This document shows, piece after piece, positions 1 to 64,000 of a DNA stretch of 64,000 nt (the stretch's first letter is position 1; the number at the start of each line of letters is the position of its first letter). Made by a program: the position numbers and the translations under genes. Source of the DNA: Lama guanicoe (Eukaryota); contig MU053304.1 in NCBI GenBank assembly GCA_013239625.1, positions 372,001 through 436,000 on the forward strand, written 5' to 3'. The notes beneath the pieces were generated by a model that ran no database searches, was not told the origin of the DNA, and saw only the letters and a list, made by a program, of their open reading frames with translations.

Positions 1-135
1 GTTTAGTCCTCACAACAATCCTATTAGGTGATTACTTATCCCCATTTTACAGATTAGAAAAACAAGGCATGGGCCCTAATTCACTAGGCTGATGAGAATT
101 AGAATGATGATTCAAACCCAGATAGTCTTGGTTGA
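1..135 (-). mobile_element. MIR SINE fragment (similar fragments near 20740-20930, 26240-26450, 48020-48225, 51140-51290, 54850-55105, 57205-57410, 59470-59610)
   Basis: MIR core-like tcctcacaacaatcct...tatccccattttacaga. Confidence 0.65.
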
Positions 136-3100
136 AATAATTTAATATTCCCATAAACAGTCCTTCTTCAAAGAGGTTGCCATGGAAACTTAGGACAAAT
201 ACTCCAGGGTCTGAATTAAAGGAAACTGGGACTATTTTGCAGGTGCCTGGAACAGGAAGTAACCGTGAGACCAAAGGAGGAAAAAGAGATTGGGAGAAGG
301 CAGTTTTTAAAATTAAGAAAATAAAACGAAAGAGTGGAAAGCTTTAAAACCTTTGAGGATTTCGCTACGGAGAGTTGAAAGGGCTGCTAATATCGTTGCA
401 TTCCCACTTCAGCTCCTACCTGGCAAGGGACTTGTGCTTCCTGTGGGTTCTTCCCGGGATGGTTTTTGATTCTGTTTCTGACTCGTCTCTCACGTGGACT
501 GGCCCGTGTGTGGAGCCAGGTGTGGAGCCTGTGCACAGCTGGCTCTAATTTGAGGGGCCTTCTGCCATTTTAAGATGACCTCACTCCATTCCCTTGACTT
601 TTCAAAATGCAATTCACGCTACATTTCCAAAATTTGGATAATGATTTACTGGCTCTTCTTCTTGCATTATCCTGCTGTGTGAGGGTTTTGTTTGTTTCGG
701 GGCTTGATAACTATTCTTAATGGGGGTTTGCAGACCTAGCTATTAAAGCAGGGAATCAGAAAGTATCACTTCCTTATTTCTACCTTTCTGGCCATTTTTC
801 AGTCTTGGCCAAGGAATTCCTTTCCACCTTCCTGTATCTCCCATATCTACCTTTGAAAGGCCAATGTAGAATAAGGAGCTGATGGTTAAGTCGTTTTGGC
901 ATGAACACGTCTGGATTTGCAACTTGCCTCTGACACTTAACAGCTGTATTTTGGACAAAATAGGGGAGGACTGTACTGCACAGTCAATCTCAGGAGCAGC
1001 AGGGAAACTTGTTCAAAGGGGAACACCCACTCCCCCAGTCCTTTGACAAAAACAAAGACAGATCATTTAACTCTCCTCCAGACAGGGGTACCCCAGACCC
1101 GACAATATTCTCTGTCAAACAGAGGGCTTCCCTAGCCCACATTTCAGGAGCACTGAGAACTGCCAGAGCATTACCCTTCCCACTTTTCTTTCTCTCTCCC
1201 CGACCTCTGCTAACCCAGAAGTTATCACACATGAGCTCCTGGATAATCCCCGGCTCCCACAGGGTGTGTGACAGGCACTGAGGTCTCCCCTCAGCTCAGC
1301 CTCTGATGCCCCGGATGCCTCAAAGAGCCACAGCTGCATGTGTGCACGTCCCTGGGCAGATGATACTCGGGGTGCTCTGAAGCATCCCCAGAACAATGGT
1401 TCAGACATGAGCATTAAGGAATATGTCATATTTCTTGACCCAAAGTGTCAGAACCACCAAGATGAAAAAGCGGTCAAGACAGAAGGTGGTAGCAAGCTTC
1501 AGTACTACTAGTGAGTTTGGCCCGAGGATCACAATCATAAACTCATCCCCCTGTAAGAGAAATGTATGACACATTTACTCATTCATTCAACACACATGTT
1601 CAAGGACTCTGACATTTTTACATTGAACTTGGCATTTCCAGTCCAAATTTTGTGAGGGGTGCTCTGGGTCTCTTGTGATAATCACTGTGCTGTCTGGGAC
1701 ACAAACTGTGACCTGTTCACTAAGTGATGTCCTCTTCCTTCCAGGCATCACTGGATGTCACTGTCCAGCCTCCTTGCAGTGAGGTGTGACCCTGTGACTG
1801 AGTTCTGGTCCATGGGACATGGGCAGAAGTGACATGCACTGCTCCCAGGTCCGGCCCATGAAAAGTTCCCATGTGTGGTCCTCCATGCTCTTCGCCCCTC
1901 AGGCAGCTTGATATGGACAAGCATGGTGACCCTGGAAGTGACATGCTGAAGTGGCAGTACCCTGGGTCTAAGAGTCAGTGCTTGGAGGAGAGCCAGCCTG
2001 CCACACACAACACTCACTTTGGATTTCCTATGACGTTTGAGCCCTATGTATTTTGAGGTTTGTTACAGCCGCTAGTGTTACCTTAAATGGAGCCAGTTGG
2101 AAGATATATTTGACCGTTAGAGAAAATGTCATTCTGTTCTAAAGATTTCAAGTTTAGATGTATTTGTAGTAAACATCTGTTTCCTTTCTAAAAGCTGCCC
2201 AAACTAATTTGATTTTGCAAAGTACTGAAAATTAATATATGGTGCTAAGTCCATGGAGAGGAACAATATGATTCGCTTCACCAGCTTAGCATGCAAATGC
2301 TGTCACGTCTCTCTGAATTTCTAATTACATGTCTACAAGCTTCTATTAGCAGGAGGTTCAGTACATCCACCCTGAGGCCCCCATAACACACACTGCACAC
2401 TGGACACAGAGAGTCAGCTGCCATCTTTGCCTTTGATGCTGCCACCCAGTGCCACTGCTGAAAACTGGTCCCAAAGTCAACAGGATGCTGTGGGCACTGC
2501 AGTGATGCCCCTGCTGATCCTGACCCAAGGGATCCAAGGCCTTGGGTTTTTTAGGCCATCTTCAACAAGCTTGGGATTCTCCCCAAAACTCTACACCAGC
2601 AGGGTGGCTGGACTTTCAGGCTCAGCCCACACCGTGCTGGGAATAGCCCAGCCCTGTCAGCCAGGCAACCTGGCCAGAGCCCACTAGACTACAGCTCTCC
2701 CTAACTTCAGATCTCAGGGAGAAGGGGCTGGGGCCTCGGGAGGCCCTTGGTTTGCTTGTACCAGAACCTGGTACGCCAGGGAGGCCAGCACCTTCTGAGC
2801 CCATTCTTCACTGACCCCCAACTGGAAAATGAGAGCCCACTCTACCTCCATCGTAAAACAGAGCAGCCACCCAGCGGCTCTTCGCCGACCCAGATCTACT
2901 TCAAGATGTCCTTCTGTCTCAGCTTGCTCAAAAAAGCAGCTGGGAGCTTTTTCTCCTCCATTAAAAAAAAAAATTGCTGCATATTACATTGAGCTGGGGG
3001 GAATAGATGATGAGCCCCTGGGAAGATATTAATTTCCATTTGTTACAAAAACATGCAGGCAGACTGCTAAGAATCTGATCCCTTCATTTTGCTTGTAAAA

Positions 3101-4119
3101 GATGTTTTGTATTAGTTCATTCCTTTTTCCAGAGTATATTAATTTGCATTTGCTCCTTTTCAGAACTTGGCTAATGGCTTATTAATTTTGTTAAGACTGA
3201 CAGTATGGGAACTTTCCCTTCAAGTAAACATAATGTTAAATCCTCTAAAGAACCAGCCCAAAAAGAACTTGTGAGCCCAGCAGAGCCGGTCTCCCCGCTC
3301 TAGGTCCACACTGGTCACCCGTGCCCCGACTGTACCCAGCCCAGGATATCGGATCCCCAGATGATCTGGCCTGAGAGCAAGCAAAAGCCTTTCTCTACCC
3401 AGGTGAAATTTAAATTTTTTTTACTGAAAACAAGCAAGACAGAGGGAAAGGAAGACACAGCAAGCATAAGACTAGACGGATTTGCAGAGTACAGGTGTGA
3501 GCTGCATGACAGGGCACCCTCACCACTCTCCTCTCCCTGGATATGGGGGTCTGCTGGGGGCTTTCCTGATTTTGAGCATCCTCTACCCCACCCCAAGTAC
3601 TTCCGAGGGACTAGTTGGACCAAGACACCAGCCAGGAGTCCATGGCCAGTGGGTGCCCACAAGGTCAAGAGAACCCCCGGACCAAGCCCACCCACCCCGC
3701 AGGCATCTGATGAGGAGGAGGAGCCAGTTACCTCGTGGGACCTGGGCCCCTTCCTCCCTCCCACTCCACTTCACCCCATTCGGCAGAAGGGCCATTTCCT
3801 CCCACGTGCTATTGATTATGTTTATCAGTTCTCTCTCTTCTTCCTCCATTTTGTTTAAATTTATTACTTCCTTTCTCTCTTTTCTCTTGCTTTGTAACTT
3901 AAAGGGAACAAAGTTCATCAGGTATTGACTTGATTTATTGTTTCTCTTTTTTCCCCCTCCCTAATATAAGCACTGGGAGCAATAAATCTCCTCTAAGTAC
4001 TGCATTGGCAGCATCCCAGAAATCGAGATATGTCACTTGCATGCTTTTGTTCTTTAAATATTCTGTGGAGTCCTAAATGTCTTCCCTAACGAAAGGTTTA
4101 TTTAAGAAAGGATCTGCTC

Positions 4120-4630
4120 TGCCAAATGCAATAAAAAGCAGCTGAAAAAGAGGTTCAACTAGAGGAAGGAAATGGAAGGAGATAAAATTGTCATTTGTCC
4201 ATAATGTGATTTTATTCCTAAGATAATCAAATGAAAAATTCTTAGGATTGATAAGAATTCAGTTAAAGAGAAGGGATACAAAATAAACATTCACAAATCA
4301 ATTCCCTTCCTCTCTACCAATAATTAGAAAATAAAAGAGTAGGGGGAAGACCCCCACACATGCTAGCAACTGTGAAAGTAAAGTACCCTAAAAATGAGTT
4401 TAACAATAGATATGCAGGAACTATATGAAAACTGACAGTCGTAAAGGAAGACAAAAAAATACAGAGATATGTCATGCTCGTGGTGAGACTCAACACTGTG
4501 ATGATGTCACTTCTTTTCAAATTGATGTGTATATTTAAATCAACATCAATCAAAATCTCAGTAGAAGTTTTGGAACTGTGTCCAAATGATTCTGAAGCTC
4601 ATTTGGAAAATTAAAAAGACACCAAGAGAC
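4120..4630 (+). mobile_element. Old LINE-1 ORF2 fragment
   Basis: A-rich, L1-like motifs (gataaaattgtcattt, ggatacaaaataaacattcacaaatcaatt, tgattctgaagctcatttggaaaa). No intact ORF. Confidence 0.65.
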
Positions 4631-5436
4631 ATACATTTCCCTACTTCTTCTCCTGGGCTGGTTGAGGGGGCCTAGATGGCAGAGGTATGAGATAGGCCCG
4701 GTGCGGGACAGGCGGGGATAGAGGACTGGCCACCATCTGGGGCCTTGTGGTCCCTGAGCTTTCAAAGCTCAAAGGAGAGTGACTTCGGGTGTTTCCCACT
4801 GGGGAGGATGCAAGTTTATTTTAGTTGTTCAACAAATATTCACTGAGCTTCAGGCACAATTGTAGGAACCAGGGATGGAACACTGAACAAGACAAAGCCC
4901 CTGCCCTGAGGAGCTGATGTTAGCTGGGGAGGCAGACAACAGACAATGAAACTCAAAACTCCTGTTAGCACATCAAGGTGCTGTGAGGACGTTTAGCCAG
5001 AGACAGCTGGCAAGGGAGACACTCATGGGAGATGAGATGGTTGCCGTGGGGTCATGCAGGGTGAGGGCATCTCCAGAACTGGACCCATGAGAAGAAGGGG
5101 GACGTGCCAGGTGGGGGAGGGTCTGGGCTGGACCCCAGATGCCTTCGTCTTCCCCTGGCTGCACTCCCTTTTTACAGAAACCTTGCTGCCCTGGAAGGCA
5201 TGGCCACTCCCCATTAGTGAGACATCTAACCTGAAGCAGCAGGCAATTTCTCTCTCCAGAAATTTGAAATTGGACACACTGAGTGGAGCCCTTGAGTCAA
5301 GGGGCACTGACTGGCAAGGGGTGAGGAGTGAGGCTCAGCAGGGCAGTGGGCAGGCTGGACTACCTGCCAGCTGAGGAGTGGGGAGCTGAAGGCAGGAGCT
5401 GTGGTTCAGGGAAAAGCAGGAACTTGACTGTCCCCA

Positions 5437-5601
5437 GGAGAGAGAGAAAGACAGAGACACAGAGACAGAGAGGGACAGAGACACAGAGAGAGAGAGACAG
5501 ACAAAGACAGAGAAACAGAGAGAGGGACAGAGACAGAAAGACAGAGAGATGGAGACAGAGACAGAGGGACAAGAGAGAGACAGAAACAGAAAGACAGAGA
5601 A
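5437..5601. repeat. GA-rich / (GAGACA)n simple repeat
   Basis: Degenerate gagaca/gacaga array. It explains the low-complexity ORFs here. Confidence 0.92.
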
Positions 5602-5970
5602 ACCATCCATGACTTTCCGGGGCCCCCATCACTCAGCTTTGTGGGTCTCACAATAGATTCCATGAGAACCTATCTTTTATCAATTGGTCCCCAAGTGACC
5701 AAACTCAGCTAGTACACTGATTTTTCCAAGCACTGTTTTAGGGAATATGCTTTTTAAATATTTAAAATTCTTTCTTAATATTTACCAGCATTTTAATAAA
5801 TATTCAAATTGTTGAAAAATAGGTCAATTTCACCTTTTTGACCTCACTCTTTATATTAAGATATTCCAAATTCAGAACACTTCATATACAAATTTTCAGT
5901 TTACACTGATTTCTCTTGAACTCTCTTAAAAGTTATTTTCTGTTTTACCAACATTACGCATCTTTAGGAT

Positions 5971-6060
5971 TCTTTTTTTTCAAATGGAAGTCCTGGGGAT
6001 TGAGTCCAGGATCTCGTGCATGCTAAGCATGCACTCTACCACTGAGCTATTACCCTCCCC
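5971..6060 (-). mobile_element. tRNA-derived SINE (vic-1-like), short
   Basis: Reverse complement reads ggggagggtaatagctcagtggtagagtgcatgcttagcatgcacgag...tcaatcccc, then an A-tail. Confidence 0.85.
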
Positions 6061-6396
6061 TTTCAGAATTCTTTTACCAATTCTCTGAATGACAAGTTTG
6101 ATGAACCTAGCAAATGTTCAGATGTACCAGACTCATTGCTTCTCACTATTTATAAAGCTGACAAGCAATTTGTATTTCATGGAATGGTTTTAAAAGAATT
6201 GGAAAGCATTTTTGATTTTGTCTTCAGATGGCATTTTAAGGAATGTTTGACTTCCCCCTCAGAGCAGAGCAAATAGAAAGGAGATGAGGAGGCTGGAGCA
6301 GAGAGAGGGGAAGGAGAACTGCTAGCAAGGAAGAAAGGGGTAGTGTATGTTAGGTGCACATGAAGGTTGTCAGGAGCAAGTGGAGGTGAGAGCAGG

Positions 6397-6657
6397 TACA
6401 CAAGGAAAACAGAGCAGCCTGCAGGAAGCCCCAGAGGAAGGGCGAGAGGCCGCCTTGCAAGAAACCCCACGTGTCTTTCTTCCTACACAAGGAAAACAGA
6501 GCAGCCTGCAGGAAGCCCCAGAGGAAGGGCGAGAGGCCGCCTTGCAAGAAACCCCACGTGTCTTTCTTCCTACACAAGGAAAACAGAGCAGCCTGCAGGA
6601 AGCCCCAGAGGAAGGGCGAGAGGCCGTCTTGCAAGAAACCCCACGTGTCTTTCTTCC
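6397..6657. repeat. Tandem repeat, 3 x 87 bp, near-perfect
   Basis: Units start at 6397, 6484 and 6571 (TACACAAGGAAAACAGAGC...CACGTGTCTTTCTTCC). One C>T in the third copy. Confidence 0.97.
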
Positions 6658-8436
6658 GTGCAGCTGGAAAAACCAAAGCAGAGCACAAGCAAATGAAATA
6701 TTTACCTAACTGCAAGCACATGTATAATTAGGTTGTTTCTGCTTTTTTTCTTATTAAAATAATGTTAAATTAGATATAATTAGGCATTGAGGTTTTAGCA
6801 TGTTTAGAATCATTTTCTTACAGAATGCCTAGAAATAAGTGGATCAGAAGGTTAAAACACCAACGTTCACGCCGAAGTACTTCCCCATTGAGGGTCAGGG
6901 GTTTTACCGGTTTTTCCCGGCAATGTCTGACACAGCCGGGTGGCCTACACCTTCAATGCGCACTGAGTATTTGCTCCTTAAAATACCCATGGTTTAGTGA
7001 CTGCAGCTACAATCCATGGGAGGATAGCTTTGATTTTGCTCTTGAAACATGTATCAAGCCCTATTGCCAGCACGCAGTTCATCCTGTCCCACACGTTACG
7101 TCACTGATTTTGGAGCAAAGAGCTCTGTCTTCTGGCAGCGGCACTGTCCTTGAGGCTCCTCTCCTTCCAATCCAACCTGCGAATGCTTAACCTGGAGATC
7201 TGCATATAAAGACAGGGACTGTTGTAATTGTGTGCTGTTAATATTCTCAGGAAGCAGACTGACTGGAAGAGGAAGTCTTGTCAGGAAGGGAAAAGCAGTA
7301 GTGGGAGAAGCCCGCGGTGTACCTTCAAGAGTGGAAAGTCTGGCCGGGGAACAACAACAGAAGCTCATGCACGTTTATTCTGAAAGTGAACAGAGTGGAT
7401 GGAAGACCTTCAAGTCACCTGCCCTAGGTTGATTCCAGTTTCTCTCTTCTGCAGGTAAAGGGGCTGGTGATGGCCGAGGGGGGCCAAGATGGTGCGCGGG
7501 GCAGGGGCCTCTGCGTAGACCTTGATGTCCCAGTACAAGTGACTGTCCTCATCAAACAATGGACAAGTTCAGAAGCCATGTTAAATATCAATTTTAAAAA
7601 TCCACAGTGGTTTCTGCTTTGAGATGCTCTTGATTTAGTGATCTGATATGAAAATGCAAATTCTTGCAGAAAACAGTTTTTGTCTGAAAAAAGTATTAAA
7701 ACTGTAGGTTTTTAATGGTTGTTAAGAGAACTGCTACCTCCCCCTCCCGGATTTCACACTCATTGCTCCCTCAGTAGATGAAGAAAATGCTCAAGGAACA
7801 GTTTTTGACTTCACGCTGGTCCAGTGAGAAACCACTGTTCACAATTGATAAAAGATATGTTCTCAAGGAATCTATTGTGAGACCCAATATCCTCCAGCTC
7901 CAAGCTGGTCCCTGTTGGAACCCTCGGTCCAGGGGATGTGGGCTTTGTTCCTGGGTCTGGCCAGGCTGCCCACACACTGACAGTCAACTATTTGGAAATC
8001 CTTAGGGACCCAACCAGGAGACTCGTGTGACCAGCAGGGGGGTTTTCAGAGGCTGAGATCCTCGAAGAGAAGGCAACAAGTTCTCTCTGCTGAGCCCAGA
8101 CCTGAGCCCCCAGATTCCACCAGAGCCTCCAGACCACTGGGGAGGCCTCATCCACCCAACCTAGACTCCGCCTCCTGGAAGTTCTGTTACTCCTGGTCTC
8201 ACCTGCCCTCTGTGACAGCAAAGTCCTGGAGGAAAAGCCAGGAACAGTAGGTGGGGAGACAAGAGCACAAAGGCGGGGATTACAGTCCCCTAGAGCAGGG
8301 CAGCACCGGGGGGGGTGGGTCTTTGTTCCTTGAACCTGGACAGCCCAGGGAGATTCTGCTCTCCAGAAGGAAGGACGCATCATGCATGCATTCATTCAAG
8401 CATCTACTCTGTGCCATATACTCTGCTAAGTGCTTG

Positions 8437-8920
8437 TGTAAGGGGGAATATAAATCTAATTTAAAATTTAGTTTTAGATTTCCCTTAGTGCCAAAAGGGA
8501 AAGAGAATTTCCCTCTTCATTAGAAATTGGAATGCTTCCTCTGTCTTTGAGATGTGTGTAAATCTTCTTTAAAGCTAAATGAGCCTCTTGCTAGTTTTGC
8601 AGTCGCAAGGATGCCCTTCTTGGGGGTCTTGAAACATCTCCGAAATGTGAATATCAAGAAGGGCGGCCCCCTTCTCTCGGTCTCTGTGGGAGTTTTAGCC
8701 TAGGTGCTTGGCTCCAGATGTAACTTCCTGCTTGTTGAAAAGATTTAAGCTATTTTAGCTTTTCTTCGGATAAAGACAGTTAACATGTAATAATGGATTG
8801 TATCTGTCCGGCTACATGAAAGGGTGAGATTTCTTTCTGTCTTTGCAGTCTCTTTGATGGATTGCCTGTAATGTGCATGGCAGCCTGGTTCGATGTTTAT
8901 TTAATAGTAAAACTGTTTTT
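8437..8920 (+). mobile_element. ERV1-type solo LTR remnant (MER34-like)
   Basis: Begins tgtaagggg. Contains tttctgtctttgcagtctctt...gattgcctgtaatg...taatagtaaaactgtttt, as recalled for the MER34 family. Confidence 0.55.
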
Positions 8921-10378
8921 AGAACCAGCAATGAAGGACCATTTCTCACCTCTTATCAAATAGAGCACCTACTAAGGGCAGGGAGTAGAGGTAATACAGA
9001 GAGGAATGGGATCTAGTGAGCCTCTAGGAGCCTGTCATCAGAGGGGGTTGGACAAGGGATCAGATAAGAGCTACGTAGCAATTAGGTAAGTACCGTAAGA
9101 GAGGCCCCATGGTGAGGTACAGAAGGAGAGATACGCTTGATAGAGGTTAAGTTTAGGGGAGAAGTTTTCAGGAAAGACTTGGCCTTGAAGGAAGGTGAGA
9201 CGTGGACAGGGAAGACTAGCAGCAGGAGGGAGAACCAGATGACAAGACAACAGTCACTTGGGCTGAAGTGTCGTGAGAGATAAAGCTGGAGAGAGAGGGG
9301 TTTGCCATACTGCACTGGGGGTGGGGCAGAACATAAGGGGAGTCAGGCTCACACCTTTGCCCCCAATCCCCAAAGAAATGACCCTGCCCTGTCCTGCAAA
9401 GGCACCTCCAGACCTCAGACATGACACACGCCCACTGCCCAAAACTAAGTCCCCCCTACCTAGGCCTCGACTTGCGGACCTGAACACCAGGCCCCAGGGG
9501 ACAGTTGGAAAGAAGAGTCATTGTTTTGGAAGCATATGACTTAGACAGGAATTTAGCTATGAAGGGAGAGCATTCTTGGTGAAAGTTAGTCTGGTTTGTT
9601 TTGTAGTACCTGACTCTCCTGTTTGCATTGGAGGGCCATACATCTTCGAAGAGCCATAAAAAGAAAGCTTCAGTGCCAGATAATAAACTTTCAGTGTTCC
9701 ATTTAGTGACAAAGACAAGGAAGTTTTTCCACACAGGGTTAAAGTATAAGTGGGGCATTATATGCCCATATAAATTATGGCTGAGGCCAGGTTAATTTTT
9801 TCTAGGGTTACATATGGATGAGAAAAAGGGCATTAGCATTTTTATGAGGTCACAAAATGTCAGCGCTGACTAATGTCTCTGGTGAACTATCTCATGGATG
9901 GAGTTTAATCTCCCAGATGCCTCTCAGAGGAAAGCCCAAATAGGGGGACAGCCACCCACAGTCTGCCATTCTTGCATTAGAGCTCCTGCTGAAAAACTTA
10001 CTTTCCAATGTGGAGGCCCAGGGACTCACCCCTCATGGCAGAAAATGACTAGTAATCACCCACCTGCCCCTTTGGGACGCTTGACCAAACTATGAGAAGC
10101 GCACATGCCTGTGACCATACTCACTGTCTTCATGGGATTAAAGTCACATTTCAGGTCCCACACCCAGAGGCCCTGCGACAGTGCTGCATTAGTTATAAAC
10201 TGGTGTTTAACAGCACTCTTTGGGGCCTACAATAAGGCTTTCTCCAACTCCCCAGTAATGTAGAAGACAGAGGGAAAAAAGATTGTCCTCCAAGAGGTGT
10301 CTAAAAGAACTTGGAAAGAATACCCAATCAGGACTCGGTCTGATCCATCCCTGACCACCACCATCCCCAACAGAAAGA

Positions 10379-10762
10379 ATGGCTAACATTTGTGTGCAGG
10401 TTTCTGTGCGGACATATGTTTTCTATTCTCTTGGGTATAGGCCTAGGAGTGGGATTACTGGGTCAAATGATAACTCTGTGTTGAACTTTCGGAGGATTTA
10501 CCATATTGTTTTCCAAAGTGGCGGCACCATTTTACATAACCACCAGCAGTATGAGGTTCCAGTATCTCCATGTTCTCACTAATACTTGTTACTATCTTTT
10601 TGATTATAGCTATTCTGTTGCGTGTGGAGTGGTATCTCATTGTGGTTTTCATTTGCATTTCCCCAATAAAAGATGTTGAGCATCTTTTCATGTGCTTATT
10701 GGCCACTTGTATATCGTCTCTGAAGAAAAGTCTATTCAGATACTTTGAACATTTTTTAATTG
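10379..10762 (-). mobile_element. LINE-1 fragment (ORF2 3' end), left part
   Basis: Minus-strand translation ...[36 protein letters not shown]... matches the L1 ORF2 C-terminal region. Confidence 0.88.
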
Positions 10763-11469
10763 GTAAGAGGTATTTTTCATGACACAAAATACGTGGTGTC
10801 TTTTCCAACCTCACTTCTCCAACTTTCCAACACCAACTGGATGTCCTGCAATTCAACTCTATGCTGACACAAACTAACTGAAGTGAGCATCAGACTCCAC
10901 AGGTTTAAGAGTTCAGTCCTACAAGACTGGCCCCTTCAGATGCCAGCCACAAGTATCAGTTCCCCAGACTACCTACAATTCTGTCCAACTTGGCTACAAA
11001 GTCAGAGGTTCCCACCTGCCCCAGGCTCAATAGTTTGCTAGAATGATTCAAAGAAGTCAAAAGAATGCCAAAACGGTCCTGAGCACAGTGAAGTCGGGAT
11101 GTGCCACCATTCTGGCATGTGGATGTGTTCACCTACCCAGAAGCTCTCCAAACGCTGTCATTTAGGGGTCCATATGAGGTGTCATTATGTACACATGATT
11201 GTGCCATTGGTGATGACCTCAATCCCCAGTCCTTCTCTCCTCCCTGAAGGGTTTAGGCATGGAGCTGAAAGTTCCAAGCTTCTAATCAAGGTTTGGTCTT
11301 TCTGGAAACTAGCTCCTATCCGGAGCTACCTAGGAACACACCAAAAGTCACCTCAGTAGTAACAAAAGACTCTCCTGTTACTCTTACCACTCAGGAAATG
11401 TCAAGGGTTTTAGGAGCTCTGTGCCAGGAACTGAGAACAAGGACTAAACATCTTTCTTACTCTATCACA
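10763..11469 (-). mobile_element. LTR (MER21-like) inserted into L1
   Basis: Ends ...tcaagggttttaggagctctgtgccaggaac...ctatcaca, the reverse of the recalled MER21 5' end. L1 sequence resumes right after it. Confidence 0.65.
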
Positions 11470-12450
11470 TCTGGATTATTTATCCTTTTACTATTGAGTT
11501 ACATAATTTGTAAACCTTTTCCACCATTTAGTGCATTGTCTTCTAACTCTCTTGTCAGTGTCTTTTGAAGCACAAAAGCTTTTAATTTTTATGAAGTCCA
11601 ATTTACCTATTTTTCCTTGGTTTATGTTTTTGGTATCATATCTAAAGCACCATTGCTAAATTGAAAGTGACAAAGATTTATCCTTATGGGTTTTTTTCCT
11701 AAGAATTTTATAGTTTTAGCTCTTACATTTAGGCAATGATTCATTTGGGGCTAATTTTGTATCTGGTGTGATGTGGGTATACAACTTTAATTTTTTGGCT
11801 TGTGAATACCCAGTTGTCCCAGCATCATTTGTTACTATTCTTTACTCCATTGATTGTCCTGGCACCCTTGTGAAAAATCAATTGACTTCAAATATGAGAC
11901 TTATCTTTGGGCTCTGAGTTCAATCTTTGATCTATAGGTCCATTGATCTATAGGTCCATCCTTACGCCACTACCACACTGTCTTAATCACTGTTCTTTCT
12001 AGTAAATTTTGAAATTGGGAAGTCCTCCAACTTTCTTTTTCTCAAGATTGTTTGGGTGTTCTTTCATTTTCATATGAATTTGAGGGTCAGTCTGTCGATT
12101 TCTGCAAAGAAGCAAGCTGGGATTCTGACAGGGATTGCACTAAGTCTGTAGATCAATTTGGGGAGTACTGGCATTTTAATAATATTAAATCTTTTGATTC
12201 ATGAACATAGGATATCTTTCCATTTACTTGGAATTTTAAAATTTCTTTCAACAATATTTAAGAATATAGGTTTTATACTTCTGTTGTCAGTTATTCCTAA
12301 GCATTTAATTCTTTTTGATGTTCCTGTGAATGAAATTTTCTTAATTTCATTTTTATTGTTCATTGCAAGTGTATAGCAATACAGTTGATTTTTGTTTATT
12401 GATCTTGTATCTTGCAACTGTGCTGAATTTATCTATTGGTTCTAATATTT
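11470..12450 (-). mobile_element. LINE-1 ORF2 fragment, right part
   Basis: T-rich antisense L1. Translation ...INKNQL..YTL..NNKNEIKKISFT..SKRIKCLGI...SKWKDILCS. Confidence 0.88.
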
Positions 12451-13045
12451 TGCCATACTTTTTTTTAATATTATATGATAACAAAAGAAGTTGAAAAGCT
12501 TCCTTAACCCACCTCATTCCAAAAGTTCCAGAGAACTAATTTCACATAAAAAATGTGGAACACAAAGTATCAAAGTCAAATATCATCCAAAGTGTCTGTA
12601 AGAAAAAAAAAGAGAGTAAGGAGCAGAATAACATTCATACAGACAATGAACAAAACTATACCAACTATTCCAAATCAAGAAAAAACACATCACAAAATTC
12701 ACAATTAACAAAACTCAGAAGTGAGATGACAGCACTCAGGACAAAGTTAGAAATAAAAGAAAAATAAACCCAGATATGAAGACTAAATCAGAAGAAACAC
12801 AGGAGTGAATAAAACGATGCCTCATGAAAAATAGAATGTATAAAGCAGGAAATTTTTTAAATAAAAAAGAAAAGAACACATAAAAGGGATTCAGGAGAAA
12901 TGATAAATATTGGAAATAGGCAAAGGAGTCGTGAAAATGAAATTCATAGCAAGGGAACTGAATAAATACTAAAAACTAAGATTCAAGGAAACTTTCCTGA
13001 AATTTAAAAAGGGCGGAGGTGGGGGGGAACCATCTGATACTACAG

Positions 13046-13636
13046 TGCATTAGTTAGGATCCATTTAGGAGGGAGAAACCACAAAGTAATTTGAATAGGG
13101 GAAGTTTCACCTAAAGAATTACTAAACGTAACAGCAGAGTAGAGTAATGGGGGAATGGCTAGGAAGGGGTAAAAGGAACTTTAAAGAATACAGAAGTAGC
13201 AGATAAAGGGAGAAGCCTCCATAGCTAGGATTGAGACAGAGGAACCAAGAAAAGGTCCCCCATCCCAGGGCTGAGACCAAGACCTTTGTAGAGAACACAA
13301 GTGTGACTCACTGGATGGTGAAGTTTGCTAAGGCTGTGAAACCAGCCAAAGGAATCCCAAGGGAAGCTCCCCAGGGGGAGATATCCTGTGCTGCTGATCA
13401 CCAGGCACAGCTGGAGCTAAGAGATGCATACACCTCATTAACCTGGTGCCTGAGGCACACTAGAATCAGAAAAGAAGCCCCTTCCTCCTCCGTTGCCTCT
13501 ACAGCGCCCTCTACTGACAAGGTTTAACTTGGGCCAGCTCTCAAAGGAAAAGGAGTTACAGGGTCCACCTCCATGACCGCAGAGCCAAGTAGAGGATGGC
13601 TTTGGCAGCTGAGACACAACAGATTAATAACCGGCA
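13046..13636. mobile_element. ERVL-type LTR (LTR41-like) within old L1 5'/ORF1-like sequence (about 12480-14120)
   Basis: tgcattagttaggatcc...gaaaccacaaagtaatttgaataggggaagttt. The more GC-rich block interrupts A-rich L1-like DNA. Family assignment is from memory. Confidence 0.5.
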
Positions 13637-14149
13637 CTTACATATTAAAAGAGTACACAATATACTAGGAAAAAATTGACCCAGAATGAGCAACACCAAG
13701 GCATTTTTTTAGTAAATTTACTAGATATTAAAGGGGAAAAGCCCTTTAAACATTGAGGGAGAAAGGAACAAGTGACTTATGAAGGAACAAAAATTAGATC
13801 ATCACCAGACTTTTCAATAACATTGCTCTGCATCAGAAGAAATGGTGTGACCTATCTAAGTGGGCGAAAGTGTGAGCCAAGGAAAACTGACTTTATATCC
13901 AGGAAAGCTCTCAAGTATAAAAGGTACAAACTGTTATCAATGTACAAGAACTCAGGGAATATTATTCCTATGAACCCTTCCTGAAGAATTTACTAGAAAA
14001 CTAGTGTCTGACTGCCAAAATTATAAGACACATCAGCATAAGAAAGCATAAGAACTAGTGGAAAGCACTGAATACGTGGTTACTTGGAGAACCAAAACTA
14101 TATGAGGTTTAAAAGGGAGAAAAACAGAACAAATAAACAAAACAAAACA

Positions 14150-14452
14150 AAAACAAACTCATGGACACAGAGAACAAATAGGTGGTTGCCAGAAGGGAGG
14201 GGAGTGGAAGGGAAAGAGAGGACGGGGTGAACAGGTACAAACCTCCAGTTAAGTAAGTCACAGGGATGTAATATACAGCATGAGGAATATGGTCAATAAT
14301 GTTGTAATAACTTTATGGGGACAGACTGTTACTAGACTTACCATGGTGATCATTTTATAATGCATGCAAATGTCAAATCATTATGTAGTACACTTAAACC
14401 GAACATAATATTGTACGTCAATTATATTTCAATACAAAATATAAAATAAAAG
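14150..14452 (+). mobile_element. LINE-1 3' end
   Basis: caaactcatggacacagagaac...ggtggttgccaga...gtcaattatatttcaat plus A-rich tail. Confidence 0.8.
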
Positions 14453-17400
14453 AGAATATGGTATATGAGGGCAATCTGCTCTATCAACGTAGATAAAGAA
14501 TAGCTATAAAAACTGGGGTAAGAACTTTAAAACTATTTTCACTTATCATTCTAGTGGTAGCAGCATTATTATTCCCTGTTGTGTGTGTAATGTTGCCTGA
14601 AACAAATGAGTAATTATGGGATATTTTAACCATCATCCCCTGTGTCCTACAAATCAGGATTCTCAGCGTGGAAGAAAGGAGATACAGCTGTAATTTCTTA
14701 AAAGATTAAATAAAATATCTGTAGTCTTGAAATTTAATTGGAAATAACAGCATGAACTGATGAGGCATTTTTATCTATCATTCTATCTATACCTGTTAGC
14801 TCTGGTCTAGAAACAATGACCAACCCAGCAGCAGCAAGCATCCCCCAAGTCCACGTTGTGGTCAGGAAATGCCATTTCCCACTGAAAGTCAGGGTTGTGT
14901 GGAGAAATGACTGACTGCACGTCTGAGGAGAAAATGTACAAAAGGAGCCTGGAACAGCTTGACATAAATGACAGCACACAAGCCACCGCAGACAGGCTAT
15001 GTGTAGATGAGGGCAGTGTCAAAAAAACACAGGAGCCAATCCACCAGTGTTCCCACTGGCCAAATACAGGACAGTTTGAGCTCTGAACACAGTAGTAATT
15101 GCAACAAACTAAAACTCACCAAATTTATTTAAATCCATGAGTTCATAATGATATTGAAAACATGAATTAGTCATCTTCAGAGGATAATAAAGAACGAGCT
15201 TATTATTTGGCAAACTGGTAAATACAGGGAAAGAGGAAGGCATTTATCCTGCCGCTCCTGTATGAGATATACCACTGGGTAACCTCATGGTAGATGAAAG
15301 AAAGCATCTGAGTATAAAAAATTCCAGCAAATAAATGACAAAGAAATGATGGGATTAAAATATCATCATTTTGTAGTGGCGGCAACTGTGGTTCTTTCCA
15401 TTACCTCATGTAAAACACTGGAACAGTCTCATCAATGTTGCCATCATCTGTTTAACACTCAGTATATTTTCTCAAAGCCTATTTACTTATAAATTGTGTG
15501 AAATGACAAAAATAAGAAGCAAAAAAATGTGAATCTCAGCACAGTGAAAACAATGAATGCCCCCATTATGGGCCCCCAGTGAAGTAATGAATCTAGGGGC
15601 TGAGCATCCACGACTAAGAGCACCCAGGAGAGGGAGACAATGAGAGAACACATCACACTAGAGTCTTGCCAAAAAGACAGACACTGGGTCTGGTCGAGCT
15701 TCTAGATCCAGCTGACAGCGGGCAGCAAACACAGAAAGCAGCGCGTGTACTGAACTGTCCTGTGAGTGTGTAGCGAGCAAAATCCAGGCTGGGGGAACAC
15801 TGCAGCCAAATGGCTTGGATTCTTCAACAGATAAAATAAAAGAAAAAGAAAAAGAATGAAGAAAGAACGTGTGGATTAAAAGAGAGGTAAAAGATGTATA
15901 TTTTTTAAAGTGGCAAAGACTGAGCCATAGTCTAGGGATGCACACCTGGATGATGAAACTGTAAAGAAACACAAGGAAGTGATCACTATAAAAGCCAGGT
16001 AGTATTACTCCGGCAGTGGCAGAGAGGGGCTGGGTCAGGGACAAGGAACACGGAGGAGCTGCTGGGGTGGTTGCAACGTTCCATCTCTTGGGTTATGAGA
16101 GCATTTGGAGTGTTTGTCTTATTATATACTTCATTAAGCTCTATGTTTGTTTCATATATTTTTCTGTATCTATTTTATTTTACAATAAAAATAGTTTAAG
16201 AACAAGGAATGTTTAAAAATTGATGCATATCTATTCAAATAAAAAAAGTCACATACCAGAATGGTATGAACAGCATGCTTTGAGAAATGTTGACCTTTTC
16301 CTCAAACCTGAGTATCTCAGGCACTAGAAGTCCCCTTGTGCTGGGAAAGCCTCTCTCTGAAGACTTCTGTGCTCACTTGGAATGGATGGACTTTGTGGTG
16401 AAGGAGTACAGCAGGGAACTGATGTCTGCGCTAGACATCGGGCGGGTACAAGGGGCAGCCAATGGGCATGGTGTGGTGGGGTGGGATGCGGGGGTCCTAT
16501 CTAAATACATCCCAAGGCCCACTCAACACATGTAGCCGAAACCCAGGATCCTGCTTCAACCATAACATCTCCTCTGCAGCCCACTGCGCCCCTGCAGACC
16601 TACTTCAGGCCAGTAGGGGTAGCTAGAGGTGCCATGACTGGGTTAACGTCCTGAGGGATGTGATCTGCGGCAGAACAGTGCTGTAAACAAGAACCACTAC
16701 TGTGGTAGAGACCTCTGAGGGTATCTGTCCAGGAATCACTCCCCCTTATGTAACAAGTGCACCCCCATCCCAGTACATATATCTGTTCTATATGGTCCTT
16801 CCCCCCGGGTCATAGCTGATTTGACCAGAAGAGACACAAGACTCCCTGCCAAAGACAGTGGACACCTGTGGCTCACTGTCCAGCATCTATTTCCCCTCTC
16901 TTTGACATTATCACCTCAAATTTCTTTTCAGACACGTCCCCTGTCCCACGTGGTCAGGATGGGATAAACCCACCTCCTGTCTGAGATTAGATTAAACCAA
17001 TGAATTATCCCTATCACCAGTTGTTCATGGAAGGGTTAGGAGCCCAGGCATGAGCTAATCAGTGTCTCACTCCCTTGGCCCTGCAGTTGGTTGAGGCATG
17101 GGCACTTGACCCAGGCTGGTCCAATCAGAATGGACTTTACAACTTCTGTGGGGAATGATGAGATCCCCCCATTACTTCTCTTCTTCTGTGTGGCATAGGG
17201 TGAGGATGAAAGGTCTGGAATGGCCACAGCCACTGCAGGGATCTTGAGGGAGGGTGCCTGAGAATAAAGCCAGAACTCAGAGGTGTGTAGAGCAGTGGAC
17301 ATTGCAGAGAAAAGGAACAAGCTCTCTCATGACATTCTGAGCCACTGGGACCAGTTCAGTCATTCCTTTGGATTTTATGACATGAACCAATATTCCTCCT

Positions 17401-18476
17401 CTCCCCTCTCACCTTCTTTAAAAAACTGAGCTAGTTTGCATTACATTTTCTGCACCTTGTAATTGGATGTTATGGTTAGGAATGTTAAGGCTTCAAGTAA
17501 CAGAAAACTACAGCAACGATAACTTAGACAAATATGAGTATACATTTTGCACAAAACATGAAGTCCAAAAGATGGCGATGGAGAGCCACTCACATAGCTC
17601 AGCAAAGTCATGCACACACACACGCGTGTGCGCAAGTGCCTGGAATCCAAATAAGGCCTGAATTGTATCAAAGTCAATTTCCTGGCTTAGATGCTGTACT
17701 AAAGTTATGTGAGATATTATCATTGGAGGCAAGTGGGTGAAAGGTACCCTCTCTACTATTTTTGCAACTACTTTTGAATCTGCAATTATTTCATAAGTAA
17801 TGTTTTTTACGAATATATGTATATATATGCACGACTAGGACATTGTGCTGTACACCACAAATTGACACACTAATTGACTGTACTTCAATAATAGTACTTT
17901 TTTTTTAAAATAAGATAAGTGCATAGACAATTTTGCATATGATTTCAGAGGCTTCACATCTCCCTAAGGCTCATATAGCTTCCTACAGTGAAAGGCTGGA
18001 GCAGCATTCACCCATCCTCTCCCCTCCACAACCCATATTCCAGCATTACTACTCAGGTCCTGCCTATTAAGCTGCTTCCATTCCCAGTGAGATGGAGAAA
18101 CAAGACAGCTCAAAGAGAGAGGTTAGCATATATGAGAGCTTATTCAGCTACTTTTCTGGAAGGTGGGGTGGACATCTGGGTGCACACATATATCTCGTAC
18201 TCTGGCAACAACCTCAGATTCAGGCGATGCCACAATGACACAGAAAGTGCCCTCCACCTAAGGGCTCCTGGATGTCTCCCATCAGACAGAATTCATTCAC
18301 CACTCTGGGACCTACAGTCTTACCCTTTCAAAGTCATCTTGTTTCTAGCCCACCTATAGACCTTCAGACAAATAACTCAATTTGGAGAGGGAATTAACCA
18401 CATTATCTGTTCTAAGTTCCCCTAAGTTTATTGATCCCAAGGCACAGGGCCCAGGCTGTGTATTTATCCAAAATAA

Positions 18477-18835
18477 TATCATATTATATTGCTTTTATGT
18501 GGAATCTAAAAAAATGATACAAATTCTATTTACAAACTGAAAACAGACTCCTGGACACAGAAAACAGGCTATGGTTGCCGAAGAGGAAAGGGCGGAGAGG
18601 GATAAATTAGGGGTTGGGGATTAACAGATATACATTTCTATACATACAATAGATAAACAACAAGGACCTACTGTATAGCACAGGGAACTATATTCAATTT
18701 CTTGTAATAACATATAATGGAGAAGAATCTGAAAAGAAAAAATATATATGCATGTATATGAATAACTGAATATTTGCTATATACCTGAAACTAACATCAT
18801 AAATAAACTACACTTCAATAAAAAATTTAAAAATA
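18477..18835 (+). mobile_element. LINE-1 3' end (artiodactyl-type)
   Basis: atgtggaatctaaaaaaatgatacaaa...ggacctactgtatagcacagggaactatattcaa...cttcaataaaaaa. Confidence 0.82.
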
Positions 18836-20059
18836 TATATATGTATATAGTTAAAAGTTCAATTTCCAGCATCATTCCCTCCGCACCCTGATGTCCTGCT
18901 GCCCTCTGCTGGTGGTTTCTAGGTAGTACTTAGAAATTCGTATGAAGTGAAGAAATGAGAAAGGCACAAAATAAAGAGAGCCACAAAAGAATAAATGTAA
19001 TGGGATAATCAGAATATGAAAAACACTTACCCTCACTGGTAATTAAGATGCAAACTACAACAACCAGGAGATAATATTCCTCTCAATCAGACTGATGATA
19101 ATGGAAAAGAATGACGTCTGGTACTGCCCAGGGCTGGGGACGCACGGCTTGTCACAAGGCACACATAAAAGTGATCACCTCAGCAGGGCACCCTGAGATC
19201 AACTGAGTCCCAGGAATGGAAAGGGCCCATGTTCTCGCTGCCTGTAACCCACTCGGGCTCTGGCACCCTGGCGCCCTACTGTGAAGCTCTGGCTTGCACA
19301 GCTGGGGCGAGTGTAGTCAGCAAGGTTTCTGGAGTAGTTTGGTCCTATGCAACAATGGCCTTAAAAACTCCAACTACTCTGAATCTCAAACATTCCACTT
19401 CTAGGAACTTTTCCTAAAGAAGTTATCAAAAAATTGAGTGAAGAAATTATAACCAGAAGAGCTAATCTTCATACTGCCATGTTCTCAGGCAAGGTGCCCC
19501 CATTCTTCTCCCAGAAGCCAACCAGGAAGCCATTTCAAAACTTAGAATCCAGCCTGCAGTTTCTTTGAAGCTGACCTCCAAGAGACTGTCTTTGTGGCTT
19601 GAAACCCTTCCCACTATCTCCCCTCCACACTCACAGTAATAGGGCCAGTTTTCACCTGTTTTATCCTTTTATTGTCCATCTTCTTACTAGAACAAAAGGT
19701 CTATGAAGTCAGAGTGCAATCCAGAAGTTCCAAGGGGTGACTGGCCCGGTGAAGTGAGCTGGGGCCCTCAGGGAGCCAATGAGCACTGAGGAGCTGCAGT
19801 GTAGAACTGGCCCAGGGGGATGAAGGACAATGCGTTCCCCTTCCAAACAGGCTAGGGAGGTGACAACCTTTGAAAACGGGAGGCTGACATCTGTGTTGTG
19901 TACATGCAAACCTCTGCGTGAACAGGGATTTCTTTCTACAGGGTTATTTATTATAGAAGACAATACTGGATGACCAGCTGTAGGAGAATGGCTTTACAAG
20001 CTGATACATCCATATGGTGGAATTCAAAACAAAGGAGTAGCATTATTCTCACCAACATC

Positions 20060-20576
20060 TATTCCAGTTAGCTAATACTGAGTAACAAGCCACTCCCAAG
20101 CTTGTAGCTTAAACAAGAGCACCATTTACTTTCCTTACCAATCTCCAATTTGGGAGGGCTGGGTAGGGAGAGCTCGTCTCTGCTCCATTTGGCACCAGAC
20201 CTTAAGGCTGGGCCCTGGAACCACCTGAAGGCTCACTCACTCCCAGGTGACACCTGTAATGTGAAGACCCTGTGGGCATCTATCTCCCTCCCTCCTTCTC
20301 TCCCCTGCTCCTGCCCCTGCCCCTCAAGGTGATTGCTTCTGCAGGACAGCTTCGGCAAAGGGATCCCAAGGCATGCATCCCAAGAGAGACAGAGCTGGGT
20401 GGAAGCTGTATCACCTTTTTTAACCCAGCGTAGATGTCACTCAGCATCACTTCTGCCATGTCCTATTCAATAGAAGTGTGTCACTGAGATAGGCCCATAT
20501 CCAAGAGTAGGGGAATCAGGCTCTATCTTTTGTGGGAAGACTGTCAAAAATTTGTAGACTTATTTTAAAGCACCAC
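20060..20576 (-). mobile_element. MaLR LTR (MLT1-like)
   Basis: gtaacaagccactcccaagc...gcttaaacaa...cagcatcacttctgccat...ttttaaagcaccaca pattern. Confidence 0.6.
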
Positions 20577-23102
20577 AGCATGGGGAGATGTTCACAATAT
20601 ATTAAGAGAAAAAAAGCAAATTACAGAACAGTATGAACAGCCTGGCCGAGCTAGTAGCCCCTTTGCTGTCAATCCACACCTGTACTGGGACCTAAACCTG
20701 GCCACCCCCAGGCTCCCAGCCTTTCGGAGGTGTGGCCATGCCTGAGCTTCAGGCTTAGTCTCTGAGTCAGATCCAGACATAAATCCCAGCTCCGCCATGT
20801 AGTAGCTCAGAGCTGTTTCCTCAGTAGTCGAAAATGGAGTTATAACAGTACCAGCCTTACAGTTGTGGTGAGGACCTAGGGAGATACCCCTGAGAAGCAA
20901 TTAATCCAGCAGCTGGTACATAACAAGCACTCAAGTACTTGGCTACACCTGGACAAGCCTCACCTGGCGGAGGCTACACACCCAGAGCCAAGCCCCTGGT
21001 AAATGGTTTTTGGCAATAACAGGATGCTGCTCCACTAGAGGAAGCACCAAAACAGCAGAGTGCGACTCCAACATCCAGAGCTCCGGGTAACCACAGCAGC
21101 CAGCCTCCACCCACACCTGGACCACACCGTGTCCCCTTAGGACAGGCATTCTGGGTGAGGAGAAGGCCTTCCTTGTGCTGGGAACCATGCCAGTCACTGC
21201 AGATGTGAGAGGAGAGCACAGCCCCTGCCCTTGAAGGGCTCACACTCTAGTCAGGGGATAGATGAATTAACAGGCAGGAACACAGAAAAAGGTGTGGGGC
21301 ACCAAATGGTGCAGAGGGAGGGATTATCCCTGGCATTGGGAAGTCAGAAAAGTGTTTCATGGATGAGTGTTTGCCAAGTGGACAAGGAGGAGAGGAGGAA
21401 GGAAACTCAGGCAAACAGCACAAAGGCAAAGAGATCAACCAGATGGCTCAGATGAGAGTGGTGCCTTCTGAGCCACAACAGTTCAGGGAGACTGGAGATT
21501 TGGGGTGAGAAGGAGAGGGACCCATTACAGGGTCTGGGTACACAGCCTGAGGGGTTTCCCAAGCCCTGACAAAGACTTGGGCCTCACGGAGGGGAGGCTG
21601 CTGGAGAGTCTGCAGCAAGACTAATACTAGAAAGAGGACGCAGGAGGCAGTGGGAGGTTGAAAGATGGCAGGAGAGGTGGCTGCCACAGAGCAGGGAAGT
21701 AGGGGGGGGGGTGGGGGGAACTGAGTGATGAGGAAGGCACAGGGGGAGGAGAGAGGTGGGGAGGTAGGGGCCCAGAGCTGAGGGGAGGGGGAAGGAATAG
21801 CCAGCATGAGGACAGACCACTGGGATGTGGCAGATTTGGGCTTGTAGAGCTATCAGCCTAATTCCTGGCGTCCATATTGCTGAAGGTCTCCACTCTGTTC
21901 TGAAATGATCAAGAGAGCGTGTTCTGAAATGAAGTGTGCTATGTTCCTGACCAACAGTGGACTCCAAACACCTACAGCAAAAATATGAGCATCGGTAACA
22001 ACCACTAACACCTGTGTTCAAGGCGAGCCTGGCTCTGCCTCCTATAATCCTCACAACCCCCTTAGGAAGGGTCTTAACTATCCTGCTCCCTTTCCAGAAG
22101 AGGAAAGGGGCCTGAGGGGCAGGTCACACTGCCCGCTACAGGCTTCTCCCTCACCACCAGACCACACTGCCTCCCACTGGCCCTGCTTCACCCAAGCCCC
22201 CAGGTGTTCAAGAAACTTGTCAGATGACTGAAGAGGCTCTCCCTCCAAGAGGTATTGCTCACTGTTCAGATTTACAACTCTTTCTAAATGGTCAACAACA
22301 CAGGAAGACCACTGCTTTAGTGGGAAGACCTTGGTGTATTTACTGAAATAATGTGGTCACTGGACTTGAATATATATAATACTTAATCATATGAAGGAAA
22401 CAGTCTTTTCTTAGCTCCCTAAAAGATTTTGTTAGAATTGTATGTCTAATTTTACAGAATTACTTTCATCTACATTCATAAACAAAAGAGAAAAAAACCT
22501 ACCTTTGTTAGATTTTGGTAATAGGGCTCAACTAAACAGTAGCTTTTAATTTTCACTTCTTGATTTTTAGCCAGTTCTAGTATTTTTTTTAAATTGCAGT
22601 TTACAATGTTATATCAATTTCTGATGTTAGTATTTTATTTGAGTAAATTATGTTCACTCAATTTTCCAGAAAATTCTCTACATCATTGAATTTGAAAGAG
22701 TGATAGTGGGTAACAATTTATAGTTTTAAAATTCTAACTGTTCTCTTTATTCATTTGTTTTCTTTTATTAATTAATTTTCCAGGTATATACCTTTTTCAT
22801 TAAAAAAAACGCTCTTCAACTAACAATTTTGATTCTGCCAGTTAATTAATTTCTGCACTTATCTTTATCATTTCCTCCACATACTTTCCTTAATCTTATA
22901 TTTTTAAACCTCCTTTGGCTACCTTGCTACTGTATAATGGGTATCCAAAGAGTGTACTGAATGAATCAATGTTCAAAGAATTGAAGTGGCAAAAAAAATG
23001 TGAAAAGGATGAGTTCAAAAAATATTAATAATCAAGATGTGGTGAATCAGATATGGGGTAAGGAGGAGTTAAGGATGAACCCCAAGTTCTGACTCAGGTA
23101 AC

Positions 23103-23484
23103 TGTTTAATAGACTAAATTATGTTTTCCCAAAATTCGTATGTTGAAACTCTGACCCCAATGTTATGGTATTTGGGGTCAGGCCTTTAAGAAGTAACTAA
23201 GATAAAATAAAGTCATAAAGGTGGAGCCCTAATCCATTATGACTGAGGTCCTCATAAGAAGAGTAAGAGACACCAGGGATGCACATGCTTAGAGGAAAGG
23301 CCATGTGAGGACACAGTGAGAAGGTGGCACCTGTAAGTCAAGGAGAGAAGCCTCAGGCGACACCAAACTGGCCAACACCTTGATCTTGGATTTCCAGCCT
23401 CCATAACTGAGGGGGAATAAATTTCTGTGGTCTAAGATGCCTCATCTGTGGTATTTTGTTATGGCAGCCCTATAAAATAATACA
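23103..23484 (+). mobile_element. MaLR LTR (MLT1A/B-like)
   Basis: cccaaaattcgtatgttgaa...ggtggagccctaatcc...caccttgatcttggatttccagcctcc...tgttatggcagccc...aataca. Confidence 0.8.
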
Positions 23485-25469
23485 CGTGGTGAATAGTGGG
23501 TACCATTTGCTGACTCTATGAGTAGACCTGAGAGATGGCAAGTAGAAACGCCCAGCTGGCTGCTGACCGACTATACATGTTGGCAGAATGAGCCAGAGAC
23601 AGAGATCTGGGTGTTATAAATGGAAGTAGAACACCATGGGGTAAATGTGAATGAAACGAAACTCTAGCAAACATCTCCATGAGACTCTAAAGGAAGAGAC
23701 GCTCCTGAAGCAAGTTTAGCACAAGCAGAGAAACACAAGGAAAATCAAGAGATGAGACCATGAAAACTAAGAGAGAACATTTAAAGAAGTGGGCTCAGCA
23801 GTGCCAATTGTAACATACAGATCAAGCCAGACAAAGCCTGAAAAGGCTAGCAAGTTAAAGATCTATGGCCTCCTTGAAAAGAAAACCACTGGTGGATGGC
23901 TGGCAGTAGGAGCCATGTGGCAAAAGATTCAGGTGTGGATGAGGGAGGAAGTAGAGACAGAAAGGGGAGACAACTCTCAAGAAGTTCGTTTGTTAAAGAA
24001 AAAAAACAAAAGTGGTGCCTGGAAAGGATCATCAGCTTCCAGGGAGGGGCTTCTTTCTGTGTAAAATTCTTCATCATGCACAGACGTTAGAGGAGAGGCC
24101 AAAGACACAAGTGAGAACTCCTGGGAGAAGAGGGGAGGCAGCTCAACCTCACACAGGGGAATGAATCACACTCCGCTAGAAGGAGCATTGCCTTTTCCAC
24201 TGTGATAAGAACAAAAGTGTAAAGGGTGGATGAGGATTCTGTGGGTGGAAGACGAGAAACTGTGGGTTTCCCACCTAGAGTTCTCTGTGTTCACGCTGAA
24301 GTAGGACTGTCATCTGCTGAGCGAGGGGTGTCAGAGAGTAACGGTTTTAAAGGAACAGTGAAACTTAACAGCCGTAGGGAATGAGTGTGAGCTGATTAGG
24401 GGCATCTGATGGGGTAGCCCAGCAGCTCTGAGGACCCAGTTTAGAGACAAATGTAGTGGGTGGCACCACCCACAGCTGTGTGATTTCTCCTGCGGCGGTA
24501 TGAGGTGTTGTATGACTTGTATGAGGCCCTAACCTCTTTAGGTTTTCCTTGTGTTTCTCTACGTATTCTAAAATTTCGTCAAGGGCAAATCCAGCTGTTT
24601 AGAACCCAGCTGAAGGTATTTGCTAGGGTTCCACTGTGACCTTTTTATATTACTTCTATGTATTCTCCATGGATTCACCCTCAAGGTTCCACCCCGTTTC
24701 CTATGACTCAGAAGTTTAGAAAGGTAAGTAACTAGATAAATCCATAGTAGGGGTTTGCTAGGAAAAAGCAATGTAAGGGTAGGCATAAAATGACCCCAAG
24801 AAGATTTGGCCTGCCTCCTATCTTTGCTTTTCCCATCACTTCATTGCAGCTTTCATCCTTAACCAAAGGACAACAGTTTTCATCCCTAATAGACCCAACA
24901 TTCCCTTTTTATAATGAACTTTTATACCCACTTTTATTGTCCTGAGGTCAAGTTATAAATAACCTACCTAACAGACTTAAGTTTAAAAGATCCATTTAGT
25001 GTCCTCAGGGTAATGTAAAGGAGGTGTAAAATGAAATTTATAATAAAAAATGTATCGCAATCTGTAAATCTCAGGCATAATTACAAGAAAAGACTTAATG
25101 AAGTAGTCAGATGCATGACTGGATACAGATCCCCAGGAAGACAGGTACAATCACAGACTGAGCAAGGTATGCTATACCTGAAACTTAAACCCATGAGTAG
25201 TGTGACATTCCATCAGGTCCAGTAAAACTCAACCAATTGCTACATTAAAAAAATTTTTTTTGCAGTCTCAAGCTGTTAGTATAACGACTTTAAGTAGAAT
25301 TGAAATATGGTTTGGTTTCAGGCAACCCAGCATATCAGAAATAGAGAAAATGGCAAGTATGTAGAGTAACACAAACTGTTTATGATCTTAGCTTCTTTGG
25401 TCACCACCTTTTCCTATCACTCTAAAGTTTGGGGGTAGAAAAAAAAACTGGAAAAAAAAAGTAATCTTT

Positions 25470-25600
25470 GGTGGGAGAGTATAGCTCAAGTGGTAGAGTG
25501 CATGTTTAGCATGCATGAGGTCCTGAGTTCAATCCCCACTACCTCCTCTAAAAATAAACCCAATTACCTTCCTCTCCCCACCGAAAAAAAAAAAACAAAA
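25470..25600 (+). mobile_element. tRNA-derived SINE (vic-1-like)
   Basis: gtatagctcaagtggtagagtgcatg...gagttcaatcccc with poly-A tail. Same family as the other copies. Confidence 0.85.
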
Positions 25601-27134
25601 CACCAGCCTGAGGGTAGGAATTCTACTGTCAGTGGTGATCATCTTGAATTTGGAACACAAGAATGGCCTGTACTGGGAGGCTTTGACCACCTCCATAATG
25701 TTACCCAAGAAGGAACCATAGTGCCTGGACAGGCAGTAAAGAAGACCAAAGAGGAATTCGGGAAGCAGACAGCTTAGGGTTAAAGAAGGTGGCTAGAGCC
25801 AGCTGACAGGCACTACCACCAAGCTAATTATTTCATACTGCAGTGTCTCATTCCTGACCTAACATGTTTCCCTGTTGCCGAGGACACCTCTTCTGAACAT
25901 TGTATTTATACGTGAAACACCGGTGCACTTTTCAAACCCAAGCCCAGCTGTCACATCACGCCAGGTGGGAAACTGCAGAGCTCAGAGGCCAGGCCTCCTA
26001 CCAGAGTTCAACAGAGTAAAGAGCATTCCAGTAGTCCCCGCAACTCCTGGAGCCCCACCACCATGCTCCGCTTCCTTATAAAGTGGCTGCGTGGGTTTGG
26101 GAAGCAGAGGCCGTGATGTGTTGGATGTCAGTTAAAAGCAAGATGAGCCCACAGAGGAATAAGCAGGTAGAGGGTGTCAATGGTCAGTCTGGGGAGCAGA
26201 CTCTAAATTAGACTGTGACACAGAGAAGATGGCAGGGCACAAGTCAGAGAGCCAGGAGTCTTCACTGCACCACTGACCACCAGGGCACTTCGAATCTCTG
26301 TGTTTCCATTTTCTCATATGTAAAGTGAGGATGACTATAATACTATTTATCCTTACCAACCTAAGGAGACTGTCTGGTGGAAGGGAGTCAAAGTACACAA
26401 AGATAGTCTATAAAGCACTTTATGAATGTTGTTCTTATCACTGTCGTTACTATTCTTAAGAAAGCAGCAGAACCGTGGAGAAGGTGAACCTAGAGCTCCT
26501 CAGGGCTTGGGGCAGTCAGACAACAAGTGCTCAACATTTCCTGCAAGTCCAGCCACGCTTCCCAGCCTCCTTCCGGCAGGAAAGAGGATGGAAGACCACC
26601 TGCTGAGAGTGCGAGAGACTGTTTTGGGTCTAGAAAGAAAAGCTGGAGAAACCTGTAAGGCTGGAAAGCGTTTCTGAGAAATGAAAGGTTTCCAAAAATT
26701 CCCCCAAAATGTGTTCCACCACATATTACCAAAATGGATTCACTGGTGAAATCAGTGTGGGAATAGGCTTCCTCCCCCAGGCCTTCTCTCTGAGAACTTA
26801 ACAATGAATTTCCAGTGAGGATATGGGACGCAGGATGTGCCAAATTTATTTAACGACAGAACCCTTTCCCACAGAGCATCTATCAAATGGTTTCATGAAA
26901 CATACTTTGGGAATTAAACCCTCCAGTTGGGCATAATGTTATATGGGCACATGGATCATGAAAAGGGAAACAGGAATACTTTTTTAACATTCGATCAATG
27001 GTAGGCAGCTGCCGGACATTTTGGGAAAAGGAGAAATCCATTTTTTAACCATGGCACTGAAACACATTTTCCCTGAACCACCCTAAATTCCAGCCCCTCG
27101 AGATCCACCAGCTGTGCGACCCCACATTCCACAG

Positions 27135-28414
27135 TTACATACATTAAATCTACTTTTATTTTTTGTTCTAAAATGTGCTTTTTTTTTTCCTTAATATCAG
27201 TCCAGGACCTCCACCTCCTCTTTAAAAAAAAACAAACAAAAAAACACCACCACACACACACACAGACACACACGCCATCCTCCAACCAGGTGAAAAATCC
27301 CCGGCGATTAGTCTATAACAAATATTGACACAAGGGGGAAAAAAAGCATGTTGAAATGTATTAGAATCAGAACCTGTACAAAAAAAAAATTAAAATATAA
27401 CCTGAAACTGTTCAAGTTCAGAAAGGCTAGTCAAGTCCTTTTCTCTTGCCAGGAGAATGCCATCATTAGAAGGCTCTGGGTCACCAGCCAGGGAGGGTGG
27501 GAAGAAAGAAACAGAAGCAGCAACAGATCCTTCACCAGACAGACGGGCCTCGACACCACCATCCCCACCATGGATGCAGCCAGGAGGAATTAAAGATCTT
27601 GGGAGAGCAAGTGTTGGCAGACAGCCCCAGTGGGCCACTGGGGCCTTCACACCAAAACCCAGTCTGAGTAGTCAGAGGCAGCAGGAAGTGTGGCCAGCAG
27701 AGAACACCAAGCTAGAAGAAACTTCCGCCACCCAGCAGACCCATAGCCCCCTCCACTGATGCTCAGATACCAGATGTTAGTCAGCCCAGTGTTCCCAACT
27801 AATGAGGGGCTGGAGCTGGGCTTAAGAGGCTGAAAACCCGCAGGTTTAGTAAACATAGCCCAGCATCACATCCCTCCATGGCCTGATCAGAGCTGCCAAC
27901 AGGGGATAAGGCAGGAGAAGGAAAACAAAGCATTTTGATACCTGGCTAAAGGGCGCCTGCACCATTGTGGGTACTGTGGTACATGGGGCTGGAGAAGGAC
28001 AGCCCCCCTCACTCAGAGAGGGGCCTCCTTCACAGCCATCCCTGTGGGCCAGTTAAAGCTGCTTCCAGCTTATGACCAGCCTGACAAAATGACATGAAGC
28101 AAAAGAAAAAGTGGGAGGGAGACAAGCCCTTAGACAGAGACAAGAACCTCCTGGAGGGAAGCTGGGCAGTGTCTGGCCCTGTTGGGATGGCATCCGAAGA
28201 GCCCCTGAGTCTGAAGGGAGCAACTGGGGAAGGGCGAGTAGGTGAGGGAAGGGAGTTGACGGTTCTTCTGGAACAGTACCAATGTAGGGGAGGCGCTGGT
28301 GAGGGGACGGGCAGGTCTGGAACTCACGGAAGGTAGAAAGGGGAGGAAATAGGCCCTTGGTGTCCCCTCCCCACCTGACCCAGGCCTGGTGAGTGCCAGC
28401 TGCCCCAGCCAGCC
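27135..28414 (-). other. COPS7B: COPS7B 3'UTR (about 1.3 kb; end approximate)
   Basis: Unique sequence after the stop, with U-rich tracts, ending at AATAAA (27160-27155) and a GU-rich downstream stretch. Confidence 0.75.
27155..27160 (-). terminator. Polyadenylation signal AATAAA of COPS7B
   Basis: Plus-strand tttatt. On the minus strand it is followed by gatttaatgtatgtaactgtggaatgtgggg. A second AATAAA at 26850-26845 could be a distal site. Confidence 0.7.
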
Positions 28415-28636
<222 letters not shown>

Positions 28637-31600
28637 TCACTAAAATAGGGGCCACTCAGAGAAGAAGCCAGAATCCTCTGCAAGAAAATCTGAGATTATT
28701 TTCAGAAACCCAGATGAGGAGAAACAAGCAGGGGCTACTCATGGAAGATACATGGAAATGAGTCATGCGAAAAAGTGGAACTAATGTTTTCTTGGTTGAA
28801 AACAGGGAATATGCCAAGCGGCAGCAGACCATTTGGCAAAAAGGTAAAACACCGTAGGTGAAAGAAAGCTCTGGTTAAAACAGCCTTAAAAAAAGAAAAG
28901 GTGACCCAAGATGCTATACTCAGCTAATTATTGTTTCTGTATGAAATCACAAATATTTCACAAGAACTTTAAGAATACAGTTCTTGAATAAGCAACTGAG
29001 GAAAAACGTCAGCCAACTAAGTGACAAATGACCAAAAAAATGGAGTAAAAAACTGGCAAAAATGCAACCACAGTACTCAGTATATGTTTCTTCACTTAAC
29101 AAAGGAGTGGGTCAAAAATATTTCAGAACTCCTGAACATTTTTCCATGTCAGAACACATATTCTCTCTAACATCTGTGTACTGTTCTACTATGACTGATC
29201 TACCACTTTTCAATTAGTTCCCAGTTTGTTTTTCACTTATGTATATGCTACTATGGACAGCCTTCCATGTTTACCTTTTGCATACTTTTGTGAATACCCA
29301 TGGAGGACATATTCCTAGAACTGAGCTTTCCACATCGCAGACTCTGCACACTTTATGCTTTGGTAACTATTGCTACATTGCCTTCTGAAAAAGGTACCAA
29401 CTTGTACTTCTACTGTGTACTCCCGTGCCCGTATTTATACACATTCCCCAATAGTTCTAATGGATCTTTTATACCTTTGCCCATCAGCTTGCTGAGAGGA
29501 AGGAAAGGGGGAGAAAAGCAGAGAAGAAAACATTAGCTTTTTTTTTTTTAATCATTAGAAGGAAGAAAGGGGAGACGGTTGGTGCAGAGTAAGGTATATG
29601 TTTGTTGGTAAGAAAGAGAAGGTGCTTCCCCTGTTTGGCAGCTTCCATGTTCCCTGGGAAGGTTTGGTTTTCCACAGAGCAAGAACGGAGTTGCCAGGGA
29701 CCATGGTTCTCAACAGTCAGAACATCAGGAGCTTGAGTAAGAGGCCGTCCAAATGCAGAGATGAGAGCGACACAAAAATTAGGTTCCTGGAGATCTATCA
29801 TCTGCAGAAAGATCCTGGACTAGACTGTAGGTCATTTTTCATTTTGTTTTTTGTTTTGATGTAGGAACAGCCATGACCCAAAACCAATGTCACCTTAATC
29901 AATGACTTTTCTGATAGGAGCATCAACAGAGGGCTGTGGACTGGGACAGTGAACACAGAGGGCAGTCTAAGTCAAGTCCGGATTTATCCTGTGTCCTGCC
30001 AGACCAAGAAATGCTATCTCAGAACCCCAGGCATCTCACCTCCTAGAGGCTCATTGCTGCTCTGGTATCTCTTGTTGAATAGTCACTTGGTGAGATAGTT
30101 AATTTGGAGCAAGTGGGTAGCTAGCCACTCTCTCTTGTAAAAGAGATGTTTGTGTTTGTTTCACTTCAAGGCATAGTTTGATGGCCTTAGAGACAGATTA
30201 AGAAAGGTGATTTCTCAGTTACCACTGCTTTATAAAATAACACTCCCAGGTTTGTCCAGTTTGATATGTTTTCTAAGCATTGTAAAGAAAATTAATTAAA
30301 ATCTTAAGAGGTCACAGCATGACTTAAGTTTATTTCTTTGCATATCAGTTACCTCTGACTTCTAACGTATTAAAAGATCCTGCAACCTAAAAATAAACAT
30401 TAAGAAAATGGAGGGAAATAAAAAAGGAGATTCATGCCTCATATTTTCAGTACCTGGGATACACTGCCTGAGGGAATTTGTTTTTAAGGTTTCGCTTTTG
30501 AGCTGACAAAATCTTATTTAAACAAAACATTATGAAAATAACAAGTTTTCATTATAAGGCCTGTATTTCCAAAAAATGGTATCTTTCCCACTTAGCAAAA
30601 CAGCTTTATTAAAAATAAATTTAAAAATATAGTTTCCTTCATTTCATCTTGGCTGCTAAACACCACTTAACCTTATTTCATCAAGTTCTTTGTGCAATCA
30701 TTTTCACTAAACAATCAGCTTATACTACAAATAATTTCCGATATTGATTCTTTCATTTAATATATCTTAGATTTACTGACAGCCTCATAATCCCTACATG
30801 AATAAGAAAAAAGTATTTAATCAATTCCCAAATAACGGGTCTACTTTCAATCCCTTGCATCTGTGTTTCTGATGAATCTGTCATTACAAGCATAGCAGAA
30901 GTTAACTGGCATTTTTCTTTAGTGGCCTCAGGTGACTTGGGCCAGCTTTGGCATCAGAGTATCCATGGTGGAGCCGAGAAGCCAGTTCCTGCCTGCCAGC
31001 CCAAGGAGCAGACTCTGTCCTGTGGCACATTCACCACACACAGGCCACTCACCAAGAAACTGTTCCCTGTCGGCCTCTCAACAGCCAATCAGCTCAACTG
31101 GCCCCAACTCTTTTGCTGTATATATACTCTTCCCCTACCCAAAGTTCAGCACTTCCCGTTTCAGATCCTTTATAATAACATGAAATCACAGGCTCTCACC
31201 CTAGTTCCCGAGAAAACCTGCTCTTCACCCTTCTCCATCCACAGAAGGATCTAACTGTGCTCTCTTCCTATCTAAACCATCACTCCGCAAAATGGTAAGG
31301 CAGCCTCCCCATCTCAGTGACTCAATTCTATTTAAAAGCCTTTGATTCAGGATCCTGTCAAAAGCTTTTAACCAAATAAACAGAAGCAAAGACACTGCTC
31401 CACGGCTCCACTCAAATGCCTATTTACCTTCTCAAGCAGTTTTTCTTATAGAAACTACCTCCTGACAAGCTATTATTTGGGGTGCTCAGTGATCATGTCA
31501 TGCCAGAAGAAGAAATGAGACTTACCCCAAGGAAAAACCTGGGCTGTTCACCATTTCTGAAATGCCACTCAAGATCCTGTCCTTTCCTTCCTGCTCCACA

Positions 31601-33164
31601 GCATGTGCCCTCCACTGGAACCACACTGGTGCAGGCCTCATCCTCAGAAGCACTCCATTGGTTCTGCCTTGATGCCTTTCCTGCACCCCGTTCCAGCCTG
31701 GCGAACTTCCTCCTTTGCTAGCCGCCTCTGACCCTACCTCTTCCTCAAACCCACCCTGACCACTCTAGCCAACACTGACCTGCCTCCCTAAGCTACATCG
31801 CCTGGCAGCACCTCTCACTCTTGGATGGACAGCTTCCTCTGTGTTGTGTCTCCTCTGTTTCAGGGGTTCACATCTAGCTTCCAGTAAGACTACGTACTGA
31901 CAAAGTTAAGTCCTCCTCACTTGGGTAAACAAACCATAGAGAAAAAGAGGGGTTCTTGGGCAAGTGTCTCTTAGCCTAAGAAATGAGGCCTTTTATCCTT
32001 AACAAGGCCTCAGCCTGGATGGGGGTGACGCAGCTCCTATCACACTGGGGCCTATCACAGATAAGCTTTGCTCAAGTCAGTCTGATTGTTAGTATTTTAA
32101 AAACACGGAACTCACAAAGGAGACTGCTGAGCCAGTGACAGACTCTCAGAGCTGAGGGACAGGTAAGAGTCCTAGCTTTCTGTAATAGCCTCACGGGTCT
32201 GAAAGTAGACAGCTCCTTCTGGGATCCAAGAGTGGCTAGCCAGGTAGGCCTACCAACGAAACCCACAGAACACATCTGAGAAGTCTAACTCCTCTTTCTC
32301 AGAGCTGCCCTTTAAATGATGACTAGTATCCCACAGACTTGTCTTCTTTGGCCTAAATGTCCCTAATCTTTTCTAATTTTCTTCCTTGAGTGGACTGGCT
32401 TGCAGGCCATCCCCATCCTATTACCCCAGGTGACCTAGAGTTTGTCACACCCCTCAAATTACGGGCCTTAGGAATTTCCAGATGGGCCTGCACCTGCTAA
32501 CAAAGTCACAGCCTAGCTCTATCAGAGACCTTAAATATTCAGGCAAGAGGAGAGAAAAGTGTCCCAGTGTAGGAAAACTTCTTTCAGCTGTGGGGCAGAG
32601 CAAAGGTAGACAAGAGGTAGAGTGCAGAGTCAGAAAAGTGCTCCAGAGAAAAGGAGATCAGGGAGATGGAGAGAACAACCCTCCAGAAGGCATGAGAAGC
32701 ACACTGCTGGTGCGCTCTAACAGCCAACAGGCTCGAGATCTGTCATTAACAACCCCTGGGGGATTTTCTACATAAAGAAAAACAGAGTTTACTGTGTCCA
32801 ATTATGCTCTATTACCTACAAGACTAGAACACAGCCTACCTTGTAAATGTAGCACGTGCTATATATTGTCATTCCAGAGAACATCAGGCATAAGCACATT
32901 CAAATAGAAAGAGAAATACTCTCCAAAACCGAATGTAAATAAGGTGCTTGGTGGAGGTAATCATTACCTCCCCTCCAGAGTGTTTGCTCAGAGATAATGA
33001 AACAGCTCATAATGTTACTGTTCTATCTCCTCCAGGTATGCTGGAATTGTAGCTAATTAGTTTGTGTTATTTCTGTGAAAGGCTAAGAGGACAGAATATT
33101 CTTAGGCAGTTTGTGATGGGGCTGACTTCATTAAGAAAGGAAGGCTCTTAAAGCTAATACTCAC

Positions 33165-33221
33165 CAGAAGATAGCTGCTGTTATAAGATTTTGGAGGGAA
33201 AAAAACATCAAGTTTTCCCCT
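33165..33221 (-). CDS. COPS7B: Candidate alternative cassette exon of COPS7B (57 nt, between exon 6 and the last exon)
   Basis: gattgcttattctcag|AGGGGAAAAC...CTATCTTCTG|gtgagt. Consensus donor, no in-frame stop (RGKLDVFFPPKSYNSSYLL). Resembles a recalled human isoform insert, REKRDVPLLNLITTAFFW. Confidence 0.65.
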
Positions 33222-35298
33222 CTGAGAATAAGCAATCTAATTTAAGGACAAATAAAGAAAAAATCAACTCAGCTGAGAAAATGACTACAAAAGTTAGGTT
33301 ACAAGTAACAGAAGCATAAATCCAAGCAGAATAGAACAGAATTACAACTTTAGTCATGGTAGATTTTTCTTTTCAAGTTAACAGATATTTAGTCAGCACC
33401 CTCTCACTAAATGTGCCTTCAGCTGGGGGACAATCAGTATCCTACCCATAGCAGATCATGCATTTGTGAATGGAAAAACTGTCAAGACTCTGGGCTTTGA
33501 CCATTATCCCACTCTTCTCATACTTGTCTGTTCCAGGTTTCCTAGAAGATTATTAAGTCAGTAGATTGTTCTAATTGGGAGTGGAGGTGGCCTCGGTGGG
33601 TTTCCTCAAATTTCTCTCAAACTTAATCAAATCACTACTGCCACCTGGTGGCAGCATTGGGCTCTGCCAGCAGGGGCAGCCGGTGCTGTGTTTTCCTATA
33701 GTGAGCAAGTCCCTGTGTGCTGGCTCGCTCTCTTGTTTAATAACCATAATTCAAGGAGCCCACACTGTTGTAAAAGTATTGGTTGTGCCTCAACATTAGG
33801 CAGTGCCTTCTTTCATCAAATGCCATTTGTCACGAAAACAAACCTGAGCCATTCAAAATTCTAAAACCAGTATCATTTATTCAATTTTGCTAACAACCGC
33901 AATCCAATCCCACCACCTACCACACAATTAGCAACTGTCCAGGCACAATCAGGCTCTTCCCGGGGTACCAACTAGGTTAAAGATGGTCTGTTTCACATGG
34001 GCTATCCCAGGGCAGGTAGGCGTGTTTAGCTTCCAAACCTCATTTGTTTCCAGGGTTTGATTTAAAGAGAATAATCAGTGAAGAAGAGAGTGGTTACCCC
34101 TTCCTACTTTGCTCAGATATCAATCCCAGGTCAGAGAAGAGACCACAGGGTTCAAGCAGGGGATTACACAGCTCACTAGAGAAGCAGCAGGCTTAACTGT
34201 ATCCGTCTCTGACTAATGCTGAATTATAGTTCACACTTCTTTGGCTAGAAGATTAAAAATTAACAATAGATCAAACATTCACAGAGTAGGTATGTATATG
34301 TATATAGGGGTGTGTGTGTTTCTGAAATAAATTCACTCTAGTTCATGAAAACCAGGGTTCAGCAGCCCACTGACACTTGGAGGGTGTGCCTGAAATATAC
34401 AACAGTCATTTGAGCACCTGTTATGTGTTAGACATGGGACAAGGAGCTGACCTTACCAAGGCCAGGTTTTATTTTAAATGAGACACAGGTTTTATTTTTT
34501 AGGAGTACACACAACAGAGTAGGGGAAATCTTCAAATTCCAAAAATCCTCCTTTGGTAGGCACAACTACTTATTTCTTACGTTCCTTGGCTGTTACTCAA
34601 TCTCTTGAACAGCTGACATAAAATTCATTAAATACCATTAATGCTTCAAGCTCTATCACTCTAGAAAAGGACTTTCAATGCCAAAATTCTGATCTCAAGG
34701 GCTCCATACAAATCAGGCGATGGCTCGACAGGTATCCAGGCTATATGCTCACAAACACCCACTAATCAAAGGCTGGAGCCTGTGTCTCTCCCAGAGGCTA
34801 AAACTGTTCTGAACAACCAAGTGTCTACCACCACAATCACATTTCTACCTTCACTTGCATTTTACCAACCAAATTTTTTCCCTTTCTTCTTTCTTTAGTA
34901 TGAAACATATCATGCATTTTAAAAGATTACAACATTTTACAACAGTTTAGAGAAGAATAAAATGAACACTGTGCATCTACCACACAGCTTAAGAAGCAGC
35001 AGTACCAGGGCCTTGAAGCCCCATGTGTCCCTGCCCAACTACATCCCTCCCTCTGCCTGGCCTGGTAACCACCATCCCTCCACTCATCTTTAAGACTCAT
35101 CCCCAGACTTGTTTCTTTTGCTCTACAGCTGCAAAGTGCATGTGTACTGAGGAATTATAAGGCCTTGTGCTCTAAGCCCGCTCACCCTCTGGTGACCAGG
35201 AATCAGAAAGGAGACAGAGAGCACCAAGAGCAGGGCCCATGTCACTCATCTCTACCCCAGTCCTGCCCAGGGCCTGTTTGTGAGTGACCTCTGGTTTA

Positions 35299-35691
<393 letters not shown>

Positions 35692-37288
35692 TTACAGCTT
35701 TAATTTCCAACCTTCACATCCCATGGGAAAGCTTCACTGGCTGTGCAATTAAAGGAGTTAGGAGCGACGTTAACAGGCGGCACTGATTAATCTACTTCCC
35801 TGTGCAGAAAAAAGTATTTTCTCAAAGCATCCTATTTTGAAGATTGCCCTTTATCTGAGAAGTGTGTTACTTCCTAATTCATTATTTCATGTTCCCACTT
35901 TTTATTTTGAAAATCTTAAAACCTAAAAAAAAAAATTAATAGTACAAGAAATAGCCACATACCCCCACACTTCAGAGTCAACAGCTGTGAACACTTTGCC
36001 ATATTTGTGATAGCACTCTACATACCAATTTTGTTTCAAATCTAACTTCAATGTCTAAGACAAGTTGTAAAAATTTGTACTACTAAACATCCTAGAATGG
36101 GGGTTAGGATTGCCCCACTGGGTGCAAACACACTGAAACCAAACTACAGAGGTGAAAACTGTGTCAGCCACCTCAAAAACAGAATAAGACAGCCAACTTT
36201 AGTGGGATTGGAAACCTAGATTTTGTATGCCAGACCATTTTCATGCTAGGGGTATTTTCTAAGATTATTTCCCGTTTATTCCGATTTAACAGTTTTACAA
36301 TCTTTTGAAAGTTCCTGCCTGTGTCAGACGTTGTAAAGGGAAGGTGTCTGGGGTCACACTTGGGACAGAACTTGGGATAAAGGGTGGGCAGTACATGCCC
36401 TGGGGTCCAATAGTAGCCGAAGTGACAGAAATGCAGGGGCTTTTGGACATCCCTGGATATACACTTCTTGAGGCTAAGCCAGAGAGTCAGTCTGTTTTAA
36501 AGAAAACAATTTCCTTACTCCTCTGTACAAAGTCTGCCTGCCCTGCCTCATGACTTCCAATATGCCACGTGCCCACCTGGGAACATACTCTCCTCACCTC
36601 CAATGATACTCCAACTCTGGCCCTCCTTCAAAACTCAGCTAAAACCTCTTTAACTAAGTCCATCTAGCTTTCTAAGTCCCAAATCATTTGAATAACTCCT
36701 TGAAGGATGTGCCACAGCTCTTGCAAACATCAAATTACATTTAAATAGAGTATATGCAAATATCCCACTTCCTTTTATATTCCAGAATATGGTTATCAAA
36801 TATTCTGTGTTTGAGTCTCTGTTCCAACTTAGAATAACCTATTCCTTTGTGTTCAGTATCCCTCACAATGTTTTACGAACACTAGCCCAATGTTACTGAC
36901 ACTGAACATGGGTTCTCTTATCCAAAGAATCTTTACAAAACTAACTTCTTGAGCTTGGTCAAACTCTGAGGGTGAGTTTGCAAAGTGCAAAGTCAGTATC
37001 ACACAGTGAGGCTTCAAAGGCTCCACCTGCCAACCCTGGGCATTTTACGACATGCTACTAAACAGACCCCAACCATACAGGACAAGAACTATTTTACAAC
37101 CAAGACACTAAGAAGCCTGAAGCGATTTCTGCTGTCATACAGCTGTAGTCACAAATGCAGCCCCTCTTTGTAGCTTAACTGTCTCAAGGCCCCAGCTCCA
37201 GGCAGCCCTACATGATACCTGGAGACCACATTTCCCCAAACAGAGGCACAAAGGGCATGCTAGATATCCTCTCCTTCTTTGAGCCTCA

Positions 37289-37537
<249 letters not shown>

Positions 37538-39048
37538 TTAAAGAAAATGCAGGTATTACCAGATAAACAACAGCTGCCTCAGAGCTTTGGGAAATGGGGT
37601 ATAGTGGTAATTATTAACATCTATGGCAACAAGAGATGAATAAATGAGCTGTGAGACCTGTGAGATCCAAACAAGACCCACAGCATCTAGGCATGTGTTC
37701 TCCTCAGTCCTCCACCCCCGGACTTCGCCCAGCTTCCAGCTTTCATGCTCTGAAGTATGCTCTTAGAGATCCCAAAGACTCTTTACAGAGGAGAAAGGGA
37801 AATACTCAGTATACGGCACTCTGCTGCCTTCTGGAAGCTTGTAGAATTTGCATAAGTGCCAGATCATCACAAAACTGCAAACAATCTCAGACACCGAGAG
37901 ACAAACTGGCTGTGTGCCCAGCACAGAACAATTACAAAAACTTACAGGCTAACACATCCACCCATAGGTGGTCAATAGGTAGTACTGGCTCAGAGGTCAT
38001 CCTGAAATTTACATATGTTTTCTCTGTCTCTTAAAACCAATGTCAGTTCCCCAACAGTGGTCCTTTATTAGGCTGTACCAACATTCTGTATGACTCCAAG
38101 ACAAGTGGATATCTAAGTATCCAGTTTTCTGCAAATCCTCTGACACATCACTATTAGTTTGCAAATTAACACAGCAATCAAATCTGCAGAAACAGACAGG
38201 AGGAAGATGTATGCGGAGAAGAGGGCAAACATTAGAGGGGGTTTTCTGACTAAAGATCTGAAATTCAGGGGTGGTACATGTGCTTACAATGACAGGTTGC
38301 AGAAATAAGGGAAAAGGCAGTCCTACTCTTCGCTACACTTGAGAGGTCCATGACAAGGACAAAAAAAGGTCAGATTCTCATTTCCTAACAAAATAGGCCT
38401 CCCACCCGAAATGCCAAGCTGAGAAATAGAAATTTATTATGAGACCATGTAAAATGATTTCAGCCACTGAAATAGCAATCCAAGAACAAGTATACATCTC
38501 TCAGACTCAATCAGAGAGGGGAAATGCAAAAAGCAAACTGTTTCAAAGGCACAGACCCACAAAAACTTAAGACATTTAAGCTGGGATTGGCCAAAATCAA
38601 CTATAAATTAATCGAACCTGTATCATCTTTGTTAATGGCTATGAGCAGCTGGTTGCACGTCTTCTAAATCGAGTGGGGCAGAGAACTCAGACATACAGTG
38701 GAGTGGTATCTTCTAGAAGGTTAGGGTCAAAAGTTAGCATATAAAACAAAAATCCCAATTAGTATAATTAACCTTGAAAATCCCTAGAGGAAGGCAGCAT
38801 ATTAAAAATCTACCTTAGTTTTTCCTCCAGCACTGGCACAGTTCACTGTGCTCTGAGTAACTGAAGTGGTTAGCTTGCCTTGATATGCCTTGCTGTTTGA
38901 AAAATCTGTTTCTTGAAACAGCAGTCTCCTTTAAGCATTACAAAATGCTCACACCACGTGACATACCACAGCATGTCAAAACTGAGACCTGCTGATTCAC
39001 TACCACTCCTGGACACTTTTCCTAAATCGAATGGTGAGTAATCGCCTA

Positions 39049-39303
<255 letters not shown>

Positions 39304-41588
39304 TCAGTCCCACCCACCACAAAAATCAAGACACAAAATAAAATTAGGATTTCTTTATGGAATAAGTACACCAACTCCCCACATCAAACCTACTACTGAA
39401 TCACTGTCATGACTCTGCACTTATTTGTTAAGCAAATGTTCCATGAGCACCTCCTGTCTTCTCTGAAATATCATGTGCTTCCAAAGAAGAAAAAACTGAA
39501 TCTCTACACATAAGGAGCTTAGTCTACTGAGAAGTCACGTATGAATGCACAAAATGATATGACAATTATCTTAAAGGAATACTATTTGTGCCCTTTGTGA
39601 CATTCAATCAAGTTCAACATGTCTTCACTGAGCATCTGTTATGTGCTATGCCCTGTCTTAAGGGATTCAGGGGAATCAAGGATAAATAAGATGGGCCTTG
39701 TCAGGGCACTCCACAACTCCAGGAGCACCAACTACCACCCAGAGTTGTGTAACTCAAAGACCTTAGACTTGTCCTTGGTCTTACCATTAGATGTTTCAAC
39801 AGCTACAAATGCAAGACACAATCACCAAAAGAAAGGTATAAATTACCAGAAGAGAGCCAAAGGGTTAAGAGGAGGGGAGAGGCAGAACGGAAAAAAGAGA
39901 GAGAGAAAGAGAGAGCGAGAGCAAGAGAGTACGCAAGTGAGTGAAATCACACTGGGGAGACACGGGAGAGAAAAAGGAAGAATGGTGGAATTTGAGATGT
40001 TCCCTGAAGGATGGGCAAAAGTTTAGTAATAACAGTAATGATAACAACAGCACTGGCAGCAGCCACTGGTGACATATAAGACAAGCTTTACTTGGTGTCT
40101 AAGTGCAAACACAAATCCATAAATGAGCACACACATCCACTTAATCCTCACAGCAACACCACAAGATGGATTCCAGATATGTCTTCAATTCCTTATCCAT
40201 AACCCTGGATTCCAAAAAAGGTGAATCCAAACTAACATTTTTTCCCTTGAGCACAGTGCTGAGATTCATCTGGTGGCAACTCATTTAAATTGAGTTACGC
40301 TTTTTATCCCATTTGTTGCAAATATTCATTTGTTTTGCTGCAAAACTATGAATGTGTTAGACTACCAGTGTTGCCCACATCGCTCAAGTGCGTTACATAA
40401 AAAAGTATATGCATCATATTACCTTTTTAAAGTCCCCAAAACTCTAAATTCTGAAACATCCAGCCCAAGGAGTGCAAGTAAGGGACTGCGGATCTTTCTA
40501 TTACTCCCATTTTAGAGATAAGGAGATTGAGGTACAAAAGATTATTTAATTTGCCAAAGGACACACGCCTAGTGGAAATGGAAATAGAATATAATGCAAG
40601 AATCCTGGTTTCAAAGTCTGTTAAATGCTGCTCTTAAGAGAGGATGGAAACAAAGAATACAAAGCAAAGGTCAGAAAAAGCTGGAAAGTGGCAAACCATC
40701 CAGTCTGACAGCAGCACAAAGTAGAAGTGACCAGGGAGAAAGAAAGTGAGAAAAAAGGGGAAGTCAGGGATATAGTAGGGAAGACCCTGAGTCATACCAC
40801 TAATATAAACTGCCAGGCCTATGTCATACCACTAAAATAAACTGGGGAAGCCAGACAGAAATGGCTTGGGTGGAAGGTAAGTTAGTGTCTGGACAAGCAC
40901 ACACCTCATTCCTGATATTTAAGATTCTAATTTACGATGATTCAAATGATTTACAAAAGAGAATGGGGTAAGTAGATTATGGAGTATTAGATTATGAAAT
41001 ATTAAAAGTGACTACAACGACTTAAAACATGGATAAATGCCTATGAGATAAGTGAAAAAAGCAAGATATAAAATTGTATACACAATCTAATATCACGAAC
41101 TACATATCAGAAGGTACAAGCACAAGGGGGAAGGTACTCCAGCACCATAATGCTGACAGTAGTTTAATGGTGGTACAACTATGAGTAACTTTTTCCCCCT
41201 ATTTTCCAAACTTTCTTCAATATGGTGATAGTATTTAGATAATATTTAAAATGCTTAAATACTTTACAAGTGGGTATTCTAACGTTTCACAACACTCCAA
41301 ATGTTCTGCAAACACCAGTCCTCAAGAATCTCATCTGGAAAATAAACAAGGGCTATATTTATGGATGAGCATAAACATAGCCCCCACATATCCACTGGGA
41401 AATACAAGGTGAGAAGGGAAAGTCCTCATGTGAGGTCACCTACAGGACACAGTAAAATGGGAAACAGCCAGGTTAAAAAGTTCCCACCCTTTGTTTTGTA
41501 TCCCAGACCTCAGTGATCCTCATGAAGACAACACATCCAAACAGAGCAACATAATTAAGAAGACTTTGGAGGATCTTAACCAACTCAC

Positions 41589-41664
41589 CTATGTAATCTG
41601 GGTATGTTCCATAGGCAAACAGGTTCAGCAACTGCAAATAAGCAGCATTAGTTCCTTCTGCAAG
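41589..41664 (-). CDS. COPS7B: COPS7B exon 3 (76 nt)
   Basis: ttttttttcttctcag|[25 protein letters not shown]+G|gtgagt. Phase is consistent with both neighbours. Confidence 0.97.
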
Positions 41665-42766
41665 CTGAGAAGAAAAAAAAACAGTTCACAGATCAAGCTA
41701 TTTATAATCACTGCAGTGTTCAAGCAGAGGACAGATGACCATGTGCCACGGTTTTGTACTGTTTTATTGCTTGGTCCCTGAGGTCCCTTCCAACTCTTTG
41801 ACTCTTTGAAGAAAAATAAATAAGGTTATTAAGGCCCCAAATTTAATTTTTCTCCCTCAGGAATCCATGTTTTACACTCCACACAGCATGCCCAAGAACT
41901 ACTTTTGTCACACACACACAGATGCGCACACACACAAAGCAGAAAGCACAGGGAGCAGTTCATCTTTTCTCAGGATTCCCTTGCCGTCAAAACGAAGACT
42001 GGATCAGCCTGTCTACACAACAGCTTGGGAGGTACAGCACAAGCCACTAACAATCCAAACCGAATAAAGTATAGGGTTGGCTCCAAGTTTCAGGACTGCA
42101 AGTGGACTGTGAATTCTGGAGATTAGCACAGCGTTAAGGTGTGACAAAAGAGCCCAATTGGGGCAGGAAACCAGGATATCAGTCAGCACCAAACAAAATT
42201 ACGTATTCCTCACTAATGCTAATGGCAAAGAGCCACCTGTAGAAGAAAAATGAAAGAGATACTATTCTACCAGGAACTGCTCTCCTCTGCTCTGCTGCCA
42301 GTTACCATAACTGGGTGCTTCCCTTACAAATATGCACCTGTTACTCTTGCAATTTACCAAACTCAGGAAAGTCTGAACAGGAATACCCAAGTGGTATTCT
42401 GTGGACACCAATAATACTACTACTCAATTTTTACCATCTTATAAAAAAAAGGTTCTAAAAACTGTATAATTTCAGACCACTGAAAGGCTACTAGTTTATT
42501 CCCAGATCACATATGGAAAAAAACTGTGGGAGGATAAAGGTGATTTGCTAAGCACTCCAATGAGAACTCTGGCATCCTAATACCCAGTCTAACTTCTCAG
42601 GTTATCAAAAACCTCCTGAAGTCCTGAATTAGAAGTGGAAGAGATCATCAAATCTAGCCGCCACTTTTCAGACAGACAATTACAAAACTAGCTATAAAAG
42701 ACTATTTTCTCTAGAGCAGACACTCCCAAGTTTCTCCCACTGGCTTAAATCAACAAGTTCTTTCTG

Positions 42767-43409
42767 AGAGGACGCGACGTGAGTCGCGATGCTGAATCCT
42801 GCTTACCTAGGAAATGCAGCTAACACATCAGCTGGACCTATTTCCTGAATATAGAGTGACCCTTCTGTTATTTAAAGATGTAAAAAAATGCTGGAGACTT
42901 GAGGAAAAAGGCCATGGAAGGTGCAATTGATGGCTCATTAATAAACCCTACAGTGATTGTGGATTCATTTCAGATACTTGTGGAGCAAACAAAGCAGTTC
43001 ACCTCTACAAACTGAGAAGAATGAAGACAAGAACTCTATCTACTGAAATTATTTTCAATCTTTCCCCAACTAACAATATTTCAGAGGCTTTGAAGAAATT
43101 TGGTATCTCAGCAAATGACACTTCAATTCTAATTACTTATATTGAAGAGGGAGAAAAACAAATAAATCAAGAAGACCTAATATCTCAGGTGGAAGGTCAT
43201 CAAGTTTCTCTAGAATATCTACCTGAAATAACAAATATTACAGAAGTGAAAAAGATATATAAACTATCTTCACAAGAAGAAAATATTGGGACATTATTGG
43301 ATGGTATCATTTGTAGAATGTCAACAAAAGATGTTTTATGAAATGAAAAATATTAATAGTTTTCAGCATTTATTAAAAACATTGGTTATTTTTTCCAAAT
43401 TTAAAAAAA
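42767..43409 (+). pseudogene. TPRKB: Processed pseudogene of TP53RK-binding protein (CGI-121, KEOPS subunit)
   Basis: Intronless, ATG 42814 ([24 protein letters not shown]) to TGA 43341 (...[11 protein letters not shown]). +1 A near 42882-42888, in-frame TGA at 42928-42930, -1 near 42983. ATTAAA 43372-43377, A-tail, and TSD AAGTTCTTTCTG at 42755-42766 and 43410-43421. Confidence 0.95.
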
Positions 43410-43476
43410 AAGTTCTTTCTGGCTTTAATTTTCATCTACCTCCTCTTACCCAAACTTCCATATAAAACAACCACTT

Positions 43477-43627
43477 TGGTAGAGGAAGGTATAGCTCAGT
43501 GGTAACTTGCATGCTTAGCATGTACAAGGTCCCGGGTTCAATCCCCAGTACCTCGGTCAAAAAAAGAAATCTAATTACCCCACACATACAAAAAAATTTT
43601 AATTTAAAAACAAAAACAAAAACAAAA
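43477..43627 (+). mobile_element. tRNA-derived SINE (vic-1-like)
   Basis: gtatagctcagtgg...gggttcaatccccagtacc, A-rich tail, TSD aaccactt at 43469-43476 and 43628-43635. Confidence 0.88.
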
Positions 43628-43699
43628 AACCACTTGGCATATTCATTCAGGCTTTTCATGAACCTGAAGGAACATATTACCCCTTTGTCATCACTTCTT

Positions 43700-44190
43700 T
43701 TGAAAAATGATGAGCTATCAAGCCATGAAAAGACATGGAGGAAATTTAAATGCAATATTACTAAGTGAAAGAAGCAAATCTGAATGGTTACATATGTTTG
43801 ATTCCAACTATATGACATTCTGGAAAATTTTAAACTATGAAGACAGTAAAAAGATCAGTGGTTGCCAGGGATTAGAAGGGAGAGAGGGATAAACAGGTAG
43901 AACACAAAGAATTTTTAGGGCAGTATAATACTCTATATGATATTTACACAGCAGATATATGTCATTATACATCTGTCTGAACCCAAAGACTGTACAACAC
44001 CAAGTGTGAACCCTAATGTAAACAATGGTCTTTGGGTGATAATGACGTGTCCGGGTAGGTATCACACTGGTGGGGGTTATTGGTAATGGGGGAGGCTATG
44101 CATGGGGTACATTAGAACTCTCTGTACCTTCGTCTCAACTTTATTGTGAATCTAAAACTGCTCTAAAAAAAAGTCTATTAAAAAAACAAA
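43700..44190 (+). mobile_element. LINE-1 3' end (L1MC-like)
   Basis: gacatggaggaaatttaaatgc...ctaagtgaaagaagc...gatcagtggttgccaggg...aaaactgctctaaaaaaa. Confidence 0.8.
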
Positions 44191-44399
44191 AAACTCAGTT
44201 TTCTTAAGTTTTCCTCAAGGGACTCCTTTTCTATTCTCTGGTAAATTAAATTTTTACTGAAAGCTTACTGTGTGTCAGGCTACACAATACGCTCTAAGGA
44301 AACAACTGTGAGCACACAGACTTTACCCTCATGGAGCTTACAGTCTAGCAAGCCAGCCTACCATTAAATAAAAATTCACAATTGAAAAATAGAAGTGGG

Positions 44400-45030
44400 T
44401 CTTTGTGTTTCTAGCTGTTGCAGGGAAAGGAAATGATGCAGCGTCCACACATCTGCAATGGATATCATGAGGAACTACCCAAGTTTCCTGATCAAGAGGA
44501 ATAAGCTAGGGTGAAAGGGTATAGCTCCGTGGTAGAGTGCACTTAGCCTACACAAGGTCCTGGGTTCAATCCCTAGTACCGCCATTGAATAAATAAATAA
44601 ATAAACCAAATTACCACTCTCCCCTCCCCCCAAAAAGAATAATAAGCAGATATACAGCAGCCAGCCAGCCAGTAACCTGAAGACACACAACTCCTTTTGC
44701 TACAACAGGCTGATCCAAGGCAAGGCTGTGGGCATGGAGCCGGCAGCCAATGGCAAAGGTGTCCTCGTGGTCATAAACTGAAGAACTAGCCAGCAAAAGC
44801 CAGTCACCTCCTATGTGTGGACCACCATCAACAAGAATGCCTGGAACACCCTCAACAGCATCGTGCACATGAACAAGGGCCGCCCAGACCTGCACACGGC
44901 TACCATCAGCAGAGCTGGCACCATCCTAGGCAGCCAGAAAGCAGCTGTGATGGTGAAGAGGAAGTTAACCTACCCCACCAAGAGCTCCTGAGCACAACTC
45001 CCAAAGTAATAAAGATGTCAGCAGACTTCT
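44400..45030 (+). pseudogene. RPL28: Processed pseudogene of 60S ribosomal protein L28, interrupted by a SINE
   Basis: Degenerate S-T-HLQW...FLIKRNK, then (after the SINE) Q-IYS...NLK..NSF.YN.LI...[16 protein letters not shown]...[15 protein letters not shown]...PTKSS* (TGA 44989-44991). AATAAA 45008-45013. Start codon lost; stops and indels present. Confidence 0.9.
44507..44634 (+). mobile_element. tRNA-derived SINE (vic-1-like) nested in the RPL28 pseudogene
   Basis: A-box-like tagctccgtgg, B-box ggttcaatcc, (aaat)n, A-tail. Imperfect TSD aagaggaataagc / aagaataataagc. Confidence 0.88.
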
Positions 45031-45655
45031 CAATCTATGTAAAAATACTAATCAATAAATATAAAAGTATCTAAAGCAGGAAGTAGATGGTTAAAAGCAT
45101 ATGCTGCTTTACATCTCTGTTCCACCTGGTTATTTTTCACCAGATCTTCTCATTTTTAAGGCACAACAACCAAAAGTGATACTCAAGGTTTTAATAACAA
45201 CCACCACACAAGCAAACAAAGTAAAAAGGACTAATTCCAAGCTTTTCATGTCATATCTTTTTTAACACATCTATTTTATAATTGCCCTTTTCACGGGAAC
45301 AATACACTCTTTATTCACAATCATCTCATGTTCAATAGCAATCATTTTCTGCTGTGTATGTACCTGATCAATCTTCATTGTCTATATTCGCACTAGAGGT
45401 TTTATGCCCCTAAGAATGACTAAAACTACCTTTGCTAAACATCAGTCCACACTTCTAGTCTACTTTTTCAATTTATCAGGTTCAATTGGATATTCCCCTA
45501 TCTTTCAAGTTATTAGCAGCCTAACTTAAATTGACCCCAAATTCACATGAAAATATTGACCAGAAGGAGGCCAGGACATCATCCTTGCTCTCTTATCCTG
45601 CCCCATTAATTCTCATTCCTCTCTCAACAGAGCACCTCACAGATCCACAGCTTCA

Positions 45656-45931
<276 letters not shown>

Positions 45932-47309
45932 TCATTCTTCCTTCTTCTTTGCAAAATCTACGTTTATTCAATGTTGGATCAGACATCAGAATACTTTAAT
46001 TTTATAGTATTCAATAAGAAAAAACAGGTCCTGAGTCCAGATCTCACTTTGTGAAATGGGTAGGGTTCAACCTGTAGTTAAAGGGATTTTGTCCTTATTC
46101 TGACATTTGAAACACATTTAGTAAAAGCCACTTCATCTCCACCTGGCCCTTACCCAAAGGCAGCACCTTTTAAGCCCTTAAACCTAACCAGAACCTAAAG
46201 AAACACACAGAAGTATCTCAGTTGTTGTTTTATATCCATTCATTTTTAGACTCTGGTTGAGAAGCAGAGAATCTTGCCCATACACAGAGGCAGCAGAGGT
46301 AAGCAAAACAAATCTGTCACAGCTTCCAGTATGTCATCAGAATCCCACCTACAGCCAAATACAGATAAGGAAAGATACGAAAAGCAGATGTCCCATTTAA
46401 TGAAAAAAGTCATTGACAGAATATAAAAAGGGGGAAATCATCTTGATAGATAAGAGGCAACATGTTCAAACTAAGAAAATACACGCATACATGCTGTGTA
46501 AGTCCATGAGGAAAATCCCTTTATTTGGCCTCCTATTGATATGTAACATTTACCAAACGTGACTTCAGAATTTGTATGAAACCTCAAGAAAACAATTTTA
46601 AAAAATCTAAGAAATCAATGAAGATATAATGTTGCCATCCTTAAGACATTAGGACAGGAGGGTCCCCCAACTGTATAATCTACTTACTACAAACTGAGTG
46701 TGTGTGAATACACATACTGCGTATCTACTCTACAGGAGTCTTGCATAAGGAAAGATTACTTCTCCAAGAATAATATATACCAAGCAGTGTGACAAAATGA
46801 AGGAGAAAGGGTATAGTACAGTGAAAAAAAGAACACATCAAAGAAGGATAGTTTGATGCAAGAGAAACTAAGTTTTCCTGTAGAAGTAGATACAAATAGC
46901 AGCAGCCCTTTCACAGTATTACAGAAACAAGTATGTTGCCTCACCCAGGGTTACCTAAGAAGGTCTTGTCGGAAACAAAAAAAAAAAATGAAGTGCGAGG
47001 GAATAAAGGTTGGTGAGGGAACAGGAAACTGGAGGGAGAACGGGAGAGAATAGGAGGGAGATGTGGAGGGGAGGTGATGGTTAGGAGAGGAGAAACAAAA
47101 ACCTCCTTTCAAAGTGGACATTTGTGAAGACACTGAATGGAAGGGCCTGGTGATAGAGAAGAGGTAGAAAAATGGACAGAAACTTAGGTCCCTCAAAAAA
47201 ATCTTGGCCAAAAGAGCAAAGCCAGTGGGGGCAGAGGTAAGGAAGCGCTGATAATCGCTTTCTTCTGGAGTGGGAGGGCCTGAAAAGGCGGCTAGGAACT
47301 CAGGGGAGA

Positions 47310-47870
47310 TGAATTCCCGTCGTGGCGGGCGCTATTTTGACGGATGGCAGAGGGTCAAAGAGGCAGCCTTAGGGGGTGGGAAAGAGAGAGCAGTTGCGGT
47401 GCGGCAGCTGAGGGTCGCAGACTGGGGTGAGCTTCAGACTGGGTGGCGTGTTACAGGCAGGGCCGCGGGTGCAGAGTAAGGAGCCGCGGGGAGCGCTCCC
47501 GGAGCGGGGGCGGGGCAGTGTGACCGCGAGCTTTTCCCACGGCTGGCGCTAAGCCTGACGGCCCAGATGAGCCAGGCGCGCCGGGCTCCGCCCTCTCGCC
47601 AGCCCCTACCTGTCCTCGCCGCCTCTCTGTCCTCTTGGTCGCTGACTTGGCCTCCCGGCGCCTGCCCGCAGGTTGTCAAGCGTCCATGATCTGCCGGGCG
47701 TCCGACGCTTTTCTGTCTCCGCCAACCCGTTGCCCTTGCGGCTCCCCCGGAAGCCTCCCGCCGCTGCACTCGAGTTCCGCCCACACTAGGTTCCCCCTGC
47801 GGCGTTCGCAGCCTCAAACCTTCAGCGCGCCCCGGCCAGGGAAAGGGGGTCCGAGCCGGGTGGGGGTCCT
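47310..47870. promoter_or_regulatory. CpG island / main COPS7B promoter
   Basis: High GC and CpG density. GC box ggggcgggg near 47507, ETS-type CCGGAAG at 47747-47753. Surrounds exon 1. Confidence 0.85.
47610..47730 (-). other. COPS7B: COPS7B non-coding exon 1 (5' end approximate)
   Basis: Lies inside a CpG island. Donor ggacag|gtaggg at 47609. Joining to the exon 2 acceptor gives ...GGACAGATCTCAAGGTCAGAGAATG, like the recalled human 5'UTR. Confidence 0.8.
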
Positions 47871-49559
47871 AAGGAGAGGAATGCAACCTAGGCATTACTG
47901 GGCCCCAAACCATCGCTATTACCATACTGGGCCCTAAAACCGCCTCTTTGGCCCAGCTTTACCCCTCAGAAGTTCCCTATAGCGACTGTGTCTACCCAGG
48001 GGGGTACAGAGACAATAAGCAGTAAAAACTACCATTTTTTGAGCGTTCTTCCATGTGCCGGGTGCTGTACATTGTCTTGTTGAATTCTCATAGTAACTCT
48101 ATGGCCTGTAATATTATTCCCATTTTTCAAGTGAGATAACTAAGCCTAAAAATCCAAAAGCCAGTAAAGGTCAGTCTCCTTTGTAACCCAGGCTATCTGA
48201 AACCAAAGACCATGTTCTTCACCTCTAATCAGAAAAGGTTTTAAAATAAGCAAAAGATGGGTTGAGACAACAATGGTTCTGTGACGAAAATGACATTCAC
48301 GGCATTGCATTTGGTACTTACCAACTCCCCTGGGAGACAGTAAGAATGTTACATAACTGAACACTTAAACTGGTCCCTTTAAACTATACATCACAGACTT
48401 TCAGTTCTTGAAGATGAGAATAAGAGGCCTGTTTACGTTTTGTGCATTTGAATGCAGAAATCAATCAGACAGATGCAAAGGAGCCTAGCAACAACTAACT
48501 CATTTATTTAAAAAATTTCTTTGCACCTATTATATTCTAGAAGGTTATAAGAAGAAAAGACAAGGTTCTTGCCCTAAAAAAGCTTCAATGTTTTAAGTGC
48601 CATGAGAGACAGATGATAACACTTTGGAACCACAGAAGAGAATGTGCTGGGGAAGAGAAAATGGGCATCTTATGGGTAAAGGGGGTAAGTAAAAGAGGTC
48701 AATGACCATAGTCACAGAGGTTTGCACTGTGCAGTATATACTGATGCATAAAAGAAACCCATGACTGGGACCCAGGGTTCACAGGTGAGAAATGGGGGCT
48801 ACAGAGTTGAAGTTAGGTCATCGAGGTTCTTGGAAACCACATTCAAGGCACTATACCCAGTAAAAACCTAAATACTGCTAAGTTCCTACCTAGGAAAGCT
48901 CAGAGCTCCTGGGAGAGACAGGCCTGTCTGGCTATTACAGACCATGCCATAGGCAGCCCAAGGGTACAGATGAGGCTCTCCTCACTGTACCCGGAGGAGA
49001 GGTGATTTAAGGCAGGATTCTGGACGAAATGATACTTGAGTTAAGCCTGGAACAATGAGCAAGCAAATCAGAAAGAGTATAAGCCATGTTAAAGAGTTTT
49101 TGTTTTATCTTAAGGGCACTGGGGAGCTATTTAGGGTTTCTTTTTTTTTTTTTAGCTGTGGAGAGGTCTGAATAATTGCCATTTTGGACACTAGCTGTTA
49201 TAGGAATGGATTGGATATGGAGGGAACTAGAGGCAGGGAAATGCTTGAGGTGACTGATGTATTCCATTTAAGAGACTGTGAGATCTTAAAGAAAAGTAGT
49301 GGCAGTTGGGCATAAAATCAGAAGGGACAGTGTTGGAGACATTTAGACCATAGTCTCTATCAGACCTGGTGACCAGTTGAATGCAGGGATAGGGAAAGAG
49401 GATCTCACCCAGGATTCTAGCTGGGGAGGCTAGAGCTGTCTGGAGGTGGTGTAAGTGAACAGGGCTGTGGAGGAGAAGGGGCAAACATGATGGTGGAAGG
49501 AAGACAACTAAGTTCTGCTGAGTTCCTGAACATTCTGGCTATGTCTCCATTTCCTCCAC

Positions 49560-50045
49560 ACAAGCCAGCAACTCCTCTCCTAGAAATAAGTGCACAAGCC
49601 CACGAAAAGAAACATATGAGTATTCACTGCAGCTTTTTAAATAAAAGCCCAAAACTGGTAACTGAACACTTAAATGCCCATGAATAGTAGAGTAGGCAAA
49701 TAGTGCTACATACATTACAGTGGAAAACCACTCAGTTTTCAAAAAACAAGCTACTGCTACATACAACATGGATGAATCTCACAAACATACTGAGGAATGA
49801 AAAAAGCCAGACTCATACTGCGCATACTATGTGATTACATTTAAATGAAATTGAAGAACAGATAAAACTGATCTATAGTCACTGAAGTCAGAAGAGTGGC
49901 TATTGGGATGGGACGATGCAGTACTGACTGCGAAGGGACACAAGGGGTGCTGGAAATGTTCTGTATCTTCACATGTGGTCTATACATACGCAAAAACTGT
50001 GCCCTTGCTGTATGCGTTATACCTCATTAACAAAAAAACTTACAA
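49560..50045 (+). mobile_element. Old LINE-1 3' fragment (L1MB/ME-like)
   Basis: caacatggatgaatctcacaaacat...gaaaaaagccagac...gggtgctggaaatgttctgtatctt. Confidence 0.7.
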
Positions 50046-50572
50046 ATAAAAATTTCTAACATGGAAAAAAATCCTACTCATACCACCTCCTCCATCAAGT
50101 TTTGCCAGCTGAAATACAGCTTTCCATTGGGGCCTCTGTAGCATTTAGTGTCCTTTCTTTTGTGCCATTTATCACAGTCCATCTTGAATTCTGGGAGTCT
50201 CTTTATTTCTCTAACTGAATGGTTATCTTCCTGGTGGCAATGACCATTTCTTTCACCTTATACCAACAGAGAGCCTGGCAAATAGCAAAAGCTGAAAAAG
50301 GTGTTTGTTGAAATACATGGAAGGAAAAATTGGGTGGGTGCCCAGATTGGTGAAAGGGGGACAGGAAGGGGAGGGAAGGCCTAGGAAAAGATAGCAGATC
50401 TCCAAGGAAACCTTAGCTTACACTACAATTTTACCTAGTTTCTGCAACCACATTAAATGTCACCTTGAGCAGTAAAGAAAACATCAAAACACCAAGTCTT
50501 ACCTAAACGGAGGATAAACAAACATTACATTCCTTCACTTGCAGGAAATCCACCAAATAAATGCCTACTTAA

Positions 50573-51049
50573 TGTCGACTGAAGAAAAACACACAACCTA
50601 AAAGTTGAAAACTATGTTTTTATTCAGGGACCTTACTGTGTACTGTAGCCCAGGAGATAGCCTTTCAGATAGCTTTGAGGAACTGCTCCGAAGAGGTAAA
50701 GGAGGAGCCAGGCTACATAGTTTTTGCTGGGGAAAAAAAATGTAGTCAAATATCAAAAGATTACTGCTAATCACAAAAAACAGATATCTCAAATGAATGA
50801 TTTTAGTGTTTATGTATGGGAAGATGCAAGAATCTAAGGGTCACTGAAATTATTCCTTACATATGTTTCTTAACTGTATAGGACAAGTATCCTGTTTTTT
50901 CCATCCTAAATTCCCCTGTGGGCCCATTTTCAGGGGCAGCTTCAGTGGCTGAGGGCTTGATGGTTGGCAACATTCCTTGTTGTTTACTGGAATGTCAAGC
51001 AATATTCATTGTTTACTAATATGGCAGGCAACATTTTTTTCTGTCCACA
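50573..51049 (-). mobile_element. Solo ERV1-type LTR (resembles cetartiodactyl MER41-like LTRs)
   Basis: TG...CA termini with inverted ends TGTCGAC / GTCCACA and 4-bp flanks ttaa / ctaa. 477 bp. Family name is from recollection. Confidence 0.7.
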
Positions 51050-51599
51050 CTAACCTCTGGATGTTTCAACCTGGGTGGGAAAACTTCACCAAGGAGAATA
51101 AGGTCGCATAGCCATGCTGCTAAAAATATCACCACCCTAGAGCCCAGAATGCAGGAGACTTAGATCCGAATTTTAACTCTGCCCCATCTTACTGTGGCCC
51201 GTGGACAATCTCTTCGCCTCTCTGGGCCTCAGTTTCCTCATAAGTAAAACAACTGGAGTTGGATTGGCAAATTCTCTGAATTCTGACTGCATTGATATTC
51301 TGAGTACACAATCCATATCTCTCCCAGTCCAACGCAGGAGCACATCAGAAACCCCTGCAAAACACGTAAAAGGCGCCCCAGAACAAGAAGCACGACTTGA
51401 AGGACTCATTTTGTTATATTATCTTTCACAGTTTAATCAGTGTTTGTGTTTGTTTTTTCAGTCTTACCATGACTTGCAGGAGATTTCTGAGTTCCATGTA
51501 AATAGAAGTTACCTCTCTGTGGGCTGTCATCTTCTTTTGAGGCTGAAGAGGATCTTCCCGTCTGGTTTCAAGACTCGGGATTCAGAAAACACCAAGCCT

Positions 51600-52750
51600 A
51601 CAAGCCGGTTTATGAATTTGCGCACGCTGCGCGGCACACTGGAATCTAAGTTACAGAGAAATAGAGTGCTGGGAATGCTGGGATTTGTAGTCCCTGGGCT
51701 TCTTGTTGCGTGCTGGGATCTGTGGTCCCCCAGGTGCCCCCTGGAATGCTGGGAAGTGGAGTCTCTGCCACATCGCACAGGGCAACCTGCCGTCATCTCA
51801 GAACCCTGCTGTGCCAGCGTCAGGGGCGGTCCCCTCGAGCCTCTGCAGGTCTGAAGCCAACCCTCCGCTGGGGCACACTCTAGGCAACAACACTGAAAGA
51901 AAAATTTGTCCTATAAGACTCCCCCAGGAGGGCCCTTCCCTTTGACGCTCTTCGTCCCCCAGCGAAGCCGCTGAGTGTTTCTATTGGATGATCAAGATGC
52001 CAATCTCCGAGGCGGGCTTTCCATTGGCTTCGGGGCGGGCGCTCCGAGGCTAGAGGGAAGGAGAAGGGATCAAGAGCGGGAGCTGAGGGGAGGGAGAGGC
52101 CGGACGGGGTCTGGCGGCTGCCGCTGTTCACCCGAGGACTCCAGGCCGGGCTGTGGCACTGTCCTCTGCTCCTGGGCACCGCCTGCGAGGCTCCGCCGAG
52201 GCAGCGTGGGAGAGCCGCGGGCGGCGGCCGCCGCATCATGTCAGCCAAGGACGAGCGTGCCAGGGAGATCCTGAGGGGCTTCAAACTGTATCCGCCCGGG
52301 AGCGGGGCGGGGCCGGGAGGACTTGGGAGGCGGCCGCTTGCTGAGGAGACGGGCCGGGGGCGGGGGCCTCGCCAGGTGGGCACCGCAGGAGTGGGCGGCG
52401 GGAAGTGAGGAAAGGAACGGCGTCCCGGGCCCCCGGTGGGACCTGGCGCAGGAGGCGGGGAAATGGGCGTCTTGTGGGAAGAAGGGGACGTTGACGGGAG
52501 CCCCGCGGGATAGAAGCTGAGGAGCCCCAGAATTGGGCTGGAGAGGCGCCGGGCGTCGGAAACGTGCGTGTCGAGGAGGCGCGCTTGGGTCGGAGAAGAG
52601 AGGCCGGGAATGGGCTGCGGCCCGCGCGGAAGGGCTGAGGGGGCGCGGTGGGCTGGCCTCGAAGCCCAGCAGCCTCTTTGGCGGGAAGCCCCCCGGGGCA
52701 GCAGGGAAGACTGACTTGGAGCGAGTGACCTTGTGCGACAAATGCAGATG
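51600..52750. promoter_or_regulatory. CpG island / PDE6D promoter (possibly bidirectional)
   Basis: CpG-dense. CCAAT boxes at 51983-51987 (reverse), 52000-52004 and 52023-52027 (reverse), GC boxes near 52011 and 52032, and three ZNF143-type motifs at 51676-51764. Confidence 0.88.
52238..52287 (+). CDS. PDE6D: Phosphodiesterase 6 delta (prenyl-binding protein), coding part of exon 1 (50 nt); the gene continues beyond the window
   Basis: gccgcatcATGTCAGCC... translates MSAKDERAREILRGFK(L), recognised as the PDE6D N-terminus. Followed by GTATCC. Head-to-head with COPS7B as recalled for human. Exon 2 (NWMNLRD...) was not seen in the window. Confidence 0.93.
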
Positions 52751-53934
52751 CTGGTGTTGAACTCTCTCGGGTTCTCCCATCCCATCCCATCTCACTCCAC
52801 CCCACCTTGTTTCCACAACTTCTCTTCCTCACTTGTGGCTCCTTCCTGGGCTGGAGCAGAGGGAGGTGGGGAGTGAGAAGTCCGAGATGGACCTCGTCTT
52901 AACTCTGCCTTGACCTTTTGAGGCATTGGACGATCGCTGCTTCTCCCTCAGCTCCCAGTTTTCTTTGCAGCGAAATGAGGATCCTAAATTTGTGTGTGGG
53001 GTGCCTTGAGGTGTTTTGGTTTTGCACTGGATCTCTTGGCAAGGGTATCTGCTTGTTGGAATGTGTGTGGTTAACTCATAGATATGGTGGAGCTGTCCAG
53101 CGATTGTTTGATTACGTTGGGGACAGGGTAGGATTTAGTAGAATACAGAAATCGTTGCCTCAGGCCTGTTGTGGTGCGGCTGCTGCAACCTTCTCTTCCT
53201 ACTGTAGTGAAGCTTTGTGTTTTTTGGAGTGTTAATCTGTGACCGTATGATGCCGATGAAAAAATGCAATCTTGTCCATTCCAATTTTACATTTTCCTGC
53301 TGATCTTAATCTCTTCTTACATCTATGCTTACAATATGGAACATCCTTAAGTTTCTCTCAGTGAAGATGTAGTCATCACTTTAGGGCTCCTCACCTGGAG
53401 GTTTAGTAAAGCACTGTTCTCTGAGCTGCCTGTGTGTTTTCACAATGCCCGTTTCACTCCTGCAAATTTTAATTGCTTTGTCATATTCGGAAACCAAGTT
53501 GGTAGTAAATTTTAGAATACAGCAGCAAACAAGTTACAGGAAGTTTTGGCTATACAAAAGAAAATTTTCAAATGGAAGCTGACCTGCTATGCTTTCTTTT
53601 TTAAAGAGGAGGCATTATCATCTTTACATACTGCCATTCGTGATAAACTTTCAGTACTTTCATGCAGTGAAATTTAGTAATAGCCTCTTTTATAGCCTCC
53701 ATGTACCTTTCTATAGTTCTCTTCATAATGGCGCCTATGAGTAGATAGGGATGGCTGAAGTGTTAGAAAAGCCATAAGATGGCTTTTTATTTTTCCCTAA
53801 GTAATTTATATTGTTAGTTAACGTCTATGCTGTAGACAGTAAACCCGCGACTATGGAAAATTGAGTTTTCAGAAGCAATGTTTTTGTCTGCTTGGAATTA
53901 ACATATTGCTGGAAACAAGAAAGTATCGAGTTTT

Positions 53935-54160
53935 TAAAATTTTATTTTTTATTGAAGTGTAGTTGATTTACAGTGTTAGTTTCAGGTATACAGTAAAGCG
54001 ATTCGGTTATACATATACGTTTTTTCCCAGATTTTTTCCATTATAGCTTATTACAAGAAATTGAATATAGTCCCCTGTGCTATACAGTAGGGCCTTGTTG
54101 ATTTTATATATAATAGTGTGTATCTGTTAATTCCAAACTCCTAATTTATCCCTCCTCCCT
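53935..54160 (-). mobile_element. LINE-1 3' end, same family as 18477-18835
   Basis: tattgaagtgtagttgatttac...ttgaatatagtcccctgtgctatacagtagg. Confidence 0.8.
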
Positions 54161-54435
54161 CAAGAAAGGATCTGTTTAATAGCTTTTGAACAAAGCAAAA
54201 AGGGAAAGTTTGAGCTTCTCACCTTCAGTCTTGGCTCTTAAACCTTGTTCAGGAGAAACCTTTTTTCTTGAGAAAGAGGCTAAGGGACGAAAAAGGAAAA
54301 GAATAGAAAGCAGAACCTGTGTCAGCCTGCTAGAAGGGAAGGTGAATTAACCAAGTAAGTAATGACTTCAGTACCTCTAGAAATAGGCTTTTAGGGAAAA
54401 TTTGACCTGGGCTGAATAAATCACAAGGGAAGCAG

Positions 54436-54486
54436 ACACACACACACACACACACACACGCACGCACGCACACACACACACACACA
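54436..54486. repeat. (CA)n microsatellite with cgca interruptions
   Basis: Directly visible. Confidence 0.92.
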
Positions 54487-57111
54487 GCAATGGAATCCTC
54501 TGGTAGCCTTTATTGGCATCAAAGAATTAAGAGAGAAAAGTAAAGGAGTTTTAGGATTTGCCCATACCTTCAGGAAAAAATAAAATTAATGTTTTAATAA
54601 GAAACTACCTGACTGTTGCTCACCTTTTATTGGATAAGTTGTTTTTCTGAACTTTCTTCTAGAGTATCTTTCTGTAAGAAGAGTTTTCACTACAAAAAGA
54701 AATCACCATTATATTCTCCTACCAAAGTACTAACAATGTTGACAATACTCATTTTCCACATTGGCTATGTTGTTCTTTTTTGTTTTTGCCAATTTGAACA
54801 ACAGATAATATCTTGTTTTAATTTGTTTTTCCCTGATTCCTAGACCTCTGGAGGAGTAATGTAGGATAGTGGTTAGGAGCTGTGCTGGCCTGCAGAGATA
54901 TACTGTCTGCATTGGATTCCCAGCCCTGTGCCTCTGGCTGTGTGGTCCTGAACAGTTTATTTAATGACTGCCACATTTTCCTTATCTGTAAATAGGGATA
55001 AAAATAGTACCTTATCTCCTAGGGTTGTGAGGATTATATGAGTTGGTATCTAAAGCATTTAACAATGCACCTGATGCCTGGTTAGCATTGTGTATTGGCT
55101 ATTGTTGCTGTTGTTGTTAGCTATTAGTGTTGTTGTTGGAGAAGTTGCAAAATCTTCTCTTTGACCATTTCTTTTTCTTCTGTGAATTGCTTGGTGGTTT
55201 TATTTTTGCCCGTTTTGCTATTGAATTTCTTATTTTTCTTATTGCTTCGCAAGTGTTTGTTGTGGTATCGATCCTTTGCCTATATTGTATGTTGCAAATG
55301 TTTTCTCTCAATTTATTGCTTGTCTCTTTTTTGTTGAACAGGAATTTTAAATTATCACTTCAAATTCATCAATATTTCTCATGTGGCTTCTGCATTTTGT
55401 GTCTTGTTTAAGAAGAACTTCCTTGTCTTAAGGTTAATTAAATATCCTCCTATGTTTTTTCTCTTTTTAATGTTAGCTCTTTAATCCACTTGGAATGTAT
55501 TTACACTTATGTTATGTGGTAGAAATCTGACTTCCTTTGCTGTTTGGGTAGCCAGTTGCCCCACTACTATTTACTGAGTAGTTAGTCCATCCTTTTCCCC
55601 ACTGTTCTGAAATGCTCTTTGTCATAAATTGAGGCTCCATAAGACATGGATTTATTTTTGGAATATATCTGTTTCATTGTTCCATTTATCTCTTCCCATT
55701 CCTTTCCTGTATGCATTGTTTTAATTATTTTAGTTTTATATTATGACTTAGTATAGTTTACAATAGGACTGATATGTCATGAACAGAGAATGTGTTTGAA
55801 GTCATACTGTAAGTTCCTTATAAATATTCATGTCCCTTTTATACAAATAGAACCTTGCTTATATTTCCAGAATAGGTACTCAATAAGTTTGAATAGCACA
55901 CTTCATAAATCAGGGATAGTCTTTGTATCTGAGAAAATGCAGTGTAAACTTTTGTATTTGCCGTAAGTCTTTTTAAAATAAAATATTTGTAAGATTTATT
56001 TTTCACATCACCTACACCTCACCTTACCCCCTTTCAGCTCAAACACATTGAGTCTTGGATTTCTTGCTTGCTTGTTAAAAACATAATGCTTCCTAATTTT
56101 AAATTAAAGTTATGAATGAAATATTACTTGGAGAACAAATGTGGTTCTCCTGCAAAGGTTTTGAATTTGAGTATTTTGAGTAGCTGATACGGAGATATTG
56201 TTTGGGATCCTGAATTCCCCATTTCATTCATTCAACAAAAGTCTGTTGGCAGACTTCTGAACAGGGTCCTATGTATTTAAATGACATAACGATGAATGAG
56301 TCACAGACCCTTCTTTCCAGAAATGTAACCATTTGTATGTCTGTTTAGAAAGGATATCTACAAAAGGAATGCATTTTTAAAAATAGTATTTAATTTTTCT
56401 TTTACAAGCTCCAGCTACATAAAAATGAAGTTTGTTGGTATTTTAATATAGCTTTCTAATATAGCTAATGTTTAATGTATTTCCTTTTATTAAAATGGAG
56501 TCATAAATATTATTTTGAAACTTTTTTCACTTAATTTACCATGCTCATAATTTTCAAAAGATAGTTACTTTCAATTGCTTTCAGTGACAGATTTGTCACA
56601 GTCCTCTTATACTGGTTTTCTAGTATAGGCTGGAATGCACTGTTCAGCTTATTCAAATTACTTTTTCCTCAACATAAATGTATAACTTCATTAAGTTAAT
56701 GTCGAGAAACTGACACACTGCCATAAGAAAGGATTATGCTTTTGCTATTTCATTATTTTTAATCCATCTGGAATGTGCTTTGATATAAGGTATGAAGCAG
56801 TGATTTAATTTTTTAAAGGTTAGCTAATTGTCCCCATTTCTTTATTTATACCCCAGATATTAACATAATATCCAGAATATAAATGACTGCCTGCACCAGT
56901 AAGATAAATATTTAACTCAAAATGGACAAAGCATAAGAACAAACAGTTCTCAGAAGACAAATTCAAATAACCAATGAATAAATTCAGAGATGTTCAACTT
57001 TATTAAAACAACAAACTATCCCTCTTTCCCAATTAATTGACAAAAATTTAGAAGACTGATGATACTCAGTCTTGGCCACTATTAGGGGAAAGGGATGCTT
57101 CATTTGTTCTC

Positions 57112-57158
57112 TGTGTGTGTGTGTGTTTGTGTATATGTGTTTGTGTGTGCGTGCGTGC
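57112..57158. repeat. Imperfect (TG)n microsatellite
   Basis: Directly visible. Confidence 0.85.
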
Positions 57159-59925
57159 ATTTATGGAAAGTAATTGGTATCTACTGCAAGTTTACATGTA
57201 ACTGCAGTAAAGCATAGAGCAGTCATTAGAGCATGACTCTAGGTTCAGGCTTTCGTGCCTCCACCTCTGTGACCCTAGTCAGAGCACTCAAACTCTGAAC
57301 CTTAGTATCTATTTCATTTCCTTAGAAGGTTATGAAGATTAAATGCAACTGCATATAAAATGCTTAGTACAGTGTCTGGCACATAGTAAGTAATATTAAC
57401 TGCTAGTATTATTTGTTTTATTAATAATTATTATTATTAAAATAACAATACTGTTACTATTACTATAAACCCACTTATTTTTCTGAGGTATGACCAATGA
57501 CTTCATGCTAATCTCTTTCTTACTGAGAAACTGTAATATCTCTGTTTTACATCTTTGAAGAAATGATTCAGTTAATAAGCACTGATGTATACCTAGTGTT
57601 TATCTTGTTTTCTAGGAGCTAATCACATTCCAATATATGGCAGGTGAGCCAAAAAATTCCTAGTTTGGCTCAGAAGGTTTCTTGTGTTCTTGGCGTTTCC
57701 TCTCCATAGTTTGCTCCTGGATCCCCCACATTCTTTCTTGTAGACCTTAATCTCTGACTTTACTTCCAGTCAGAAATAGTTGGCTTTGCATCTCCTATTC
57801 ACTTAGGTTTCCTTATTAAGAATAGACTGTTGAACTTTTCTTGAATGTCAGTATTGCCTAAGAGATGCCTTGGCAAAGTGTTAAAGATGAGCTTGGGGTT
57901 TATAATTCCTAAAATACAGTTTTTGCCTTATCAACCCAAATTTGGGGAAAGCAACTAAAATATACCACCCGTATAGCCAGTGGATTCGCATAGATTGTGT
58001 TCGGTAGTTTGTTCTCCAAGATCTTCATGCATGGGCTCTATTGTTGTAGTTATCGTCCTCCTGAATGGATTAAATGAATATACCGTCCTATTGATCATGT
58101 TATTTAGGATTTTTAAACAAGACTTGCCGCTTTTGCATTTTGGGGAGGAATTTGGAATATAATTTGGTAACTTATAGTCTTTTTCATACCTTCTAAATTT
58201 CTTTCCAGTATTGTATTTATGGTGAAATATTATAGTAACTTCTGGAAAAATGGAACAGAATACAGTAAGACACTGACAGAAAATTCTTGTATCACCCCTA
58301 AATTTGATAAAGGACTAGCAGGGTGCTGAGGTTTGCCAGCTCTAGGTTCTTATTAGACTTGACCTCTCTTTTGCCTCACAGGCTTCACTTGTCAGCACTC
58401 TCTGCCCACAAATCCCCATGTTAGAGAAGGACTTGACTTCTAAATATATGGACCTGTCTTATTCCTCAGCTTTAGCATCGTACCAGCTTGTCTAGTAATC
58501 AGACTGCTCCAGTCATTGCTTGAATGCTTAAAACTCAAATTCTCAAGATTTTAGGAGCAACATTCTTCTTTTGCTTTGGACTGGCTGATAATTTTGCAGC
58601 TGAGAAGAAAAGCGAATATATTTTCTTACAGTCCAATATCCATAAAGATCTCAGTGGATTGGACTAAAGAAGCACACACTGTTTATGGAGGAATTTGCTT
58701 AGTCTGCAGTTGGGGTGGGGGTAGGGGGCACAGCAAAGTGGAGCTGGTCCAGAGAAGAGGCACTTGAAACATGTCAGTACAATAATTAGAGAACTGAGGG
58801 GGATTAACTTGAAAATGAATTGGACAAAGAATATGAATGTTTTCTTCTGAAGTTTAAAAACTGTTTGAAAGGGGAAGAATTAAATGTGTTCTGTGTGGCT
58901 CTCAGAGGATACAAGGTTAGAAACCACAGACGACAGAGTTTAGCCCATTTTTAATAAGTAGAGTTACCTGAAGAAAAAAAATTCCAGAAAATATTTTAAG
59001 CATCAGATAGATGCCTGCCTATTGTGTGTATTGCAGCAGGAAATGTATGCATCAGATAAGATGTTAGAGTAGATGATCTCCAGAAGGACTCAAATCCTTT
59101 CGACACTGTAATTCTTTGATGTAGTGACCACCTTTCTTAGTTAACAAGGACTCTTTGTAGCAAGTATTTCTATTGAGATAGGTACTCCACCTAAAATAGG
59201 CAAAACATTTTTGCGTGATTTGATGTTATTAAAGCATAATATCATTTCCTTTTCGTTTTTCAGACAACTCTTAGATACTCGGTGTTGGTAACGTATTTTG
59301 TTTAGTGTATTGTGGATCCACCGAGTCAAAGCTACAGAGAGCAGTTTTTGCGTCTGAATTTATATTAAGTCTAGAGAACTAAACATAAATAACTCTAATA
59401 TAAATAACACTATAAATTTAGCCATAAGAAGAAAAGGGGTAGCCTAATAATATCTGACATTCTTATAGTCTTTTTCAGTTTTTCAGAGCACTTTGATGCA
59501 GTATTACATTATCACAATTCTGTACATTACTATCCCCACTTTATAGATGGGGAAAATAAAGATTGACAACATTGTCACTCAGATAAAGGCAGAACGTTAA
59601 TTTAAACCTTGGAGGAAATAAATTCGGCAAACTTTCTACAAACTACTATTTTCTGTAATATACCATGATGCCTCTCTGGAGAGTTTATTTGTGTTGCCAT
59701 AGTTTCGATTTTAAGTTGAAAATTTTTCCTCAGTGTTTAAGTCACAGATTTATTTTTCACTTGAAAATTATTCTCTTCCATTGTGATTATATCCCCTGTA
59801 TTTTTCTTTGTTTTTCCTCAACTTTCAGATACAGAGTACAGAATTTAGACTGGGATAAGGAAGAATTTTCTAACAATTAGAGTTACTTGAAAAAAAGACA
59901 CTTTTCAGAAAGTATTTAAGCAGCA

Positions 59926-60122
59926 TGTATTAGTCTGCTAGGGCTGCCACAACAAAATTTACCATACAGTGGGTGGCTTAAACAACAGACATTTATTTCT
60001 CAACAATTCCGGAAGCTAGGAATTCCAAGATCAAGGTACTAGCTGATTTTGTTCCTGGTGAGTGCTCTGTTCCTGGCTTACAGACAGCCACCTTCTCTCG
60101 TGTCCTCACGTGGTGGAGAGAG
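59926..60122 (-). mobile_element. MaLR LTR fragment (MLT1-like)
   Basis: tgtattagtctgctagggctgcc...ggcttaaacaacagacatttatttct...ccaagatcaagg. Confidence 0.75.
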
Positions 60123-62296
60123 CGTGGATAGGCAAACTGTAGGAGAGTCATAACTATACCATGTGTGGCACTGCTACCTGGGTGACAGTTCTATTTGGAA
60201 AGGATGGTTTGTGGACAGGTCACTGCAAAAAAAAGTTTTTTTTAATGGACTGAATCTGAGAATCTAGCCATAAGAAATGTTAAGACTTTGCTTTTAAGCC
60301 ATCTCTGTGAAGAGCAAAGGCAGAGGAGCTCTGGCCTTAGTGCTGCCACTTACTGGTGGTTTATTCAGGCATTTGTTAGCAGGATCTGTAAATGCCAGGT
60401 AATTTGCTAAACCCAAGAGATGGAAAATGATAAGCCAGATTCCATATCCAAAGAACTTTTATTTTATGAGGGCGGGAGAATGGGAGATAGAGAGACAGAG
60501 ATGATAACAATCAGAATACAACGTGGTAAGTGCCCAGTAGTATGAAATGGAATCTCTAATAAAAAATGACTGCTGCTGGAGGCGTTCTGGAAGACTTAAG
60601 AATTGTCATTTGAATAGGATCTTGGATGATGAGTAGGTGTTGAGGAGTTTAATTTTAAAGATACTGGGGAGCAACAGAGAGGAAGGAAAGTGATGGCATG
60701 AAAAATGAGGGAAGAGAGGGTTTTAGAGGGGAGTTGGGGTCAAGAATGAGGAAAGAGGATAAAAAACAAGTCATTGTAATTGCTGAAAATTTTGTTCATT
60801 CATTGAATATTTGAGACTCTACTGAGAGTCCCATGATACCTGATGGATCATTGGTGATCTTTTTGAGAATAGTAAATGGGGGGAAACAAATTAACTATCA
60901 TGTGTCAAGATTAGAAAATGGATAATAGATGAGGAAATAAATTCAGCAAGAACAGATTACTCTTTGAAGAAATCTGGTGACCTGGGAAAGCAGAGATTAG
61001 GGGAGTAGCTTGAGTAAGTAGAAAGCTTTTATATAGAAGTCACTTATTTAAGCATATTCAACTTTGTGCAAGTTGTTTAAAATCTATAAAACAAGAATAA
61101 TGCTTGCTCCCACTGCCTTACAGAGATATTATGAAATTTGAGTAAATATATATGCCAGTTCACTTTAAAAACTAGAGCTCTACAAATTCATTATGCTTAC
61201 TATTACATTGTTAAAATTATTTATTTATCTTTGCTTTAAAGTTCAGGGTTGCTTTCTATTTTGCAAATTTGTAGGTTTCATGTTTCAGGGTGTTGATAAA
61301 GCCAGAGTCTTAGTGATCATCTTTTTTTTTCTTTTTTTTTTTTGACTCCAGATTAGACATCCTTTTTTTCACAATTCTGGGAAGTAATTGTGGCTGTTGA
61401 CATGATAGTATAGTAAGCCCCCTGTGTGACACATATGTCCCATTTGAAAGCCAAAAAACCATGTTTGGCTTTTTTTTTTTTTTTTTTTTGGGGGGAGTTA
61501 TAATTTGAGGAAGTTGATTTCCCTCTCAATACTGTAGAATTTTAAAAGCTACATAAAATTCAGGGATCTCTGAATGTGGATTTTCATAGGATTCAAAGCA
61601 ATATCCCTATTACTCTAAATAACGTATAAGAAACAGTGGCTGATCCTTTGGGGAATGCACCCTTGGAAAAGTGCTTTGTGTTAACTCTTCTTCAATCAGG
61701 AAGTTCTGGGAAGCAAATAAAAATGCAAAGGGAGTCTCTCTGTGAAATCTCTTTGGCTATGTCTATTCTAACTTGTTTCTGACCACTTTCAGGCACATAA
61801 CTGCACATATATAAGTAGAATAATAGACCTACTAGAAAAAGAAAGGTTTGTTTCATTGTTTGACTTTGCTAGTGAGAAGACTGTGTTATGTTTCAAATAA
61901 TGACCTCTCATTACTAAATTACTTGCCTCCACTGTTCCCAGGCCAGTTTGAATTTTGACTGTATGCTTTCCAAGCATAGTACCTCTGCCAGGGCCAGAGT
62001 ATTATTTCACAGGGCTATCACTACTGATTACAGTACTGCATATTATGTTTCAAGGATATTGAAACCAGGATTCTCAGGGATCCATTTATATTTTCTCACC
62101 TTGCTCCTACAAATAGGAAAAATACCACAGGGAAAATCATTGTGAAATTATTGGGCAGAGAAAGGTGTTTAAATGTACATGATTTGGAAGTGGTTCTTGA
62201 AATGTACTAAAAAAAAAAAAAGGGGATGCTCTGTATAACCAGTGCTAGTGCAGAAGGAGCCTAAAAGGAGGGCTTCAATATTTAAAAATTAATGAA

Positions 62297-62412
62297 GGTG
62301 GGAGATAGTGATAGAGTGTATGCCTACCATCCATGAAGTTCTGGGTTCAATCCCCAGTACTTCCATTTAAAAATTTTTAAATAAATAAATAAACCTACCC
62401 CCCCCAAAAATA
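62297..62412 (+). mobile_element. tRNA-derived SINE (vic-1-like), degenerate A box
   Basis: gatagagtgtatgcc...ctgggttcaatccccagtacttcc, (aaat)n, C-run and A-tail as in the other copies. Confidence 0.8.
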
Positions 62413-64000
62413 AAAATTTATTAAAGTTAAGAGTAACAGAAGGAAATGAGTTCAGAAAGTGAACAAGGAGAATTTGAGAAGAGAGAGATCACAAAGGCAG
62501 TGTTAAAAGACAACAAGAAAAAAAAAAGAGAAAAAGCCACAACCAAAAACTAGGAAAGCAAAGCAAAGAAAGGCATTCCTATGATGAAAATGCTCAGGAT
62601 ACCACTAAATAGAAACTCCCTTTGTTTACTGCTGTTCATTGCAGCTGCTTCCACCCCAGAGGAATGAGAAGGGGAGGCTTTTCTTCATGCCTGTGACCTT
62701 GTTATTGAAGCTTTGCCTCCTATTGCTGGAGTTTGCCATAGTAGGCATCAGCATATGTCATTTGTGCTTATTCAGCCATTTTGCCTGAAAATCCTACTTA
62801 CCTTGAAATTCCTCAGACTGTAGGTAATGAGCCGCATGCATGCCCATATATAATTTACAGGTACTCTACAAAGTCATGAATTCAACTTAATGCAAAATGG
62901 GCTTTTAAATTCTAATATGTTTTTACCTGCAATTTGCCTTACTGACTTAACTGTTCTCCTTAAGGAGAATGGGGGGTTTTTGTTTGTTTGTTTGTTGCTT
63001 TTTGTTTTTTGCTGAGCTCCAGCTCTAAGTTGCCGTTTCCACAGCCTGCTGAACCTTGAATGAGCAGCTCTCCTTGTTTGGCTTCTAGACACTCTTCAGT
63101 GAGCCTTGCTCTCTGGTTGCTCAGTCTGAATGAGAATTCTAATCAACCCCTCTGACTGCTCTCTGATGCTCAGTGTGGTTCAACACATATTAAGAGCTGA
63201 TTATGTGCTAAGCACTGAAAAGAGAAGGATAAATAATGTAGTGCCAATGGAATTTGACTTGCAAACTTGTATGCATGGTACATTCTGATATATGCTGTGA
63301 AGCAGGTATAAACAAGTGTACAGGCGCACTGAGGAGGAATCACAGCTTTGTCTCAGGGTGTATCAGGGACCACAATCAGAGAGGAAGTTGACAATAGCAC
63401 TGGATTTTTAAAGAGAGTATGGGAGGGCGGGTTGCACATTCTAGGCAGAGTAGAGCAGGGGTCTGCTAAACACTGAAGCAGAAGAAATCATCTTTGGGAA
63501 GGACAGCAATTAGGGATGACTGGAGGATAGTCTGTGCCTAGGAGCTAAGAGGTGACTGGAGAATGGAAAGGATGGCAGAGACTAGCCTCAGTATCCTCCT
63601 CCCTCCAACTAGCCTTGCCTTACCCTCTTAACTTCTTCACTCCAGGTTTATAGCAGTTCATTATAGCTGCTGCCCTCCTGGTTACCTGTTGATTTCCTGT
63701 TTTTTATTAAATTGTCCTTTCTACCTGATCTACCTTCCTATCTCACCCTTCTCCATTATCCTTTTAACCTATTATTAACTTACAATCTTTTTTAAAAGAA
63801 TCAGTATTCCCCAAACCTATTTACAAAGCCTGAACTTGATGTGTTCCTCAGAAATGAATGTGTCTGAGGATGGAAGGACTTTTTTAATTGGACACTCACA
63901 TAGGACTAAGGGAGGCCATATCTAGCAAGAACAGAGATCTTGTCTTTCTATCCTCTAGAGCACTGCTTAGACTATCACTGGTAACAAACCAGGCTTTCAC

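Follow-up and report, generated by a model that had tools for sequence, protein, structure and literature searches.

Alternative forms of COPS7B in mammals

CSN7b defines one of the two paralogous variants of the COP9 signalosome, as stated in the accessible parts of two articles on this complex (PMC5095148, PMC12938401). The gene that codes for it, COPS7B, is also the seat of an alternative splicing event that deserves attention. In the accessible text of the literature that we searched, we found nothing on the exon discussed here: as far as those excerpts extend, PMC12625517 cites COPS7B only as an entry in a pathway table, and PMC8442315 gives an exon-skip event in COPS7B by database number, without coordinates. 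The exon is already known, being annotated in other mammals, and the only new element that we bring is a copy with a length of 0 mod 3 in the genome of Lama guanicoe. Primates provide the closest described counterparts, with isoforms of 278 and 273 amino acids (P0008 of Homininae/Pan, P0009 of Pongo, P0015 of Mandrillus) in which both acceptor forms of the exon are annotated.

We used the translation of the second frame of the last COPS7B exon as a query against a collection of 5.8 billion proteins, and this retrieved 21 proteins ending with the shifted tail. In 17 of them a cassette is inserted between ...QQQVEAE, where exon 6 ends, and LPTSRR..., where the shifted tail begins; these come from 11 primate taxa, two bats, two carnivores (panda and cat), one peccary and one elephant. 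A preliminary description of the locus had cited a human isoform in which REKRDVPLLNLITTAFFW is followed by the shifted tail, and P0008, whose UniRef cluster bears the name Homininae, contains exactly this arrangement. Two further proteins are exon-6-skipping isoforms, from a dolphin (P0003, Lagenorhynchus albirostris X2) and a macaque (P0012, Macaca fascicularis X10), one has a different insertion (P0014) and one is a spurious open reading frame that runs across an intron edge (P0005). The exon-6-skipping isoforms enter the same second frame (HEW joined to LPTSRR...) because exon 6 is 106 nt long; they lose helix I and involve no cassette. Two independent splice routes, via the cassette or via the skipping of exon 6, lead to one alternative tail.

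The cassette isoforms of primates, bats, panda, cat, peccary and elephant share with the 64,000-nucleotide stretch of guanaco DNA that we analysed (the window) the same intron, two acceptors 15 nt apart, the same donor context, with its codon split between TG and G, a related peptide, and the same downstream exon with an open second frame. They differ from it in length. All 17 cassettes associated with the shifted tail imply, from their peptides, an exon of 2 mod 3 (53 or 56 nt, or 15 nt more from the upstream AG), so that the tail is replaced by LPTSRRHSK...RRCPK, whereas the exon of the window is 0 mod 3 and would keep the canonical tail; the regularity of the orthologs is partly built in, since the proteins were selected by their shifted tail. 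A table of lengths taking in 11 of the 18 cassette-bearing proteins gives 53 nt, or 68 nt from the upstream acceptor, for primates, bats, panda and elephant, 56 or 71 nt for cat and peccary, and 51 or 66 nt for Rhinopithecus bieti X1, to be compared with 57 or 72 nt in the window; ten of its 11 ortholog rows are 2 mod 3, that of R. bieti X1 being 0 mod 3. The upstream AG adds five residues (IACFQ, IACSQ, TACSQ, LAISQ, IACLQ or IVCFQ) in eight of the 11 tabulated rows.

The case of R. bieti came from a complementary query with the canonical tail. Among the 120 matches listed out of 127, exactly one representative, the predicted R. bieti X1 (P0123), holds an orthologous cassette in frame: it reads IVCFQRENVKSPPESYNSSFLL and then VTNIKK, and its PPESYNSSFLL is the counterpart of PPKSYNSSYLL in the window. 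Here, as in the guanaco, the cassette (66 nt from the upstream acceptor) leads into the normal frame, through another length change (51/66 as against 57/72 nt), and because the change differs the two in-frame states are independent. The isoform also has a different 3' end, and the model was predicted by computation from a draft assembly. The suggestion that the in-frame state would be peculiar to the lineage of the window is overstated on this account, and in-frame isoforms of further species may lie within the 90% clusters of the canonical protein. Other insertions at the junction between exon 6 and the last exon, P0052 (a rhinoceros read-through), P0094 and P0057, are unrelated sequences. 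As for rodents, none appears among the 21 shifted-tail proteins, and about ten rodent taxa are present among the canonical-tail matches listed; this apparent absence suggests that the shifted-tail isoform is dispensable.

Poison exons, the cassette exons that trigger nonsense-mediated decay, offer another point of comparison, as they too are short, conserved exons of low inclusion that sit in the long introns of housekeeping genes. The cassette of the window differs from them in that neither frame meets a premature stop before the last junction. A role as a decay-inducing poison exon was discarded accordingly: there is no phase-0 stop within the cassette, and the stop of the shifted frame (28442-28440) belongs to the last exon.

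The COPS7B gene of the guanaco and its cassette exon

Six COPS7B coding exons were placed at 45895..28418, on the minus strand, by tblastn with P0033, P0043, P0008 and P0003, with identities of 92-100% when residues at splice edges are set aside. Three Pfam families (PF22061, PF01399 and PF18392) were detected on the orthologous proteins, and the exons for the CSN7 helical bundle, the PCI domain, helix I and the conserved tail follow each other in order on one strand, which confirms the identity first proposed for the gene. Exon 6 (35479..35374, minus strand; 106 nt, CDGCEAV...QQQVEAE) accounts for most of CSN7 helix I and closes on a complete codon, in phase 0. The part of the last exon that codes in the canonical frame covers 28573..28415 of the same strand, from VTNIKK to SSRH, with a TAG stop at 28417-28415. 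Its second frame (28572..28440, minus strand) consists of 43 open codons, LPTSRRHSK...RRCPK, closed by a TGA at 28442-28440 that sits inside the last exon. No N occurs in the window and each of the six coding exons is intact, which gives no hint of poor local assembly.

Several features of the gene are worth recording beside the exon that concerns us. The potential junction 37290>28573 of the minus strand corresponds to the skipping of exon 6, a route that is open in this genome and unaffected by the length of the cassette. The model P0043 of Camelus dromedarius (261 aa) reads through the donor of exon 3 (GELVKILQ...RITE) and skips exon 4; positions 41509-41589 of the window, minus strand, encode this read-through with 52 of 53 residues matching, an agreement that places the genome among the camelids or very near them, and the model is probably an annotation artefact or a case of intron retention. 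Further upstream, 51456-51530 (minus) is homologous to the N-terminal extension of the dolphin isoform X2 P0003 (MTAHREVTSI..., 84% identity), and a second piece, at 48889-49040 (minus), is homologous to the same extension with 60-70% identity. This homology suggests alternative upstream coding first exons in the CpG-rich region that precedes the main ATG by about 3-6 kb.

The cassette lies 2.1 kb into intron 6, which separates the helix-I exon from the last one and is 6.8 kb (6800 nt) long. In its proximal-acceptor form it spans 33221..33165 on the minus strand, that is 57 nt, and reads RGKLDVFFPPKSYNSSYLL in phase 0, without a stop codon. The intron ends with ...gattgcttattctcag, its AG at 33223-22, and the first base of the exon is an A at 33221. 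On the other side, the donor gtgagt follows CTG at 33159..33164 (minus strand, GT at 33164-33163), and it comes as near the consensus as do the donors of the gene's constitutive exons. Within the exon, a run of seven T (33205..33199, minus strand; A7 on the plus strand) is followed by C3, TCC and A4 runs. A second AG, at 33238-33237, stands 15 nt ahead of the proximal one with a much better pyrimidine tract, the sequence of which, ttttttctttatttgtccttaaat (33239..33262, minus strand), is read directly and would serve this upstream acceptor. Its use would extend the exon by 15 nt (33222..33236, minus strand) to 72 nt, adding IAYSQ to the same 19 residues, again in frame. Both acceptor AGs, the pyrimidine tract and the donor are intact.

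As assembled, the exon is thus 0 mod 3 in either form (57 or 72 nt), and the 2 mod 3 feature of the orthologs is lacking; inclusion of the 57-nt form would yield 264+19 = 283 amino acids. The preliminary description was exact on all these points, be it the acceptor, the 57-nt exon, the CTG/gtgagt donor, the position of the T7 run, the coordinates of the junctions 35374>33221 and 33165>28573 (exon 6 does end at 35374 and the last exon does start at 28573), or the preservation of the frame and the 283-residue product. Neighbouring signals would leave the shift unrestored: the exon would have 55 nt if the AG at 33221-33220 were taken as acceptor and 61 nt if the second GT of gtgagt were taken as donor, both 1 mod 3 when the shift demands 2 mod 3. 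The cassette is single copy in the 2.05-Gb assembly, where the 121-nt and 801-nt queries each match only themselves, a count to be read as a lower bound because very common words are skipped in such a search; an origin from a transposon was set aside on the same matches.

Orthology of the exon and nature of the extra base

Considered alone, the splice-site pattern of the cassette is at about chance level: intron 6 has four GTRAGT sites where its composition predicts 4.5, and for two of these four donors a YAG with a pyrimidine tract is available upstream. What lifts the cassette above chance is its orthology to annotated exons of other mammals. The peptide that precedes the T run in the window, IAYSQRGKLDVF, compares with IACSQTEKLDVF in the cat and LAISQREKLDVF in Molossus, and beyond the run it is LQNLITAAIF, read in the -1 frame of the window, that matches the NLITAAFF of cat and primates. 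The tandem acceptors 15 nt apart and the GTRAGT donor placed after TG are both found in the window. Judged by peptide comparison, the cassette is the ortholog of a real, already annotated alternative exon of COPS7B, and what had been put forward as a candidate exon finds orthologous peptides in the 17 shifted-tail isoforms and in P0123. Since the matches lie on both sides of the T run, it follows that the exon of the window is this ortholog with a net extra base relative to those species.

The initial proposal was that the reading frame hinges on the T7 run. That one T fewer would put the last exon in its second frame is correct, and the -1 frame downstream of the run matches the NLITAA.F of cat and primates; to give the run this pivotal role is an overstatement, since any indel of one nucleotide within the exon has the same effect. 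The core of the exon is a chain of runs, T7-C3-TCC-A4. The cassette of the peccary (56 nt) also reads V-F-F at the run, which is compatible with seven T's, and that of the cat (56 nt) reads V-F-S-P-P. Comparison of the cat, peccary and primate peptides would fit an extra base in the T, the C or the A run alike. The T run is the most mutable and most error-prone site of this core, homopolymers being the commonest site of indel error.

We infer that the extra base is probably a genuine small indel in the homopolymer chain of an exon of low inclusion and weak constraint. Two observations point to this weak constraint: the length of the exon varies among species (51, 53, 56 and 57 nt), and no rodent is found among the 21 shifted-tail matches.

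Possible use of the exon and reality of its frame

Use of the exon in the guanaco is suggested by its intact splice signals, and it may be asked whether the sequence was kept while being not, or no longer, spliced into the COPS7B mRNA of this species. The question of the frame would then be without consequence for the protein. We hold such a silent pseudo-exon to be unlikely, without being far-fetched. In its favour, the isoform appears to be missing in rodents, hence dispensable, the splice-site pattern is no better than chance in intron 6, and cassette-bearing proteins close to the window did not come up in either frame among the cluster representatives. When the in-frame peptide was used as a 44-aa read-through query, no representative shared three 5-residue words with it; among the 21 shifted-tail proteins none had a tail 100% identical to that of the window, the best (93%) being the exon-6-skipping isoform of the dolphin. 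We have therefore seen no annotation of this species or of its near relatives that includes the exon, in either frame. This search is weak as a counter-argument, though, and the absence of an annotated cassette isoform in this lineage is weak negative evidence: the proteins searched are cluster representatives of 78-2000 aa, where a 283-aa in-frame isoform would probably be hidden in the canonical 90% cluster. Copies of the exon derived from host DNA in metagenome contigs gave 0 matches, be it with a pattern of flexible run length or with a degenerate pattern for other mammals.

Against a silent exon stand both acceptor AGs, the pyrimidine tract and the consensus gtgagt donor, all of them preserved, and also the existence of RNA sequencing runs that contain 0.27-0.45 of the sampled words of the region 28000-35600. 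More generally, 14 DNA runs match at least 0.97 (0.97-0.99) of these words and RNA runs 0.08-0.45, shares that carry no information on the length of the T run or on the use of the exon.

Another reading puts the extra base itself in doubt: the seventh T, or another base of the run core, would come from a faulty assembly or from a minor allele, and the true exon would have 56 nt and shift the frame. The uniform 2 mod 3 of the 17 cassette-bearing shifted-tail orthologs argues for it, as does the fact that one base less in the run restores the NLITAA.F of the cat and primate peptides, in an assembly fragmented into 55,231 contigs and at a type of site prone to indel error. The V-F-F of the peccary, which as a back-translation would accommodate seven T's, argues against it, together with a surrounding 64 kb free of N in which the COPS7B coding exons are all intact, and with the in-frame version annotated elsewhere, in R. 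bieti. On balance we find an error or minor allele rather unlikely. This estimate is compatible with the one given for a silent exon, as both states can hold at once. Finally, that the cassette has nothing to do with the primate exon and resembles it by accident, as an AG and a GTGAGT may happen to be paired in any long intron, is hardly credible: the ordinary number of GTRAGT sites in intron 6 and a second donor at 32116, which has candidate acceptors too, would allow for it, but window and orthologs have in common the position in the intron, the tandem acceptors 15 nt apart and a peptide that agrees before the run as well as after it (IA.SQ, (R/T)(E/G)KLDVF, NLITAA.FW).

Consequences for the protein

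Returning to a genuine indel as the preferred explanation, we see in the window the local ortholog of an old alternative exon of placental COPS7B, which has a strong donor and a pair of acceptors separated by 15 nt. In other mammals the exon, with its 53 or 56 nt (68 or 71), moves the last exon to its second frame when included, and the product retains the PCI domain and helix I while its 52-residue tail is swapped for another, rich in arginine, proline and serine. In the guanaco an exon of 57 or 72 nt would leave the normal tail in place and add 19 or 24 residues behind residue 212. The cassette transcript would be expected to escape nonsense-mediated decay, because both stops lie in the last exon (usual 50-nt rule).

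In the canonical protein of 264 aa the domain of helix I (PF18392) extends over residues 166-215, and the junction between exon 6 and the last exon falls at 212/213, so that the cassette takes effect just where the structured core ends. Among the deposited CSN7B chains, several have 206-220 residues, alongside full-length entries of 264 aa. Among the canonical-tail matches listed, many mammals and a turtle share the 52 residues of the canonical tail with 100% identity, and the loss of so constant a tail in a splice form may well have a meaning. A real in-frame state would provide a natural contrast on the importance of the alternative tail, since the exon would be included without loss of the normal tail. 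Should the alternative exon be only splicing noise, we have here an everyday case of indel drift in a weakly constrained exon. The homopolymer is also a position where a single base would lead annotation pipelines to predict different isoforms.

A more ambitious view would see in the second frame of the last exon a selected dual-coding region, kept open over 43 codons from elephant to human, reached via the cassette or the skipping of exon 6 and giving CSN7b an arginine-rich tail with a distinct function, camelids then being a natural knock-out of the cassette route. The gain of one nucleotide would, if this were true, have turned an exon that swaps the tail into one that inserts 19 or 24 residues at the end of helix I. 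We find this improbable. When the canonical codons were reshuffled synonymously, the second frame stayed open for at least 43 codons in 5% of cases with uniform codon choice and in 7% when GC3 was favoured; an open frame of 43 codons is thus mildly unusual and, as one lineage-correlated observation, it makes weak evidence for selection.

Other features of the region

Outside COPS7B, a crude Pfam test of stop-to-stop frames of at least 75 aa in 1-28000 and 53000-64000 brought none of 105 frames to the gathering score, with three sub-threshold matches at chance level, and no other protein-coding gene was recognised in these two segments by this test. A (GT/CA)n microsatellite at about 54400-54520 shows up as open frames reading HTHTHT or CVCVCV. 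Within COPS7B itself, the intron between the first and second coding exons harbours on the plus strand, at 42931-43341, an intronless open frame of 136 codons that matches the Pfam family CGI-121 (PF08617) with an E-value of 3.5e-34, the match covering positions 41-159 of a profile of 159. This frame resembles a retrocopy, truncated at its 5' end, of the gene for a kinase-binding protein, which we take to be TPRKB, and it lies on the strand opposite to COPS7B.
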